Notes under the pieces: model-generated
What the model was told of the DNA's origin: nothing
The model's database searches: none
What the model saw: the letters and a program-made list of their open reading frames with translations, nothing else
Made by a program: the position numbers and the translations under genes
Source of the DNA: Candidatus Liptonbacteria bacterium
GTDB taxonomy: Bacteria; Patescibacteriota; Minisyncoccia; UBA6257; 2-01-FULL-56-20
DNA length: 64,000 nucleotides
Assembly: GCA_016867315.1 (NCBI GenBank)
Contig: VGJV01000002.1
Location: 51,386-115,385, forward strand
Reading direction: 5' to 3'
Part shown: piece by piece, positions 1 to 64,000 of the stretch
Position numbering within the stretch: position 1 is the first letter of the stretch
Layout: every line of letters begins with the position of its first letter

Positions 1-130
1 ATCGGTTGATTTTTACACTTGAGATTTTCCCCTTAAGCTGCTCGATCTGATGATCAATCCGCTTTTCCCGCTTCCATAAAATGGATCGCAGGATCCGATG
101 CACGACTTGAGCAATCCAGAAAAAATCCAT
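1..130 (-). CDS. Hypothetical protein, N-terminal fragment (gene continues past the left edge of the window)
   Basis: ATG at 130-128 (minus) opens an in-frame ORF (MDFFWIAQVVHRILRSILWKREKRIDHQIEQLKGK...) that runs off the window start. Not in the ORF track because fewer than 60 codons are inside the window. Confidence 0.25.
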   Translation of the reverse strand, partial: MDFFWIAQVVHRILRSILWKREKRIDHQIEQLKGKISSVKINR

Positions 131-341
131 CTTCTGGTACGCCCACCCACGCTGGATTTGGGGAATCCCGTACGCTTCAAGCAACTTGTCTTGAATCGCC
201 ACAAAGGCAGTTATATGTAAAACGTCGCGACGCACGGCACCGTGATATCGTTCGGGCGATCGCCGGGTTTATTTTCGTCCTGTTCTCCTTTCCTCTTATT
301 GAGTTCCTCTTCGATTTTGTGATGACAACAATCCATAGCGA

Positions 342-731
342 TTAAAGCTGCGTGGAAGTAACGCTTGGCCGGAGCGAACACCCGCTTGCCTCGCTCAACC
401 TGGCAAGACCCATTTCTCCCTTAAATCTCCTTCCATCCTTCACAATCCAAGTAGGATATCCCTTCACTCGCTGCGCTACACAGGCCTGCGGATCCTTCGG
501 ACATTCTATATAAGGAATGAGTCGGAAAGAATCTCCCAACGCGCGCTTCTCATTTTGGCAATGGGGACACCAGTCTGCTCCGTACATAGCAAACCCCTTA
601 TCCGCGAGACACTGCGCAAACCCATCATACTCCCCTGACGCAGGTACGGGAGAATAGAGCAACCACCACAATCCTGCCGCAATTCCCACAACCAGCAACG
701 CACTAAGAATATGCTGTTTTTTATTATTCAT
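342..731 (-). CDS. Membrane-anchored thioredoxin-like thiol-disulfide oxidoreductase
   Basis: 129 aa, N-terminal TM helix and a WCPHC (CxxC) active-site motif. The stop overlaps the upstream gene by 8 nt, so it is in an operon with ccdA. Confidence 0.7.
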   Translation of the reverse strand: MNNKKQHILSALLVVGIAAGLWWLLYSPVPASGEYDGFAQCLADKGFAMYGADWCPHCQNEKRALGDSFRLIPYIECPKDPQACVAQRVKGYPTWIVKDGRRFKGEMGLARLSEASGCSLRPSVTSTQL

Positions 732-1224
732 CGCAGCAATTTACTAATTTATTAACGATGTCTTTATACGTCCACGCCTTCTCGGCTCCGGCAATTTCTT
801 TGAACTCCCCGGCATTAATCAGTTTAAGCCGCAAAACCCAAAACATCGAATAGGTTTCATGCGCTTTTTTGAAAAGCTCTTTCGCCTCTTCTTTTTTACC
901 GTCTGCATTGAGTTTCGTCCCCACTTCCATGAGCCGCATGGTGGCTGCCAAGAGGTGCTTCGTAATGCACCAGGTTTCGCCTTCGTGCTTCGGCACCATC
1001 CGCTCCATCACGCTTTTCCGCAATTCTCGAATTTGCGTAAGAAGCCCTAAATATTCCTCCTTGCCAGTTTTCACGTTGGTGAAGAATAAATGCTCCTCCA
1101 AACTTACTAAGTTCATCGCCGCAATGCTCAAATCCTCCTCGGTAGATAAATCCACCGTACCGGAAGCTTTGAGTTTTTCTACCTTTTTTATGATTTCTCC
1201 GAAATCGAATGTTGGGTTAGTCAT
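724..1224 (-). CDS. Hypothetical protein (trimmed to the MTNPTFDFGEI... start)
   Basis: Charged, helical-looking sequence in the minus frame. The ORF-track 251-aa version extends upstream through a Cys/Ser-rich stretch that is unlikely to be coding. The antisense 869..1624 ORF is Ser-rich and was judged spurious. Confidence 0.5.
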   Translation of the reverse strand: MTNPTFDFGEIIKKVEKLKASGTVDLSTEEDLSIAAMNLVSLEEHLFFTNVKTGKEEYLGLLTQIRELRKSVMERMVPKHEGETWCITKHLLAATMRLMEVGTKLNADGKKEEAKELFKKAHETYSMFWVLRLKLINAGEFKEIAGAEKAWTYKDIVNKLVNCCDE

Positions 1225-1351
1225 GAATTTGAATGACTGTAAAGAACACATAGCTGCAGGGCTTCTCGCAGTCCCGCCAAGGCGGGAAGAGCAGAGCTGC
1301 TGCGGCTGCAGCCGCAGACAGCGTCCCTGCAATATGTGTTCGAACAGTCCA

Positions 1352-2134
1352 TTAGAAGATAAACACGAATATTCCAAGAAGGATCGCCAAGAGCCCTCCC
1401 CACAAGCGCAATCGACCTGTTTCCCGCTTCTTCCAATCCTCAATTTTAGCGAGCACGCCTTTGTCACTCCCCAAGGCAAGCATCACGACGAGCGGCGCTA
1501 CGAAAATGAGGTTATAGAGCGCGAGATAGCCGAGCCCCATGAGATATGTTCCTTGATCATGCAAGAGCCCCAACACCAAGAGGTATGGCCCTCCCGTACA
1601 GGGAAACTCGCACACTCCCACTAATGCCCCCAAGAGAAATGCCGCTGGTAGCGTCGATCTCTCCATAAGCGCAGCCATTGGCCGATGGGAAATAGATGGG
1701 ATTTTAAGCTTGATGGGAAACGAAGGAAAAAAATGATTCACGAGACTCAGGAATCCCGCCGCGATCATAAGCGACGCCGCAATCTTCGCCATGAAATGGG
1801 GCGTGTTGAAGAGATGGAGCGCCTGGAGAAGCCCTATTCCAATAAGGAAGTACGCGGCAAAAATCCCCGCGATATAGAACGCCCCTACGGTGAGAATTTT
1901 TCCTCGTGCCGACCCCAAACTCACGAGAAACGCTATCGTAAGAATAAGCACCGAAAACGCACACGGATTGATGCTATCTAAAAGAGCAGCTACCAACACG
2001 AGAGGCAAAAGCCATTTTCCTTCGCCCGAAAGATTCCAGAGCGCCTCGGTTCCAATATTCCCTGTCTTGATTACGATCACAGTTCCTAATACTGCGACCG
2101 CTAATCCTACGAGAATCCAGAATTTCTTGGTCAT
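1352..2134 (-). CDS. ccdA: Cytochrome c-type biogenesis / thiol:disulfide interchange membrane protein CcdA (DsbD core family)
   Basis: 260 aa, six or more TM segments, conserved Cys in TM helices (INPCAF ... CEFPCTGGPY) typical of the CcdA/DsbD family. Confidence 0.8.
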   Translation of the reverse strand: MTKKFWILVGLAVAVLGTVIVIKTGNIGTEALWNLSGEGKWLLPLVLVAALLDSINPCAFSVLILTIAFLVSLGSARGKILTVGAFYIAGIFAAYFLIGIGLLQALHLFNTPHFMAKIAASLMIAAGFLSLVNHFFPSFPIKLKIPSISHRPMAALMERSTLPAAFLLGALVGVCEFPCTGGPYLLVLGLLHDQGTYLMGLGYLALYNLIFVAPLVVMLALGSDKGVLAKIEDWKKRETGRLRLWGGLLAILLGIFVFIF

Positions 2135-2135
2135 A

Positions 2136-2633
2136 TTAGGGAGTTACCTGCGCGGTAAAGCGAAGCTCGAATGGAAGCCCAGTCTCCGTTTCTACAAACA
2201 CTGCCCGTTCGATTTTTCCTACCCCTGCCGGCCCATGCGCCGCCGGATCAAATACTGCCTCCACCACAGCTTCTTCCTGAGGAGCCAAAGTAATATCGAT
2301 TCCCGGAATAAAGCCGTGGCCCGGCATCCCATATGGCCCTACTTTTTTGGCCAAAGTCATGAGCTGCGCCGTAGTACACATGCATGACGTATAAAGTTTC
2401 GTGAGTCTCACGGGGGTGGAACTACCGTTTCGAATACTGAATACATGCTTAACTTTCCCCGCCGCCATTGATATAGATCCGAAATCGAAACTCGTTTCCA
2501 CGGCGCTCAACGCCGACGTCCCCGAAACTATAGGGGCGACACCCGGAGAAGATTGTTTTCCCCAAATAAAAAGCGCTCCTATTACCACTACCACAAACCC
2601 GATTCCAATAAGTACATTTTTAGAATTGTCCAT
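2136..2633 (-). CDS. Hypothetical membrane-anchored exported protein
   Basis: 165 aa, N-terminal TM helix, and a start overlapping the ccdA stop (same operon). No recognisable catalytic motif. Confidence 0.5.
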   Translation of the reverse strand: MDNSKNVLIGIGFVVVVIGALFIWGKQSSPGVAPIVSGTSALSAVETSFDFGSISMAAGKVKHVFSIRNGSSTPVRLTKLYTSCMCTTAQLMTLAKKVGPYGMPGHGFIPGIDITLAPQEEAVVEAVFDPAAHGPAGVGKIERAVFVETETGLPFELRFTAQVTP

Positions 2634-2717
2634 GTAAGTAGACCCCGTGTAAACAAAAACCTGCCTCCCAAAATTTCGACGAAGTGCGCGCCGACATGCG
2701 CACTGATTCGCCCGAAA

Positions 2718-3125
2718 TTAAAGCGCTAAGGCAGGATCCCTTCGTTCGTGCAGTTTAAGCCAACGAGCGAAACGCTCAGGAAGCTTCAAAAAATTTCCTT
2801 GTAAAGTCTTCAAATAGAGAGAAAGCGCTCCCTCGAAAATATGAGAAGCAATGTGCTGCAGCGCCATCCAACCCGCAAAAAGCAGGAGAAGCGCGGCGAA
2901 CACTCCCCATGCACTCATCGTGGCGAGCGAAAAACCTTTCAAGGCCTCGAGATAAAAACCGGAAGTGGAAACCGCATCCCCTGGAGGACACGCCACACCC
3001 CCATGTGCACTCGCGGCCAAACATCCTCCTCCGTGATTCGCTCCATGATTCATACCGAAAGCCCCCAGCACCGCGATGGATACGAAAGCTAATATAAGAA
3101 ATACAGCTCCTGCTTTCCGGCTCAT
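2718..3125 (-). CDS. Hypothetical membrane protein with a His/Gly-rich segment (possible metal binding)
   Basis: Trimmed to the MSRKAG start. Two TM segments and an HGANHGGGC...AHGGVACPPGD motif. Confidence 0.4.
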   Translation of the reverse strand: MSRKAGAVFLILAFVSIAVLGAFGMNHGANHGGGCLAASAHGGVACPPGDAVSTSGFYLEALKGFSLATMSAWGVFAALLLLFAGWMALQHIASHIFEGALSLYLKTLQGNFLKLPERFARWLKLHERRDPALAL

Positions 3126-3198
3126 ATTCCAATTATAGTATTCTCCCCTAAAAAACAAACCCCATCCATGCGGGGTTAGGAAACCATGCAATTCTACT

Positions 3199-4107
3199 CT
3201 AGCTCTTAAGGTAACGCCGCACTGCGATAAAACTGGAGAGAGCCCCGATACCGATCCCGAAAAGTAATTGATACCCCAAAAGAGTAATGAAGTTCGCGAT
3301 AAAGTATTGGAAAAGGTTCAATCCAGGAATAAATACCGCGAGATATGGGGAAGCAAAGTAAATTGCAGGAGCAATGAAGATAAGACTGGCGACCGCAGCA
3401 ATTGCTCCGGAAATAATGCCTTCAACCATATAAGGGCCGCGCACTAACGCATTCGAAGCCCCTACTACTCGCATAATCCCGATTTCTTCGCGGTTCGAGT
3501 AGATTGCGAGCCGAATAGTATTGAACACCACGAGGCCTGCGATAAGAGAAAGAAGGAGGGTAAGCGTAAACCCTGCTTTATTGACGTTATCGATAATTCG
3601 CGCGAGTCGGTCGATCACCACCTGATTTTTGGCATAACTCACGTTATCGATGTAATTCGAAAGATTCGGCGCGGAAAGATATCGGGCAATAGTCGCATAC
3701 TGTTCCGGCTTCTGAGCCTTGATACTTAAAGAGGCCTGAAAAGGATTGGTATTCAACTCGTTGACAGCCTGGCTGATAACCTGCTCATTTTTATGCGCAG
3801 TTTTAAAAAGCTCGAGCGCCTTGTCGCTCGAAACGTAATTCACGTCTTTCACCTCCGAAAGATTCTCCAGGGATTGTTTGATATTCAAGATCTGATCTTC
3901 GGAAGTATTGTTTTTGAAATACACACTGATATCGATCTTGTCCTGGATGGAAACCACCGCATGCTGAGTCGTAACGCGGAAAAGAATAAGACCTACGAAT
4001 ACCATAAGCGCCAAAATAGTAATAGCCACCGTGGCCGTCGAGAGCCAGCCATTTCGGCGAAAACCTTTGAATCCGAACTGTACGATGCGAAAGACAATAG
4101 TAAACAT
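3199..4107 (-). CDS. ftsX: Cell division ABC transporter permease FtsX
   Basis: 302 aa, four TM helices with a large extracytoplasmic loop, immediately downstream of ftsE. Confidence 0.8.
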   Translation of the reverse strand: MFTIVFRIVQFGFKGFRRNGWLSTATVAITILALMVFVGLILFRVTTQHAVVSIQDKIDISVYFKNNTSEDQILNIKQSLENLSEVKDVNYVSSDKALELFKTAHKNEQVISQAVNELNTNPFQASLSIKAQKPEQYATIARYLSAPNLSNYIDNVSYAKNQVVIDRLARIIDNVNKAGFTLTLLLSLIAGLVVFNTIRLAIYSNREEIGIMRVVGASNALVRGPYMVEGIISGAIAAVASLIFIAPAIYFASPYLAVFIPGLNLFQYFIANFITLLGYQLLFGIGIGALSSFIAVRRYLKS

Positions 4108-4214
4108 AAATAAAATTTCTAATTTCTAATTGACCTAATTTCTAAAGAAAATTGTTGCGCCTTATTCATTGGGAGTTGGGATTTATTTAGGAATTAGAAA
4201 TTCTGAATTAGAAA
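4108..4214. repeat. AT-rich inverted-repeat element (aatttctaatttctaatt ... aattagaaattctgaattagaaatt) between ftsX and ftsE
   Basis: Arms of about 30 nt at 4113-4145 and 4178-4212 flank a 30-nt GC-richer centre. Confidence 0.45.
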
Positions 4215-4898
4215 TTACACAAGGATATATTTGCCTTTAACCTCGTCCCGGAACACCCGCCCTCGATCGAGCGTAATCACACGCTTTTCGAGATTATTGA
4301 TGATTTCCTTGTCGTGGGTGGCAAGTATTACCGTCGTCCCTAATTGATTGATTTTCTCCAATAATTTAATGATTTCCGCAGTATGAAATGGATCAAGATT
4401 CCCCGTCGGCTCATCCGCAATAATGACTTCCGGCCGGTGGATCATCGCCCGCGCGATTGCCACCCGCTGCTTCTCCCCTCCTGAAAGCTCATGCGGAAAA
4501 TTCTTGCTCTTCTCGGCCAGCCCTACCATATCCAAAACCTGCGGTACCAACTCATTAATCTCCCGCTGAGCCCGCCCCTCTACCTCGAGCGCAAATGCGA
4601 CGTTCTCAAATGCAGTTTTAGTGGGAAGCAATCGGAAATCCTGGAACACCACTCCGATATGGCGACGAAATTGGGGTAATTCGCTGGAACCCAATTTATT
4701 GACTTCATATTGACCAAAAAACACCCGGCCGCGGCTGGGTTTCTCTTCTCCAATTAAAAGCTTAATAAGCGTAGACTTTCCGGCTCCCGATCTCCCCGCA
4801 AGCGAAACGAACTCTCCCTGTTTTATCTCTAACGTAACATCCTCAAGCGCTGGACTTAAGTGATCATAAATTTTAGCTACCCCTTGAAAAAAAATCAT
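4215..4898 (-). CDS. ftsE: Cell division ATP-binding protein FtsE
   Basis: Walker [13 protein letters not shown] signature [14 protein letters not shown], Walker [12 protein letters not shown]. Trimmed to the [11 protein letters not shown] start. Confidence 0.85.
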
Positions 4899-4971
4899 AG
4901 GCAAGAAAAAAAGCCATTCCGGCCCCCCCATTCTACCCTACCTTTGACGAAGTTGTCCACTTCTCGTGAAT

Positions 4972-6004
4972 TTAAACTCCTTTTTCTATTTCCGCTTCAA
5001 TAAATAAATCAAGTTCTCCATTTAAAACCTTATCCACCTGCGAAGTTTCCACTTCAGTGCGGTGATCTTTCACTAATTGATACGGATTCAAAACATACGA
5101 ACGGAGCTGATTGCCCCACTCTGGCTTTACTTTTACCCGCAACGCAGAAAGTTCTTCCACATGATGCTGCTCCATAAGCTGAAAAATCTTGGCCTTCAAG
5201 AGCCGGAGCGCATATTCCCGATTCTGCTGCTGACTTCGCTCTACCCGCGCGCTCACGGCGAGCCCAGTAGGCAAATGCACCACGCGTACTGCCGTTTCCA
5301 CCTTGTTCACATTTTGTCCTCCCGGACCCCCCGCCCGGGAAAATTCCCACTTCAAATCAGCTTCCGGGATTTGAATTTTTGACTCCTCGACGGAAGGCAA
5401 ATCCGGCACGACTTCCACAAGCGCAAAAGCCGTATGCCGCAGCTGCTTTGCGGAAAAGGGAGACATCCGCACCAAGCGGTGCACTCCCGATTCTTTTTTC
5501 AGATAGCCGTAGGCATATTGTCCCTTCATCTCGATCATGCGCCCCCGAGGATTATCATCCAGAATCCGGGTTTTCCATCCATTCCGCTCAGCATAGCGAA
5601 TATACATTTCTCCAAGCATTCGTGCCCAGTCTTCCGCATCTTCCCCTCCTGCTCCGGGATATACCGAGAGCACCGCCGCTTGCCCGTCATATTTACCCTT
5701 AAAAAGCTCCTCGAGTTCCAGCGTCCGAAATTTCCGGCGTATTTCGTAAAATAAATTCTCCTCAAAGTTACTCTGGAGAGTCGCAAGTCCATCCTCAATT
5801 TCTTTGTACCGGGAAAGCAAATCCCGAAGAATCCCCCCGCGTTTCAGCTTCTCTTCGGCTGCCGCCTTATCCTGCCAAAAACCAGGCACGGCCATATCCG
5901 CCTCCAATTCTTTTAGTTCTTTTTCCTTTACCGCGAGGTCAAAGCCGCCCGCCTAACCGGCGGGCCTCAGTCGCAAGTTCTTCCAAATTCTCTCGCGAAT
6001 CCAT
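4972..6004 (-). CDS. prfB: Peptide chain release factor 2, with a programmed +1 ribosomal frameshift
   Basis: GGQ motif (RAGGPGGQNVNKVETAVR). A 21-codon ORF0 (MDSRENLEELATEARRLGGRL) ends at CUU UGA C (5944-5938) preceded by the SD-like AGGCGGG. The +1 frame then continues to the 4972 stop. Confidence 0.85.
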
Positions 6005-6326
6005 AAAAAAAGAATAGCACGTTTTAGAAAAAAACACCGGTCGAAAGCTCCTTGGCTCCTTCGACCGGCATCCCTTATTTGGCATTTAATCGATATCCTC
6101 TTCGGGCACTGGCCCGATCCCAATAGAGACGTTTTCGAGAAAAAACAAGCACATCCCAAACCCTATAACTTTTAATAAATGTGCCCCGGCTTGTTGAGAA
6201 ACTCGAAGAAAATCTTGCGGCTCTTCTGAAACATTTGATTCATTCATAGAGGATTTCCCTTGATTGTGAAAGCAAACCAGAAACAGTTTGCTGGAGGCAA
6301 GAATAGCACGCTCCGGTATTGCTCAC

Positions 6327-6362
6327 AAGAAAAAGCTATGCCGAAGGGAGGCCTTCGGCATA
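6327..6362 (-). terminator. Rho-independent terminator of the 6387..6893 gene
   Basis: The minus-strand sequence forms a GC-rich hairpin (tatgccgaagg...ccttcggcata) followed by a T-run (agcttttttcttg). Confidence 0.6.
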
Positions 6363-6386
6363 CATGAGTTAATTTACGGAGTCCGA

Positions 6387-6893
6387 TTAATGCGGTTTGG
6401 GAATAAACTTTCGAGGAGTATCTGCCTTTGGCACGACCTTAGGCTTAGACCCTAAGGACTTGGACGAATTCAGTGCATCCATTTGTACCGGCCATTGTTT
6501 CGGCTCATCCGGCTTCCCGAGCTCAAACCAGGTGGTACGTCCGGACTGCGCCGAACCTAGTCGTCGCAAGTCCAAATGAAACTCCTCTCCATCAGGATTA
6601 TCCGAGACGAAAAAGAGTCGTGCAGCCAATCGCTCGCGGGTTTTTTCATCAAAACATCCGTTTACCTCCTCATCCTGGAATCCGAGCGCCCGCTGCAGCC
6701 TTTTCACCGCTTCAATGGTTTTCTCTCCCCAACATCCAGCCTCCTCGCCAGTTAAAAAGTCCGGATCCAACAATCCCAAAGTCACAAGCGTGATTTGCAC
6801 TGACACAACTGCCACCCCTTCCGCCTTGGGGCCTAAATGCGGCGGCAATAACTGTAACGCTTGAACCAATAATTTCTTGTCTGACATAACCAT
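6387..6893 (-). CDS. Putative peptidoglycan-binding domain protein
   Basis: 168 aa. Segments CWGEKTIEAVKRLQRALG and GCFDEKTRERLAARL resemble the PG_binding_1 helical-repeat domain. Confidence 0.5.
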   Translation of the reverse strand: MVMSDKKLLVQALQLLPPHLGPKAEGVAVVSVQITLVTLGLLDPDFLTGEEAGCWGEKTIEAVKRLQRALGFQDEEVNGCFDEKTRERLAARLFFVSDNPDGEEFHLDLRRLGSAQSGRTTWFELGKPDEPKQWPVQMDALNSSKSLGSKPKVVPKADTPRKFIPKPH

Positions 6894-7007
6894 CCTTCTC
6901 TCAACGTGTTGATTTGTTAAGGTCCGAGGGACCCTTTCTTCAGCCGCGCAAACGGCTTAATTACGGTGTACCACGCAAGCAGAAAACCAGTCAATGAGAA
7001 AAATAGT

Positions 7008-7082
7008 TGGAGCCGATGAGAGGACTTGAACCTCCAACCTTTCCCTTACGAAGGGATTGCTCTGCCATTGAGCTACATCGGC
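7008..7082 (-). tRNA. tRNA-Thr (anticodon CGT)
   Basis: Minus-strand sequence GCCGATGTAGCTCAATGGCAGAGCAATCCCTTCGTAAGGGAAAGGTTGGAGGTTCAAGTCCTCTCATCGGCTCCA. Cloverleaf with anticodon loop TTCGTAA, and CCA is encoded. Confidence 0.85.
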
Positions 7083-7167
7083 ATGAACAGCATTATTCTA
7101 CGTACTTTTGAGCTTCGTGCAACTCCTTCACCCCTTGAGAAAAATCTCCTAGAATGGGAATGTCTCA

Positions 7168-10100
7168 TGGGAAAATTTGTTCATCTTCACACTCACTCTC
7201 ACTACTCTCTCCTTGATGGCCTTGCGAAAATTGAGGATCTTGTAGGTCGCGCAAAAGAACTCGAAATGGATGCCTTGGCACTCACTGATCACGGCGTGCT
7301 TTACGGCGCAATCGAGTTTTATAAAAAAGCCAAAGCTGCCGGGATCAAACCCATCCTAGGAGTGGAAGCCTATATTGCCCCGAAAGATAGGAGGTCTCGC
7401 GATGCAGGAGAAAAATACTATCACCTCATTCTACTCTCCGAAAATATCACCGGTTGGAAAAATCTTATTAAACTCGTAACGAAAGCGAATCTCGAAGGTT
7501 TTTATTACAAACCGCGGATGGATAAGGACCTTCTTCGTGAATACCACGAAGGAATTATTGCGCTTTCCGCCTGCTTCACGGGAGAAATTCAACGCGCCAT
7601 CAACGAAGATAAAGATACGGACGCAGTATTAAAGGAATACGTGGACATTTTCGGCAAAGAAAACTTCTTCTTGGAAATCGGCTATCACCCTCATGTAAGC
7701 CCCAAACAACACGAAAAGGTGTGGAATGGATTGATCGCCCTCTCCAAACGGTCGGGAATTCCCCTTGCTGCCACGCAGGATATCCATTATGCACACCCCG
7801 ATGATCGCGAATATCATGATGTACTTCTTGCGGTGCAAACAGGAAGCAACCTGTCGGATGGAGATCGATTAACGCTCAAAGCTGACAATTTTTCCATGAC
7901 CTCTCCTGAGGAAATGGAAAAGAATTTTAAAAATATTCCGGAAGCGGTAACGAACACGGTAAAAATCGCCGAGCGCTGCAACGTAGAACTCGAACTTGGG
8001 AAAACCCAGCTCCCTGATTTTCCGAAACCGGAAGGCAAAACTGCCAATCAATATCTCCGCGAACTGGCGTATGAACGTCTCCCCAACCGTTTTTCGAAAG
8101 AAGCGCAAACACAGGAAGTGCTCGACCGGCTGGAGTATGAGTTAGGAGTTATAGAGAAAACCGGCTTCGCCGACTACTTCCTTATCGTGCAAGATCTTAC
8201 CGGCTGGGCTCGTGCGCACGGTATTGCGGTGGGCCCAGGAAGAGGCTCTGCGGCCGGGAGCCTTATGTCCTACGTCCTCGGAATTACGGACATTAACCCA
8301 TTGCGGTACGGGCTCCTCTTTGAGCGTTTTTTAAATCCGGAACGTATTCAAATGCCCGACATCGACATCGATTTCGCCGACACTCGCCGGGATGAAGTGT
8401 TAGCCTATGCACGTCAAAAATACGGCGAAGATCGCGTAGCCCAGATCATCACGTTTGGAACAATGGCTGCCCGTGCCGCAGTACGCGACGCCGGCCGCGC
8501 CATGGGCCTTCAATATGGCTTTTGCGATCAAATCGCGAAACTCATTCCTTTCAATGCCACGATCGAGGAATCGTTGGAACAAGTTCCTGAACTTCTCGAA
8601 CTTTACAAAAAAACTCCGGATGCAAAACGCGTGATGGATACAGCGAAGCACCTCGAAGGGGTGGCACGGCATGCGTCGGTACACGCCTGCGGTACTGTGA
8701 TTTCCAAAAAATCTCTTACCGAATACCTCCCACTCCAATACGCGCCGCAAGACAAAAACGCGATTATTACTCAATTTGAAATGCATTCCGTGGAAGACCT
8801 TGGGCTCCTTAAAATGGATCTTCTGGGTTTGAAAAACCTCACTATAATCGAAGAAACTATTCGGCTCGTAAAAGATCTGCGGGGAGAGGAAATCCAAATC
8901 TCGAATCTGCCACTCGACGACAAAGCCACCTTCACGCTGCTCCAAGCCGGAAATACCACGGGCGTATTTCAATTTGAGTCATCGGGCATGCGCCGCTACA
9001 TGAAAGAAATCCACCCAACCGAACTCGAAGATTTAATCGCCTTAGTAGCGCTGTTCCGCCCGGGTCCTATGGAACTTATTCCCACTTTTATTAAACGCAA
9101 ACACGGCCTGGAGAAAATCACCTATCTTCACCCCCACCTCGAACCAATTTTGAAAACCACCTACGGCATCGGTGTGTATCAAGAGCAAATGATGCAAATC
9201 GCCCGGGACGTTGCGGGGTACACCTTGCCCGAAGCAGACACGTTGCGGAAAGCTATCGGGAAAAAGATTAAATCGCTTTTGGATGAACAAAAATCCAAGC
9301 TGGTGAACGGAATGGTAAAGAACGGCATTCCCCCAAAGATTGCGGAAGCAATTTGGGAACTCTTCCCGCCCTTCGCCCGATACGGATTCAACAAGAGTCA
9401 CGCCGCCTGCTATGCCTTGATCGGCTATCAAACTGCCTACTTGAAAGCCCATTATCCCATCGAATACATGGCGGCACTCCTCAATGCCGATCTGAACGAT
9501 TTGGATCGCATTTCCTTCCTGGTAAATGAAGCCAAACAAAACAACATTCCAGTGCTCGCTCCCGATGTTAACAAAAGCTTCGTAAAATTTGCTCCGGAGG
9601 AAGGGAAAATCCGCTTCGGCCTTTTAGGAATCAAAAATGTCGGTTCTCAAATCGCGCACGCCATTATTGAGGAACGGATAAAAGGCGGAGCTTTCCAAAC
9701 TTTCACGGACTTCCTCGCCCGCATTCAACACAAAGATTTGAATAAAAAATCTTTGGAAAGCTTGGCAAAGGGAGGTGCTTTGGAATCCTTAGGCGTGGAA
9801 CGCAATCAGGTAATCCAAAATTTGGATGACATCGTGCGTTTTGCGGGCGCCGCGCGGAAAACCGCCGGCCAATCAAATTCCCTCTTCGGCTCTTCTACCG
9901 CCTCGCTTTCCATAAAGCTAAAACCCGCGCCTCCCGCTACTCGGGAAGAAAAACTGGGCTGGGAAAAGGAACTCCTGGGCTTCTATCTCTCGGATCATCC
10001 GTTGAACTCTTATAAAGAAAAAATAAACTGGCTCAAAGCGAAGCCGCTCCATGAAGTTCGCGCCATCAAAGACGAAACCAAAACCTTCCGCGCCGCGGGC

Positions 10101-10331
10101 CTAGTCTCTACTATTAAAAAAATACTCACAAAAAACGGAGAGCCGATGCTCTTCGCCACTTTGGAAGATTTCTCCCCGCAACCCTTGGAAGTAATAGTAT
10201 TTACCAAAACGCTCGCCAAAACCGAAGCTGCGTGGCAGGAAAACAACGTAGTCATCCTCCAGGGCCGCATGTCCTGGAGAAACGGAGAGCCAAAGATCAT
10301 CTGCGACGACGCGAAAAAATTAGAAGCCTAA
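7168..10331 (+). CDS. dnaE: DNA polymerase III alpha subunit
   Basis: PHP domain start (MGKFVHLHTHSHYSLLDG), polymerase core and OB-fold. The ORF-track start at 7026 overlaps tRNA-Thr, so the start was moved to the ATG at 7168. Confidence 0.9.
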
Positions 10332-10333
10332 AT

Positions 10334-10368
10334 TCTTAAACCCGACGACCGTCGAGTTTAAGAATCCG
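10334..10368. terminator. Bidirectional hairpin terminator between convergent dnaE and the cytidylyltransferase gene
   Basis: attcttaaacccgacgaccgtcgagtttaagaat is a long perfect inverted repeat with A/T-rich flanks. Confidence 0.55.
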
Positions 10369-10371
10369 ATG

Positions 10372-10776
10372 TTAAAGAATCGAGGAATGAAACTTCTCGG
10401 GTTCATGCGGTTCCATCACCTTGATTTCAAACTCCCAGTCGAATTCTTTCCCTTGTTGCCGCTTTTCTAAATCCTCCTTAAGCGGCTGCTGATCATACCC
10501 CAGCGCCACCACTGCCGGCCGCTGCTTTCGGAACATCACATAATTTTCTCCAAGCCTGTCTCCCATCACTACCTCGTCTACATATTCGGAAGACTTCAAA
10601 TGCTCCATACGCACGAGTATAGGAAGCCGAGGATAAATTCCTTTAAGCCCTTCCGCCACCGTATCTCGCGCGACAAGCGCCACAAGATAATCCCCCTGCG
10701 CCCGAGCCTGCTTCAAAAACTGTTTGTGTCCCTCGTGCAAACCATCAAAAACTCCGAACACTAAAACTTTTCGCAT
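10372..10776 (-). CDS. Cytidylyltransferase-family nucleotidyltransferase (TagD/RibL-like)
   Basis: 134 aa. VLVFGVFDGLHEGHKQFLKQARAQGDYLVALV matches the HxGH nucleotidyltransferase motif of glycerol-3-phosphate cytidylyltransferase and archaeal FAD synthetase. Confidence 0.7.
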   Translation of the reverse strand: MRKVLVFGVFDGLHEGHKQFLKQARAQGDYLVALVARDTVAEGLKGIYPRLPILVRMEHLKSSEYVDEVVMGDRLGENYVMFRKQRPAVVALGYDQQPLKEDLEKRQQGKEFDWEFEIKVMEPHEPEKFHSSIL

Positions 10777-10827
10777 AGTGAAGAAAAATTACGAATTATG
10801 CATTATGCGCAATTCGTTATTCATGAT

Positions 10828-12285
10828 TCATGATTCGTTTTTGCGATGCCGCATCAAAGGATAGATCACTGTCTCGCGCAAAGGTTTATCCATAAGAAAC
10901 GCAAAAAGCCTCTCCGAAAGTCCGAATCCTGCGATGGGCGGAAATCCATATTCCATTGCTCGCAAGAATTCCTCATCAATCATCTGCGCCTCCGTATCTC
11001 CTGCTTCTCGCAATTTCATCTGCTCCTCAAATCGTGCCCGCTGATCCAAAGGATCGTTCAACTCCGAAAACCCTTTTGCCAATTCCGTTGCTCCGGCCAC
11101 TACTTGAAATCGCTCCACGCGTTCCGGATCTTCCGCCATCCGCTTCGCAAGGGGCTCAATTGCTACCGGGGGATTCACCAAAAAGCCCGGCTGAATAAGA
11201 TTGGGTCTCACAGTTTTTTTATAAATAAGATCGATGAGCCTTCCTCTTCCAAGGCCTGGTTCGAGCGCGATCTTCAAAGCCTGCGCTTTTGCCCTAAGCT
11301 CTTCAACATTTGCAGTGCGCGGATCAAGCCCGTTCGCCTCTTGGAAAACTTCACAGTACTCTATTTTCTTCCACTTCTTTCCCCATTCAATTTTTTTCCC
11401 TTGATGCATGGTAGTAAGTCCTCCAGTAACCTTCTTGATCGTCTCTTTAAATAAAGCTTCGGTGATCTTCATCAAATCATGGTAGTCCCGATACGCCCAA
11501 TAAAATTCGAGTTGCGTGTAGTCCTGGAGATGCTCCCGATCGATACCCTCGTTTCGGAAGATACGCCCGATTTCGAATACTTTCTCATACCCACTCGCCA
11601 TAAGCTTCTTCAAAGGCAGCTCCAGCGAAATCCGAAGATAGAAATCGGCATCGAGTGCATTGTGATGAGTGATAAAAGGCTCTGCCTCCGCTCCGCCCGG
11701 CACTATCTCGAACACCGGCGTCTCTACCTCCAGAAATCCTTCCTTTTTAAGGAAGTTACGAATAGTATCCCAAAACCCTGCTTTTTTGCGGAATAGTTCT
11801 CGAGCCTCCTCGGAAAAAAAAATATCCAAATACCGCTCCCGCAACCGAGTCTCTACATCTTCCACTCCATACCACGTGGAAGGCATGGGACGAAGCGACT
11901 TCGAAGCCAAGGTAAGCGCCTTCGCTTCTACGCTCTGCTCCCCCCTCTTCGTCACAAAAAGCGGTCCAGTCACAGAGAGAAAATCCCCCCGATCGAGTAC
12001 CGTCCGCCAAAATTCGAAGTCTTTTAAACTCTCCTCTTTAAGTACCGCTTGGATCGAACCGGATTCATTCCGCAAATCCAAAAACACAATTTTCCCTTGA
12101 TCGCGGATGCTCATTACGCGCCCCACAAGAGAAACTTTCTTTTTAGCCTTCGAGAGGGAAGCAAATTTTTCCTTCGCTTCTGCAACAGAGTGCGTACGCG
12201 GCACCTTCACAGGATAAGGCTCTACCCCATGGGCCTTGAGCGCCTCTAATTTTTTTCGCCGCTCGGCAATAAGATCCTCCAACAT
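10828..12285 (-). CDS. lysS: Lysine--tRNA ligase (class II)
   Basis: 485 aa, N-terminal OB anticodon-binding domain (GRVMSIRDQGKIVFLDLRNESGSIQAV) and class II catalytic motifs. Confidence 0.9.
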   Translation of the reverse strand: MLEDLIAERRKKLEALKAHGVEPYPVKVPRTHSVAEAKEKFASLSKAKKKVSLVGRVMSIRDQGKIVFLDLRNESGSIQAVLKEESLKDFEFWRTVLDRGDFLSVTGPLFVTKRGEQSVEAKALTLASKSLRPMPSTWYGVEDVETRLRERYLDIFFSEEARELFRKKAGFWDTIRNFLKKEGFLEVETPVFEIVPGGAEAEPFITHHNALDADFYLRISLELPLKKLMASGYEKVFEIGRIFRNEGIDREHLQDYTQLEFYWAYRDYHDLMKITEALFKETIKKVTGGLTTMHQGKKIEWGKKWKKIEYCEVFQEANGLDPRTANVEELRAKAQALKIALEPGLGRGRLIDLIYKKTVRPNLIQPGFLVNPPVAIEPLAKRMAEDPERVERFQVVAGATELAKGFSELNDPLDQRARFEEQMKLREAGDTEAQMIDEEFLRAMEYGFPPIAGFGLSERLFAFLMDKPLRETVIYPLMRHRKNES

Positions 12286-12426
12286 TGTTATCCATACTAC
12301 CAGCTTTTTAGGCCCTTACAAAATGGAACCGTCTCTTCTTCCAACATAAATGAAGTCCTGTTTCTGCAAGGATTCTCGAACCACTTTCCCAACTAAGTGA
12401 AATCCTGCTTTTCTCGAACGTGGTCC

Positions 12427-12522
12427 AATATGCGAAGTCCTGTTTCGTGCAGAGATTCTCGGAGTGCGTCGGCACGAGAGCATAGCGGTCGCGAAAGCCC
12501 TTCGCGAACCGCGTCCCCGCAA
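12427..12522. repeat. GC-rich structured repeat, copy 1 (conserved core plus a covarying closing helix). Partial copies lie at 12342-12372 and 12387-12410
   Basis: Core GATTCTCGGAGTGCGTCGGCACGAGAGCATAGCGGTCGCGAAAGCCCTTCGCGAACCGCGTCCCC. Flanked by gtcctgtttcgtgc ... gcaagaaataggac (14-bp helix). Lies between the greA stop and the lysS start. Confidence 0.6.
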
Positions 12523-12542
12523 GAAATAGGACAAGCCCCTTT

Positions 12543-13010
12543 TTATTCGATTTTTATAATCTCAAACGTAGATTTTCCTGAAGGAGTAAGCACGGTCACC
12601 TCATCTCCCTTCTCGTGTCCCATAAACGCACGTCCAAGGGGAGATTCGTCGGAAATTTTGCCCTCTTCCGGCTTCGCGTCATAAGGTCCTACAATAGTAT
12701 ATTTAGTTTCTTTGCCGTTCTTCTTCACCGTCACCGCACACCCAACGCGCACCACTCCTCCCGTTCCTCCCGCTTCCTCTTCAATAATGACTGCCTTTTT
12801 CAAAAGTTCCTCGAGTTCGAAAATGCGGTTTTCGATAAGATTCTGCTCTTCACGAGCTTCAGCATATTCAGCGTTCTCGGAAAGATCTCCGTATTCCTTA
12901 GCCCGCTTTAATTTATCGGCAATATCCGCACGACCTTCCCCTTTAAGAGTTTCGAGTTCCTTCTTCAACTCCTCGTGCCGCTCTTTCGAAAGGTGATATT
13001 GGTTCGGCAT
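12543..13010 (-). CDS. greA: Transcription elongation factor GreA
   Basis: N-terminal coiled coil (ELKKELETLKGEGRADIADKLKRAKEYGDLSENAEY) and a C-terminal FKBP-like domain. Trimmed to the MPNQYHL start. Confidence 0.85.
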   Translation of the reverse strand: MPNQYHLSKERHEELKKELETLKGEGRADIADKLKRAKEYGDLSENAEYAEAREEQNLIENRIFELEELLKKAVIIEEEAGGTGGVVRVGCAVTVKKNGKETKYTIVGPYDAKPEEGKISDESPLGRAFMGHEKGDEVTVLTPSGKSTFEIIKIE

Positions 13011-13048
13011 GGTAGCGCCTAAAGGCTTAGCAATATGCAAAGCGTTAA

Positions 13049-13852
13049 TTAAATTTCGTTCTTTGCTTCTTGCTCTTCTCTGCCCGGCAGTGGTTTCGTC
13101 GCGGCAGAATTTTTAGTTCGGATATGATAGGTATCCGCCCAAAGTCTGAAGCGAATTGTAAGGGTTTCGATAGCAAAACGCAAGCCTGCCGAAAGCGGCA
13201 CTGTGGAAGCTCGGTCGTTTCTCCAATGCGCCGGAATCTCTTTGATGCGCAACTCTAAAGCACGCGCCAACGCCAAGGCCTCCACATCGAAGGCCCACCC
13301 ATTCATCTCCGCTCGAGAAAATATTTCTTCCGCTGCGCCACCCGTAAATACCTTGAATCCGCATTGGGTGTCCCACACACCGGGAAGAAGAAGCGCTTGC
13401 GCAAAAAGATTCAGCACTTTTCCGGCCACCCGTCGAAAAAGGGGTTGTGGCGGATCTAACTGCGCTCCACGCACTGCTCTCGAAGCCACCACTATATCGT
13501 ATTGCTCATGTTCATTTTGAAGATAAGGAAGGGCGAGCTCGAGATGCTCAAGAGAAGTAGAATTATCTGCATCCATAAATAGACGGATCTCCCCTCGGGC
13601 CGCAAGCATTCCTTGTCTCACCACCGCCCCTTTCCCGCGATTTTTTTTATTTTCAAGGAGAGAAAGAAAAGGGATGCCTTTGGCCATCTCACTCACAAGC
13701 TCCGCAGTGGCATCTTGCGATCCATCATTCACGACCAGAATCTCATATGAAAAGTTTTTTCCGCTCAAAATCCGATGCACATCTTGAAGCGTGGGCGGCA
13801 AGCGCTTCGCTTCGTTATACGCGGGAATGATGACGGAAAGAAATGGCTGCAT
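13049..13852 (-). CDS. Family 2 glycosyltransferase (dolichol-phosphate mannosyltransferase-like)
   Basis: VIIPAYNEAKRL ... VVNDGSQDATAEL ... DAD motif, consistent with a GT-A fold GT2 enzyme. Confidence 0.75.
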   Translation of the reverse strand: MQPFLSVIIPAYNEAKRLPPTLQDVHRILSGKNFSYEILVVNDGSQDATAELVSEMAKGIPFLSLLENKKNRGKGAVVRQGMLAARGEIRLFMDADNSTSLEHLELALPYLQNEHEQYDIVVASRAVRGAQLDPPQPLFRRVAGKVLNLFAQALLLPGVWDTQCGFKVFTGGAAEEIFSRAEMNGWAFDVEALALARALELRIKEIPAHWRNDRASTVPLSAGLRFAIETLTIRFRLWADTYHIRTKNSAATKPLPGREEQEAKNEI

Positions 13853-13862
13853 AGCAAGTGGT

Positions 13863-13943
13863 AAGTAGTAGGTAGTATGTAGCGAGAAGAATGTAAACGA
13901 GGTGAAGAATTGATTGCGTATTCTACTACTTACTACTTTCTAC
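13863..13943. repeat. GTAG-rich long inverted repeat (hairpin) between map and the GT2 gene
   Basis: gtaagtagtaggtagtatgtag ... ttctactacttactactttctacatactacttac. Imperfect inverted repeat of about 22-35 nt arms. Confidence 0.5.
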
Positions 13944-13946
13944 ATA

Positions 13947-14711
13947 CTACTTACTCGTGAGTATTCTCGGTCCTGACTCCGTGATCGCCACCGTATGCTC
14001 GAAATGAGCAGTAATACTTCCATCTGCCGCCGCAAAACTATCATCAGGAAACTGCTTCACTTTGCCACGCCCTGCAGCAACCATGGGTTCAATCGCCAGC
14101 ACCATGCCAGGCAAAAGTTTGAGTCCCCGTCCGGGTACTCCCGTATTTAAAACCGAGGGCTCCTCATGAAGTTCTTTTCCAATTCCATGTCCGCATAATT
14201 TTTCTACTATAGAAAATCCGTCCTCTTCCACTCGCTTCTGAATCGCCGCTCCTATGTCCCCTAAAGTATTTCCGGGTCGTGCCTGTCTGATTCCCCCCAT
14301 AAGCGCCGCGTGAGTCGTCTTAAGCAATCGCTTCGCTTCCTCGGTGCCTTTTCCTGCGATGACTGTACGCGCCGAATCCACATTCCAATCTTTCCACGTA
14401 AGCCCGGCATCGATTTTGACCACATCCCTCTCTCTAATTTCATACCCCGAAGGAATTCCGTGCACCACGGTCTCATTTATAGAAACACAAAGCGCCGCAG
14501 GATATCGCTCATCGCTCCCGGGAGCGTGATATCCCAAAAAAACCGGTATGGCTTCCGCTTCTTGAATGAGTTTTCGGGCAAGCAAATCAAGCTCCTCTGT
14601 CCGCATTCCCACACGCACTGCACTCACTAATACCTCAAGCACGTGGGCCAAACGCTTTCCCGCTTCGGCCATCATTTCAATTTCTGCCGGAGTTTTTATT
14701 GTGATTGCCAT
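13947..14711 (-). CDS. map: Methionine aminopeptidase type I
   Basis: 254 aa, conserved metal-ligand residues of the pita-bread fold (D..D..H..E..E pattern). Confidence 0.9.
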   Translation of the reverse strand: MAITIKTPAEIEMMAEAGKRLAHVLEVLVSAVRVGMRTEELDLLARKLIQEAEAIPVFLGYHAPGSDERYPAALCVSINETVVHGIPSGYEIRERDVVKIDAGLTWKDWNVDSARTVIAGKGTEEAKRLLKTTHAALMGGIRQARPGNTLGDIGAAIQKRVEEDGFSIVEKLCGHGIGKELHEEPSVLNTGVPGRGLKLLPGMVLAIEPMVAAGRGKVKQFPDDSFAAADGSITAHFEHTVAITESGPRILTSK

Positions 14712-15259
14712 GAAGTATATGCGTCTTTAACAATGCCAATCACCTGCTCCAAGTTATTTTTGCCAGTATCCACCACTAAATCGAACTGGGATGGGTTCGT
14801 GTAGTCAATTTTATAAAGATCCCAGTAGCGCTTCTTCTCACTTTCCAACCGCTTCATCGTATTGTGATAAATCTCCTCGACGGAAGATCCGGCCTGACTC
14901 GCTCTCCCTTCCCGCTGGATCTGCGCGAAGGTGCGCTCAGCAGCTTTCCGAATATCCAGATTCAAAAAAACCTTAAACGCCTCGGGAATCCAATGAAACG
15001 CCATCCGCGAATCGATCACGAACCCCTCTTTTTCCTGACCTAACTTTTCGATCCATTTATCGACTTCGAAGTCAATTTCTTTTTGGGTTTCGGCGGCGAT
15101 ATTAATCCCCTCAATCGAAAGCCCGCGATCCGCCGCCATTTTTCTAAAAAGGTCCCCCGAAGAAAAATGCTCATAGCTCAAAACAAGTGCTACTCCTTTC
15201 GCAGTGCTCGATTTTCCGCTTCCCGGCACGCCGGTGATTGTAATAATCTTTTTTTTCAT
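14696..15259 (-). CDS. cmk: Putative cytidylate kinase, archaeal type (P-loop NMP kinase)
   Basis: 187 aa. KIITITGVPGSGKSSTAKGVA...SSGDLFRKMAADRGLS resembles the archaeal-type Cmk / Cytidylate_kin2 family. Confidence 0.6.
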   Translation of the reverse strand: MKKKIITITGVPGSGKSSTAKGVALVLSYEHFSSGDLFRKMAADRGLSIEGINIAAETQKEIDFEVDKWIEKLGQEKEGFVIDSRMAFHWIPEAFKVFLNLDIRKAAERTFAQIQREGRASQAGSSVEEIYHNTMKRLESEKKRYWDLYKIDYTNPSQFDLVVDTGKNNLEQVIGIVKDAYTSWQSQ

Positions 15260-15837
15260 GCGAGTTCAAGTACGATATTCACGCTCTTTTGCACCGCTTC
15301 GATCGATGGCCGCCCATCCACCTCGAAAAATTCGGTGCGCTGCCGCATAAAAGGAAGCATGGGCACGGTATTCGCCTGATAATCCGCGAGCCTACGCTCG
15401 ATTGCCGCCAAAGTGTCATCGCTCCGGCCTTCTTTTTCAGCGCGAAGCAACAATCGCTTTCGAGATTCTTCAATAGGAATATCGAGGAATACCGAAGCAA
15501 ATCGCTTTTTCCCAAACGACTGCAGCAATCCAAAAAGAAAGTCAGCCTGTCCCACGCGGCGAGGAATCCCATCGAACACGATCCCTTGTTCCCGAGGTAG
15601 GGATTCAAGCTCAGTCCGCACGACACTTAAAAGCTCCTCGTCGGTAAAAAGCCTACCACTTTTTAATATATCTCCCGCGCGCGCGCCGCTCACCGTAATC
15701 ATCTCCGAATTTCGACGAAGCACTGCTCCGGTGTCCCAGAAGAAAAAACCCAGTTTCTCTGCGAGTAATTTAGCCTGAGTGCCCTTCCCAGACCCTTGCG
15801 GGCCAAGGACAAAAATAGCATCGTATCCCCGATTCAT
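15256..15837 (-). CDS. adk: Adenylate kinase (short form, no zinc lid)
   Basis: P-loop GPQGSGKGTQ and an NMP-binding region. 193 aa. Confidence 0.9.
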   Translation of the reverse strand: MNRGYDAIFVLGPQGSGKGTQAKLLAEKLGFFFWDTGAVLRRNSEMITVSGARAGDILKSGRLFTDEELLSVVRTELESLPREQGIVFDGIPRRVGQADFLFGLLQSFGKKRFASVFLDIPIEESRKRLLLRAEKEGRSDDTLAAIERRLADYQANTVPMLPFMRQRTEFFEVDGRPSIEAVQKSVNIVLELA

Positions 15838-15876
15838 GGGAATAAGGTACCAAAAAATCGAAAGAACGTACAGATT

Positions 15877-17148
15877 TTATTGGATCCCTTCGTATTCACG
15901 CACCGTAAGCTGCGAATCAATCTGCCTCATGGTCTCCAAAGCCACCGCCACTACAATAAGCAACGCCGTACCGCTTACGGTAAGCACCGCTACCCCCGTG
16001 ATCGCCTGCACAATGATAGGCAAAATCGCAATGAGCCCCAAAAACACGGCCCCGAAGAAAGTCACACGATTCACGGTTTTTTTGAAGAATTCTTCAGTCA
16101 TTTCTCCCGGTCGGATTCCCGGAATAAACCCTCCTCCTCGCTGTAAATTCTTGGCTACCTCCGATGGATTGAATGTGATCGAAGTGTAGAAATAGGTGAA
16201 TGCGAACACAAGCGAGAAGTAGATGATCCCGTAGAACATTCGGTTATTAAGCACACTCGTCACGATCTCATTAAGTTTGACTCCCACCCCGGGAGAAATG
16301 GCCGTCATCACCTGCGCGATGAATTGCGGGAAAAGGAATACTGAGATTGCGAAGATCAAAGGAATCATTCCTGCTTGGTTTACTTTAAGCGGCAGGTAGC
16401 TCGATACTCCGCCGAACATCTTCATGCCCCGCACACGTCGAGCGTACGCCACAGGCACTTTCCGCTCCCCCTCGTTCAAATACACGACTCCAAAGATCAC
16501 AAGAAGCAACACTAAAAGGAATCCGATGTAGGTAGCCAATTTCGCGGGCGTGTAGGAAAGGAGCAGCAAACGCACATTCGCCGGCAAGCCCGCCACAATT
16601 CCTGCAAGGATGATAAGCGAAATGCCATTCCCCACTTTTTGCTCAGTGATAAGTTCTCCGAGCCACACTGCGATCATTGCTCCCGCGGTGATCACCACCA
16701 CAGTCGTAAGCAAAAGCCAAGCATCCGGTCGATCGAGAACTCCCGAACTCATAAGGAGTGCAAGGAATCCGTACGCCTGAAGCACTGCAAGCGGCACGGT
16801 GAGCATTCGGGAATATTGATTAAATTTCGCACGTCCTTGGGCTCCTTCCTCGTAATAAAGTTGCTTGAACTTCGGGAAAATGAGCGTCAAAAGCTGCATG
16901 ATAATTGTCGCCGTGATGTACGGTCCTACCCCCAACATCATGACCGACAAACTTTCTAATCCTCCTCCTGAAAAAAAGTTCAAAAAACCCAAGAGCTGGT
17001 TGGAGTTGAAATATTGCTGGAGTCTGTCCGCATCCACCCCGGGAATAGGAATAGCGGCAAAGAAACGGTATGCCACAAGTACCCCTAATACGATAAGGAT
17101 TTTGTTGCGGATTTCAGGGATTCTAAAAATTTGGAGGATTCGATTCAT
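15877..17148 (-). CDS. secY: Preprotein translocase subunit SecY
   Basis: 10 TM segments and SecY signature regions. Trimmed to MNRILQIFRIPEIRNKIL, because the longer ORF would overlap the upstream repeat element. Confidence 0.9.
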   Translation of the reverse strand: MNRILQIFRIPEIRNKILIVLGVLVAYRFFAAIPIPGVDADRLQQYFNSNQLLGFLNFFSGGGLESLSVMMLGVGPYITATIIMQLLTLIFPKFKQLYYEEGAQGRAKFNQYSRMLTVPLAVLQAYGFLALLMSSGVLDRPDAWLLLTTVVVITAGAMIAVWLGELITEQKVGNGISLIILAGIVAGLPANVRLLLLSYTPAKLATYIGFLLVLLLVIFGVVYLNEGERKVPVAYARRVRGMKMFGGVSSYLPLKVNQAGMIPLIFAISVFLFPQFIAQVMTAISPGVGVKLNEIVTSVLNNRMFYGIIYFSLVFAFTYFYTSITFNPSEVAKNLQRGGGFIPGIRPGEMTEEFFKKTVNRVTFFGAVFLGLIAILPIIVQAITGVAVLTVSGTALLIVVAVALETMRQIDSQLTVREYEGIQ

Positions 17149-17171
17149 AACGTTAAGTAGTAAAAAGAGAC

Positions 17172-17272
17172 GTCGGCTTCGGGTGGAAAAGGGATTCTCG
17201 GAGCGCGGCGGCGCGAGAGCATAGCGGCTGCGAAAGCCCATCGCGGACCGCGTCCCTTTGCCATACGAAGCC
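17172..17272. repeat. GC-rich structured repeat, copy 2 (between rplO and secY)
   Basis: Core GGGATTCTCGGAGCGCGGCGGCGCGAGAGCATAGCGGCTGCGAAAGCCCATCGCGGACCGCGTCCC. Flanked by cggcttcgggtggaaaaggga ... tccctttgccatacgaagccg (21-bp helix, 19 pairs). Confidence 0.6.
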
Positions 17273-17291
17273 GCGCCGGAGCATACTCATA

Positions 17292-17735
17292 TTATTGCAC
17301 TTTTCCTCCTGCCTTCTCAATCTGAGCCTTGGCAGACTTAGATGTCGGCAAACCGTGAAGCTCGAGAGAGGCCGAAAGCTCTCCCCCTCCCAAAATTTTC
17401 ACTGCGCCGCGAAACCCCGGTGGAATAATACCTGCCTTCTGAAGTACCTCGCGGTTCACCACCAAAGGTGCCTTGCTGTCATGAAGCGGCGCTAACTTCT
17501 TTCCGAGAATTCCTACTTGAATCGGTATCGGCTTAGCCTCAATCGGCTTATTGCGAAACCCTCGACGCTTAGGAAGTCGAATAATGAGATCGCGCACCGC
17601 CGGCCGGATACGCCGCCCGGATCGGGATTTCTGCCCCTTTACTCCGCGTCCGGAATAACTGCCTCGCTTACCGCTGCGCCCAATGCGCTGCGCTCGCTTT
17701 TTAGCCGGATTTTTTTGTAATTCGTGTAATTGCAT
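17292..17735 (-). CDS. rplO: 50S ribosomal protein L15
   Basis: Gly/Arg-rich N-terminus and L15 family conservation. Position in the spc operon. Confidence 0.9.
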   Translation of the reverse strand: MQLHELQKNPAKKRAQRIGRSGKRGSYSGRGVKGQKSRSGRRIRPAVRDLIIRLPKRRGFRNKPIEAKPIPIQVGILGKKLAPLHDSKAPLVVNREVLQKAGIIPPGFRGAVKILGGGELSASLELHGLPTSKSAKAQIEKAGGKVQ

Positions 17736-17745
17736 GAAGGTAATG

Positions 17746-18225
17746 TTACTGCTTCTTCACTTGAGACGGCTTGAGCTTCCGAAGCGCACTAAGGGTTGCT
17801 AATGCATTCGTAAGTTTATTAGGCGTACGACCTAATACCTTAGAAGTGGCGTCTTTGATTCCGACCAGAGTAAGTACCGCACGTACTGCTCCTCCCGCAC
17901 GAATTCCATGTCCTGGAGGCGCCGGTTTTATAAGCACTTTCGCCGCGCTGTATTTGGCGAAAACTTCATGAGGAAGAGTTCGTCCGTCTCGAAGAGGCAC
18001 GGTAAAAAGAGCCTTCCTCGCTACCACTTTGGCCTTAGCTACCGCCTGCGCGACATCCACGCCCTTAGCAATCCCAATCCCCACTTGTCCCTTCATATCG
18101 CCAAGCGCCAAGGTTGCCCGAAAGCGAAATCTCTTTCCTCCAGCCACCACACGGGTGACACGCCGAAGATCGAGCATTTTCTCCTTGTATAATTCCTCTC
18201 TTTTTATTTGCGGCATATTTCTCAT
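17746..18225 (-). CDS. rpsE: 30S ribosomal protein S5
   Basis: dsRBD-like N-terminal domain (RVTRVVAGGKRFRFRATLALGD). Confidence 0.9.
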   Translation of the reverse strand: MRNMPQIKREELYKEKMLDLRRVTRVVAGGKRFRFRATLALGDMKGQVGIGIAKGVDVAQAVAKAKVVARKALFTVPLRDGRTLPHEVFAKYSAAKVLIKPAPPGHGIRAGGAVRAVLTLVGIKDATSKVLGRTPNKLTNALATLSALRKLKPSQVKKQ

Positions 18226-18240
18226 AGTAGGTATAGGGTA

Positions 18241-18597
18241 TTAGAACGTTAATCCTCCTGCTCGTGCGGCCTCGGCCAAAGCCTTCACTCGTCCATGATA
18301 TCGATATCCGCCGCGATCAAATACGGCCTTCTTGATACCCATCTCTGTTGCCCGCTTTGCGATCAAAGCTCCCACTTTTTCTGCAATGTGACTCTTTCCC
18401 CTACCTTCTTTTATTTCCCGATTGGAAGCCTGCGTAAGCGTTACTCCTTTTGCATCGTCAATAAGCTGGACATAAATTCCCCGGTTACTGCGAAACACGG
18501 AAAGCCTCGGCCGAAGAGCATTGCCGATAATCCGCTCATGTGTGCGGTGAGCCCGGCGCATACGAACTTGATTGTGATGTTTACGAATACTTGCCAT
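18241..18597 (-). CDS. rplR: 50S ribosomal protein L18
   Basis: Family conservation and operon position. Confidence 0.9.
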
Positions 18598-18606
18598 GGT
18601 AGTGTT

Positions 18607-19149
18607 TTACGCCGCTCCGGACGCAGCCGCCGCCTTTTTACCCGCTTTTCGACGAATTACTTCTCCTTGATAATGGATTCCCTTGCCTTTGTACGGCTCC
18701 GGTGGTTTAAGCCCACGAATCCTTGAAGCTACGCCTCCCACTAATTCTTTGTTTACTCCGCTTACTTTCATGCTTCCTTTCTCCACCGTGATCGTAATCC
18801 CCTCGGGTATGGGAAACCGAATCGGATTCACAAACCCCAGGTTCAACACGAGCGTCTTCCCTTCAAGCGCCGCTTTAAATCCTACTCCTTCAATTTCTAA
18901 AACTTTAGTGAAGCCTTGAGACACTCCCTCGGCAGCATTACGGGTATGAGACCACATCGTTCCGGTCTTCGCAGATTCTCCGGAAAAAAATGCTTTATTT
19001 TCTTCTTGCTTCAAAGTGACTCCGGCAAGAAGCGACAAGGACAAGGTTCCTTTGGGCCCTTGGAGCGTAAGAGTATTGCCTTCCTGTCGAAGCGTAACGC
19101 CCTCAGGAAGAACTACAGGTTTTTTAGTAAGTCGGGACATGGTTACCAA
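18607..19149 (-). CDS. rplF: 50S ribosomal protein L6
   Basis: Two-domain L6 fold. Operon position. Confidence 0.9.
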   Translation of the reverse strand: MVTMSRLTKKPVVLPEGVTLRQEGNTLTLQGPKGTLSLSLLAGVTLKQEENKAFFSGESAKTGTMWSHTRNAAEGVSQGFTKVLEIEGVGFKAALEGKTLVLNLGFVNPIRFPIPEGITITVEKGSMKVSGVNKELVGGVASRIRGLKPPEPYKGKGIHYQGEVIRRKAGKKAAAASGAA

Positions 19150-19523
19150 ATTTCAAAAAGATATTCGCCTCCGACTTTTTGCTTTCGAGCCTCTCCATTC
19201 GTCATGATTCCCTTAGAAGTCGAAAGAATCGCCACGCCAAATCCCTGTCGCACCGGCTTCAACTCTGCATACGGTTTATAAAGCCGTCGACTGGGTTTGC
19301 TCATGATTTTTACGCCTTCAATGCGAGGCTTTCCTGCCTCATATTTCAATTTCACCTCTAGCATGTTCCGGCGGCCGATGGTCTTCCGCTGCACTTCCTT
19401 AATCAATCGGCGATCCGCAAGGACCTTAAGTACCGCTTGATCCATCTGCGAATAAGGCACTAGCACGGCCTCCTTGCCGGCCATTTGTGCATTCTTAACT
19501 TTTATTATTGCGTCGTAATACAT
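19143..19523 (-). CDS. rpsH: 30S ribosomal protein S8
   Basis: Family conservation. Operon position. Confidence 0.9.
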   Translation of the reverse strand: MYYDAIIKVKNAQMAGKEAVLVPYSQMDQAVLKVLADRRLIKEVQRKTIGRRNMLEVKLKYEAGKPRIEGVKIMSKPSRRLYKPYAELKPVRQGFGVAILSTSKGIMTNGEARKQKVGGEYLFEIW

Positions 19524-19536
19524 AGTATAGTAGTGA

Positions 19537-19722
19537 TTACCAAGAAGCTTTTCGCACTCCCGGGATTTCGCCGCGGGTCGCCATTTCGCGGAAACAAATT
19601 CTGCAAAGCTGGAACTCCCTCATATAGCCGCGCTTTCTGCCACAGCGAAAACACCGCCGCACCATTCGGGTTGCATATTTAGGAGTTTTTCTACTCCTCG
19701 CTATGACTGAAGTCTTTGGCAT
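19537..19722 (-). CDS. rpsZ: 30S ribosomal protein S14, type Z (zinc-binding, 61 aa)
   Basis: CxxC...CxxC motif (CFRCGRK...CRICFRE). Confidence 0.9.
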
Positions 19723-19724
19723 GA

Positions 19725-20258
19725 TTATTTTTTCTTACCGGCGTGTTTTACCTCCTTCATAAAAGGAATACCCAACGCGCGGAACGCCTCTTCGGCTGCC
19801 ACGCGATCCCGTTTCTTAGGCACAATGCTCATCCCTAGAGAAAAAGAAAAAGGGGAAACCTCCGGGTTGATTTCCGGAAATACCACCTGCTCCCGGATAC
19901 CGATATTCAATACTCCTTTTCCGTCAATCGCGTGCGGATTAATACCATGAAAATCGCGGACACGAGGCAATACTATGGTAATTAACTTCGTGAAAAAATC
20001 AATCATTCTCGCGCGCCGGAGCGTCACCCGAAGCCCCACGGTCTGGCCCTCCCGCACCTTAAAGCCCGCAATCGAGCGGCGTGCTTGCCGAATTTCGGGC
20101 TTCTGGCCGGAAATAAGCGCGATATCCTTCATGATTTGCGGCAACACCTTATCTTCAAAGTTCGGTTGCGCACTCAATTTCCCGATTCCCGCATCGATAA
20201 CAATTTTTTCGATTATTGCGCGCGCTCCCGCGCCTTTATGCATGGTGTCTTTTTTCAT
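19725..20258 (-). CDS. rplE: 50S ribosomal protein L5
   Basis: Trimmed to the MKKDTMHK start, 4 nt upstream of the rplX stop. Confidence 0.85.
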
Positions 20259-20262
20259 CGCA

Positions 20263-20580
20263 CTAGAAAGAAGCCTTACACTTTTTACAAAGCCGCATAG
20301 ACCGACCTTCGGACATAGCATGCCCCACTCGTGTAGGTCGCTTGCAATTGGGACACACCACCATCACATTGCTCATAGAAATCGCGCGAGGCAAAGAAAC
20401 CATTTCTCCTTTTGCTCCGGCTTTCTTCGGCCGAACGCGCTTTTTATAAAGATTAAGACCTTCTATCACTACGCGGCCCTCGTCCGAGAGTACGCGGAGT
20501 ACCGCTCCGCTCTTACCATGGTCCTTACCGACTAACATTTTCACTTGATCGCCTTTTTTGATACGCATGGGTTTATACAA
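20263..20580 (-). CDS. rplX: 50S ribosomal protein L24 with an unusual C-terminal C4 zinc-ribbon
   Basis: KOW motif (IKKGDQVKMLVGKDHGKSG), then CPNC...(18)...CKKC at the C-terminus. Confidence 0.85.
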   Translation of the reverse strand: MYKPMRIKKGDQVKMLVGKDHGKSGAVLRVLSDEGRVVIEGLNLYKKRVRPKKAGAKGEMVSLPRAISMSNVMVVCPNCKRPTRVGHAMSEGRSMRLCKKCKASF

Positions 20581-20941
20581 TTTCTTCCGCCATTGTCATG
20601 AGCTTTTCGAACCCTCGATCCTTAAGCTCCCGAGGCATGGGTCCGAACACCCGAGTAGCCACCGGTTCTTTTTTAGCATCGATAAGCACTACCGCATTTT
20701 CATCGAATCGGATATAGGAGCCATCGGACCGCCGAAGCGCGGCTTGCGAACGCACAATGAGCACCTTGACCACATCTTTCTTCTTAACCGTCTTCCGGGG
20801 CTCTGCCACCTGCACCGATGCCACGACGATGTCTCCCACGCGCGCATAGTGCCGGCGAGTACCTCCCAAAATACGGAAACAACGCACTGTTTTGGCGCCG
20901 CTGTTGTCTGCTACTTTTAATATGGATCGCTCTTGTATCAT
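20573..20941 (-). CDS. rplN: 50S ribosomal protein L14
   Basis: MIQERSILKVADNSGAK start typical of L14. Confidence 0.9.
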   Translation of the reverse strand: MIQERSILKVADNSGAKTVRCFRILGGTRRHYARVGDIVVASVQVAEPRKTVKKKDVVKVLIVRSQAALRRSDGSYIRFDENAVVLIDAKKEPVATRVFGPMPRELKDRGFEKLMTMAEEIV

Positions 20942-20945
20942 GGGA

Positions 20946-21200
20946 TTATTCGCTGACTTTTCCTATAATTTTCCAGCGCTTTTCGCGAGATAAGGGCCGA
21001 GTCTCTTCGAGAATTACACGGTCTCCAACTTTATATTCGTTGTTCTCGTCATGCGCCTTCACTCGGGTAGTAATCGTGTAGTACTTCAAATATTTCGGAT
21101 GTTTGCGGGAACGCGAAATCACGACAACGCGCGTCTTCTGCATTTTGTCGGAAGCTACTACACCTTCTCGAACTCGTTTTTTAGATTCGTGCTGGTTCAT
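20946..21200 (-). CDS. rpsQ: 30S ribosomal protein S17
   Basis: OB-fold family conservation. Confidence 0.9.
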   Translation of the reverse strand: MNQHESKKRVREGVVASDKMQKTRVVVISRSRKHPKYLKYYTITTRVKAHDENNEYKVGDRVILEETRPLSREKRWKIIGKVSE

Positions 21201-21212
21201 AAAAATGATTGC

Positions 21213-21419
21213 CTACTTCGATTGCGTCGACTGAATCTTCGAGAAAGTTTTCATGCGCGCAATCGCCTTGCGGATCATTCGAAGCTCCGCCACATTCTTC
21301 ACTTTTCCAGCCTCCAAGTCAAACCGAAGCTTTCGGAGCTTCTCTTCGGACTCCTTGATAAGCTTCGAGAGCTCGGCAACAGGCTTCGTCTTTAATTGTT
21401 CAATTTCGCGCTTTTTCAT
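21213..21419 (-). CDS. rpmC: 50S ribosomal protein L29
   Basis: 68 aa helical protein. Operon position. Confidence 0.85.
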   Translation of the reverse strand: MKKREIEQLKTKPVAELSKLIKESEEKLRKLRFDLEAGKVKNVAELRMIRKAIARMKTFSKIQSTQSK

Positions 21420-21832
21420 TACTTTTTGGTAATAATTCGGTATTTAAACGGCAACTTATATCCCGCGAATTTAAGCGCTTCCTGAGCCACTTTCTCTTCC
21501 ACTCCGTCAATTTCAAACACCACTCGTCCCGGCAAAACTTTCGCCACATAGTGATCGACGCTTCCCTTTCCTCCTCCCATTGTGGTTTCCGGAGGCCGCA
21601 CCGTGATTGGCTTGTCGGGGAATACCCGGATCCAAAGCCGTCCGCGTCGTTGCATGTGTCCGGTGATCGCCTTCCGAGCTGCTTCGATCTGGCGAGAATT
21701 AAGCCACGCCGGCTCAAGCGCCTTAAGCCCATATTGGCCGTATGAAACAGAAAGACCGCGAGTCTCCACGGTCCGGCCGCGAGAGCGTCCCTTGTGCCAT
21801 TTCCGGTGTTTTACTTTTTTAGGGATTAACAT
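21419..21832 (-). CDS. rplP: 50S ribosomal protein L16
   Basis: Family conservation. Confidence 0.9.
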
Positions 21833-21847
21833 GGAAATATAAAAGAA

Positions 21848-22573
21848 TTAGTGTTCGCGTCGTCCGCCCCGGTGTTCTCGCTTGGCCGGCATTTCTTCTT
21901 TCGGCTTTTCTTCAAAAATTTCGCCTTTATAAATCCAGACTTTGATTCCGACAGTGCCATAACTCGTGAAAGCCGTAGCCTGCCCGAAATCAATATCCGC
22001 ACGAAGCGTCTGCAAAGGCAAAGAACCTTTCGCCAACCATTCCCGCCGGGCAATTTCGTTTCCATCCAACCGGCCGGAGAGGAATATCTTGGCGCCCTTC
22101 ACCTCACGGTTCTGCATAATCTGTTCCAAATACTTTTTCATCGTGCGGCGGAATGGAAATCGTTTCTCCAAATCCCACGCGATCTGCTGCGCCACATAAG
22201 GAGCCGCGATCTGCGAACGCTTCAATTCCTCTACATTCACACTAAGCTGGGGGGCTTTACCGGTATTCTTTCGGCGAGCGCGCACGGCGCGAAGCGCTTT
22301 TTCAATTGCCTTAGTAAGATCTTCGATTCCCTTTCCTCCACGACCGATGATAAATCCAGGACGCGCTGCTTGAATCGAAATGCGAAGATTATTCGAAGTG
22401 CGCTCGATCTCCAACGCAGATACTCCCGCTTGACTGATCTTTTCCTTGATCACGCGGCGAATCGCCTCATCTTCTTCGAGGAATTGCCCGTAGTTGCCCT
22501 TGAGGAGCCACCTCGCCGGCCAGTTCTTGACCACTCCCATCCGGAGTGAAATTGGATTTATTTTCTGTCCCAT
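21848..22573 (-). CDS. rpsC: 30S ribosomal protein S3
   Basis: KH domain plus C-terminal domain. Basic C-terminal tail. Confidence 0.9.
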   Translation of the reverse strand: MGQKINPISLRMGVVKNWPARWLLKGNYGQFLEEDEAIRRVIKEKISQAGVSALEIERTSNNLRISIQAARPGFIIGRGGKGIEDLTKAIEKALRAVRARRKNTGKAPQLSVNVEELKRSQIAAPYVAQQIAWDLEKRFPFRRTMKKYLEQIMQNREVKGAKIFLSGRLDGNEIARREWLAKGSLPLQTLRADIDFGQATAFTSYGTVGIKVWIYKGEIFEEKPKEEMPAKREHRGGRREH

Positions 22574-22623
22574 AGTATTGATCGAACCCCTATTAAAACA
22601 TTAATTAAGGCTCTTGTGAATGA

Positions 22624-23130
22624 TTAGACCGACTTTCTCCGAAACATTTTTTTCCAAAAACCTTTTTCCTGCCGCGGGTTCTTTCCCCCTTCTTCGGCCG
22701 GAGTGCCAGGCTTCTCCTTTTCTTTCTTAGGTCGGTGCACATGCGGAGCCGCCTTTGGTTTCCGTTCGGTAACGATAGTGAAGCGGGGGGCTTTCTTAGC
22801 GCCTTCTCCCAATATTAAGGTGATATTGCTCATTTTCTTTTGGATCGGAGTAGCCATACCGCGGGCTCGAGGCAAGAACCGCTTGAGCATAGGTCCCTGA
22901 TCCACTCGGATTTCGGAAATAATGAGATTCGCGTGTTCCATTTTCTGCTGCTTGGCATTCGCCATGGCCGAGCGAAGCAACTTCAAAAGAGGCTTCGCCG
23001 CACGCCGCGGGTGGAGCATTAACTCCGCTTCGGCCTCGTTCACGCTTCGTCCGCGAAGCAAATCCGCGACTACCCGCACCTTGCGAGGAGCCATATGAAG
23101 AAACTTGAGTTGTGCGGAAGCTTTGGGCAT
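22624..23130 (-). CDS. rplV: 50S ribosomal protein L22 (with a Lys/Glu/Pro-rich C-terminal extension)
   Basis: SPRKVRVVADLLRG motif. About 50 extra basic C-terminal residues. Confidence 0.9.
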   Translation of the reverse strand: MPKASAQLKFLHMAPRKVRVVADLLRGRSVNEAEAELMLHPRRAAKPLLKLLRSAMANAKQQKMEHANLIISEIRVDQGPMLKRFLPRARGMATPIQKKMSNITLILGEGAKKAPRFTIVTERKPKAAPHVHRPKKEKEKPGTPAEEGGKNPRQEKGFWKKMFRRKSV

Positions 23131-23155
23131 TGCGATAGATGATCAATAATATTGA

Positions 23156-23470
23156 CTATTTTTTAGCCGGGGCCGCCGGAACCGCTGCAGCCGCGCCTGC
23201 TTCAATATCACGCTGCATTTTCCCTCCATGTTTCGTGAATTTCCGGGTCGGAGAAAACTCTCCCAGTCGGTGTCCCACCATTTCCTCGGTGACACGCACT
23301 TCAATGAAATCTTTTCCGTTGTGAACCGCAAAGGCAAACCCCACCATTTCCGGAGCAATTTCCGAAGCCCGCGCCCATGTTTTAATAGCAGGAGCGCCCG
23401 GCCTGAGACCGGAAATCTTTTTAAGTAATCGCGGGTCTACGTAAGGCCCCTTTTTAGATGATCGTGCCAT
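23156..23470 (-). CDS. rpsS: 30S ribosomal protein S19
   Basis: [19 protein letters not shown] start typical of S19. Confidence 0.9.
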
Positions 23471-23485
23471 AGAAGTGAGTATTGA

Positions 23486-24313
23486 TTATTTGCGACTTGG
23501 TCGACGAGACACCACAAATACATTGGACCATTTCTTTTTGTTGCGAGTTTTTCTTCCGCCCGTGATTTTCCCCCAAAGCGTCTTGGGTTTCCGGGTTCCT
23601 CGAGGCTGACGGCCTTCTCCACCTCCATACGGGTGATCCACCGGGTTCATCACCATTCCGCGCACGGTGGGTCGAATACCCATCCAGCGAGCCCGGCCGG
23701 CTTTTCCAATTACCATCAAGTTGTGCTCCGGATTGGACATCTGCCCCAAGGAAGCAAACCCTTCCCAAGATACTCGGCGCACCGCTCCCGAAGAAAGCTT
23801 GATGTCGGTGTATCCATCTGCATTCGCAAGCACTTCGCCGTAGGAACCGGCGGAACGCGCAAGTACGCCTCCGCGGCCCGGGCGAATTTCTACGTTGTGC
23901 ACCTGATACCCTACCGGAATATTCTTGAGCTTCATGCGATTCCCGGTCTTCAAAGGAACAGATTCTCCAACCACAACCTCATTGCCCGCGTGGAGTCCGT
24001 GCGGAGCCAAAATATAAGAAAGAGTGCCGTCGGGATATTGAACGCGCGCGATAAAAGCAGTTCGGTAGGGATCATATTCGATTCCCAACACTTTCGCGGG
24101 TTCGAGCCGTGCTTGCTTGAAATCCACCAATCGATAGCGTCGCTTCACCCCTCCTCCCTGGTGTCGCATCGTGATCCGTCCCTGCGAGTTCCGTCCCGCG
24201 TGAGACTTCAAAGTGACAAGGAGGCTCTTTACCGGCTTTTCCTTGCTGAGTCCCCGGTAGTCTACCGTCGTCGCGGACCGCCTCGAAGGCGTATATGGTC
24301 TATAAGATTTCAT
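23486..24313 (-). CDS. rplB: 50S ribosomal protein L2
   Basis: 275 aa. Conserved GRNxxGxITxRHxGGG region. Confidence 0.9.
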   Translation of the reverse strand: MKSYRPYTPSRRSATTVDYRGLSKEKPVKSLLVTLKSHAGRNSQGRITMRHQGGGVKRRYRLVDFKQARLEPAKVLGIEYDPYRTAFIARVQYPDGTLSYILAPHGLHAGNEVVVGESVPLKTGNRMKLKNIPVGYQVHNVEIRPGRGGVLARSAGSYGEVLANADGYTDIKLSSGAVRRVSWEGFASLGQMSNPEHNLMVIGKAGRARWMGIRPTVRGMVMNPVDHPYGGGEGRQPRGTRKPKTLWGKITGGRKTRNKKKWSNVFVVSRRPSRK

Positions 24314-24361
24314 GATAGTAAATTCGTACTTTCGTACATATTCGTAAATTTAGTAGATGTG

Positions 24362-24640
24362 TTACTTAGCAATATCAATGGTCTCCCCTTTACGAAGGGT
24401 CACTACCGCTTTTTTGTAGCTGCCTTTCATGCTCCACATCGCTCCCATCCGCTTGGCTTTAGGGGGGCGGTTCACAATATTCACGTTCGTGACGTGCACA
24501 CCATAAAGTTTCTCCACCGCTTTTCGCACTTCGGGTTTGGTAGCTTCGGGTCGCACTATGAAAACATACTTACCCGCCCCTGTGAAGGTAAGGGCTTTTT
24601 CCGTCTGCCAGGGTTTTTGCAATACAAATCGAGCGCTCAT
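24362..24640 (-). CDS. rplW: 50S ribosomal protein L23
   Basis: Family conservation. Operon position. Confidence 0.9.
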   Translation of the reverse strand: MSARFVLQKPWQTEKALTFTGAGKYVFIVRPEATKPEVRKAVEKLYGVHVTNVNIVNRPPKAKRMGAMWSMKGSYKKAVVTLRKGETIDIAK

Positions 24641-25284
24641 GAAAGGTGATAATGTCGAGTCAAAAATGGCACCGCCTCTTTCGCGATAAATACTCGCTTG
24701 TGATTCAAAATGTCATACACGTTCAAGCTTGAAGGGTGAATGGCTTTTACCTTGGGTAAATTCTGCGCCGCCCGGAACGTGTTTTTCTCTTCCACTGCCG
24801 GAATAAGCAAGGCGTCAAACCGCTTCACCTTTGACGATACGCTCGTGAGTGTCCGGAGCGCGGAAGCGAGCATCTTAGTCTTCGATTCCTTCGGTGCCAA
24901 TCCATCCACGATTTTCACTTCCCCGCTGTGGAATTTCTTCGCGAGAATAGAAAAGATCGCCGTGCGGTTCATTTTCTTATTGATCTTCTGAGTGTAATCC
25001 CGCTCCTTGTTCGGCCCATGAGATTTTCCTCCTCCCACCCACAACGGAGATCGGATCGAACCGTGCCGCGCGCGGCCGGTACCCTTTTGTCTCCAGGGTT
25101 TCTTTCCTCCTCCGCGCACCTCGCCGCGGCCTTTGGCGTGTGCCCACGGCCGTCGGCTGTTCGCACGATGCGCAGTCACAACTTGCGCCACAAGCGCAGG
25201 CCGCCACCGTTCGCCAAAAAGCGAATCGGGGATTTCGATCGATTCCACTATTTTATTCTCGATGTTATATACGTCTACCTTCAT
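24637..25284 (-). CDS. rplD: 50S ribosomal protein L4
   Basis: Family conservation. 4-nt overlap with rplW. Confidence 0.9.
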   Translation of the reverse strand: MKVDVYNIENKIVESIEIPDSLFGERWRPALVAQVVTAHRANSRRPWAHAKGRGEVRGGGKKPWRQKGTGRARHGSIRSPLWVGGGKSHGPNKERDYTQKINKKMNRTAIFSILAKKFHSGEVKIVDGLAPKESKTKMLASALRTLTSVSSKVKRFDALLIPAVEEKNTFRAAQNLPKVKAIHPSSLNVYDILNHKRVFIAKEAVPFLTRHYHLS

Positions 25285-25292
25285 GGAAATTA

Positions 25293-25832
25293 TTATCGCG
25301 TCTCAATTTCGAGAAGACTCCCGCGCATGCCGGGCACCGCTCCTTTGACCATTAAAAGACTTCTCTCCTTATCTACTCCCACAATTTTCAAATTTTTGAT
25401 CGTCACCCGTTCCACTCCCATGTGTCCCGCCATCCGTCGGCCGGGAATAACGCGCTGCGGAGTTGTGTTGCCAATAGAACCAGGCATCCGATAGCGGTTC
25501 TTTTGTCCGTGGGTCTTCGGCCCTCCGCCGAACCCGTGCCGCTTTACTACCCCCTGGAATCCGCGTCCTTTGGTAAACGCACTCACACGCACAACGTCGC
25601 CTTCTTTGAACGCCGACACGTCTATCGTGTCTCCTTTTTTGAGTTCTCCGGTTCCTTTGAATTCCTTGCGCGCCTTCCCCAGCTGGACCTGTACTGCACT
25701 GTACCCATCCTTCTCGGGAACCCGCACAAGGGAAATAGTATTCGGTTCGGCCTTAATAACCGTGACCGGAATCACTTTTTTATCTTGCCAAATTTGGCTC
25801 ATTTTAAATTTTTTCCCCAAAATGAATGACAT
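25293..25832 (-). CDS. rplC: 50S ribosomal protein L3
   Basis: Trimmed to MSFILGKKFKMSQIW, the classic L3 N-terminus. Confidence 0.85.
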   Translation of the reverse strand: MSFILGKKFKMSQIWQDKKVIPVTVIKAEPNTISLVRVPEKDGYSAVQVQLGKARKEFKGTGELKKGDTIDVSAFKEGDVVRVSAFTKGRGFQGVVKRHGFGGGPKTHGQKNRYRMPGSIGNTTPQRVIPGRRMAGHMGVERVTIKNLKIVGVDKERSLLMVKGAVPGMRGSLLEIETR

Positions 25833-26049
25833 CCAATTCGCATTATTTGCCTCCATTCGAATTATTCGCGATTACTCCTAAATAAAAACTGCCCAAGGCA
25901 CGTACCTTTAGGCAGGGACGTCCTTGTGCAACCCAGCTCTTTACGCTTTAGGAATCCAGCACAACATCCCTAGAAAATTCTCACATCGAGAAGTTATACG
26001 GGACAATGTGTTGTTGCCTAAAGGGCTGGGCCATTAAAGAGACTGGAAC

Positions 26050-26080
26050 ATGATAAGCCAAATGGCAAAAAGTGTCAAAC
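26050..26080 (-). terminator. Hairpin terminator immediately after the RelE/ParE toxin gene
   Basis: aaaaagtAGTGTttgACACTttttgcc is a perfect palindrome flanked by A/T runs. Confidence 0.55.
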
Positions 26081-26081
26081 A

Positions 26082-26360
26082 CTACTTTTTGGGTTTCTTG
26101 TATACCTTATCCCGCAACGCAATGCGATGAATCGTAACAATATGTGATTCGTGTTCCATCTCGTAAACCACTCGCCAATCTCCTACACGCAGCTTAAAAT
26201 ATCCGTGCCACTCGTGGCCAAGCGCCTCATGAACAACCGAAGGAAAATTCTCGCGAAACCACTCCAATTTGCCTAAAATCCTTCTCTGTACTGGCGCGTC
26301 CAAAGAGCGTAAATCTTCCTCTCCGGTGAGAGTGAAAGTAAATTTCCAGCCCGAGGACAT
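26082..26360 (-). CDS. Type II toxin, RelE/ParE family
   Basis: 92 aa. FKLRVGDWRVVYEMEHESHIVTIHRIALRDKVY is typical of the RelE/ParE fold (plasmid stabilisation system protein). Confidence 0.75.
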   Translation of the reverse strand: MSSGWKFTFTLTGEEDLRSLDAPVQRRILGKLEWFRENFPSVVHEALGHEWHGYFKLRVGDWRVVYEMEHESHIVTIHRIALRDKVYKKPKK

Positions 26361-26368
26361 TCTATAAA

Positions 26369-26569
26369 CTAGAGCGAACTCACTACCTCCTCAAAAGTAC
26401 GGATCCTGCCTTGCTTTTTTTCCGCAGCAGATTTCTTGAGTCTCTTTACAAACGCGGAGCGAATCTCAAGTCCTTTGTCAGAATCGATAAGCAATTCGCG
26501 CAATGCACGCTGCACCGCCCGCTCCACCACTGCTTCGATTTTTTTTTCTTCAATAGTAATGCGAGCCAT
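26369..26569 (-). CDS. Putative antitoxin (ribbon-helix-helix or Phd-like), partner of the RelE/ParE toxin
   Basis: 66 aa, helical and charged. Stop lies 9 nt upstream of the toxin start. Confidence 0.6.
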   Translation of the reverse strand: MARITIEEKKIEAVVERAVQRALRELLIDSDKGLEIRSAFVKRLKKSAAEKKQGRIRTFEEVVSSL

Positions 26570-26980
26570 GCTTTCACTCTACCTCCTAAAAATGGAAAGT
26601 CAATGAAGCTTGGTCTGAAGCGTACGCGTATTCCCATGTTTCAAGAGCCCTCGATACGATTCGAGCGTTGCCGATTTTCCATTATTCGCCACATTCTTGA
26701 ACATCCGCCGCTTCGTCGCCGTGCGGAGTACGCGATGGTCGGGAAAATGGAAGGTGTTCATACTTTTTTTTGCCACGGGGACTTGGACGCACACTCGCTC
26801 TATGCGAGGGCGTTGCATCACTTATTGATTTTGCCGCAGCACTCATTCCGCGACTGTCTGCTTCTTCTACATCAATCCGCGACATGAATGCTGGGGCAAA
26901 AAACCTCTCAAAAGATTGGGTAAATCATACCATTTCTCAATAAAAAACGCAAGGATTAAAGGATTAGCCTTGAAAACACA

Positions 26981-27007
26981 AACGCACCCTTTCGAGTGCG
27001 TTTTGTT
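26981..27007. terminator. Intrinsic terminator-like hairpin downstream of rpsJ and the copy-3 repeat
   Basis: aacgcac-cctttcga-gtgcgtt stem-loop followed by ttttgtt. On the minus strand it is followed by gtgttttc. Confidence 0.55.
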
Positions 27008-27020
27008 ACTAATCCAATAA

Positions 27021-27055
27021 GCGAAGTCCTGTTCCAGATGGGGATTCTCGAACCC
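27021..27055. repeat. Partial copy of the GC-rich structured repeat (5' helix strand plus the first 9 nt of the core)
   Basis: gcgaagtcctgttccagatggggattctcgaaccc is the same truncation point (ctcgaacc) as the two partial copies at 12.34-12.41 kb. Confidence 0.5.
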
Positions 27056-27099
27056 AATAAAAGGAACGGGGGCATATTCTCTTACAGCTAACAAAGCGA

Positions 27100-27195
27100 A
27101 ATCCTGCCGCTTGTGGGGATTGTCGGAGCGCGGCGGCGCGAGACATAGCGCTGCGAGAGCCCCTCGCAGATAGCGTCCCCACAAGTGACAGGATG
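27100..27195. repeat. GC-rich structured repeat, copy 3 (3' of rpsJ)
   Basis: Core GGGATTGTCGGAGCGCGGCGGCGCGAGACATAGCGCTGCGAGAGCCCCTCGCAGATAGCGTCCCC. Flanked by atcctgccgcttgtgggga ... tccccacaagtgacaggat (19-bp helix, one mismatch, one G-U). Confidence 0.6.
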
Positions 27196-27203
27196 AGCGC
27201 CTC

Positions 27204-27536
27204 TTATACCATTTTAATTTCGACGTCGACCCCAGCCGGCAGGTTCAGGTTCCCAAGAGATTCAATGATCTTCTGATTCGGATTCATGATATCGATGAGC
27301 CGCTTGTGCATCCGAAGCTCGAACTGCTCCCGCGAATCCTTGTGTACGAAGGTAGAACGGTTCACGGTATACTTCCGCGTCTCGGTGGGCAACGGAATTG
27401 GCCCCACCACCTTCGCATCGTGCCGCTCTGCGGCATCGATGATCTGGCGCGCAGAAGAATCGATCAGCTTGTGGTCGTAGGAACGAATCCGCAAGCGGAG
27501 CTTCTGATGAAAATCGTTTTCCTGTTTCTTAGCCAT
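27204..27536 (-). CDS. rpsJ: 30S ribosomal protein S10
   Basis: 110 aa. Family conservation. Confidence 0.9.
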
Positions 27537-27562
27537 GAGAAAGGAGCTGCGTACCTAAATGC

Positions 27563-28762
27563 TTATTTATTGATCTTAGTTACGACTCCTGCACCTACGG
27601 TCTTTCCTCCTTCGCGGATGGCAAAGCGCTGTTTCTCTTCGAGTGCGACAGGGGAGATAAGTTTCACTGCGAGCTTTACCGTATCGCCGGGCATCACCAT
27701 TTCCATTCCCTCAGGAAGCGTGATTTCTCCCGTTACATCGGTCGTGCGGATATAGAATTGCGGCTTGTAGCCTTTGAAGAACGGCGAGTGCCGGCCACCT
27801 TCCTCTTTGGAAAGTACATACACTTCACAGTCAAAATCAGTATGAGGAGTCACGCTGCCGGGCTTCGCGATAACCTGTCCACGCTCCACGTCTTCTTTCT
27901 TCAAACCTCGGAGAAGGATTCCGACGTTGTCGCCGGCCATGGCATCATCCAAGAGCTTGTTAAACATTTCGATTCCGGTCACGACGGTCTTTTGCGTCGG
28001 CCGAAGTCCGATAGCTTCCACTTCGTCGTTCACTTTGATCTTTCCGCGTTCCGCGCGGCCCGTTACCACGGTTCCGCGGCCTTCGATCGAGAAGATGTCT
28101 TCGATAGGCATAAGGAACGGCTTGTCCAAGTCTCGCACCGGGTCCGGCACGAAGCTGTCCAAAGCGGCCATAAGATCCAGGATCGGCTTCGCATCTGCTT
28201 CATCGGCAGACTTCGAGTTCAATGCTTTCAAAGCTGAACCACGGATGATAGGAGTCGTGTCTCCGGGGAATTCATATTTCTTCAAAAGTTCGCGTACTTC
28301 GGATTCCACGAGGTCCACAAGCTCTGGGTCATCCACTTGATCCATTTTGTTCAAGAACACTACGATCGCCGGCACGCCTACTTGGCGGGCAAGCAAGATA
28401 TGCTCCCGAGTCTGAGGCATCGGTCCGTCTGCGGCAGACACCACAAGCACCGCTCCGTCCATTTGGGCGGCACCGGTAATCATGTTCTTGATATAGTCTG
28501 CGTGTCCCGGAGCATCGATGTGCGCATAGTGGCGCTTCTCCGACTCATACTCCGAGTGGTGAAGGGCGATGGTGATTCCACGCGCCTTCTCTTCGGGGGC
28601 GTTGTCAATTTGATCGACTTTCTCTTCCTTCTTCGCCCAACCTTTCATAAAGAGGACGTGGGTAATGGCGGCCGTAAGGGTCGTCTTCCCGTGGTCCACG
28701 TGGCCGATAGTCCCCACGTTCACGTGCGGCTTTGTTCGGCTAAACTTTTCCTTCTCTGCCAT
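27563..28762 (-). CDS. tuf: Elongation factor Tu
   Basis: [15 protein letters not shown]-like DAPGHADY and NKMD G-motifs. 399 aa. Confidence 0.95.
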
Positions 28763-28868
28763 GGGTTAATTTATTTTAGTATGTACGGCTCTCGACGTTC
28801 GAAGAGCCTTATACGACTTGTTTATTCTATGAATAACCGGTCAAAAGTCAAATACACAGCTCGTGGTT

Positions 28869-30971
28869 TTATTTCTTTTTTCCCTCGATGATGAGCTGCG
28901 CCACGTTCTGCGGCGTGGGTTCATAGTGGTCGAACTCCATCGTAAATGATCCTCTCCCCTGCGTCATAGATCGAAGTTCCGTCGCATACCCGAACATTTC
29001 AGAAAGCGGCACCTTCGCATCGATCACTTTGATGTTCACACGATCACCCAGGTTTTCGATCTTGCCTCGCTTCGAATTCACGTTTCCAGTAACTTCCCCA
29101 AGGAAATCCGGCGGCACGATCACTTGAAGCTTCATGACCGGTTCCAAAATCACAGGATTGGCGCGCTTCACTGCTTCCTGGAAGGCCATCGAACCTGCAA
29201 TCTTGAACGCCGCTTCCGAAGAGTCCACTTCGTGGAAGGACCCGTCATAGAGCTCCACCTCGACATCGATCATCGGATAATGCGCGAGTACCCCGCGATC
29301 GAGCGCTTCTTTGACTCCCTTTTCTACTGCCGGAATGAATTCGCGGGGAATCACTCCTCCCTTGATCGCATCCACAAACACAAAGCCTGTCCCGCGCTCA
29401 AGCGATTTAACTTTGAGCCGCACATGTCCGTATTGTCCGCGTCCACCGGATTGCTTGATATACTTGCCTTCCGCTTCGGCAGACCCGGTGATGGTTTCTT
29501 TGTATGCCACCTGCGGACGTCCCACGGATGCTTCCACCCCGAATTCCCGCTTCATGCGGTCCACGATGATTTCCAAATGCAATTCGCCCATACCCGAAAT
29601 GATAGTCTCTCCCGTCTCGGGGTCTCCCGCCACTCGGAATGTAGGATCTTCTTCCGCCAACCGGCGAAGGGCGGTACCCATTTTTTCCTGGTCAGCTTTG
29701 GTTTTGGGTTCGATGCGGATTCCGATCACGGGCTCGGGGAAGGTGATCTTCTCAAGCACAATAAGCTTCTCCGTATCACAAAGCGTGTCTCCGGTGGTAG
29801 TGCCTTTGAGCCCCACGATTGCGGCAATTTCTCCCGCATATACTTCTTCCACTTCTTCCCGCTGGTTTGCGTGCAAGCGCACGACGCGGCCGATACGTTC
29901 CTGCACTCCTTTCGTGGAGTTAAATACATACGATCCCCGCTTCAACACTCCCGCATAGTTGCGGAAGAAGGTAAGCGATCCGACGAATGGGTCCGCCGCG
30001 ATTTTGAACGCGAGCGCCGTGAAAGGTTCGGCATCATCCGCCGTGCGGGTAAGCTCTCCTCCTTTTTCATCAGTCCCTTTGACCGGCGGTAAGTCCAGTG
30101 GCGAGGGGAGATAATCCACCACCGCATCGAGTACGAACTGCACGCCCTTGTTTTTGAGTGCTGATCCGCAAAGTACGGGTACGATTTTGTAGCCAATCAC
30201 CATCTTTCGAAGCGTCCGGCGCAGGTCTTCGAGACCGATTTCTTTCCCTTCGAGGTAGCTCGCCATTAAGGCGTCGTCTCCCTCCACAATCTTCTCGACA
30301 AGCTGGTGCCGCCATTTCTCCACTTCTTCTTTCATAGTGTCCGGAATAGGGATTTCTTTGATGTTCTCCCCGTGCTCTCCTTCAAAGGCATACGCCTTCA
30401 TGCGCATAAGATCGACGATACCTCGGTGCTCCGATTCGAGTCCGATAGGCAGCTGAATGGGGTAAGCGTTCGGCGTGAGCCGCTCCCGGATCGCCTCGAA
30501 ACTTCCCCAGAAGCTTGCACCCATCCGGTCCATTTTGTTGATAAAGCAAAGCCGCGGCACATGATATTCGTCCGCATAATGCCAGTTGGTTTCGGTCTGC
30601 GGTTCCACACCGCTCACGCCGTCGAATACGACGACTGCGCCATCGAGCACACGGAGCGACCGCTTCACCTCCACGGTAAAGTCGATGTGGCCTGGCGTAT
30701 CGATAAGGTTGATGCGATGCGAAAAATTCTTATCGTTCCCGCGATAGGTGGGCACCCAAAACGCGGTAGTAGCCGCAGCGGTAATCGTGATACCACGCTC
30801 CCGTTCCTGTTCCATCCAGTCCATCACGGTGTCCCCCGTGTGCACCTCTCCGATCTTGTGCGACACTCCCGTATAAAAAAGAATCCGCTCGGAAACGGTA
30901 GTTTTTCCGGCGTCAATATGCGCCACAATTCCTATATTACGAATCTTCTCGATAGGGTATAACCTTGCCAT
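28869..30971 (-). CDS. fusA: Elongation factor G
   Basis: [17 protein letters not shown] and NKMD motifs. 700 aa. Confidence 0.95.
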
Positions 30972-30976
30972 AAAAT

Positions 30977-31127
30977 TTAATTAGAAATTGACGCGGGAAA
31001 AGGGTCGGAAAAACGGGAGTTTTTCCGTGGCGGAAGTGCAATTGAAACCGAGGGGTTTCAAGGAGTGGCGCGAAGCGTCGCGACCGGAAATATGTGCAAC
31101 AATCCCAATATTTCTAATTTTCTCAAT
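30977..31127. repeat. AT-rich inverted-repeat element (aattagaaatt ... atttctaatt) with a central A-run/T-run hairpin, between rpsG and fusA
   Basis: ttaattagaaattg at 30977 and atatttctaattttctcaat at 31108. Inner cggaaaaacgggagtttttccg hairpin at 31006-31027. Confidence 0.45.
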
Positions 31128-31153
31128 CGGATACTGACGTGGCATATAGTTGA

Positions 31154-31621
31154 TTACCGTGCAAAGTGCGCGAATGCGCGGTTGGCCTCGGCCATACGAT
31201 GCATATCCTGTTTCTTCTTGATCGCAGCTCCCTCATTCTTCGAAGCCGCAATGAGCTCTTCCGCGAGCTTCTCCGCCATAGGCTTGCCCTTCTTCGATCG
31301 AGCGGATTCCACGATCCAACGCACCGCGAGCATGAAGCGGCGCTCCGGTCGCACCTCCTGCGGCACCTGATAGTTCGCTCCTCCCACGCGTCGCGAGCGC
31401 ACCTCAAGCATGGGCGAAGCTTGTTCCAACGCTTTTTCAAAAATTTTCACCGGATCCTCTCCCGTAGTTTTCTTCACCGCTTCAAAAGCCCCGTACACGA
31501 TTCGCTCCGCGGTCGTCTTTTTCCCGTCTTTCATCACGTAATTCACAAACCGGCCGATATCGACCCGACTGTGGAGAAGGTCAGGCTTATGGTACTTCTT
31601 ATATACTCGCTTTTTTCGCAT
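31154..31621 (-). CDS. rpsG: 30S ribosomal protein S7
   Basis: 155 aa. Family conservation. Confidence 0.9.
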   Translation of the reverse strand: MRKKRVYKKYHKPDLLHSRVDIGRFVNYVMKDGKKTTAERIVYGAFEAVKKTTGEDPVKIFEKALEQASPMLEVRSRRVGGANYQVPQEVRPERRFMLAVRWIVESARSKKGKPMAEKLAEELIAASKNEGAAIKKKQDMHRMAEANRAFAHFAR

Positions 31622-31631
31622 GCTCTAAATT

Positions 31632-32048
31632 CTATGCTCCTTTGGGACGCTTCGCTCCATACTTCGACCGCTGTTGCTTTCTCGCATCTACTCCCGTGGT
31701 ATCCAAAACCCCACGCACAATGTGATATCGCACTCCAGGCAAGTCTTTTACACGCCCTCCGCGGATCACGACGATCGAGTGCTCCTGCAGATTGTGCCCT
31801 TCTCCCGGAATATAGGCGGTCACTTCCATGCCGTTCGTAAGGCGTACCCGAGCCACTTTCCGAAGGGCCGAGTTCGGTTTCTTCGGAGTCGTCGTGAACA
31901 CTTTTACACACACCCCCCGCTTAAAGGGCGATGGGGAATCCACCGGCCGGTTCTGAATAGTATTGAAATAGTATGACAACGCCGGCGATTTGGTCTTCGC
32001 CTTCAAAGGATGACGTCCACGCTTTACTAATTGGTTAATGGTAGGCAT
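31632..32048 (-). CDS. rpsL: 30S ribosomal protein S12
   Basis: 138 aa. [16 protein letters not shown] motif. Confidence 0.95.
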
Positions 32049-32082
32049 AACACACGGAATCTAGAAGCTAGTAAAGTAGAAT

Positions 32083-32112
32083 CTAGAATGAAACAAACAA
32101 TACATTATAAAA
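32083..32112 (-). terminator. Hairpin (atgcccc-gcgcaact-ggggcat) followed by a T-rich run on the minus strand
   Basis: Terminator of the 32233..32736 gene, or a leader structure upstream of rpsL. A TATAAT lies adjacent on the minus strand. Confidence 0.45.
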
Positions 32113-32232
32113 TGCCCCCGCGCAACTGGGGCATGCGTCCCTTATTCTATATAACTCCTTACTACTGTCAATAAAAGCACGCGGGCGAGCCATGAAAGAC
32201 CCGCCCACATAGTAAAAGAAAAAACCTTCAGA

Positions 32233-32736
32233 TCAGAGCAAAGCGACAATTCGCCAGCCCACACAGGGCTCCAAACGAGAGAATCCTTCTTGTTCCGCGC
32301 CTGGAAAACACTCGTGAAGCATATTGGTAAAGTGAAGCTCAGCCAAAACACGCTGTCGTGTGAGTCGCTTCATCTCCGCCCAAAATTTAGCGTAGTCTCC
32401 ATCCTCTCCGAGCAAGGCAACTTCCTCATCGCCAAGATCGAAAGCGATAACCCTTGCTGCCGGAACGTCCGGCAACCAGCGTTTGGCCGCACTCTGTTCT
32501 TGCGCTCTGCAATGTTCGCGCCAATCGAAAAGTCTTTGGCCTGTTCCTTCTCCCAAAATACCCATCACCTTTTCCCCCGTCTGTACTTCCCGCGTAGGTG
32601 AAACTCTTGGGATCTGCAAAGTACCGTCCGAAATATCGAGCACGCGTGCCAGAAAATTATGTTCGGGGATATGGGTTGGTTTAGGAGATTTGATTGCTGG
32701 GGGATTTGCTGAAACCGATTCAATAGTAGCGTTCAT
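32233..32736 (-). CDS. Hypothetical protein
   Basis: 167 aa with good coding character and no recognisable motif. Confidence 0.5.
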   Translation of the reverse strand: MNATIESVSANPPAIKSPKPTHIPEHNFLARVLDISDGTLQIPRVSPTREVQTGEKVMGILGEGTGQRLFDWREHCRAQEQSAAKRWLPDVPAARVIAFDLGDEEVALLGEDGDYAKFWAEMKRLTRQRVLAELHFTNMLHECFPGAEQEGFSRLEPCVGWRIVALL

Positions 32737-32825
32737 ACTCTTCTAGACATAACTTGGTTGGTAAGTTTCGCAAGCAAAAAGCTTGCCCGTCTGCGCGGAT
32801 AATAGCATGCACTGGTTGTAAATTT

Positions 32826-33452
32826 CTACAACCCCGTAAGCAAAGAAAAAAGAGAATGCATGAGCGGTACAATGAGATCAAACCCGAAGAATATAAAGAG
32901 AAGGAGAAGAATCAGCCCGTTGTGTTCGAGAAAAGTAATGACTGCAGCTCCTTTATCCGTACGCGGCAAAAGTGCATAGAGCACCTTCGATCCATCTAAA
33001 GGAGGCAAAGGCACTAAATTGAAAATAGTGAGCAGAATATTGATCTGCACAATCATCGCAAAGAACACCACGAGCATTGGATTCCCTTCCATCGCGACAA
33101 CAAAACGAAGCAAAATACTGAAAGCCACCGCAAGCGCGAGATTAGACGCCGGTCCCGCGAGTGCTATTTTCGCCGCCGCCGTCACCGGGTTCTTGAGATG
33201 CCACGGGTTGTAAGGTACGGGTTTCGCCCACCCCACGATGAATGTCCCGCCGGATACGAACCAAAGCATCACGGGCAAGAGAATTGACCCGATGGGATCG
33301 ATGTGCGGAATGGGATTCAAGGTAATCCGCCCGAGCATCCGCGCGGTAGGATCTCCCAGCTTCTCCGCCATCGCCCCATGCGAGACTTCATGAATCACTA
33401 CGGAGAACACGAACACCAGCAATTCAAATATAAAAAGTGAAACGTTGTCCAT
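32826..33452 (-). CDS. Site-2 protease family (M50) zinc metalloprotease
   Basis: HEVSHG (HExxH) in a TM helix, plus an LDG motif. Trimmed to the MDNVSLF start because the longer ORF overlaps tRNA-Arg. Confidence 0.75.
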   Translation of the reverse strand: MDNVSLFIFELLVFVFSVVIHEVSHGAMAEKLGDPTARMLGRITLNPIPHIDPIGSILLPVMLWFVSGGTFIVGWAKPVPYNPWHLKNPVTAAAKIALAGPASNLALAVAFSILLRFVVAMEGNPMLVVFFAMIVQINILLTIFNLVPLPPLDGSKVLYALLPRTDKGAAVITFLEHNGLILLLLFIFFGFDLIVPLMHSLFSLLTGL

Positions 33453-33457
33453 AAAAT

Positions 33458-33533
33458 GGTGCGCCCGGAGGGACTCGAACCCCCAACCCCTTGGTTCGAA
33501 GCCAAGTACTCTATCCAATTGAGCTACGGGCGC
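33458..33533 (-). tRNA. tRNA-Arg (anticodon TCG)
   Basis: GCGCCCGTAGCTCAATTGGATAGAGTACTTGGCTTCGAACCAAGGGGTTGGGGGTTCGAGTCCCTCCGGGCGCACCA. Anticodon loop CTTCGAA, and CCA is encoded. Confidence 0.85.
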
Positions 33534-33623
33534 TTCCCCCGCATAGTATCAGGTCAGAGAAAATTAGAGAAGTTGCTTTAAAAACCATTCTTACGCTATA
33601 CACCTTAACAAAGGAAAAACTGA

Positions 33624-34706
33624 TTGAAACCGACCAATAATAAACCGAAAGAAGAACAAGCATTCAACCCAAACGCCGCTGCACTCCCGGATTCCGGAAT
33701 TTTCGGCCTACCATGTGATCCCAAGAAAGATAAAGTGATTATTCTGCCCGTTCCGTTCGAGGCAACCACTTCCTACGGCGGAGGTACCGCGAATGGCCCG
33801 CAAGCGATTTTTCACGCGAGCAAACAAGTGGACCTCTTCGATCCGATCACGGGAAATCCCTACGAAGCGGGCATCTCGATGCTTCTCGAGTCCCGGGAAA
33901 TCATCGCGCTCAATAAAAAGGCTCGCGCACTTGCTCAGCCCATCATCCAAGCAGGCGGAGTGGCACCGGGAAACAAACGGCACGAACGGGATGCCGCAGA
34001 GGTAAATGAAATATGCAACAGGGTCCATCGGAAGATCTATGAGCATGTGAAAATCCAACTCGAGCGAGATAAGATTCCCATTGTGCTTGGAGGAGACCAC
34101 TCAGTTGCGCAAGGTGCAATCGAAGCTTACGCGGAAAAATTCCCCAAACTTGGAGTGCTTCAAATTGATGCACATGCCGATCTGCGAGACGGCTTCGAAG
34201 GATTCGAGTACTCCCACGCTTCAGTCATGCACAATGTCCTCTACAGGCGACTCCTCCCGGGAAGTATCGAGAGACTTGTGCAAGTGGGACTGCGGGACAT
34301 AGGACCCGAAGAACACGAGTGCATTCAAACCGAGCGAACTATGAAAATCAAAGCCTTCTTCGCACACGAAGTGAAACGAGGCGCTTGTAGTCCAAGCTTC
34401 GTTTCGAACATATTCTGGAAAATTGCACAGGCGCTTCCAGACGAAGTGTATGTGTCCTTCGACATCGACGGCCTTGATCAATCCATGTGCCCGCACACAG
34501 GCACGCCGGTTCCCGGAGGGCTCACCTGGGACGAGATGGAACAAATTCTCCAGGCTCTCGTCGAAAATGGCAAACGAATCGTGGGCTGCGACCTGGTGGA
34601 AGTTACACCTGGCCCAACCCACGGCGATGAATGGGATGCGAACGTAGGGGCCCGAGTGCTTTACAAGCTTATCGGCTATATGCTCCTGTCGCAAAAAAAT
34701 AAATAG
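33624..34706 (+). CDS. Arginase-family ureohydrolase (agmatinase or formiminoglutamase-like)
   Basis: GGDHS, DAHADL and SFDIDGLD manganese-binding motifs. Confidence 0.8.
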   Translation: MKPTNNKPKEEQAFNPNAAALPDSGIFGLPCDPKKDKVIILPVPFEATTSYGGGTANGPQAIFHASKQVDLFDPITGNPYEAGISMLLESREIIALNKKARALAQPIIQAGGVAPGNKRHERDAAEVNEICNRVHRKIYEHVKIQLERDKIPIVLGGDHSVAQGAIEAYAEKFPKLGVLQIDAHADLRDGFEGFEYSHASVMHNVLYRRLLPGSIERLVQVGLRDIGPEEHECIQTERTMKIKAFFAHEVKRGACSPSFVSNIFWKIAQALPDEVYVSFDIDGLDQSMCPHTGTPVPGGLTWDEMEQILQALVENGKRIVGCDLVEVTPGPTHGDEWDANVGARVLYKLIGYMLLSQKNK

Positions 34707-34802
34707 TTGGAAGAAAGAAATTACAGAAAAGAAAATAGAATTAAAGAAAAGAAACGTCCCGCAATTGCCAATTCTGGCGACTGCGGGACGTTTTGATTTT
34801 GC

Positions 34803-37664
34803 CTATCTCCCTCCCAAAAGATTCACGAACGGCGCAATGATTGTTCCTAAAAGTGAGGGCTGATTTCTCGAAGACTGCGGAGGTGGCGGAGGAGGTTGCG
34901 ACTCTCCACTAGGAGGGGGAGGAGGTGGAGGTGTTCCCTGACTCGGCTGAGGGTACGTGCCCTGCGGAGGCTGAGGATACATTCCTTGCGGAGGGTACTG
35001 CATTCCTCCCGGCGGCTTAGGATACTGACCATCCATTCCCGGCTGGAAACCCGCCGGAGGATTCATAGGATATTGCCCCGGCTGTCCTGGAGTCCCTGGT
35101 TGACCCGGAAATCCCCCCTGTGGAGGCATGCCTGGAGCTCCCGTCGGGAACTGCCCCTGCATCTGTCGGTTCACTTCTCCCTGAAACCGCTCTTGATACT
35201 GTTTCTGAAACTCCGCGTTGTACTGCTGATTAAATTGCTGATTGAACTGCTGCCTATGCTGCTCGTTAAATTGCTCCGGCCGTTGCCCACTCTCCACCGG
35301 AGGCCCGATCGGGCGCGGAGGAACTCTCCCCGGCTCTATGCGGCCGCCTTCCTGTCCAGGAGCACCGCCGTGTTGATTTTTTCCTTGCTCCATCTTGCCG
35401 TAACACTCTCCAATAGCTTTAGCGACTTCGGGAGAAGGCTCACTTCCTCGGCGCAGTTTTTCCAAATCCGCGGCCTCCCCCAGCATAGTCTTCACGCACT
35501 GGAGTACTGGCTCTGGTGCAGGACCCCTGCCCTGCACAGCACCTTGTCCTTGCGGATTCCCCGGAGGTCCGAACCGCTGGTCAGGTTTGCCTCCAGGAAA
35601 ATTCCCTTGTCCCCCTCGGGAACCTGGCAAACTCTCAAAACACTCCTGCATGGCTTTTCCTATAGCTCCTCCCCGGCCACCTCCCGCACGCAATGCTTCC
35701 CCACCTACTTCCCCTCCTATTTTTCCTTTCACGCAGGAAAGCACTTCAGGAGGTATCCCATGCTGAGGCCCCCCTTTAGTTCCCTGCTCTCCCGCGAAAC
35801 TTCCTTGCCCAGGTCTCTGCATTTTCCCGAAACACTCCCGAATGGCCTGTCCCAGAGACCCCCGGTCCGATTCCGCACCGCGCAGCTTTTCCTCAGTAAC
35901 CTCACTACCTGTTTTTTCTTTTACGCACGAGAGCACCTCATGAGGAATTCCTCCCCGCCCGAATGCCTGCCCTTCTCCAGACGGAAATCCTTGCGACCCG
36001 GGGCCACTTGGAAACCCTCCTTGCTCGCCTCGCTCATACCTAGCAGGCGAAGCGGGCCCGCCCTCTCCTCCTGCGGGAGGACCGAAGTGTTCTTGAGGCC
36101 GGAACTGCTCGAAACAACCCCTCATAACCGAAGGGTCTAATCCTTCGACAAGTTCCCCATTTTGAAGCTTTTCGAAATTCGCACCAAGCTTCTCCTTGAA
36201 ACAACTCGCCACTTGAGGTGGAGCCGTACGAAGGAACCGCTGAAAGTCGTGTGGTTGAGGCCTTCCGAATCCTCGACCAGCACCCCCTTGTCCCGGCTGT
36301 CCAGGGCCGCCTGGCTGCCCTCGGAATTCTCCTCCCGGACCACCCGGTCCCCCGGGCTCTCCGAAAAATCCTCCTTTTTCAAATTGCACACTTTGGAAAC
36401 ACACTCGGAAGGTATCCGCGATCTCGGGCGTAGGCGCTTCTTCTCCTTTCTTTATCTTCTCAAATTTATCCCCGAGTTTTTCCTGAATACAAGCGATCAC
36501 CCCCTTCGGGGCATCCTTGAACATATCCTGCGGACCTTTGCGATGTCCGAACTTCTCAAAACACCCCCCCACGCGCTCTCCAATTTCCGGCCCAGGAGTA
36601 AGTTTCCCAGATTCAATATCTTCAATCACATTTGGGCCCACCACCGATTTCAAACAGGCTGCCACTTCTGGAGGAGCATGCTCAAGGCCCGCACGCACCC
36701 GCACAAAGCCCTCTTTGGCCCGCCGCACTTCTTCTTTGCTGATAAATCCATGTTCTTCCGCAAATTTAAAACAGGCTTCTCGATTTGCCGGATCATTACA
36801 GTACGCCTCACACGCCCGGGGAGAGCTACAACCTCCCGGCCCCTTGCCTCCAGTTTTGCGAATCCGTTCTGCTTCGTCTCGGGACATAAACCCAGCTTTT
36901 TCTGCAAACGCCACGCATTCTTCTCCATGCGCCGGCCCATTGCAATATGCCTCACACGCTTCCTTGGATTTACAGCCGCCAGGAGTTTCCCCTTTTTTCG
37001 CAAGCTCCATCACCTTCTGGAACTGCTCAGGAGAAAGATCGTCATCTCCGTGCTGCGGCCCAGGCCCTCCCGGCCGCGCCTGTCCTTTGGCCTGAATAAT
37101 CCCCGCCTTCTTTGCAAACTCAAAACACTCTTCCGCATGGGAAAAATCACTGCAATATGTTTTACATTCCTGCTCGGATTTACATCCTCCAGGCGTAGTA
37201 CCTCCCGCCTTGATATGCTTTAATACCCTCTCCCCCTGTTCCAAATCCCTGCTTTTAATCCCCTGTTTCTTCGCAAAACTCACACATTCTTCTAAATGAG
37301 TGATATCGCTGCAGTACGCTTCACATTCCCCGGGGCTTTTACACCCACCCGGTCCCCCCTTCGCCACCGCCTGGGAGAATTTTTTTGCCCGTTGAGCCTC
37401 TTCTTTATTCATCAATCCGCTCTTCTCCGCAAACGCCACGCACGCTTCTACATTCGCGGGATTTTCACAGTATTGTTTGCAGGCCTGTTTATCCCCGCAG
37501 TTCCCCAATTCCGGGATGGGAAAAATAATACCGCTCGCTTGAATCTGCGCGTCCGTGGGGCCTTCCGGCACATTCGATTCTTGGGCATACACTGCCCCGA
37601 AAAATCCCGCCCATACAAACGCGAACCCCACCAGACCAAGCCCAATGCGCAATTTGATATTCAT
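34803..37664 (-). CDS. Large secreted modular protein with cysteine-motif repeats and Gly/Pro/Gln low-complexity regions; putative surface/adhesin protein
   Basis: Signal peptide (MNIKLRIGLGLVGFAFVWAGFFGAVYA). Five modules of CX5CX3CX8C (e.g. CKSPGECEAYCSDITHLEECVSFAKK), six modules of about 45 aa with two Cys (PPEVLSCVKEKxG...CFExx), GGPGGPGG/QPG linkers, a Q/N/F-rich then P-rich tail, and a hydrophobic C-terminus. Confidence 0.75.
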   Translation of the reverse strand: MNIKLRIGLGLVGFAFVWAGFFGAVYAQESNVPEGPTDAQIQASGIIFPIPELGNCGDKQACKQYCENPANVEACVAFAEKSGLMNKEEAQRAKKFSQAVAKGGPGGCKSPGECEAYCSDITHLEECVSFAKKQGIKSRDLEQGERVLKHIKAGGTTPGGCKSEQECKTYCSDFSHAEECFEFAKKAGIIQAKGQARPGGPGPQHGDDDLSPEQFQKVMELAKKGETPGGCKSKEACEAYCNGPAHGEECVAFAEKAGFMSRDEAERIRKTGGKGPGGCSSPRACEAYCNDPANREACFKFAEEHGFISKEEVRRAKEGFVRVRAGLEHAPPEVAACLKSVVGPNVIEDIESGKLTPGPEIGERVGGCFEKFGHRKGPQDMFKDAPKGVIACIQEKLGDKFEKIKKGEEAPTPEIADTFRVCFQSVQFEKGGFFGEPGGPGGPGGEFRGQPGGPGQPGQGGAGRGFGRPQPHDFQRFLRTAPPQVASCFKEKLGANFEKLQNGELVEGLDPSVMRGCFEQFRPQEHFGPPAGGEGGPASPARYERGEQGGFPSGPGSQGFPSGEGQAFGRGGIPHEVLSCVKEKTGSEVTEEKLRGAESDRGSLGQAIRECFGKMQRPGQGSFAGEQGTKGGPQHGIPPEVLSCVKGKIGGEVGGEALRAGGGRGGAIGKAMQECFESLPGSRGGQGNFPGGKPDQRFGPPGNPQGQGAVQGRGPAPEPVLQCVKTMLGEAADLEKLRRGSEPSPEVAKAIGECYGKMEQGKNQHGGAPGQEGGRIEPGRVPPRPIGPPVESGQRPEQFNEQHRQQFNQQFNQQYNAEFQKQYQERFQGEVNRQMQGQFPTGAPGMPPQGGFPGQPGTPGQPGQYPMNPPAGFQPGMDGQYPKPPGGMQYPPQGMYPQPPQGTYPQPSQGTPPPPPPPSGESQPPPPPPQSSRNQPSLLGTIIAPFVNLLGGR

Positions 37665-37685
37665 TGGATAAATTAAGAGAATCCC

Positions 37686-37958
37686 TTACTCAAAGGGATT
37701 CTTGTATGCATCCTTTATAGGATTCGGCGCCGGCGCTAATTCCGGCACTTTGTCTTGAAGCGGATTCTGCGCCTTCTCCAAAATTGAAGCTCCTAAACTA
37801 GAAGTAGATACCGCTTCAGTCTGAGCAGCAGAAGGAGCTGCAGGAGCCTGCCCCGTTGAAGGAGAAGGAGAAACATCTGCAGAGAGCACATACCACACTG
37901 CGACCGCTGCCGCGATAATGAGTATGGCCCCCACCACAATTATTTCTTTCTTATTCAC
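37686..37958 (-). CDS. Small membrane-anchored Ala/Pro/Ser-rich protein (GTG start inferred)
   Basis: TM helix (IIVVGAILIIAAAVAVWYVL) then a low-complexity tail. The track ORF extends upstream over repeat copy 4, so it was trimmed to the GTG at 37958. Its stop is 21 nt before the large-protein start. Confidence 0.35.
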   Translation of the reverse strand: MNKKEIIVVGAILIIAAAVAVWYVLSADVSPSPSTGQAPAAPSAAQTEAVSTSSLGASILEKAQNPLQDKVPELAPAPNPIKDAYKNPFE

Positions 37959-38053
37959 GTATTTTACATTGTAACAAACTCTCTCACCTGCAATTGTGGA
38001 TATCTCCGTTATCAATAAAAATATGAAGGGCGCGTAGTCTCGTTCGCGCTTCG

Positions 38054-38143
38054 ATATGTCCGGCGGGGATTCTCGGAGCGCGACGGCGTGAGAGTATAGC
38101 GGCCGCGAGAGCCCCGCGCGGACCGCGTCCCCGCAGGACATAT
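38054..38143. repeat. GC-rich structured repeat, copy 4 (between the Kelch gene and the small membrane protein gene)
   Basis: Core GGGATTCTCGGAGCGCGACGGCGTGAGAGTATAGCGGCCGCGAGAGCCCCGCGCGGACCGCGTCCCC. Flanked by atatgtccggcgggga ... tccccgcaggacatat (16-bp helix, one mismatch). Confidence 0.6.
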
Positions 38144-38157
38144 GGGAAGCAACAGAA

Positions 38158-39276
38158 CTACTTAGCAAACGACGAATACCACACCTCGTTATCCCAGCCC
38201 CAATCATTCCGCATTCCTCCGGAAATCCACATCCGATCATGAAACACCACCGCGCCATGGTCTTCTCTTCCAAGCCACGAGGGGTCTCGATCGGTTTTTT
38301 CCCAAGTAACCCCATCTTTCGTAAACCATACATCATTCACTCCGCGAGATTCCGGATCATTCAAACGCCCCAAACTCCAAAGCGCGCCCTCAAAAGAAAG
38401 AAGTGCATGCCCCTGCCGTTCAGCCCAAGGCGGAGTATTCGTGAGTAATCTCCACGCACTTCCATTCTCGGAAACCCACACATCGCGGAACGTGCGCCCC
38501 GCAAGGTCCATACCTCCAGTAAGATATAGCCTATCATTAAACACAGCGACTGCATGATCCCAGCGGGGAATCCATTCTGCTTTGCCAGTTTCCTCCGTCC
38601 AATACACCCCATCCGCCGAAGACCACACATCGCTAAGAGTGCGATCTCCGTACCGCACTCCTCCGATAAGCCAAATTTTGTCGCGCCATACAAGGAGCGT
38701 ATGTCCCTCGCGAGGGATCCAGGGCGCCGCAGAAACCATCTGCTCCCATTGCCCCCCATCCTCGGTAACCCATATATCGTTTTTATATCCTACCTCAGGC
38801 CCCCACCCACCCATCACCCAAAGTTTTCCCCTGAATTCCACTGCCTGAATCGAACGCCGTTTTCCCCAAGGAGCGTGATCTAAAACTTTTTCCCATGTAA
38901 GTCCCGTCTTAGAAGTCCATACGTCATCAAAATACGGCGCTTCCCAATATCGCACATGCTCACCCGCGGCATCCCGAGTAACCAACCCATTGCCGTTGAG
39001 TCCTCCCATCACCCATAAAGCATCTTTGAATACGACAAACGCATGCGAATCCCGCGCCTCCCACATTGGAGATTGAGGCGCCCGATACCACTCGAGCGTA
39101 GGAAGCAAAGGCTGAGGTTCGGGCGGCAAAGGAAGAAGCGCAGGAGCAAATGCCTGTGGCAAAAGCGCCGGTTCATAAATCCCAAGTTCTTTTAAAACTC
39201 CTTGTCGCCAAAATCCAAAAACGATAAGTATCGCGCCTAGGCCTATTCCGATGGCCACCGCCTCATGGTGTCTCAT
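38158..39276 (-). CDS. Membrane-anchored Kelch-repeat beta-propeller protein
   Basis: N-terminal TM helix (AVAIGIGLGAILIVFGFW) then six or more Kelch-like repeats (...WVMGG..., ...IWLIGG..., ...LYLTGG..., ...MWISGG... with a recurring DVW). Trimmed to the MRHHEA start. Confidence 0.7.
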   Translation of the reverse strand: MRHHEAVAIGIGLGAILIVFGFWRQGVLKELGIYEPALLPQAFAPALLPLPPEPQPLLPTLEWYRAPQSPMWEARDSHAFVVFKDALWVMGGLNGNGLVTRDAAGEHVRYWEAPYFDDVWTSKTGLTWEKVLDHAPWGKRRSIQAVEFRGKLWVMGGWGPEVGYKNDIWVTEDGGQWEQMVSAAPWIPREGHTLLVWRDKIWLIGGVRYGDRTLSDVWSSADGVYWTEETGKAEWIPRWDHAVAVFNDRLYLTGGMDLAGRTFRDVWVSENGSAWRLLTNTPPWAERQGHALLSFEGALWSLGRLNDPESRGVNDVWFTKDGVTWEKTDRDPSWLGREDHGAVVFHDRMWISGGMRNDWGWDNEVWYSSFAK

Positions 39277-39283
39277 ATGAAAT

Positions 39284-41083
39284 TTAATTTTGCCCCATCC
39301 AATCATAAGAAGTATCAAGCCACGCGAGGAGCTTCTTAGCCTCTCCAAAACGATCTTCGGACTCGAGAAGGACTCCAATAATATACCCCTGCCCCTTTGG
39401 ACTCTCTGCCGCGAAGATAAAAGCTTGTCCTGCCCGCGGCGTCTCTCCGGTTTTGCCGGCAAAAACTTCGAAAGGAGCATTCGAAGAATTACTCAGTAAT
39501 GCGTTGGTAGTACGAACGCGATACGTATTGCCACGCGTGCTCCGTACTCGCGTGTCAGGTGTTCCTAATATAGTGCGAAGCGAGGGATGCACCTCGAGCA
39601 CCTCGCGGAAGAGGGCGACAAGCTCGCGGGGCGCAGCTCGATTCAGCGAACTGTCTTTTGCACCATCAAGTCCGGTCACATTAGAAATCGCTACGGCGCT
39701 AAGCCCCAACCTTTGAGCCTCTTCTTTCATAAGCTCGATAAACTTTTCATTCCCTATAGCGTCCGCAAGCGCCCGCGCCGCCGGATTCGATGACTCTATA
39801 AGAAGCAACGAAAGCATCTCTTCTATGGAAATAGCTTCTCCCGCTTCAAGCCGAGCCTGCCCCTCCTTCACCGCTTCCCGAGCAGCCGACAAAGAAACGG
39901 TGATGAGTGTTCCTGGCGGGAAAAGTTTCTCCGCTACAATAGCCGTAAAAAGTTTAGTGATACTCGCGATAGCGCGCGGCACTCGAGACTCCTTTTCCAT
40001 AAGAATCTTGGGCTCGCCTTCCCATGGTATATACACTGCGAGTGCCCCTTGAGCGGAAAGTTCTAACCCGCTGGCTGGACCACGAAATCGGGGATAGCGC
40101 TCATCTCCATGCAAGGCAAGATATTCCGCGGTTCCCACGTTGCCCTCTTTGATCCCTTTCGCAATTGCCTCCCCTACAAATCGATAATGCCAAGGCTCAT
40201 GCATATAGGTCGTGATGGTTTCCCGCTCGGGCGGATAAGATTGTACAAATCCAAATTCTGCAGCATGCCTCTCCAACCAACGCCCCTCTTCGGTTTTATG
40301 GAAATTCAAAGGCGTCCCTCTAAACCCTACGGTAAATCCTGTGAGATCTACCGTAGTTCCTAACTGGTGCTCAGAAGCCCCGGGAGGAGCCACGGCGTTG
40401 CGTGCGCGCTCTCCCTCAACTGCGAGCCAATACTCAAAAAGAGCTTTTTGCACCTCTGCCGAGCGGAAACCGGAACTCACTCCCAACTGAATATTTTCTT
40501 TTTTGGCTGCCTCGAGCATTCGCCTGAGAGCTCCTGCGGTCTCCTCTCGTAAACAAATAATTCCATTTGTCCAAATTCCCTTCGCTTCAAGCACCACAAG
40601 ATCCGCAGGCGCATACGCGTACGGCAAGGAATGCTCCTTGTCTACGCGATACAAAGAAAAATCCGGATATGCTCCTGAAGGTTTGGGACACACTACGTCA
40701 AAATACAGTCTATTTATGTGCTCTCGAGTTTCGGCATCAAATGTTCCCGTCTCCGGTAAATTTTCTTCTTTCTGCAAAGCACGCACTGCGGCCTGCGTCC
40801 GGTCGCCGTAAAAACCGGAAACATCTTTTGCATTCAAAAAGTTTTGCTGCGCAAGTGTCCGCTGCAGCAATGTCACATCTGCACCTCGAATTCCCTTTCC
40901 CAAATCCCGAGTAAAACCAGCTCGAGCCCGCCACTCCCGCGCGGCATTCACTTCGAGCCGAAGCAACGCCGCCACCTGCGACTCGGAAATTTCCTCCTCA
41001 ATAACCGCCTTATGCACGAGAAGTCCGCTAAGGATTACCGTAATCCCTACCGCCCCTCCGATCCACATAAACCATCGACTCAT
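39284..41083 (-). CDS. Multidomain cell-wall enzyme: peptidoglycan-binding domain, M15 (VanY-like) D-Ala-D-Ala carboxypeptidase, and S11 serine DD-carboxypeptidase (PBP5-like)
   Basis: TM anchor. PG_binding_1-like segment (DVTLLQRTLAQQNFL...GFYGDRTQAAVRALQ). VanY-like SGFRSAEVQ ... EHQLGTTVD. Serine peptidase SITK (SxxK) and SSN motifs. Trimmed to the MSRWFMW start. Confidence 0.7.
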   Translation of the reverse strand: MSRWFMWIGGAVGITVILSGLLVHKAVIEEEISESQVAALLRLEVNAAREWRARAGFTRDLGKGIRGADVTLLQRTLAQQNFLNAKDVSGFYGDRTQAAVRALQKEENLPETGTFDAETREHINRLYFDVVCPKPSGAYPDFSLYRVDKEHSLPYAYAPADLVVLEAKGIWTNGIICLREETAGALRRMLEAAKKENIQLGVSSGFRSAEVQKALFEYWLAVEGERARNAVAPPGASEHQLGTTVDLTGFTVGFRGTPLNFHKTEEGRWLERHAAEFGFVQSYPPERETITTYMHEPWHYRFVGEAIAKGIKEGNVGTAEYLALHGDERYPRFRGPASGLELSAQGALAVYIPWEGEPKILMEKESRVPRAIASITKLFTAIVAEKLFPPGTLITVSLSAAREAVKEGQARLEAGEAISIEEMLSLLLIESSNPAARALADAIGNEKFIELMKEEAQRLGLSAVAISNVTGLDGAKDSSLNRAAPRELVALFREVLEVHPSLRTILGTPDTRVRSTRGNTYRVRTTNALLSNSSNAPFEVFAGKTGETPRAGQAFIFAAESPKGQGYIIGVLLESEDRFGEAKKLLAWLDTSYDWMGQN

Positions 41084-41302
41084 ATGAAAATAAGAGTACA
41101 CGACAAGGAAGCTCCTCGCCAGGAGTTTTTGCCAATTGAAGAGAGTTATGGTATACTTCCGCGGTAAGTGTTCTCGGAGGTTTTCTGAACCCAAGACACC
41201 TTGAGTGTTGTAAGGCGAGGAACCAGAAGAGAGAGGGGGTCTCGAGCAATTTGCTCTTAATTAATAAGACTCCAGGTCGCCTTACAGCCTATACGAAGAA
41301 AA

Positions 41303-41590
41303 ATGGCTAAAAGATTGTACGTAGGAGGACTTCCCTATTCCACCACGCAGGACGAGTTGAAAGACGCGTTCGCGCAAGCGGGAACTGTGGAATCCGCCTC
41401 GATCATCACCGACAAAATGTCCGGCCGCTCCAAAGGTTTTGGTTTCGTCGAAATGTCGACTGACGCGGAAGCGCAGAAGGCAATTGAGATGTGGAACGGA
41501 AAAGACTTTGGTGGACGGAAATTGACGGTGAACGAAGCACGGCCCATGGAGGCCCGTGCACCCCGCAGCGGTGGTGGAGGAAACTGGTAA
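41303..41590 (+). CDS. RNA-binding protein with a single RRM domain and a Gly-rich tail
   Basis: RNP-2 LYVGGL and RNP-1 KGFGFVEM. Confidence 0.85.
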   Translation: MAKRLYVGGLPYSTTQDELKDAFAQAGTVESASIITDKMSGRSKGFGFVEMSTDAEAQKAIEMWNGKDFGGRKLTVNEARPMEARAPRSGGGGNW

Positions 41591-41610
41591 CCCAGTCCCC
41601 TCGCAACGGG

Positions 41611-41640
41611 AAAACACCCCGACCTAGGTCGGGGTGTTTT
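41611..41640 (+). terminator. Rho-independent terminator after the RRM protein gene
   Basis: aaaacaccccgacctaggtcggggtgtttt is a perfect hairpin followed by a T-run. Confidence 0.7.
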
Positions 41641-41725
41641 ATTGTGCCCTGAGCGAAGCCAAAAGTTTTGACAAGAACGGGAAGATATTATAAAGTTTTG
41701 CCGGCCTTTTAAACAATTTTATATT

Positions 41726-42307
41726 ATGGAAACAACTACCGAACCAAACCGAATCTGCATCTTGCTGCTTGAGGATAACGTGGAAAATGTGAGAAGGGTG
41801 GAAAGCACACTTAAAACCGCCGGGTTGAATCATTCAATTCTATGGGTAAAAACCAATGAGGATTTTGCAGGAGAACTGTCAAATTCAGCTCCCTCTCAAA
41901 TAATCCTCTCAGGATGGAAAGGAACGGCTTTCGAGGGCCTCACCGCTCTCGACATTACTAGAGAAAGAACTCCCACCATTCCATTTCTATTCGTTACAAA
42001 CTCGCCGGGCGACTCTGCAATTATCGAAGCATTCCGTCGTGGAGCTACCGATTTTATTGTAGGAAACCAACTCTCCACCGAGCTCATCCCGGCAATCACG
42101 CGAGCCCTAGAAATCGCAAAAAAACGCCTGGGAAAATATCTCCCCATTTGTAGTCATTGCAAAAAGATTCGAGAAGGCACAAATCAATGGTATCAACTCG
42201 AAAGATTTTTCACAGACAAAGTGGGGGTTCGATTCAGTCATTCTATCTGCCCAGACTGTTTTGCAAAACAAATGGCAGATATCGAAAATCTGCCTCTACC
42301 CAAATAA
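41726..42307 (+). CDS. Receiver (REC)-like domain protein lacking the phospho-acceptor Asp, with a C-terminal CxxC...CxxC zinc-finger-like domain
   Basis: CheY-like fold (ICILLLEDN...FLFVTNS...). The D57-equivalent position reads IILSGW and no conserved Lys is present. C-terminus is CSHCKK...(25)...CPDC. Confidence 0.6.
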   Translation: METTTEPNRICILLLEDNVENVRRVESTLKTAGLNHSILWVKTNEDFAGELSNSAPSQIILSGWKGTAFEGLTALDITRERTPTIPFLFVTNSPGDSAIIEAFRRGATDFIVGNQLSTELIPAITRALEIAKKRLGKYLPICSHCKKIREGTNQWYQLERFFTDKVGVRFSHSICPDCFAKQMADIENLPLPK

Positions 42308-42340
42308 CAACGAATTCCACGGAACTTTGAGCGAGACCAA

Positions 42341-42385
42341 AAAGAAGCCCGGAGGCGCAGGGCGCTCCGGGCTTCTTACATTTCA
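42341..42385 (+). terminator. Rho-independent terminator after the REC-like gene
   Basis: aaaagaagcccggaggcgcagggcgctccgggcttcttacattt is a long GC hairpin plus a T-rich run. Confidence 0.65.
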
Positions 42386-42513
42386 AAATGAAGCCCCTTC
42401 ATATACCCTTCACTCTCCGAGCTTAGGCTTCTAAACAGGGGCAGCCGGGATGCTGTCCTCCCCCTTAACAAGAAACCAAACCGGGCTGCAAGATAGCCTA
42501 AAGAAAGGAGTCG

Positions 42514-43302
42514 ATGATGGCCAAAGGGTTACGGCCGTTCTTCGATACAGTGTTGCACGCAGCTGGAGCAAAATTGTTCTGGCGACATCAGAGAGGGAAA
42601 ACCGAAGCCCTCTTTTCTAAATCAGATAATCCAGCGGATAGGGTAACAAGGGGCGATTATGATTCCACTCGGATTATCGAAAAACATCTGCGAGCCGAAT
42701 TCCCCGACCACAAAAGGATTGGGGAAGAAGGAAAACGACGATGGATATTAGATCCTAAAAACGGTACATGGATCTACGATCCCTTGGACGGCACGTGGAA
42801 CTTTTCTCAACACGACCCACGCTTTGCAGTGATGATGGCATTCGCGCAAAGCAATGAGCTCGAGGCAGCAGGGATATTTTTCCCTATCACCAACCAATTC
42901 TACTTCGCGCAGCGAGGCAGAGGACTTTTCCTTAACGGAAATCGGGTACCTCTTTGCGACGGGAAAGAAAGGAGAAGTAAGAATGGCGGTTGTGTGGGAG
43001 ACAAAAATCTGCCTCAGGTGGAAAGACTCATCAAAAGATTCAGATTCGCCACCTGGAACGAGTGCGTCGCGTGGGATGCGGACATGCTCATTCAGGGACA
43101 AGCCAATTGGCTCGTCTCATTCGAAGCGATGATTTGGGACTATGCTCCCGTCGCGCTTATCCTTATGGAAGGAGGCTTCGTCGTGACGAACGCCGAAGGC
43201 GCTCCTTGGTCCTTAACGGACAACACACTGGTCGCAGCGCCCGTTGCTGGCCATCCGAATATACTGAAACACGTGAAGAAAGTGAGAAAGCTCATCAAAT
43301 GA
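42514..43302 (+). CDS. Inositol monophosphatase family protein (SuhB/IMPase-like)
   Basis: IYDPLDGTWNF (DPxDGT) and WDxA-type motifs. Confidence 0.75.
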   Translation: MMAKGLRPFFDTVLHAAGAKLFWRHQRGKTEALFSKSDNPADRVTRGDYDSTRIIEKHLRAEFPDHKRIGEEGKRRWILDPKNGTWIYDPLDGTWNFSQHDPRFAVMMAFAQSNELEAAGIFFPITNQFYFAQRGRGLFLNGNRVPLCDGKERRSKNGGCVGDKNLPQVERLIKRFRFATWNECVAWDADMLIQGQANWLVSFEAMIWDYAPVALILMEGGFVVTNAEGAPWSLTDNTLVAAPVAGHPNILKHVKKVRKLIK

Positions 43303-43336
43303 GGCCCAAGATTACCAAGGAGGGGCCTCTTTTCAT

Positions 43337-43999
43337 TTATATCTTCTCTGCGTTTTCTACCCGGAAGGTTCCGATCTGCGTCCGGCGCAAACTCCAAAGC
43401 GTCGCCGGCACCCCTACACGCTTTCCAATCTCTTCCGCCAAAGAACGGATATACGTTCCGCTTGCGACTTCTGTCTCAAACTTCAGAACTACCCCCTCTC
43501 CTTCCTGGCAAATTCCTTGAAATGTAATTCGAATCACTTCCATTTCTTTTTCGGGAGGAGTAAATTCCTCCCTTTGTCGTGCTTTTGCATACAAACGCTT
43601 CCCACCCACCTTAATCGCCGAATATTTTGGTACCGGCAACATAATCTTTCCCACCATGCTTTTTAAAACTCCCTCCGAGCTTTCTTTTAGAAATTCGAAA
43701 TTAGTAATGAGTAATTTCTCGAGGACCTTCCCTTCCCTATCTCCCGTGTCTGTGCGCATTCCAAGCATTACCTCTGCCTCGTAGACTTTTGGCAACTTCA
43801 GATATTCTTGTAATTTTTTTGTACCCTCCCCCACCGCCACAATCATGAGTCCCGTGGCCAGTGGGTCGAGCGTGCCCGCATGCCCCATCTTGGGAAAAGG
43901 CGCCGAATGGCCATTTTCTCTAAACTTTCGCCGCAGTCTTCGGATCACATCAAACGACGTGATCCCGGAAGGCTTGTCTATAAGCAAAATGTTGTGCAT
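43337..43999 (-). CDS. truB: tRNA pseudouridine(55) synthase TruB
   Basis: [14 protein letters not shown] ... [14 protein letters not shown] catalytic Asp motif. Confidence 0.85.
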
Positions 44000-44056
44000 A
44001 TGAAATATAAGAAATCGTGGAGGTCCGCATTGCTGCAGACCTCAACTTTTTTCAAT

Positions 44057-44467
44057 CTACTCCGAAGGATCAGAGACGGGCCGAAGTCCTCCCAATTTGT
44101 GGTAGAGCTCCGCCGATAACCCAAAATGATTCGTCGCGCGCTCATCTGCTCCGCGTTCGACGAGCAGCGCAAGCATGAGTTCGCTGTGCATTGCGGCCGC
44201 CACCATAAGCGGAGTGGTTCCATATTCGCTTTTCACATCGATATCCATCCCCGCCCCCAGAAGGGCTACGACAACCGCTTCATTCTCTGCGGCGACCGCG
44301 AGATGGAGAAGAGTAAGGCCGTTTTTCCCGCGCAAGGATAAAAAGGAATGGGGGCTGAAAAGAATGTCCCCTTCTTTTCTCTTTAAAATCTCTACCAGTT
44401 CTCCTCCCTCGTTCGTATCTACGCTAGTCACATTCATCTCAGCTATCTGCATAGTATCGTCATTCAT
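44057..44467 (-). CDS. Ankyrin-repeat protein
   Basis: Three or more ANK repeats (GLTLLHLAVAAENEAVVVALLGAGMDIDVKSEYGTTPLMVAAAMH...). Confidence 0.75.
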   Translation of the reverse strand: MNDDTMQIAEMNVTSVDTNEGGELVEILKRKEGDILFSPHSFLSLRGKNGLTLLHLAVAAENEAVVVALLGAGMDIDVKSEYGTTPLMVAAAMHSELMLALLVERGADERATNHFGLSAELYHKLGGLRPVSDPSE

Positions 44468-44571
44468 AAACTCATCGGGTTAAATTGTTGCTAGTGCCGC
44501 GACTATTAAACCACCCATAAGAAAGGTGTCAAACAAAACCCAAGTCGCGTAACTCCAGTGTTTCTTACGTT

Positions 44572-45603
44572 CTAGATTCTCCCCGGTTTCACGCGCGGCG
44601 TGGTCGAAGTGGGCATAGGCCCGAAGATACTCTGCACAAATTCTTCGATGGACACGGAAGAAGCAGGAGCCTCGATAGTAACAGGCACATTGAAATCCTT
44701 CCAAAGAGTAGTAATGGTCATCTTCCCATAATTATCCTTCCCATCTTGGAAAGGAATCATGACCATAGCTTTCGAGGGAAGAAGCTTCGTCTTATCCACC
44801 CATAATTCCGCCTTCACGCTTCCTAATATGGCCACCAATCTCTTCCTATCTTCCGGTTTCCAAAGCTCTTCTATTTCCTCCTCGGCAGTTTCTCGGACGT
44901 ACTCTTCGAGAGCTCGGAGTAAATTTTCCGCATTGGGTTGTATCTCATAATGATAAGAAAGCACCCCCTCCACATCCTCTTCTCGTAACACCTTGGAAAC
45001 TTTAACGAGCTTCTCGTCTCCAAATGCTTTTTTGAATTTCTCCATCTGTTCGGCAAAAGAAGGAGTAGAAGCGGAAAAGGAATCCGCCCCAAACTGTTCC
45101 GCCTGCTTTTGAAGGGCTTGAGGGTCAATCTTAATCCACTTTCGCGCAAATGGTTGCAAATTGATAAATCCCCAAAGCGGGGCTTTTGCCAATTGGACGT
45201 ATTGGAGATTATCTTTCGCAATCATCTGGATTGCTCCCTCTATTTTTTGATCTTCCTGAATCATGCGAAACGTCATTGTCTGGTCAAACGCAGGATTCTC
45301 GGTCTCCGTCAAGTCATATGCTCCCTCTATGGAAAAAGTAAGAGGAGAAGAAGAAGAAAAGGGCAAAAGCGCCGCAATTCCTCCTGCCTGAGGATTCTTT
45401 GCTACGATGGCGTCGTAATTCAAAAGAAGTTGCGCCTCACTAGAAGTACGAAAGGACTGGGCATTCTGGAGGTTATCGAACGTCCCTTGAATCACCTTTT
45501 CCGGAGGCAATCCCGAAGTAGGGGTAAGCCAATATACGAGCCCTCCCGCCACAATAATTGCAGCTACCCCAAGCGCCTTAAGCGCCGTAGAAGAAATTTG
45601 CAT
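44572..45603 (-). CDS. Hypothetical secreted/anchored protein
   Basis: Trimmed to MQISSTALKALGVAAIIVAGGLVYW (signal-anchor). 344 aa with no recognisable domain. Confidence 0.5.
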   Translation of the reverse strand: MQISSTALKALGVAAIIVAGGLVYWLTPTSGLPPEKVIQGTFDNLQNAQSFRTSSEAQLLLNYDAIVAKNPQAGGIAALLPFSSSSPLTFSIEGAYDLTETENPAFDQTMTFRMIQEDQKIEGAIQMIAKDNLQYVQLAKAPLWGFINLQPFARKWIKIDPQALQKQAEQFGADSFSASTPSFAEQMEKFKKAFGDEKLVKVSKVLREEDVEGVLSYHYEIQPNAENLLRALEEYVRETAEEEIEELWKPEDRKRLVAILGSVKAELWVDKTKLLPSKAMVMIPFQDGKDNYGKMTITTLWKDFNVPVTIEAPASSVSIEEFVQSIFGPMPTSTTPRVKPGRI

Positions 45604-45731
45604 AATGCTGGGATTATACTCCAACGCTATAAATTGACAAAAGACTCTCCGATTGGCATGCTCGAGGCAACAACCGATTGTGCTCATCGCCGTAAATGCG
45701 GCGAAATCACAATCCAACAAAAACTAAAACG

Positions 45732-45933
45732 TATGCAATCTCCTTCTATCTCTCTAATCCTGCTCGGAATTGTAATCCTCTTCCAAACCATAACCGGCGC
45801 GTACTTCCTGATCAAGAAATCCGGAAGTGTACTGGAAGAAGAGCGACGACTCGGAATTCCTGGGCGCTACCTGCTCCCCTTCGGAATAGTCATGCTCATC
45901 CTCTTTCTTATCAACGCATTCAATCCCTCTTAA
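45732..45933 (+). CDS. Small two-TM hydrophobic protein (66 aa)
   Basis: MQSPSISLILLGIVILFQTITGAYFLIKKSG...LLPFGIVMLILFLINAF. Found as the tail of a track ORF whose upstream portion is antisense to a bona fide gene. Confidence 0.35.
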
Positions 45934-45934
45934 T

Positions 45935-46090
45935 ATGCGCCCTCTTCTTGTCATTCTAAGTGCAGTGCTCATCATGGGCGGCCTCCTCACCACCGCCGTG
46001 GGCTGGAAAAGAGGGAATAACACGCTCGAATTTCGAGGATGGATTGCTGTGGTAATTGGAATCCTGGTGCTTCTGAAACTCTTTCCGTAA
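45935..46090 (+). CDS. Small two-TM hydrophobic protein (51 aa), tandem with the preceding one
   Basis: MRPLLVILSAVLIMGGLLTTAVGWKRGNNTLEFRGWIAVVIGILVLLKLFP. Its ATG is 1 nt after the previous stop. Below the ORF-track size cutoff. Confidence 0.3.
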   Translation: MRPLLVILSAVLIMGGLLTTAVGWKRGNNTLEFRGWIAVVIGILVLLKLFP

Positions 46091-46171
46091 AACAAGTATT
46101 GAAAAATACTCACAAAGAAAGCTCCTTCGGGAGCCTCTTCTTTTTCTGAAGAAGCACACTATACTACCCAT

Positions 46172-47233
46172 ATGGATTTGGCCCTCATTCTTATTCTCAT
46201 CCTGATTCTTGCCGCGCTCGCCGGTGGCTTTTGGTTTTTATGGCGGGAAATGCATCGCGAAAAAGAGGCAAAACCCGATCAATCCCTCCTTCTCCTTCAA
46301 AACCAAATCAATGAACTCTCCCGCGTACTTGATAACCGACTAGGGGATTCTGCGAAAGCAATCCAGACGCATTTTGGAGAAAGCACAAAACTTATCCGCG
46401 AAATCACCCAAGAACTCGTGCGCGTGGGCGAAGGTCAAAAACAAGTCCTCTCCATCACCGACCAACTCAAAAACCTCCAGGATATTTTGAAAAACCCGAA
46501 ACAGCGAGGAGTGCTGGGAGAATATTATCTGGAAACCGCCCTCCGAAACGTCCTCCCTCCGGGAAGCTATCAAATGCAATATCCCTTTAAAGATGGGACG
46601 ATCGTGGACGCAGTCATATTCCACCAAGGAAAAATCATCCCCATTGATTCCAAATTCTCCCTCGAAAACTACACGCGCATATTGGATTCGAAAACCGATG
46701 CAGATCGGAAAAAATTTGAGGAAGCGTTCCGCGGCGATCTAAAAACCCGTATCGATGAAACTTCAAAATATATAAAACCCACCGAAGGCACTATCGAGTT
46801 CGCCTTTATGTATATCCCCTCGGAAGGAATTTACTACGACCTCCTGGTCAATAAAGTAGGAGCGGTAGCCGCGCGCGACCTCCTAGAGTACGCCATTGCG
46901 GAAAAGAAGGTTGTCCCCGTCTCTCCTACGTCGTTTGCCGCCTATCTCCAAACAATTCTCATGGGTTTGAAACAAGCTGAAATTAACAAATCTGCTGATG
47001 AAATCCGAAAACGCGTGGGGGACTTGGGTCGCCACCTCATGAGCTTCGAAGAATACATGAAAAAATTAGGCGTGCAATTAGGCACTGCTTCGAAAACCTA
47101 TTCTAAAGCCTATCAGGAGCTCCGGAAAATAGACAAAGACGTGTTAAAAATCAGCGGCGAAACGATGGGTGTAGAACCTATGACGCTCGAAGCTCCGAGT
47201 TTTGACGAAGAAGAAAGCCAAGCACTACTTTAA
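46172..47233 (+). CDS. rmuC: DNA recombination protein RmuC
   Basis: N-terminal TM, coiled coil, and a conserved C-terminal RmuC domain (KNPKQRGVLGEYYLETALRNVLP...). Confidence 0.8.
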   Translation: MDLALILILILILAALAGGFWFLWREMHREKEAKPDQSLLLLQNQINELSRVLDNRLGDSAKAIQTHFGESTKLIREITQELVRVGEGQKQVLSITDQLKNLQDILKNPKQRGVLGEYYLETALRNVLPPGSYQMQYPFKDGTIVDAVIFHQGKIIPIDSKFSLENYTRILDSKTDADRKKFEEAFRGDLKTRIDETSKYIKPTEGTIEFAFMYIPSEGIYYDLLVNKVGAVAARDLLEYAIAEKKVVPVSPTSFAAYLQTILMGLKQAEINKSADEIRKRVGDLGRHLMSFEEYMKKLGVQLGTASKTYSKAYQELRKIDKDVLKISGETMGVEPMTLEAPSFDEEESQALL

Positions 47234-47345
47234 TTTCTAATTACTAATTCCTAAAAAATACTCAAATCCCAAATTCCAAAGGTATCCGTTCGGATTTAGA
47301 AATTGGAGTTTGTTTAGAAATTAGATATTAGGAATTAGGATTTAT
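47231..47345. repeat. AT-rich inverted-repeat element (taatttctaattactaattcctaa ... ttagaaattagatattaggaattagga) between convergent rmuC and ftsZ
   Basis: Inner atccgttcggat palindrome. Same aatttctaatt/aattagaaatt motif family as at 4.1 kb and 31.0 kb. Confidence 0.45.
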
Positions 47346-48583
47346 TTTTTGCGCCTGCGCAAAAAAGTAGGAATGTCCCAAATATCTACTTCTTCTTTCT
47401 CTTGTTTTTCCACTGGTTTTTTAGAATGCATTTCGGGCTTCTCGATTTTCTCTATCTTTTCCATCACCGGCGTAGGTTTTTTCCCCAATTCCTCTGTTCT
47501 TTCTCCGAGGGGCTTAAGGGAAGAAGCAGGTTTATTGAACCCTTCGAAAAATGAAGAGTGTGCCGCGGCTGCAGGTCGCGCCGTCGGCACTTGCCCCGCT
47601 CCAAACAAAGAGGAAGCAGAGGCTCCATTGAAACCTGCCGCAATAAGCGTGACTTTGATTTGCTTGGGTCTGAGCCGCCGATCGTAATAGGCTCCGAAAA
47701 TAATGCGCGCCGAAGGATCCGCGGTTTGGGCCACAAGCTTCGCTGCATCATTGATTTCGTTCATCGTAAGGTCTCGAGCGCCGGAAATTCCCAAGAGGAT
47801 CCGCTTGGCCCCTTCTGCACTCGTCTCGAGAAGTGGAGAGTTTAACGCCGACTGCACTGCATTCATGGCACGTTCGGGCCCCGACGCAGTCCCTACCCCC
47901 ACAATCGCCGAGCCCGCATCCTCGAGGATGCTTCGCACATCCGCGAAATCGAGATTGATAAGACCGTTTGTAACCACTAATTCCACGATTCCCCTCAAGG
48001 CGTTTCGCAATACATCATCAATCGCCTCGAAAGATTTGAGCACAGGCGTATCTTTGCCGATAACAGAGAATATTCTATCATTCTGCACCACAATCAAAGC
48101 ATCTACTTTATCTTTGAGCTTCACCACCGCTTCCTGGGCAATCCGCTCTCGCTGGCTCCCTTCAAATGCGAAAGGCTTCGTCACCACTGCCACTACAAGT
48201 GATCCTAAGGATTTCGCGATTTCCGCCACGACCGGCGTGCCTCCGCTGCCCGTTCCTCCGCCAAATCCGGCAGTGAGAAATACGAGATCTGACCCTCGGA
48301 GCGCTTCGGTGATCTCCGAGCGATTCTCTTCAGCGGCCTGCCTCCCCAGGTCCGGGTTCATCCCGGTTCCTAACCCGCGCGTAAGATTCTTCCCTATATA
48401 AATTTTAGTCCGCACCTCTGCATGGTCCAGATCTTGATGATCAGTGTTGATCGCCAGGAACTGCACCCCTCGCACAAAGTCTTTGCTAATGCGAGATACT
48501 GCATTGCCTCCCCCTCCTCCGATCCCCACCACCTTGACGTTCGCGATGGGAACAGACGTTTTTTCTTTAGGAACTTTTGCCAT
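47342..48583 (-). CDS. ftsZ: Cell division protein FtsZ
   Basis: GIGGGGGNAV and GGGTGSG tubulin signature. C-terminal linker plus a conserved C-terminal peptide (DIPTFLRRRKK). Confidence 0.95.
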   Translation of the reverse strand: MAKVPKEKTSVPIANVKVVGIGGGGGNAVSRISKDFVRGVQFLAINTDHQDLDHAEVRTKIYIGKNLTRGLGTGMNPDLGRQAAEENRSEITEALRGSDLVFLTAGFGGGTGSGGTPVVAEIAKSLGSLVVAVVTKPFAFEGSQRERIAQEAVVKLKDKVDALIVVQNDRIFSVIGKDTPVLKSFEAIDDVLRNALRGIVELVVTNGLINLDFADVRSILEDAGSAIVGVGTASGPERAMNAVQSALNSPLLETSAEGAKRILLGISGARDLTMNEINDAAKLVAQTADPSARIIFGAYYDRRLRPKQIKVTLIAAGFNGASASSLFGAGQVPTARPAAAAHSSFFEGFNKPASSLKPLGERTEELGKKPTPVMEKIEKIEKPEMHSKKPVEKQEKEEVDIWDIPTFLRRRKK

Positions 48584-48627
48584 AATAAGTCTACGCGTTT
48601 ATAGACCTATAGTAGCACTCAATTTAA

Positions 48628-49863
48628 TTACGGCAAGAAGTACTTAAAGAGTTCTTTTACCGTCTTTAATTCAAACTTGAAATTCTGAAGGGGATGTGCG
48701 GACTCCCATTCCCCTTCTTCCGCTCCCCAAAGCACCAACCCTAGTACCGTCGCAAATTCTGGGTCTTCTAAATAACCGGAAAACTCGCCGTTTCCAGGGG
48801 TAAACCCTACCGTAGCTCCAATTTTAGAACTAAGTCTTAGTTCCTGCTTCACCAATTCCGTAAGCCCAGGCAACTTGGCTCCACCGCCAACGAGAACTAC
48901 TCCGCCTGGGAGTTTTCCTGCTTTTCCGATTGCCTTTAACTCTTCGCCCACAAATTCCAAAATCTCCGCCATCCGGGATTCAATAATTTCGCTTACATAT
49001 CGGCGAGAAGTGGTACCCTTCACTTCTGGGGCAAATTTCCGAAGCTCAATAATGTCCTTACTTGACACCTCCCGTGCCAATGCGTAGCCATAACCTAATT
49101 TAAGCTCCTCTGCCGCATCCACCGGCACCCGCAAACCTACGGCGAGATCATTCGACACATTCGAGGAACCCACAGGAAATTTAGCAAGACTTAAAAGCTT
49201 ATTCTCCTCATACACTGTCATTCCCGTGGTCCCTGATCCAATATCAATAAGGAGAGTCCCTAATTCCTTTTGAGCCCGCGAAAGGGAAGCGCGGGAAGCG
49301 ACGAGGGGGGCCCACACCAGCCCGCTAATCCTCCCTCCTGCGAGCTCTACCACCCGCATAAGATTTTTCACATGAGGAGTAAACGCATCAATCACGAAAC
49401 TCACCACTTCCAAGCGAGATCCGGACAATCCCAAAGGATCTGGAATATCGCCCACCCCATCAACAATAAACTCCCGGGTAACGTTATGAATAATAGTGCG
49501 ATTAGGAAGAAGATTTACGGCCTGAGAAGCTTTAATAGCACGATCTACGTCATCGGGATAAATCTCCATATCCGCACGTGACACCGCGACAATGCCTCGA
49601 GAATTTTGGACCTTCGCATGGGGCGTACCTATGGAAAGATAAACGTTCTTCAGAGCCGGCTTTGCCACCTTGCGCACCTCTCCGAGCACTCGGCTTATGA
49701 CATGGGAAGCCTCGGTAACATCCGCAATAGCGCCTTTTCGCACTCCGCGGGATTCCTCTCGATGCACAAACCGTAATACCGCTCTGCCGCGGATATTCTC
49801 TGCCACTGCTACCTTAATAGAAGTAGTTCCTATATCGAGCGCCGTAATAAAAGAGGAGCTCAT
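48628..49863 (-). CDS. ftsA: Cell division protein FtsA
   Basis: Actin-like ATPase (ALDIGTTSIKVAV...). Trimmed to the MSSSFITALDIG start. Confidence 0.9.
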   Translation of the reverse strand: MSSSFITALDIGTTSIKVAVAENIRGRAVLRFVHREESRGVRKGAIADVTEASHVISRVLGEVRKVAKPALKNVYLSIGTPHAKVQNSRGIVAVSRADMEIYPDDVDRAIKASQAVNLLPNRTIIHNVTREFIVDGVGDIPDPLGLSGSRLEVVSFVIDAFTPHVKNLMRVVELAGGRISGLVWAPLVASRASLSRAQKELGTLLIDIGSGTTGMTVYEENKLLSLAKFPVGSSNVSNDLAVGLRVPVDAAEELKLGYGYALAREVSSKDIIELRKFAPEVKGTTSRRYVSEIIESRMAEILEFVGEELKAIGKAGKLPGGVVLVGGGAKLPGLTELVKQELRLSSKIGATVGFTPGNGEFSGYLEDPEFATVLGLVLWGAEEGEWESAHPLQNFKFELKTVKELFKYFLP

Positions 49864-49873
49864 AAAAATCGAA

Positions 49874-50302
49874 TTAAAAACCTTCGCGCGCGAGCATGAG
49901 AAGCTTCTTTTCTGCTCGACGCATCTTGATCGTATCACGCTCCCGCGCATGACGGAAGCCAAGTAGATGAGCGAAACCGTGGATAACTAAAAAAAGCAGT
50001 CGATCTGGATCGTTCTCGAACCGTTCCGCATTCACGTAGATCTCCCCCAAAGAAGTCTCTCTGTCCGGATGAGGAAAATTATGAGGCTCCTCAAATGCCA
50101 AAACATCTACTATGCGCACTTTCTTCCCTGTAGTCTTGAACTTAAGGGCGCGCATCTCCGCATCAGTCACAAAAAAAACCTCCACAGCCCCTGGAGGATG
50201 ACCGAGCTCCCTAAGAACCCGAGCCACAGCCCGCCGGATGCGTTCGCGAAGCTTGGAACCCATCTCAAAATCCATCCCGGCTGCGATACGAGGCGATTTC
50301 AT
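49874..50302 (-). CDS. ybeY: rRNA maturation endoribonuclease YbeY
   Basis: HGFAHLLGFRH (HxxxHxxxxxH) zinc motif. Confidence 0.8.
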   Translation of the reverse strand: MKSPRIAAGMDFEMGSKLRERIRRAVARVLRELGHPPGAVEVFFVTDAEMRALKFKTTGKKVRIVDVLAFEEPHNFPHPDRETSLGEIYVNAERFENDPDRLLFLVIHGFAHLLGFRHARERDTIKMRRAEKKLLMLAREGF

Positions 50303-50410
50303 CCCCTACCGCGAAGCGAAGGCGAAGACGTACCCGCTGCGGTACGACGAGTCCCGAAGCGACAAAGGTAGGAATTTTGAGATGGGTTCTAGGCTCTGCC
50401 TTTCTTTTTT

Positions 50411-50857
50411 TCATTCTCCCAAAGCTTTTTTGACGCACGCCCCCACACGCTGCCCCTCTGCTTTGCCTTTGAGCTCCTGCATAGCTCCCTTCATAAGAGT
50501 AGAAAATTCAGTGGCTCCTTTTTCTTTTAGTCGCTGCACTACAGCTTCAATTTCTGCATCGGTCGCTTGTGGAGGAAGATACGCAGCAATCAAAGCGGCC
50601 TCCTTGAGCTCTTTCTCTGCTAAATCCGCTCGGTTGCCTTTGGTATAAAGCTCGGCTGCCTCTCGGCGCTTTTTGGATTCCCGTTCCAATACTTTAAGCA
50701 CCTCCTCGTCAGTGAGCGTCAAAACCCCGGAGGCCCGCTTCTCGATCTCCACCGTATTCACTGCCGCCTGAACCATTCTTAACACCCCCACTCGCTCCGC
50801 TTCTCCGGCCTTCATTGCAGCCTTCAAATCCGAAGCTAGTTTCTCTCTAAGAGCCAT
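50411..50857 (-). CDS. yqeY: GatB/YqeY domain protein
   Basis: 148 aa, all-helical YqeY family pattern. Confidence 0.75.
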   Translation of the reverse strand: MALREKLASDLKAAMKAGEAERVGVLRMVQAAVNTVEIEKRASGVLTLTDEEVLKVLERESKKRREAAELYTKGNRADLAEKELKEAALIAAYLPPQATDAEIEAVVQRLKEKGATEFSTLMKGAMQELKGKAEGQRVGACVKKALGE

Positions 50858-50862
50858 TGGTC

Positions 50863-51075
50863 TTAAATCATTCCCGCCCGCTTCAAGCGCTCGATTTCCT
50901 GTTTTTTAGATTCCCGGTGTAACGCCGAAATACGCCGCTTTAGGCGAGTCACCGGTCGATCATGGAACCGCCGGGATTTGGCTTCTTTAAGAACGCCGCT
51001 ACGCTTTACTTTCCGGGAAAACCGAAAAAAAAGTGCGCCGGCGCTTTCCCCTTCTTTCTTCTTGGCTTCAATCAT
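50863..51075 (-). CDS. rpsU: 30S ribosomal protein S21
   Basis: 70 aa, basic. FFRFSRKVKRSGVLKEAKSRRFHDRP family pattern. Confidence 0.85.
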   Translation of the reverse strand: MIEAKKKEGESAGALFFRFSRKVKRSGVLKEAKSRRFHDRPVTRLKRRISALHRESKKQEIERLKRAGMI

Positions 51076-51485
51076 GTGGACGTAATATATAACTTCTTTT
51101 GCATTATTTCAAGAGGGTCTTTGGAGGGGTTCTCTACAATACTATGAATTGACCCCCCTCCATCCTCTTCGAACCGAGAAAGAACATGCACGTGAAGATG
51201 TCCTACCGCTTGCCCGCTCGCGCGCCCATCATTCACGCCAATGGTAAGCGCGTCCGCGTTGAGCCGCTTCTTCACCTCCTTACTTATTTTTTGGACCGCC
51301 TCGAAAAGAGGTGCGACTTCCTCTTGGGGCAAATCTCCTAAAGTACCAGCGTGCACCTTAGGAATCACCATAGTGTGCCCAGGAGCTTTGGGATGTATGT
51401 CGAGAAAAGCAAACACATGCGCGTCCTCATACACTACATGAGAGAAAATTTCTTTATGAGCGATTTTACAGAATAAACAGTCCAT
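51072..51485 (-). CDS. HIT-family (histidine triad) nucleotide hydrolase
   Basis: HLHVHVL histidine triad. Confidence 0.85.
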   Translation of the reverse strand: MDCLFCKIAHKEIFSHVVYEDAHVFAFLDIHPKAPGHTMVIPKVHAGTLGDLPQEEVAPLFEAVQKISKEVKKRLNADALTIGVNDGRASGQAVGHLHVHVLSRFEEDGGGSIHSIVENPSKDPLEIMQKKLYITST

Positions 51486-51550
51486 AACGCTATAGGTTTT
51501 CCTATTTCCGACCGTAAATCCGCAGGGAGGAATTAGGAAAACAAATAAGT

Positions 51551-52864
51551 TTAGCGCAAACGTTTCTTTATCTCTTCCACGATTCTATCGAGAGGCACCG
51601 TCTCCTGGAGCCCCGACCCCAAATCGCGCACAATAACCGTCCCTTCATAAATCTCCTTTTGCCCGAAAATAAGCGCGAGCTTAGCCTCTTCTTTGTCCGC
51701 AGATTTAAGCTGCGCCTTCAAAGATTCTTTAGCCAACGCTTCTTTAATATGGATTCCCGCCTGTCGAAGTTCTTCCACAAAGCGGAAGGATTTCCGCTTC
51801 GCCATATCTCCTGCATGCGCAACAAACACCACCGCCTTCCCCCGGGGAGAAAGGGGAGTATTTTGGGCTTTCATGACCGCGATAAGCCTCTCCACTCCTG
51901 CCGCTCCTCCTATTGCCGGCGTAGCGTGTCCACCCAAGAATTCCGCGAGATAGTCATACCGTCCCCCTCCTGCTACTGCCCCCACTTCCTTACCTTCCGC
52001 TTCAGTGAAAAATTCAAATACGGTACGACTGTAATAATCGAGTCCCCGCACGAGCGTATTGTCGAGTACATATGAAATTTTGAGCTCGTCTAAATATTCG
52101 AGCACGCCTTTAAAATGCGCGCTGCAGGTCGTGCAAAGCTTATCAAGCATATTAGGAGCATGCTCTCGAAGCGCGGCACATCCCGGCTCCTTACAGTCTA
52201 AAAGGCGAAGCGGATTCACCTTAAACCGCCGCACACAATCTGCACACAATTCCTTCTCATGAGTACGATAGTAATTTTGAAGCTGTCGTCGATAAATGGG
52301 CTGACAAATCCGGCATCCTATAGAATTCAATTTAAGAATCACATCTTTGATTTTGAGTCCCGTAAGCAAGCGTAAAAATATGAGAATGATCTGCGCGTCA
52401 TAAATGGAATCGTTTTGCCCTCCAACCACCTCGAAATCCAAATGGGAAAACTGGCGATATCGTCCAAGTTGAGGATTGTCATGCCGAAACACTGGTCCCA
52501 TTGCGTATAATTTTTGAGGCTGGCCCAACCTTCCGAGACTGTGTCCCAAGTAGGCGCGCATGATAGGCGCGGTATATTCAGGGCGAAGCGCGAGAAGATC
52601 GCCGCCCCGAGTTTTAAGCGTATACATCTCCTTCGTCACAATATCGCTCGTCTCTCCTACCGTCTTTTTAAAAACATCGGCAAATTCGAGCACGGGAGTC
52701 TCAATCCGGTGGAATCCGTATTCTTCGACGAGCTCCTTGGCTACAATCTCGATCCGACCCCAATGCGCCTCATCCACAGGGAGTACATCATGCATACCCT
52801 TGGGTTCTTGGAAAAGTTGTTCCTTTTTCCCCTTACTGGGGGCCTTTTTAGGAGAGGTAGTCAT
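51551..52864 (-). CDS. hisS: Histidine--tRNA ligase
   Basis: Class II aaRS motifs and a HisRS anticodon-binding C-terminal domain. 437 aa. Confidence 0.9.
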   Translation of the reverse strand: MTTSPKKAPSKGKKEQLFQEPKGMHDVLPVDEAHWGRIEIVAKELVEEYGFHRIETPVLEFADVFKKTVGETSDIVTKEMYTLKTRGGDLLALRPEYTAPIMRAYLGHSLGRLGQPQKLYAMGPVFRHDNPQLGRYRQFSHLDFEVVGGQNDSIYDAQIILIFLRLLTGLKIKDVILKLNSIGCRICQPIYRRQLQNYYRTHEKELCADCVRRFKVNPLRLLDCKEPGCAALREHAPNMLDKLCTTCSAHFKGVLEYLDELKISYVLDNTLVRGLDYYSRTVFEFFTEAEGKEVGAVAGGGRYDYLAEFLGGHATPAIGGAAGVERLIAVMKAQNTPLSPRGKAVVFVAHAGDMAKRKSFRFVEELRQAGIHIKEALAKESLKAQLKSADKEEAKLALIFGQKEIYEGTVIVRDLGSGLQETVPLDRIVEEIKKRLR

Positions 52865-52870
52865 AAAATA

Positions 52871-53422
52871 CTATTGATTGTACTGCGGAGAAGTGAACGC
52901 CTTAATTTGAGGCAATGGCCATAACCTTATTCGAGCAATACCCACTACATTCTTAGTAGGAAGCCCTCCCCAATTCCGAGAATCGAAACTGAATGATCGA
53001 TTGTCCCCCAACACAAAATATTCCGAATCGCTCAGAACATATTCAGCATCCCCTCCCGTGACCACCCCTGGGGCCAAATATTTTTCCTCGAGCATAAAAG
53101 GTTCTCCTGAAAGAGGGACTACTTCTATCTTGTTGTTTTTGATACGCACCCGCTCGCCCGGCAATCCGATAATTCTTTTAATTAAATAGGTGAAAGGGTT
53201 ACCATCATATCGAAATACCACCACCTCTCCTCGTTCAGGAGTGCGGAAACGATACGTGAGCTCGTCCACTAATAAATAATCCCCGTTTTCAAAATTAGGA
53301 ACCATGCTCGATCCGCTCACCACAAATGGCTGGACCAAAAACGTCCGGACGAGAAATACCGAAGCCACCGCCACTAATGCGATTTCAAAAACTTCAAGGA
53401 GCGAAGCAAGGAATTTTCTCAT
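52871..53422 (-). CDS. lepB: Signal peptidase I
   Basis: SGSSMVPNF (Ser box) and GDNRSFSFDSR boxes. Confidence 0.85.
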   Translation of the reverse strand: MRKFLASLLEVFEIALVAVASVFLVRTFLVQPFVVSGSSMVPNFENGDYLLVDELTYRFRTPERGEVVVFRYDGNPFTYLIKRIIGLPGERVRIKNNKIEVVPLSGEPFMLEEKYLAPGVVTGGDAEYVLSDSEYFVLGDNRSFSFDSRNWGGLPTKNVVGIARIRLWPLPQIKAFTSPQYNQ

Positions 53423-53520
53423 AAAAGAAGTCTGTAAAGCCTAGTATACTGGCGGGCTTCATGCTTGTCTATGGGCTCCCCGCAAAATACACGTATAATA
53501 ATGGAGAACAAATACTCCAA

Positions 53521-54066
53521 ATGCCCCTTCCTTCTAAGGTACGCCTTTTCCTAGGAATAGGAAATCCAGGCGAAGAATTCGAAAATACCTATCATAACGC
53601 CGGACTCTTAGCCCTAGAAACCCTTGCCTCACGCGATGGAGTAAAAGAATTTCAAAAAGTATCTCGCAAGCATTTCGCCCGCGCCAAGGGGAATACTTTC
53701 CTCTTTATTCGATCGCTTACTTTTATGAATGAATCGGGCATAAGCGCGGAAGAAGCCTGCGCGCTCTTTAATATCAACCCGGAAGAACTCGTAGTGCTCC
53801 ATGATGAAAGCGACCTTTCCTTAGGCCGCATTCAATTCGCATTCGGCAAAGGACCCGCAGGACATAAAGGAGTAGCTTCAATCGCTCAAGCCCTCGGCAC
53901 AAATGATTTTTGGAGAATAAGAATAGGCATCCGTAAGCCTGAAGAATTGCGGCGCAAAGCCAGTGAATTTGTTCTTTCGAAAATCAGCAAAGGGGACAAA
54001 ATACTCCTCTCTCAAGCCTGCGAAAAAATAGGAGATTCCCTTAATCTCCCACAGATTAAAGCTTAG
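53521..54066 (+). CDS. pth: Peptidyl-tRNA hydrolase
   Basis: LFLGIGNPGEEFENTYHNAGL signature. Trimmed to the MPLPSKVRLFLG start. Confidence 0.85.
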   Translation: MPLPSKVRLFLGIGNPGEEFENTYHNAGLLALETLASRDGVKEFQKVSRKHFARAKGNTFLFIRSLTFMNESGISAEEACALFNINPEELVVLHDESDLSLGRIQFAFGKGPAGHKGVASIAQALGTNDFWRIRIGIRKPEELRRKASEFVLSKISKGDKILLSQACEKIGDSLNLPQIKA

Positions 54067-55606
54067 CCGCAAAACTCAAAGAAAAAGTAAACCCTCGGCC
54101 TGCCGCTTTTCTGATCTCCGTAAGAGGCAACTGAGTACTTTTGAAAGCGGGATCAGTATCAAGGGCTTTCTTTAAATTCAATATATCCGTCTCCGAAGGC
54201 GCCTCTCCGGAAAGCACGGTAGCAGTACTGCTGTCCTGATAGTAAAGCCGATGCAGCTGAATGTGATGAGTGGCAAGTAAAGCCGTGAGCTTCCCAATAA
54301 GCGGACCCTTAGGAATTCGGAACTTCTCCGTCGCCTGAATAAGCTCGAGGGTTCGATTAAAGCGGGCGGCATGGGCCCTAAGCGACTCCATTTCAGCCAC
54401 CTCTGCCTTTTTGAGCTGGAATGCGCTCTGCGATTCGAGTGTTCGTCGCATGTTGATGAGAAAGACATCCGCCACTATAAAAGCAATAAGAAGTATGCCA
54501 AGTACTGCGGGTATCACCACTCTCCAAAAACTTATAAATCCTAGAACTTGCTCATGCCGAAAACGCTCCTGCGCCCCGATTCCCAAAAGACTAATATCTC
54601 GATCTTCCCCTCGAGGCACAAGCCCTCGAAGTGCGCTTCCCAATGCCACGAACCACTCTGGAGTAGCTTGCAAATTTCCTTGAAGCGCAAGGGGCTGCAC
54701 GGTCAATCCAAAATTACTACTTACCACTCGCCCCACTTCGTCTCCTAAGGCGGAAGCCGAAATGAGCACTTCCTTTACCGGTTCCGGCCAGTGTGCACTA
54801 TAAAAGTTCAATACCTGATAAAGACTTCGCTTGAGAAGCGCTTCGAAAGCTTCCCGTGTCACTTGTTGTTTATCATTTTGGACATCTTTCCAACCATGAA
54901 AATATTCAAAGTAGAGATGCCCCTTCCTAAGAATAAGAAAATCCAACCCCGAAGAGTCGAGGTTTATTAATACATAAGGTTTTGTGGACTCCACACGTAC
55001 CCCCCGTTCGCGCGCCAAACGCGCTAAAGCTAATGCTCGAGACTCGATAGCCACGACGCTAAATCCGCCCTCCTCCAAAGCCTTGGTCACTTCATCCACG
55101 ACTTTCCGATCTATAAAAGCAGAAAGTACCTCCAGCCGAAACGTATCCTTATCCTCTCCCACAAGTTGCCACCCTGAATATGCCTCCTTCACCTCTACGG
55201 GGGAAACCATTTGAATATTAAGCTGGACTGCCTTTTCTAAATTCTCTCCTTGAATAATCGGGAGTCCGAAAACCTGACTATAAATACTGATGGAGCTCAA
55301 AGACACCACTACATTCACTTTTTTATTTTTTGCCGCATCCGGCCCCAAAACCTGTTCGCGCAGCTTCTTTACAATCGCCACAAATTCCGGCCGATTTTTG
55401 ATGTGATTTGACTCCATGAGTCCCGGAGGCAGCCGCATACTCACAAACTTGGGCTTCCCCTCTTCAAAAAGCGCGAAGCGAACAGCGGTATCCGATATTT
55501 CCAACCCGCCGATAGGAGTTCTTGCCCGAAGAAGCGCCGCAGCGCGCTGGAGATAATAACCAAAATTCTGAAGCGAGGAAGTCATGATCACTGGACTTCT
55601 TTCCAT
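54056..55606 (-). CDS. pilM: Type IV pilus assembly protein: PilM (actin-like) fused to a PilN-like TM/coiled-coil region
   Basis: N-terminal 350 aa is an actin-like ATPase fold. It is followed by a single TM helix (ISFWRVVIPAVLGILLIAFIVADVFL), a coiled coil and a periplasmic domain. 516 aa. Confidence 0.7.
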   Translation of the reverse strand: MERSPVIMTSSLQNFGYYLQRAAALLRARTPIGGLEISDTAVRFALFEEGKPKFVSMRLPPGLMESNHIKNRPEFVAIVKKLREQVLGPDAAKNKKVNVVVSLSSISIYSQVFGLPIIQGENLEKAVQLNIQMVSPVEVKEAYSGWQLVGEDKDTFRLEVLSAFIDRKVVDEVTKALEEGGFSVVAIESRALALARLARERGVRVESTKPYVLINLDSSGLDFLILRKGHLYFEYFHGWKDVQNDKQQVTREAFEALLKRSLYQVLNFYSAHWPEPVKEVLISASALGDEVGRVVSSNFGLTVQPLALQGNLQATPEWFVALGSALRGLVPRGEDRDISLLGIGAQERFRHEQVLGFISFWRVVIPAVLGILLIAFIVADVFLINMRRTLESQSAFQLKKAEVAEMESLRAHAARFNRTLELIQATEKFRIPKGPLIGKLTALLATHHIQLHRLYYQDSSTATVLSGEAPSETDILNLKKALDTDPAFKSTQLPLTEIRKAAGRGFTFSLSFAAKL

Positions 55607-56019
55607 AATACAAGGCTTACCTGCCCCGTGGAAGATGCGACGGAAGCAATCACTTGCACCTTTCTTGTGTGAAACGAGATAGTAGCAGTGGAAAGAATGC
55701 TTACAAGGCCTGTAGCAGGAGAGTTCTGGGTCACCGTAACCGTCGCGTTGTCATTTCCTAACGGCACATTGTACCCTGTGGTATTCGAGAAATCTTTATT
55801 GCGAAGCAATTGAAAATATCCATCGTTCGCCCCCGCCTTGGCCAATCCCAATGCTCGTTGAGCGGCTACGTACCCAAAACTCGAATTTACGAAGCTCGAA
55901 GTAAGAAATCCAAGAGTAACACCCACGAGAATCACAATGCTTCCCACGAGAAACACGAAGGAAAGTGCCGCCTGCCCCTTACGAGAAAATAGAAAATAGA
56001 AAATAGAAAATAGAGACAT
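55588..56019 (-). CDS. Pilin-like (pseudopilin) protein with a prepilin-type N-terminal hydrophobic segment and no Glu5
   Basis: MSLFSIFYFLFSRKG|QAALSFVFLVGSIVILVGV. Leader encoded by the (ttctatttt)n repeat. Confidence 0.6.
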   Translation of the reverse strand: MSLFSIFYFLFSRKGQAALSFVFLVGSIVILVGVTLGFLTSSFVNSSFGYVAAQRALGLAKAGANDGYFQLLRNKDFSNTTGYNVPLGNDNATVTVTQNSPATGLVSILSTATISFHTRKVQVIASVASSTGQVSLVLWKEVQ

Positions 56020-56081
56020 GCAACTTTGAAATTATACCTTTTCTGCCCTTCTACTTTCTACTTTCCAAATTCTACTTTCTG
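55984..56081. repeat. agaaaRtag/ctaYtttct inverted repeats bracketing the start codon of pilin-like gene 55588..56019
   Basis: (agaaaatag)x3.5 at 55984-56015 lies inside codons 2-12. ttctactttctactttccaaattctactttct at 56050-56081 is complementary with G-U pairs. TATAAT and the ATG lie in the 34-nt loop. Confidence 0.55.
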
Positions 56082-56083
56082 TC

Positions 56084-56968
56084 CTAGGGACTCCAATTGA
56101 TAATAACTTCGTTTACGGTAGGAGAAGTAGTTTGCATCCGATTTGATACAAGAATCACTCGATAGCGGAAATATCGCTTACCACTGTGCAATGTGTAATC
56201 CACCCGTTTCGATACCCCAGGACTCGTAGCATAGTACGTATTCGATGTCCCATCCGATCCCACATACGTCCAAGGACCGCTCGAGGAATTAGAAGTAGCG
56301 AATTGGAAACGCACCTGAGTCTCCGACGGCTGGGTACCCTGCCAAAGTACCGAGTTGATCTGCACCCCGCCTGAAACTCCCGTATCAAATGTGGAAGAAT
56401 CTAATGTCGCGATTGCTGAAGTTGCCACCCAAGAAGCCTGCAGTCTGTAATTCGAAACAAGACAACTATTGGAGGTATACTCGCTATTGTTTGCGCAATT
56501 AAAACTAATCCATCCTGCAACATCATTCCAAGCGTAACCGGAAAACATCCCGTTATCCGCATCAATAAGCACCTGATAATTAGAAGTACCGCATCCATTA
56601 TTATTATGGCAATCGAAGCTGATCCAACCGTATTGATCATTCCATGCATAGCCGCTTAAATTCCCGATGCCGTCATTCGTTACCTGATAATTGGATTGAC
56701 TGCAAATATTACCGCCAGAAGTAGTAGCGCAATCGAGGGAAATATCTTCTACCGAAGAACTTGCATATCCTTTGAGAAACTGGGAGTTCACCTTCACGGT
56801 GTCATTGATATAAAAGTCCATCCAGCCTATAAGATCATTCCACGCATAACGATACGTAGAATCAACATCCGTGGCGGCGCGAGCCACAGAAATGACAAGC
56901 AGGAAAGAAGCTACTCCGCATGCGATCCACAATATGGGGTTGGAATTTCGAGGAGAGGGCGATCTCAT
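56084..56968 (-). CDS. Secreted WND/GW-repeat protein in the pilus operon (putative pilus-associated adhesin)
   Basis: Signal peptide. Four repeats of YAWND(L/Q/V)xGW(M/I)(D/S)F(x)C spaced about 40-45 aa apart. Ser/Thr/Asn-rich. Confidence 0.6.
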   Translation of the reverse strand: MRSPSPRNSNPILWIACGVASFLLVISVARAATDVDSTYRYAWNDLIGWMDFYINDTVKVNSQFLKGYASSSVEDISLDCATTSGGNICSQSNYQVTNDGIGNLSGYAWNDQYGWISFDCHNNNGCGTSNYQVLIDADNGMFSGYAWNDVAGWISFNCANNSEYTSNSCLVSNYRLQASWVATSAIATLDSSTFDTGVSGGVQINSVLWQGTQPSETQVRFQFATSNSSSGPWTYVGSDGTSNTYYATSPGVSKRVDYTLHSGKRYFRYRVILVSNRMQTTSPTVNEVIINWSP

Positions 56969-57630
56969 TGAAATTGAATTTGGATAGAGCCGGTGCTCGT
57001 CGTGTAATAAATTTTTGTAGAAGTAGAAAACTTGCTATTAGTGCTTGTAACGGGGGTATCTTGGCCGGGGCCTCCAAACCAATCTGTTTGGCTGTAGATA
57101 TAACTAGTACGAGATCGAGTGAGATATGTGGAAAGAGTATTGGTAGCGCTTTGCGGCCAGCGGTACACGACGGTAACCCTCTTCGTAGAAGGATCGCTAT
57201 TTCCTCCGCTTGTTACTATAAGATTCCCCGCATCCCGAAAAACATCATCTACATAAAAATAGCGCGTATAGGTCGTAGTTCCCACCTGAAGATTTTCACT
57301 GCCAGACACCGAAGAAAAAGGGGAGGTGCTCGTCGTGAGGTAATATCGATTTGCCGAAGTGGTACTCAAGGCCAGAAGACCATTCCAATCGCCTTGAGAC
57401 CATACGCTCACATTATCCAAAAGTTCTTTCCCAAGGCTTGTACCTACTTGCGACTTAAGTGTCTGCGTATTGCTTCGAAGGACGGGGGCAATAATAGTGG
57501 CTCCTGCTCCAATCATGATGACTCCCACGAGAAGGGCGATCAAAACCTCGATAAGAGACTGCCCTCCACGGGCAGAAAGTAGAAAATAGAAAGTAGAAAA
57601 TAAATTCTTATGTTGATTCATGCCATCCAT
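56965..57630 (-). CDS. Pilin-like protein (prepilin-type N-terminus, Glu5 present)
   Basis: ...LLSARGG|QSLIEVLIALLVGVIMIGAGATII. Unusually long hydrophobic leader (NLFSTFYFLL). Confidence 0.65.
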   Translation of the reverse strand: MDGMNQHKNLFSTFYFLLSARGGQSLIEVLIALLVGVIMIGAGATIIAPVLRSNTQTLKSQVGTSLGKELLDNVSVWSQGDWNGLLALSTTSANRYYLTTSTSPFSSVSGSENLQVGTTTYTRYFYVDDVFRDAGNLIVTSGGNSDPSTKRVTVVYRWPQSATNTLSTYLTRSRTSYIYSQTDWFGGPGQDTPVTSTNSKFSTSTKIYYTTSTGSIQIQFQ

Positions 57631-57665
57631 TCTATTTTCTGCTTTCTAAATTCTATTTTCTAGTC
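57574..57665. repeat. agaaaRtag/ctaYtttct inverted repeats bracketing the start codon of pilin-like gene 56965..57630
   Basis: agaaagtagaaaatagaaagtagaaaataaa (coding, 57574-57604) and attctattttctgctttctaaattctattttctag (57631-57665). Confidence 0.55.
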
Positions 57666-58154
57666 TTAGTAGCTCACCGCCCCACTGGCATTAATTGATA
57701 TTGTAGTCGAAGCTGACCCGGATTTGGTCTGGATAATGACGGAAGTGGCCGTAGAAGCCAATCCGGTAATTTGAGCAAACGTTATTTCTTTAGTAGCTCC
57801 GGACCCTAAACTCGAAGTGGTATATGAAACAGTTTTAGGCAAAGGATAATGTCCCACGCGGGTAGAAGTCGTGTACGTGCCGTAAAAAAGCACATAAAAA
57901 GGCGTGGTAGAAGTGCTATTTTCAAAGTGTACTCCCCATACGGAACTTGAAGCCCGACTAAGAGACCTGCTCTGCGCTTCCCGCAAGGTAGCAGTCACTC
58001 GTTTTATCGTATCTTCAAATTCAGTTCTACTCTGGAATCCGAAAAGGCCAGTGAAGAGAAATGCGGCAAGAATCGCTCCAATAAAAAGCACGAGGGTAAT
58101 TTCCAATATAGTAAATCCTCTTCTATCGGTAATATGCTTTTGTAGTGCCCGCAT
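57666..58154 (-). CDS. Prepilin-type N-terminal cleavage/methylation domain protein (minor pilin)
   Basis: MRALQKHITDRRG|FTILEITLVLFIGAILAAFLF is a classic class III signal with Glu5. Confidence 0.8.
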   Translation of the reverse strand: MRALQKHITDRRGFTILEITLVLFIGAILAAFLFTGLFGFQSRTEFEDTIKRVTATLREAQSRSLSRASSSVWGVHFENSTSTTPFYVLFYGTYTTSTRVGHYPLPKTVSYTTSSLGSGATKEITFAQITGLASTATSVIIQTKSGSASTTISINASGAVSY

Positions 58155-58181
58155 TCTATTTTCTTTTTTATTTTCTAATGC

Positions 58182-59387
58182 CTAGAACTGAGTGGTAAGC
58201 TGATAAATTGGCACAATAATCGAAAGCGCAATAAGGACCACTATTCCTCCCATGCCCATAATGAGAAGTGGCTCAAGCACCGACACTAGCGACTTAATAC
58301 TCGCATCAATACTCGTGGCATAAAATTCACCCAAAGTTTCGAGCACTTCTTCGAGATGCCCGGCCTTTTCGGAAATTGCAATAAGATTTACTACCACCTT
58401 AGGAAATACCACTTCTCGACGGAATGCCTCCCCAATAGTAAGCCCTTTGGCAAGTCCTTCTCGAGCTACCCGCAATAACGCATAACGATATTCCTCCGAT
58501 CCTACGGCATCCGCAGTAATCTCAATGGTCTGGATAATAGGAAGTCCGGCTTTTAAAAGCAACGCCATAGTTGAAACCATTCGCTGAATTGCCACCTCGC
58601 GATAAACACTCTTAATAACAGGGATCCGGCTCATAACTTGGTCCACAATCCGACGACCCACAGAAGTTCGAGTAAAGAAGTATACCCCTCCTAACAGCAA
58701 CCCGATAAAGAGAATGGAGATAACCACAATATGTTCTCCTATGAAAAGACCCACGCCAAAAACCACTCGGGAAAAGAACGGCGGATTGATACCAGAATCA
58801 GTAAAAACCTTAGCAATTTTAGGCAGCGCAAAAGTCACAAGAAACACAAGCACCGCAAAGGCCGCGATAAGAAGAATGATGGGATAGATGAGTGCCGAGC
58901 GAATTCGAATGCGAAGCTCGGCTTCTCGATTCATAGATATGGAAAGATCTTCAAAAGTCTGTTGCAAGCTTCCCGAAGCTTCGGCCGCCTTAATAAGATT
59001 CACAAAAGTCGCAGGGAAAATAGTGGGATATTTTGCAAAAGCCTGATGGAAAGGTAACCCGCGAGTGAGATTCTCCCGCACTTCCAGGAGAAAGTTACGC
59101 ATGGCAGGATTATCAAAATCTCCAATCAAAATATTGATTGCGGAAAGCAAATCAGTCCCCACCCGAAGCATGAGCGCGAGGTACTTTGTAAGGAACACTT
59201 TATCGGTAATAGTGATCCCTCCGAAAATCCTTTTTACTCCGCCGCCTTTTTGTGCCAACGGCGTAATAGTAACCGGCCGCAATTCCTTCGCTGAAAGAAA
59301 TTGAAGTACCTGGGGTAAATTCACGGCATCCGTATCCCCCTCTACAACTTTTCCGGTTTTATCCGATGCAATGTAGTGATACAACAT
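58182..59387 (-). CDS. pilC: Type IV pilus inner-membrane platform protein PilC (GspF family)
   Basis: Two GspF repeats, three TM helices. 401 aa. Confidence 0.85.
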   Translation of the reverse strand: MLYHYIASDKTGKVVEGDTDAVNLPQVLQFLSAKELRPVTITPLAQKGGGVKRIFGGITITDKVFLTKYLALMLRVGTDLLSAINILIGDFDNPAMRNFLLEVRENLTRGLPFHQAFAKYPTIFPATFVNLIKAAEASGSLQQTFEDLSISMNREAELRIRIRSALIYPIILLIAAFAVLVFLVTFALPKIAKVFTDSGINPPFFSRVVFGVGLFIGEHIVVISILFIGLLLGGVYFFTRTSVGRRIVDQVMSRIPVIKSVYREVAIQRMVSTMALLLKAGLPIIQTIEITADAVGSEEYRYALLRVAREGLAKGLTIGEAFRREVVFPKVVVNLIAISEKAGHLEEVLETLGEFYATSIDASIKSLVSVLEPLLIMGMGGIVVLIALSIIVPIYQLTTQF

Positions 59388-59391
59388 AAGA

Positions 59392-61104
59392 TTATTCGCG
59401 TATTACCCGCATCACTTCTTCGAGCGTAGTAAGGGCAAGCTCGGCCTTCTCAAGACCGTCTTCGAACATGGTCTTCATGCCTGCCTTCCGTGCTTCTGAC
59501 CGAAGCGTGTCCAAACTGAAATGGGAATCGGTAATAATTTTCTTGATACCCTCAGAAACTTCAAGCACCTCGAAAATACCAAGTCTGCCCTTATATCCGC
59601 TCCCCTCGCACGCGTTACAGCCTTTCCCCCGATATACCGTTTTAGGAAAATAAGCTTCTTTCTCAAGTCCGAGCTCATTAAATTGAGACTGGATCACCTG
59701 CTTATATTCCGGCTTCATTTCCTCGGAAGAAATGCAAGTAGGGCAAATTCGCCGTACAAGACGTTGTGCTACTATCACATTCAACACCGAAGCGACGAGG
59801 AATGGAGGAATACCTAAATCGAAAAGCCGGGGCACTGCAGTGGGCGCATCATTCGTGTGAAGCGAGGACATTAGTAAGTGCCCCGTAAGAGCGGCTTGGA
59901 CAGCAATGTTCGCAGTTTCCGCATCTCGAATTTCCCCCACCATGATAATGTTTGGATCTTGCCGAAGAAATGCCCGAAGACCTGAAGCAAAGGTAACTCC
60001 CGCCTGAGGATTGATTTGGGTTTGATTCACATATCGCATGTTGTACTCAATAGGGTCTTCAATGGTCACAAGATTCACGTGAGGCTTATTTAAAATATTG
60101 ATGAGCGCATAAAGCGTCGTGGTCTTCCCTGAACCCGTAGGGCCACAGGATAACACCATGCCATAAGTCTTCTTTAAATTAGTGCGAATCAAAGTAGCCG
60201 GTTGAGGTAAAAGCCCCAACTCTTCCAAAGAAAGCGGTTTCTGGGAAGATTCGAGCAACCGCATTTCGATCTTCTCTCCATAGAAAGTAGGCATGATGGA
60301 AACCCGGACATCAACTATTTGATTCACAATATGATGACGAAACCGCCCATCTTGAGGTTTGAAATGCTCGTCAATCTTAAGACCCGAAAGTAATTTTAAT
60401 CGAGCAAGAAGCGCGGGATGAATAATCTTAGGAATTGAAAGTACTTCGTGGAGTATCCCGTCTACGCGATAGCGAATCAGCATCTGATCCTCAAGCACTT
60501 CGAGATGTACATCCGATGCCCTCGAAGCCACCGCAAAAGAAAGAAGATTGTCGACGATTGCCGCGACGGGTAAGTCTGCCGCTGCCTCCTCGGCGCTTTT
60601 AGTTTGGGATTGCAAAGAAGCATGGATATTCTCCTCGATAAGCTTCTTGAAATCTTTTCCGAGCTCATACCCATAAATTGCGAACCCGCGATTCAAGTCC
60701 TCAGACATTGCAAGAAAAGGTCGGGTGCGAGCCTTGAGATGTTGCGCTAAGAATTCGAGCGTCTCCAAGTCCGATGGATCCGCCATCGCCACATCATAAG
60801 TACCATCCTGCTCTCGCCCAAAGATAATGACCTGCCGTTGCCGGGCAATTTCTTCGGAAAGCAGCTGCACTAAATCTTTGTTGATGGGATGGAGCCGCAG
60901 ATTAACTCTTCCTACCCCCAACATTTTGGCTACCAAATCCCCGAGATATTCTGATTCCACCACTCCCTCGGAAACCAACACATCTAAAATACTCTGATTT
61001 TTTCTATCTGCTTCCGCATAGAAAGCATCGAAGCGGTCAGGAGTGATGAGATTCTCCTCTACCAATCGTCGTTTAAGTTGAAAAGAAGGAATAGGAAGCT
61101 TCAT
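59392..61104 (-). CDS. pilB: Type IV pilus assembly ATPase PilB (GspE family)
   Basis: Walker A GPTGSGKTT, Asp box, Walker B and His box. N-terminal GSPII-like domain. 570 aa. Confidence 0.9.
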   Translation of the reverse strand: MKLPIPSFQLKRRLVEENLITPDRFDAFYAEADRKNQSILDVLVSEGVVESEYLGDLVAKMLGVGRVNLRLHPINKDLVQLLSEEIARQRQVIIFGREQDGTYDVAMADPSDLETLEFLAQHLKARTRPFLAMSEDLNRGFAIYGYELGKDFKKLIEENIHASLQSQTKSAEEAAADLPVAAIVDNLLSFAVASRASDVHLEVLEDQMLIRYRVDGILHEVLSIPKIIHPALLARLKLLSGLKIDEHFKPQDGRFRHHIVNQIVDVRVSIMPTFYGEKIEMRLLESSQKPLSLEELGLLPQPATLIRTNLKKTYGMVLSCGPTGSGKTTTLYALINILNKPHVNLVTIEDPIEYNMRYVNQTQINPQAGVTFASGLRAFLRQDPNIIMVGEIRDAETANIAVQAALTGHLLMSSLHTNDAPTAVPRLFDLGIPPFLVASVLNVIVAQRLVRRICPTCISSEEMKPEYKQVIQSQFNELGLEKEAYFPKTVYRGKGCNACEGSGYKGRLGIFEVLEVSEGIKKIITDSHFSLDTLRSEARKAGMKTMFEDGLEKAELALTTLEEVMRVIRE

Positions 61105-61227
61105 CCCATTAGAAACAGACTCCAGGAAGGAGCCGTAGCAAAACGACCCTTATACCGACCCACATTGTTCTTTACCAAATATTGTCTCATCGAAATTTTA
61201 AAAGCTTTGTTATCACGGAATAGAAAA

Positions 61228-61800
61228 CTAAAGCGCAAAGAGATTTCTCACCGACTCCGGAATGAAGTATTGCTCCAAAATTATAACAGACATCGCGATA
61301 GGCACCCACCAATAATAAAGAGGAGCTCGTCCCCAGTGAAACGCGGCGTACACTCCCGTAAGTAAAAACCCGATTAACAATACCGCCACTCCATACCATA
61401 AAAAAGTAGGGAATCCCGCAAGGAAAAAACACAATCCTAAAAGGGCCGCTTCTCCCTTTTCAAAAAAACGATCCCTGCAATAGCAATTGAGCCAATGTGC
61501 CACAAAAGCCAGTGACACTCCCGCTACCAACGAAAAAATCCAAGGAGCAAACAACCGTCTTACATAAAGGAGAAAATAATCTGATGACTGATAAGGGGGA
61601 AGAAAAAAGCGGGTAACTTCATTTCCCTGCCATGCCCAATAAAGAGCGGATGCCCAATACATAAGCACCCCCCCAATGATCACACCTCCAGCAATCCAAA
61701 ATACCTTCACGGTCCTTCGAAAAGAAGAAAGGGGGAGCAAACACTGCAACACAAAACAAGCTGAGAGAAGGGCGAAGCCCAGCTTGTCGGTGAGAAACAT
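61228..61800 (-). CDS. Polytopic membrane protein, possible short prepilin peptidase (A24-like)
   Basis: 190 aa, five or six TM helices, located between pilB and the major pilin. Canonical GGDVKL is not clearly present (FEKGEAALLG). Confidence 0.35.
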   Translation of the reverse strand: MFLTDKLGFALLSACFVLQCLLPLSSFRRTVKVFWIAGGVIIGGVLMYWASALYWAWQGNEVTRFFLPPYQSSDYFLLYVRRLFAPWIFSLVAGVSLAFVAHWLNCYCRDRFFEKGEAALLGLCFFLAGFPTFLWYGVAVLLIGFLLTGVYAAFHWGRAPLYYWWVPIAMSVIILEQYFIPESVRNLFAL

Positions 61801-61805
61801 ACGTA

Positions 61806-62405
61806 TTACAAATCGAGCCCTGGATCAGTACCTACTTCATAAAGAGTCGAACTTGACCCTCCGTCGGTTGATTCTACATCGTTAGATCCCCCGCTCGAGT
61901 ATCGTGTGCTCTCCATTTCCGCATTGAGCTCAAAAGTATAGTTGGTTTCTTCCGCGGCATAACTATAAAAGTAAGTGGCGTTATTGATGGGATCGATAGG
62001 TAGTACGCTTAAGGGAGCTCCGGAACTAATAGCATTGAAGTTTACGGGGAGCCAACCAGACATGTCCACTGTCCGGGCACTGCTCGTCTGTACCGTGGTC
62101 GCGCTGCTATATCGGCCGTTACACCCGGAAGCAGTCGCCGTAGCCGTAGAGGACGTGTGCGCGTAACATTTGCTGTTGGTTCCCGTAATATCGGGACTTG
62201 CTACGTCAGCCATATACAAACTAAGTGCACTCTTCAAAGTAGAAAGGTCGGATATTCGATTTGAATCCCTGGCTTGTCTCAAAAGTTGAGCCGGGTTCAG
62301 CGTGATTACAAGCACTACCGACAATACCGCCACAATAGCAATTACCACGAGCAATTCGATAAGCGTGAATCCCTTTGCGGCACGAGAGTGATGTAAATTG
62401 GACAT
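61806..62405 (-). CDS. pilA: Type IV pilin (candidate major pilin)
   Basis: MSNLHHSRAAKG|FTLIELLVVIAIVAVLSVVLV is a class III signal with Glu5. 199 aa with a Ser/Thr-rich C-terminal domain. Confidence 0.85.
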   Translation of the reverse strand: MSNLHHSRAAKGFTLIELLVVIAIVAVLSVVLVITLNPAQLLRQARDSNRISDLSTLKSALSLYMADVASPDITGTNSKCYAHTSSTATATASGCNGRYSSATTVQTSSARTVDMSGWLPVNFNAISSGAPLSVLPIDPINNATYFYSYAAEETNYTFELNAEMESTRYSSGGSNDVESTDGGSSSTLYEVGTDPGLDL

Positions 62406-62456
62406 AATTTCCCCTTTAAGTATTTAGATCGGCTTGAGTCCATTATACTAAATCCC

Positions 62457-63173
62457 TTATTGGGAGGGTGTGGATAACTCTCCGAATCGCGCAAATTCCT
62501 CGGGAGGTTCCGCCTCTAATCGCAACACGCTCCCCGACCCCATAAGGGGAAACTCGAGTACTAAAGCATGAAGCATGAGTCGACTCTGAAACGGAAGCTT
62601 TTTCCCATATAAAACATCTCCGACTACTGAATGACCGATGCTCGCACAATGCACCCGAATTTGATGGGTGCGTCCCGTCTCCGGCCTAAGCTCGAGAAGA
62701 GAAAACTGCTCCCCTTCTTTATTAATAGTATTTCGCACCGAATACCGGGTGATAGCTTCTTTCTGCATCCGCGTGGAATGCACGCTCCGGCGAGTACTTT
62801 CATTGAGCACTCCGATGGGCTTTTGAATCACCCCTTTCCTCTCTCGGGGTTCTCCACGCACCCATGCTAAATAGGTTTTCTTGATAACGCGGGTAGCAAA
62901 AAGCGACTTAAGATATTCGAAGGATGCCTGGGTTTTAGCCGCCACCATCACCCCCGAAGTGTCCCGGTCCAATCGATGAACAATACCCGGCCTATTTTCC
63001 GGATCATCCCCCACCGTTTTTACAGATGGATATTTTTGCGTCAGCCAATCCGCGAGCGTGAGTTCTTTATTATCAAATTTGGAATTTTTAATTTTATGGA
63101 CCAAAAGTCCTGCCGGCTTGTTCACGGCCACCAAGTTTTCATCCTCATAAATAATTTCGGGTTCGAGCATTAA
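62457..63173 (-). CDS. RluA-family pseudouridine synthase
   Basis: HRLDRDTSG catalytic motif. Trimmed to the MLEPEIIYED start because the longer ORF overlaps tRNA-Ile. Confidence 0.8.
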   Translation of the reverse strand, partial: LMLEPEIIYEDENLVAVNKPAGLLVHKIKNSKFDNKELTLADWLTQKYPSVKTVGDDPENRPGIVHRLDRDTSGVMVAAKTQASFEYLKSLFATRVIKKTYLAWVRGEPRERKGVIQKPIGVLNESTRRSVHSTRMQKEAITRYSVRNTINKEGEQFSLLELRPETGRTHQIRVHCASIGHSVVGDVLYGKKLPFQSRLMLHALVLEFPLMGSGSVLRLEAEPPEEFARFGELSTPSQ

Positions 63174-63174
63174 G

Positions 63175-63247
63175 GTGGGTGTGGAAGGAATCGAACCTTC
63201 GACCTCTGTCTTATCAGGACAGCGTTCTACCACTGAACTACACACCC
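63175..63247 (-). tRNA. tRNA-Ile (anticodon GAT)
   Basis: GGGTGTGTAGTTCAGTGGTAGAACGCTGTCCTGATAAGACAGAGGTCGAAGGTTCGATTCCTTCCACACCCACC. Anticodon loop CTGATAA. CCA is not fully encoded. Confidence 0.85.
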
Positions 63248-63299
63248 GTATAAAATTTCGTTTTCTCCGAGCGAACCATTTGTATCAAAATACTTTGAT

Positions 63300-63335
63300 A
63301 TCAGGACAGCGTTCTACCACTGAACTACACACCCG
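63300..63335 (-). pseudogene. Partial duplicate of tRNA-Ile (positions 1-36, from the 5' end through the anticodon), followed on the minus strand by a tatcaaa-atac-tttgata hairpin
   Basis: 36-nt exact identity to 63213-63248. Diverges immediately 3' of the anticodon GAT. Confidence 0.6.
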
Positions 63336-63413
63336 CGTGTCGCACACTATCATACGATTTTAGAACGAAAAATCAATCTTTAAGGCGTTGTCCCCTAATG
63401 GTAATTGTTGGGG

Positions 63414-63485
63414 TGCGTCCTGGAGGGATCGAACCTCCGACCTTTTGCGTGTCATGCAAACGCTCTACCACTGAGCTAAGGACGC
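63414..63485 (-). tRNA. tRNA-Val (anticodon GAC)
   Basis: GCGTCCTTAGCTCAGTGGTAGAGCGTTTGCATGACACGCAAAAGGTCGGAGGTTCGATCCCTCCAGGACGCA. Anticodon loop ATGACAC. CCA not encoded (CCC). Confidence 0.8.
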
Positions 63486-63493
63486 AAACGAAC

Positions 63494-63709
63494 TTATTGT
63501 ATCCCAGGAAGCTTCAACTTCTGAAATTCTTCGAAACGGAAATTAACCCCCTTTTCCTCTCCGCTCTTTACCGTAATAGCTTGAGTAAGATTTGCCGTCA
63601 AGGCGGCGATCCCCCACGCCGTATACATAAAAAGAAATATAAGAAACCCCAACGCGCAAAAAATAAGCACGAACTCTTGATGTAAACGCAGAAACTCTCG
63701 GATCCTCAT
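63494..63709 (-). CDS. Small membrane protein (hypothetical)
   Basis: 71 aa, one TM helix (LIFCALGFLIFLFMYTAWGIAAL). Confidence 0.4.
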   Translation of the reverse strand: MRIREFLRLHQEFVLIFCALGFLIFLFMYTAWGIAALTANLTQAITVKSGEEKGVNFRFEEFQKLKLPGIQ

Positions 63710-63710
63710 C

Positions 63711-63950
63711 TTACTTAAAAAATACCCTGCCTTGTCCTAAAAATCGATACTCTTCCCCGCCCCGAGTAAGATCGAAAGAATCGAACGTTGCAAGAAACCG
63801 AGGCGGCTCGAACTCCACATCTTTAAGGAATCCCATAATGTCCGCGTAAGCGCCCGTAACATCCAGAGAAAATCCCACCGATCCCGGCGTGTTCCCTTGT
63901 GGCAATGCTTGCCCGCCTTGAAACGCGAAGTTCAATGCCACCTTTCGCAC
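63711..63950 (-). CDS. Hypothetical protein (may extend beyond the window edge)
   Basis: 79 aa as tracked. Its stop is 2 nt before the next gene start. Confidence 0.3.
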   Translation of the reverse strand: MRKVALNFAFQGGQALPQGNTPGSVGFSLDVTGAYADIMGFLKDVEFEPPRFLATFDSFDLTRGGEEYRFLGQGRVFFK

Positions 63951-64000
63951 CCGAGCTAAATTGTCGAGCGTACGGGGAAAATCGAGGAGTTGTTCTTGGG

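Follow-up and report, generated by a model that had tools for sequence, protein, structure and literature searches.

The start of a minor-pilin-like gene (gene 1) in the window, the whole 64-kb stretch of Candidatus Liptonbacteria DNA analyzed here, lies together with a TATAAT box between two complementary arrays of a 7-nt repeat, and the same order of elements is shared by three minor-pilin genes in a row and, in at least 12 related CPR genomes, by the orthologous genes. From 5′ to 3′, this module consists of the upstream gene's stop codon, a purine-rich (TAGNNNN)n arm, TATAAT, the start codon, a pyrimidine-rich, G-free (CTANNNN)n arm that encodes disposable prepilin leader, and an RxG|Q cleavage site. 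The two arms covary, with unit sequences changing between species while complementarity is kept within each locus. The hairpin that they can form is probably of consequence only for RNA that reads through from the upstream gene and not for gene 1's own mRNA, and our preferred, if tentative, explanation is that the G-free arm keeps a leaderless 5′ end unstructured while the upstream arm masks that end on read-through RNA only.

Heptamer arrays at consecutive minor-pilin genes

The original prediction described gene 1 as pilin-like, and several lines of evidence agree with this. The product begins MSLFSIFYFLFSRKG|QAAL..., with a predicted prepilin-peptidase site in the context RKG|QAALSFVFLVGSIVILVGV, that is, a leader ending in Gly followed by a hydrophobic helix, and the conserved mature protein begins at this G|Q site in the alignment. 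An AlphaFold model (pLDDT 85) places a helix at residues 3-74 next to a 5-stranded sheet, with weak matches in the PDB, among them the pilins ComZ, PilA, and TT_C0855. The surrounding operon reads PilB-PilC-GspH-like-PilV-like...PilM, with gene 1 between PilB/PilC/minor pilins and PilM. Leader, helix, predicted fold, and operon context thus support the assignment of gene 1 as a type IV pilin-like prepilin, but no family was matched in Pfam or NCBIfam and the N-methylation motif profile gave no match, residue +5 being Ser and not Glu. The gene 2 and gene 3 products did match N_methyl; the 294-aa ORF upstream of gene 1 had no Pfam or NCBIfam match.

The upstream arm of gene 1, AGAAAGTAGAATTTGGAAAGTAGAAAGTAGAAG, begins 3 nt past the stop codon of this ORF, and the stretch from 56080 to 56048 reads agaaagtagaatttggaaagtagaaagtagaag. 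At orthologous loci, the first TAG of the array often doubles as the stop codon of the upstream gene. The downstream arm lies within the coding sequence: as had been predicted for the leader, its codons are repeat-encoded, with codons 3-12 (LFSIFYFLFS) coming from ctattttctattttctattttctattttct (56013..55984). Tandem Repeats Finder (TRF) reported period 7, 4.4 copies, and 100% matches at 55984-56014, and period 7 also at 56049-56080, 57574-57602, and 57630-57662, so that all four arms of genes 1 and 2 hold 4.1-4.7 copies of a 7-nt unit. The predicted unit of 9 nt, and with it the expectation that slippage would add or remove FSI or FYF tripeptides in frame, does not stand, because a change of one 7-nt unit would frameshift gene 1 instead.

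Folding of the sense-strand RNA of gene 1 gave an 18-bp inner and an 11-bp outer stem with 29 arm-arm pairs, at -43.1 kcal/mol compared to -21.1 ± 3.2 for shuffled sequences (z = -6.97; 0 of 200 shuffles as good). The original claim of perfect pairing over 18 of 18 positions when G-U pairs are allowed was therefore correct and even an underestimate. TATAAT and the AUG do lie between the arms as described, with the AUG unpaired inside a loop of ~35 nt. An out-of-frame TTG is located exactly 7 nt 3′ of this TATAAT.

The expected recurrence at the next pilin-like gene was also observed, with the two arms of gene 2 folding at -28.3 kcal/mol (z = -5.15) and the downstream arm encoding LFSTFYFLLS of the prepilin leader. 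Here, the upstream arm stops 1 nt short of the first ATG, and its last unit provides a -10-like TAGAAT (57634..57629). The second in-frame ATG follows TAGAAT at the spacing given in Table 1 and is likely the leaderless start; the gene call in L001/L021 picked this second ATG. Gene 3 carries a single array, which starts at the PilC stop codon and ends 1 nt short of the ATG.

Table 1. Coordinates of the pilin genes, their repeat arms and promoter elements, and related array sites in the window.
Feature	Position	Strand	Remarks
Gene 1, minor-pilin-like protein, 143 aa	55588..56019	-	Class III signal peptide; helix and beta-sheet model
Predicted prepilin-peptidase site G|Q, gene 1	55972..55977	-	Codons GGG CAG; alignment
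Downstream (3′) arm, gene 1	55984..56013	-	(CTATTTT)x4.3, perfect, G-free; TRF, fold
ATG start, gene 1	56017..56019	-	11 nt past -10 box
-10 box TATAAT	56031..56036	-	In hairpin loop; conserved at orthologous loci
Upstream (5′) arm, gene 1	56048..56080	-	Purine-rich TAGAAAG-type heptamer array, 4.6 units; TRF, fold
-35-like hexamer TAGAAA	56055..56060	-	One upstream-array unit; 18 nt 5′ of -10 box
Upstream ORF, 294 aa	56084..56968	-	TAG stop codon 56084..56086
Gene 2, PilV-like prepilin	56965..57630	-	
Downstream arm, gene 2	57574..57603	-	TTATTTTCTACTTTCTATTTTCTACTTTCT, G-free; TRF, fold
Second in-frame ATG, gene 2	57619..57621	-	Exactly 7 nt past TAGAAT
Upstream arm, gene 2	57631..57662	-	TAGAAAATAGAATTTAGAAAGCAGAAAATAGA; TRF
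Gene 3, GspH/ComGD-like pilin	57666..58154	-	
Upstream array, gene 3	58155..58184	-	TAGGCATTAGAAAATAAAAAAGAAAATAGA; single arm, no downstream partner
Site A, inverted (TTTCTAA)n / (TTAGAAA)n	4111..4217		Between co-directional genes; 57 nt between arrays
Period-7 hairpin, CAT/ATG-type units	10787..10839		Short loop, U-tract; terminator-like
Site B, inverted (TAGTAAG)n / (CTTACTA)n	13852..13955		z = -3.3
Site C, inverted (TTTCTAA)-type arrays	47227..47344		Between convergent genes; z = -3.3, -4.5

Conservation in related CPR genomes

The module was found at gene-1 orthologues in L005, L006, L008/L014, L010/L012, L013, L015, L016, L020, L027, L028, L032, and L034, and was seen also at orthologues of genes 2 and 3. 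Sixteen distinct orthologous loci were read, a set that includes loci without repeats, and TATAAT is present in the loop at 14 of them; the array-less orthologues L007, L009/L019, and L017 still carry it, while the exact hexamer is absent in L015 and L032. The distance from TATAAT to the start codon is 6-8 nt in 9 of the 16 loci (overall range 4-18 nt). In a consensus scan, the gene 1 sequence TAGAAA-18-TATAAT is a 10/12 promoter match.

The sequence of the repeat unit differs between species, with families that include TAGAAAG, GGTAGNN, TAGGGTW, TAGGTTW, TTGGAAC, TAAGCKT, CAGAATY, and GAATAAT, and the complementarity of the arms is 16.6/21 within a locus vs 12.9 ± 1.9 for cross-locus pairings. 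Approximately half of the orthologous arrays lack TAG/CTA (TTGGAAC, CAGAATY, GATGAGK, AGGTGAGA, GAATAAT), and TAG was rejected as a universal core on these grounds. In the downstream arm, sense-strand G makes up 5.1% vs 27.8% overall, with all 24 of 24 arrays G-poor. Avoidance of stop codons does not account for this, as enumeration of all heptamers predicts 28.8% G. A function of the leader at the peptide level was likewise rejected, given that the unit families yield leaders of unrelated properties (LFSIFYFLFS, LPPTTYHLPPT, LQTKTYNLKP).

Heptamer arrays elsewhere in the window

The element at gene 1 is a member of a class of inverted heptamer-array pairs that occurs genome-wide, and inverted array pairs with units of ~7 nt are common in this genome and its relatives. 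A lag of 7 is the only enriched array period in the window (7 arrays vs 0-3 at lags 4-12), and TAGN4TAGN4TAG has 10 matches, both pilin genes included, vs 0.10 expected, a 100-fold excess. At site A, a U-run and then an ATG come after the 3′ arm; site C resembles site A in sequence and also has a U-tract after it. The 3′ arm of site B adjoins the ATG at 13852, and the next ATG after the hairpin at 10787..10839 is 12 nt away. Upstream of rpsL, a CTA-type array follows a TATAAT (site D, 32057-32168), with arms that fold no better than shuffles (z = 0.2). One further array, at 43687-43715, lies without a partner in a TruB-like ORF and was discounted as probably due to chance. An Rfam 15 scan of the whole window returned four tRNAs only, with no family gathering threshold reached by the arrays. 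Shine-Dalgarno sequences are absent from the window's genes, and over all start codons the region from -30 to +33 is depleted in G.

An intrinsic terminator at gene 1 does not fit with a loop of ~35 nt, and none was called by a scan at the arms. A U-tract after the 3′ arm is absent in most orthologues; U-runs are present at the related period-7 hairpins at 4111-4217, 10787-10839, and 47227-47344, which lie at gene ends. An invertible promoter was rejected on the grounds of the segment length of ~35 bp, of a TATAAT that faces forward at each of the 14 loci that have it, and of the lack of a recombinase domain among neighboring genes.

Predicted own transcripts and possible read-through RNA

With the -10 box in the loop, gene 1's own transcript should lack the upstream arm, and both arms would occur together only on read-through RNA; a start codon that is often only 6-8 nt past TATAAT implies a leaderless mRNA. 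The proposal that the hairpin sequesters the AUG in the gene's own mRNA, as part of a 5′ UTR, is therefore doubtful, because transcription would probably start between the arms and sense-strand pairing is not preferentially conserved. Over 10 modules, the arm-arm G-U pairs number 21 on the sense vs 30 on the antisense strand, and sense RNA folds better in 5 modules and antisense RNA in the other 5, so by these measures RNA-specific selection was rejected. Pairing that is perfect when G-U is allowed is peculiar to the gene 1 locus.

In the explanation that we tentatively prefer, each pilin gene would have its own promoter, located in the hairpin loop. Transcripts from this promoter would carry the G-free arm alone and have an unstructured 5′ end, which would suit an organism whose initiation makes no use of Shine-Dalgarno sequences. 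Any read-through transcripts would bear both arms and could form a long duplex around the start codon; such RNAs may be silent for the downstream pilin, or may be processed or ended at the duplex, and each minor pilin would thereby depend on its own promoter for expression. That the arms are made of heptamers would be a trace of the slippage origin and upkeep of hairpins in this lineage, and not a sequence-specific code. The points in favor are the strength of the hairpin, the enrichment of the class, the conservation of the module, arm covariation, the promoter, G depletion, the genome context, the hairpins with U-tracts, and the L018 locus, where there is no abutting upstream gene and a 250-nt spacer, and where the upstream arm is missing while the downstream array is present. 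Against it stand the unpaired AUG, the rarity of U-tracts, exceptions to the arrangement, arrays within an RluA-like coding sequence, and the absent G-U strand bias, which is what would be expected for a DNA-level or purely mutational palindrome.

If this explanation holds, the module indicates, from sequence, that the minor-pilin genes of this lineage are each expressed from a separate, probably leaderless, promoter, in a genome that lacks Shine-Dalgarno sequences. The minor pilins of cultivated CPR bacteria are believed to serve in attachment to the host. The downstream arm would also be a rare case of a nucleic-acid element inside a translated but discarded leader peptide, and inverted pairs that are conserved, covary, and keep a fixed polarity around a promoter that is itself conserved lead to concrete testable hypotheses.

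A bolder reading, which we regard as unlikely, is that inverted heptamer arrays are an evolvable RNA-RNA pairing system by which CPR bacteria control the leaderless mRNAs of minor pilins. In this system, the G-free arm would be a Shine-Dalgarno-independent enhancer of initiation at the mRNA 5′ end, and the purine-rich arm on the 3′ RNA end of the upstream cistron an antisense mask acting in cis and in trans, which would fix the stoichiometry of pilus-tip components. Masking in trans is conceivable since pilin modules in one genome often share a unit. Were this reading true, it would be the first defined mechanism for the long unexplained heptamer repeats beside bacterial start codons.

Alternative explanations

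The arrays could be a functionless by-product of mutation, in which slippage makes and homogenizes 7-nt arrays, template switching between quasi-palindromic arms keeps them complementary, and survival is limited to unconstrained DNA such as spacers, the cleaved prepilin leader, and surface loops. We consider this possible, if rather unlikely. Unpaired heptamer arrays with different units are found at one orthologous position in the coding loop of an RluA-like gene in several genomes, and their persistence there implies that arrays need no hairpin role to persist. Single arms (window gene 3; gene 2 of L005, L008, and L033), a non-complementary array pair (L030 gene 3), and 8-nt units (L027 and L028) are similarly what a mutational process might leave, as is the absence of a G-U strand bias. 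Both parts of the module tolerate insertions, with a 48-nt GC-rich palindrome in the leader of P0022 and a MITE-like insertion in the upstream arm of L026, and heptanucleotides are the commonest long simple repeats in prokaryotes in the account of Mrazek 2007 given in PMC4679880. A by-product does not readily explain the strict polarity, however, with every downstream arm G-poor on the sense strand beyond what stop-codon avoidance would produce, nor the bracketing of a -10 box and start by the arms, which is seen for three paralogous genes and in no fewer than 12 genomes. Array family and length are moreover kept among distant relatives, as gene 1 of the window matches gene 1 of L032 and ~20 gene-2 orthologues have an LLSTFYFLLS-type leader, and 3 of the ~8 array sites in the window fall at the three consecutive minor-pilin genes.

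The repeats might instead form a contingency locus, where gain or loss of a 7-nt unit in the leader array switches the minor pilin off or on and changes in the upstream array retune the promoter. A perfect non-triplet repeat in the 5′ coding region of surface-filament genes invites this idea, arrays are often homogeneous within species [(CCTACCA)4, (CTACCAA)4.7, (AGTTCCA)5, (TTTCTAC)4.6], and the TTG downstream of the gene 1 -10 box would come into frame upon loss of one unit. Weak hints come from one contig that terminates exactly at the array end and one assembly that breaks in the loop (L023, L024/L004). Copy number was searched using exact-protein look-ups of gene 1, the upstream ORF, and the downstream PilM-like gene, together with members of 90%-identity clusters. 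No change was found among same-strain contigs spanning the arrays from five samples (6 loci for the gene-1 array and 8 for the gene-2 array), and cluster mates were equal in copy number (P0004, P0019, P0020; P0005, P0021), the differences among cluster members being start-codon calls plus the one palindrome insertion. Array length is also conserved between species (P0002/P0008, P0003/P0005, window/L032), and the reading frame is intact in all orthologues. The length variation that the original prediction held possible is thus opposed by these comparisons, and with only ~4 units per array and like arrays at housekeeping genes and terminators, we find a contingency locus decidedly unlikely.

An element acting at the level of DNA is, in our estimate, a little less probable again. 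Here, the heptads would be operator sites flanking the promoter for a repressor, or a cruciform formed under supercoiling would make the -10 box accessible or hide it. Tandem 7-bp heptads are bound by the omega repressor of pSM19035, and a common trans-acting factor would give the sharing of a unit family between different pilin-gene modules that is often seen within a genome (window, L015, L028, L032, L034). The arrays are also symmetric about the -10 box, an array unit supplies the -35-like hexamer, and mismatches lack an RNA strand bias. Against this, the sites of L006 use widely differing units within one genome (AAATTAC, AACAAGG, GATGAGG, CTATACC, AATCGTA), for which reason a single recognition motif for a trans-acting factor was rejected, and no candidate regulator was identified. 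Cruciform extrusion is unfavorable with spacers of 30-70 bp, and a lack of G on one strand speaks for RNA.

Very improbable is an RNA switch operated by a protein, in which a HutP-like or other multimeric RNA-binding protein, a cold-shock protein, or S1 binds the (UAG-N4)n arm and opens the hairpin on read-through RNA. UAG-N4-UAG-N4-UAG is the recognition pattern of HutP, found in the 5′ half of a hairpin in the hut operon (PMC2425495), the UAG triplets are enriched in the window as described above, and Bacillus subtilis CspB, in the summary given by PMC4679880, binds one heptamer per protein with a preference for TTCTTTT-like sequence, but such a switch is hard to reconcile with the many arrays lacking TAG/CTA and with numerous sites per genome at unrelated genes. 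Equally remote is the original model of an AUG-sequestering hairpin with in-frame leader variation: despite the strong sense-strand hairpin at gene 1, the computational evidence leans against it, with a probable transcription start downstream of the upstream arm, a -10 box conserved in the loop at leaderless spacing, a 7-nt unit, no general sense-strand preference, and invariant repeat number.

Comparison with known systems

Intercistronic hairpins that insulate or process polycistronic RNA include RNase III sites, translational-coupling hairpins, and REP/BIME elements. The arrays described here resemble them in forming a long near-perfect duplex exactly between cistrons, starting from the upstream stop codon, and differ in having a promoter and start in the loop, arms made of tandem repeats, and a 3′ arm that is coding. 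Contingency repeats in signal-peptide coding regions are familiar from Neisseria opa, with (CTCTT)n, and pilC, with poly-G. The (CT)n repeat of Helicobacter pylori oipA is another (PMC10564699). In these genes, as at gene 1, a non-triplet repeat occupies the cleaved-leader part of a surface-protein gene and a change of one unit in either direction shifts the frame, but here no copy-number polymorphism was found, the arrays hold ~4 units of a length conserved across species, and a complementary upstream arm is present.

The hut operon of B. subtilis offers a further parallel, since the HutP sites consist of UAG triplets 4 nt apart in the 5′ part of a hairpin (PMC2425495). At least three UAG with 4-nt spacing occur in the same hairpin part here, although UAG is missing from about half of the orthologous arrays and there are many sites per genome. 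Streptococcus gallolyticus pil1 is a pilus locus that likewise combines tandem repeats in a translated leader, (GCAGA)n, with an RNA stem-loop, a terminator that decides expression of the downstream pilus genes (PMC3894217). In pil1, the repeats are in a separate upstream leader ORF and a classical terminator hairpin lies between promoter and genes, whereas here the hairpin is built from the repeats and holds the promoter in its loop.

Nearest to these arrays among known elements are the heptamer repeats that lie beside start codons in Beggiatoaceae and Nostoc. Decades after such repeats, which also include the STRR heptamers of cyanobacteria, became known in Cyanobacteria and Beggiatoaceae, they have to our knowledge no accepted function. 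Published examples are the TAACTGA repeats of marine Beggiatoaceae, Cyanobacteria, and Bacteroidetes (MacGregor 2015, PMC4679880) and the TTTTGAA/TTCAAAA repeats of Nostoc PCC7120 (bioRxiv 10.1101/2022.06.06.494920). The likeness extends to short tandem arrays with a 7-nt unit in 2-6 copies, which are mostly intergenic, end within a few nt of a start codon without a Shine-Dalgarno sequence, and give stop codons in three frames when in forward orientation; even the 1-nt gap of "UAG A AUG" at genes 2 and 3 of the window is the commonest spacing in Beggiatoa. In both cases, the repeats occur at many unrelated genes, ribosomal-protein operons included, and a translational role is suspected. The arrays described here are distinguished by their arrangement as inverted complementary pairs with a promoter and start codon between them, by the placement of one arm within the coding sequence of a prepilin leader, by the lack of a fixed unit sequence either within a genome or across species, and by a host that is a CPR bacterium.

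Results

Re-reading of the DNA bore out the repeat letters of the original prediction for gene 1, the pilin-like gene, but the period of both its runs is 7 nt rather than 9 (Tandem Repeats Finder), with the coding run comprising 4.4 copies at 100% identity. Because one 7-nt unit gained or lost shifts the reading frame, the idea that slippage varies the leader by in-frame tripeptides fails. A TTG lies exactly 7 nt downstream of the TATAAT, out of frame with the gene-1 ATG (window 56020-56030, minus strand), and starts a 14-codon ORF that continues across the repeat; were one heptamer lost, this TTG would be in frame with the mature pilin.

Features of the heptamer elements and neighboring sequence (window positions unless a locus is named)
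Feature	Position	Strand	Remarks
Gene 1	55588..56019	-	143 aa; N-terminus MSLFSIFYFLFSRKG|QAALSFVFLVGS
TAG stop of upstream 294-aa ORF	56086..56084	-	first item in element order
Upstream run AGAAAGTAGAATTTGGAAAGTAGAAAGTAGAAG	56080..56048	-	after 294-aa ORF stop
GGCAGAAAAGG	between upstream run and TATAAT	-	sequence read
TATAAT	56036..56031	-	coordinates re-checked
TTCAAAGTTGC	between TATAAT and ATG	-	sequence read
Gene-1 ATG, then TCT	ATG 56019..56017	-	coordinates re-checked
Coding run (CTATTTT)x4.3	56013..55984	-	directly after ATG TCT
CGT AAG GGG|CAG	directly 3' of coding run	-	sequence read
Gene-2 runs	57574-57602; 57630-57662		period 7 (Tandem Repeats Finder)
Single array	58184..58155	-	from PilC stop codon, ending 1 nt short of gene-3 ATG
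Inverted heptamer pair	4111-4217		U-run after; terminator-like look
Inverted heptamer pair, CAT-type units	10787-10839		U-run after; terminator-like look
Inverted heptamer pair	13852-13955
Inverted heptamer pair	47227-47344		U-run after; terminator-like look
RluA-like loop array	63063-63098; L005 875-910; L006 2526-2563; L010 1071-1101; L016 2010-2047		position conserved
Gene-1 arms, unit pair AGGTGAGA / CACCTTTT	L027 about 330-440; L028 about 2925-3060		8 nt not 7; two related genomes
190-aa multi-pass membrane ORF	61228-61800		between major pilin and PilB
MITE-like palindromic element	50250-50395		between YqeY-like and YbeY-like genes; TIRs GAACCCATCTCAAAAT...ATTTTGAGATGGGTTC
Related MITE-like copy	L026 about 215-300		inserted in upstream heptamer arm of gene-1 orthologue

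The paired runs do have the predicted hairpin potential, which exceeds chance expectation: the sense RNA of gene 1 (55975-56090) forms an inner stem of 18 bp and an outer stem of 11 bp, with a folding energy of -43.1 kcal/mol versus a mean of -21.1 +/- 3.2 kcal/mol for shuffles (z = -7.0). The repeats recur as predicted at gene 2, the next pilin-like gene, whose fold reaches -28.3 kcal/mol (z = -5.2 versus shuffles). The gene-1 element is one member of a class of inverted heptamer-array pairs. Lag 7 alone is enriched among tandem periods in the window, with 7 arrays versus 0-3 at lags 4-12; TAGN4TAGN4TAG occurs 10 times versus 0.10 expected, and the arms of the further inverted pairs lie 30-70 nt apart. 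An Rfam scan of the window gave no match to any of these elements. The 3' arm of one terminator-like period-7 hairpin (window 10776-10839, minus strand) has the sequence CATAAT-G-CATAAT-T-CGTAAT, in which three -10-like boxes are spaced 7 nt apart; a U-run and the next ATG come after it.

A Candidatus Liptonbacteria MAG (Patescibacteria/CPR) encodes a hypothetical protein identical to the gene-1 product. The product matched no profile family; in its AlphaFold model (pLDDT 85), an N-terminal helix of 70 residues accompanies a sheet of five strands, and weak structural matches include the ComZ, PilA, and TT_C0855 pilins. "Pilin-like" is an acceptable label. All genes of the region are on the minus strand, and the operon order is major pilin, 190-aa ORF, PilB, PilC, gene 3 (GspH/ComGD-like), gene 2 (PilV-like, a below-threshold assignment), 294-aa ORF, gene 1, and a PilM-like gene. 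The 190-aa ORF, at a position where a prepilin peptidase might be expected, matched no family.

Comparative DNA came from orthologous loci (L numbers) in genome and metagenome collections. The 18 gene-1 homologues share their mature sequence from G|QAALSF on, and their leaders are unrelated. The full gene-1 module (upstream-ORF stop, often the array's first TAG, then 3-6 purine-rich units, TATAAT, start codon, 3-6 pyrimidine-rich units, and an RxG|Q end) is found in L005, L006, L008/L014, L010/L012, L013, L015, L016, L020, L027, L028, L032, and L034, and a matching module accompanies gene-2 and gene-3 orthologues in L006, L010, L015, L016, L028, L030, L032, and L034. Units vary from one species to another, with upstream/downstream pairs such as GGTAGNN/CCTACCA, TAGGGTW/CTATACC, TAGGTTW/CTAAAAC, TTGGAAC/CCAAGCT, TAAGCKT/CTTAACR, CAGAATY/ATTCTGG, and GAATAAT/CATTATT. 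Despite this turnover, arms remain complementary within each locus, the best 21-nt complementarity averaging 16.6 within loci versus 12.9 +/- 1.9 between them. Exceptions lack arrays (L007, L009/L019, L017), keep only the downstream arm (L018 gene 1, L008 gene 2, L033 gene 2) or only the upstream arm (window gene 3, L005 gene 2), or carry two noncomplementary arrays (L030 gene 3). One unit family often serves different pilin genes of a genome (window genes 1-3, L015, L016, L028, L032, L034; for example TAGAAAR in the window, TAGGTKT in L028, GAATAAT in L034), so that arms of different genes could pair; such sharing was not seen in L006, L010, or L030.

At 14 of 16 distinct orthologous loci, array-less ones included, the interval between the arms holds an exact TATAAT; only -10-like variants are present in L015 and L032. 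The box stands 6-8 nt upstream of the start codon in L006, L009, L010, L016, L017, L026, L027, L028, and L030, the spacing that would be expected of a leaderless transcript. In a consensus scan, window gene 1 has TAGAAA-18 nt-TATAAT (10/12 match), the -35-like hexamer being provided by an array unit; at window gene 2, the last upstream-array unit provides a TAGAAT whose distance to the second in-frame ATG is exactly 7 nt. Only 2 of 77 window gene starts, gene 1 and the major pilin, have an exact TATAAT within 60 nt. These sequence features lead us to infer a separate promoter for gene 1 within the "loop," in which case the gene's mRNA would lack the upstream arm and both arms would occur only on transcripts that continue into gene 1 from the 294-aa ORF. 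In several window genes a -10-like box precedes the start codon by 6-8 nt, suggesting that leaderless mRNAs are frequent.

Two results on strand constraint diverge. In 10 modules taken together, 21 arm-arm G-U pairs occur in the sense strand and 30 in the antisense strand, and the better fold is sense in 5 and antisense in 5, which argues against a sense-strand RNA constraint; the predicted perfect pairing with G-U holds at gene 1, but without sense bias across modules it is a local accident. Arguing for a strand-specific constraint, 24 downstream arms of very diverse sequence have strict polarity, with 5.1% G in the sense strand versus 27.8% overall. Stop-codon avoidance alone predicts 28.8% G by enumeration of all heptamers, which also gives a probability of 0.365 per array for at most one G per unit. 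Window genes (77 ORF starts) have essentially no Shine-Dalgarno sequences, and G falls to 17% at -15..-1 and 20% at +4..+33 around all start codons, versus 28-29% elsewhere; the G-depleted zone spans -30 to +33. G-poor, unstructured start regions are thus the general rule, an mRNA-level property that the coding arm shows in extreme form.

Discussion

We tentatively favor a nested module, in which the G-free arm would give an unstructured 5' end to the mRNA of the internal promoter, which would be leaderless or lack a Shine-Dalgarno sequence, while the purine-rich complementary arm, upstream of that promoter, would be carried by read-through RNA only. There the arms would pair as a ~29-bp duplex around the start codon, and the RNA might be silenced, cleaved, or ended. 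The downstream arm can reside within coding sequence since the prepilin leader is removed and can vary freely in sequence. One locus, L018, agrees with this reading: no gene directly adjoins it upstream, and the upstream arm is absent.

A serious rival, which we nonetheless consider rather unlikely, is a neutral by-product of slippage and template switching. In its favor, an unpaired heptamer array codes a surface loop between LLVH and TLxDWL in the RluA-like pseudouridine synthase, at one position but with units that vary by genome (AAATTCC, AAATTAC, GCGACAA, GGCAAAT), so an array can be retained at a locus, its units being replaced over time, without any hairpin role.

Frameshift phase variation, to which a 7-nt unit would lend itself, is distinctly improbable, since the arrays are not hypervariable. 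Comparison of copy number revealed none of the variation originally suggested as possible: all same-strain contigs spanning the arrays, from five samples, carry identical ones (the gene-1 array at 6 loci, the gene-2 array at 8). Array length is kept between related species (homologues P0002/P0008 and P0003/P0005; window gene 1/L032 gene 1), and an LLSTFYFLLS-type leader, corresponding to (TTTCTAY)n, is retained by ~20 gene-2 orthologues with 50-60% identity. Within 90%-identity clusters, start-codon calls are the only difference between members, with one exception: in P0022, closely related to the L010 orthologue, the leader-coding array contains an inserted 48-nt GC-rich palindrome, GTCCGGCCTCGCGCACCGCGAGCGTCGGAC. 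A related contig, L011 (positions 1-70), has TAA in place of the +1 Gln codon, which may reflect a pseudogene or sequencing error. Contig L023 (SRR7053297) ends exactly at the end of its (CTATTTT) array, and L024/L004 (SRR16108673) break inside the loop with ~12 nt of overlap, a weak hint that may come from population heterogeneity or only from low coverage.

A DNA-level operator or cruciform is slightly less probable still, and a HutP- or Csp-type RNA-protein switch is very unlikely. Equally hard to credit is the riboregulator first proposed, a hairpin in the gene's own mRNA: the AUG does lie between the arms, but the -10 box in the loop would leave that mRNA without the upstream arm needed to sequester it.

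The nearest described phenomena are heptamer repeats adjacent to start codons without Shine-Dalgarno sequences: TAACTGA, found in Beggiatoaceae, Cyanobacteria, and Bacteroidetes (PMC4679880), and the Nostoc repeats TTTTGAA/TTCAAAA (bioRxiv 10.1101/2022.06.06.494920). Signal-peptide repeat switches and the repeat-plus-terminator switch of S. gallolyticus pil1 (PMC3894217) offer mechanistic analogies, but the window element is a member of neither. A search for literature on such heptamer elements in Patescibacteria found none. What looks new is the pairing of covarying, polarity-fixed arrays around a conserved promoter, the reach of a heptamer array into a translated leader, and the presence of such elements in CPR bacteria.
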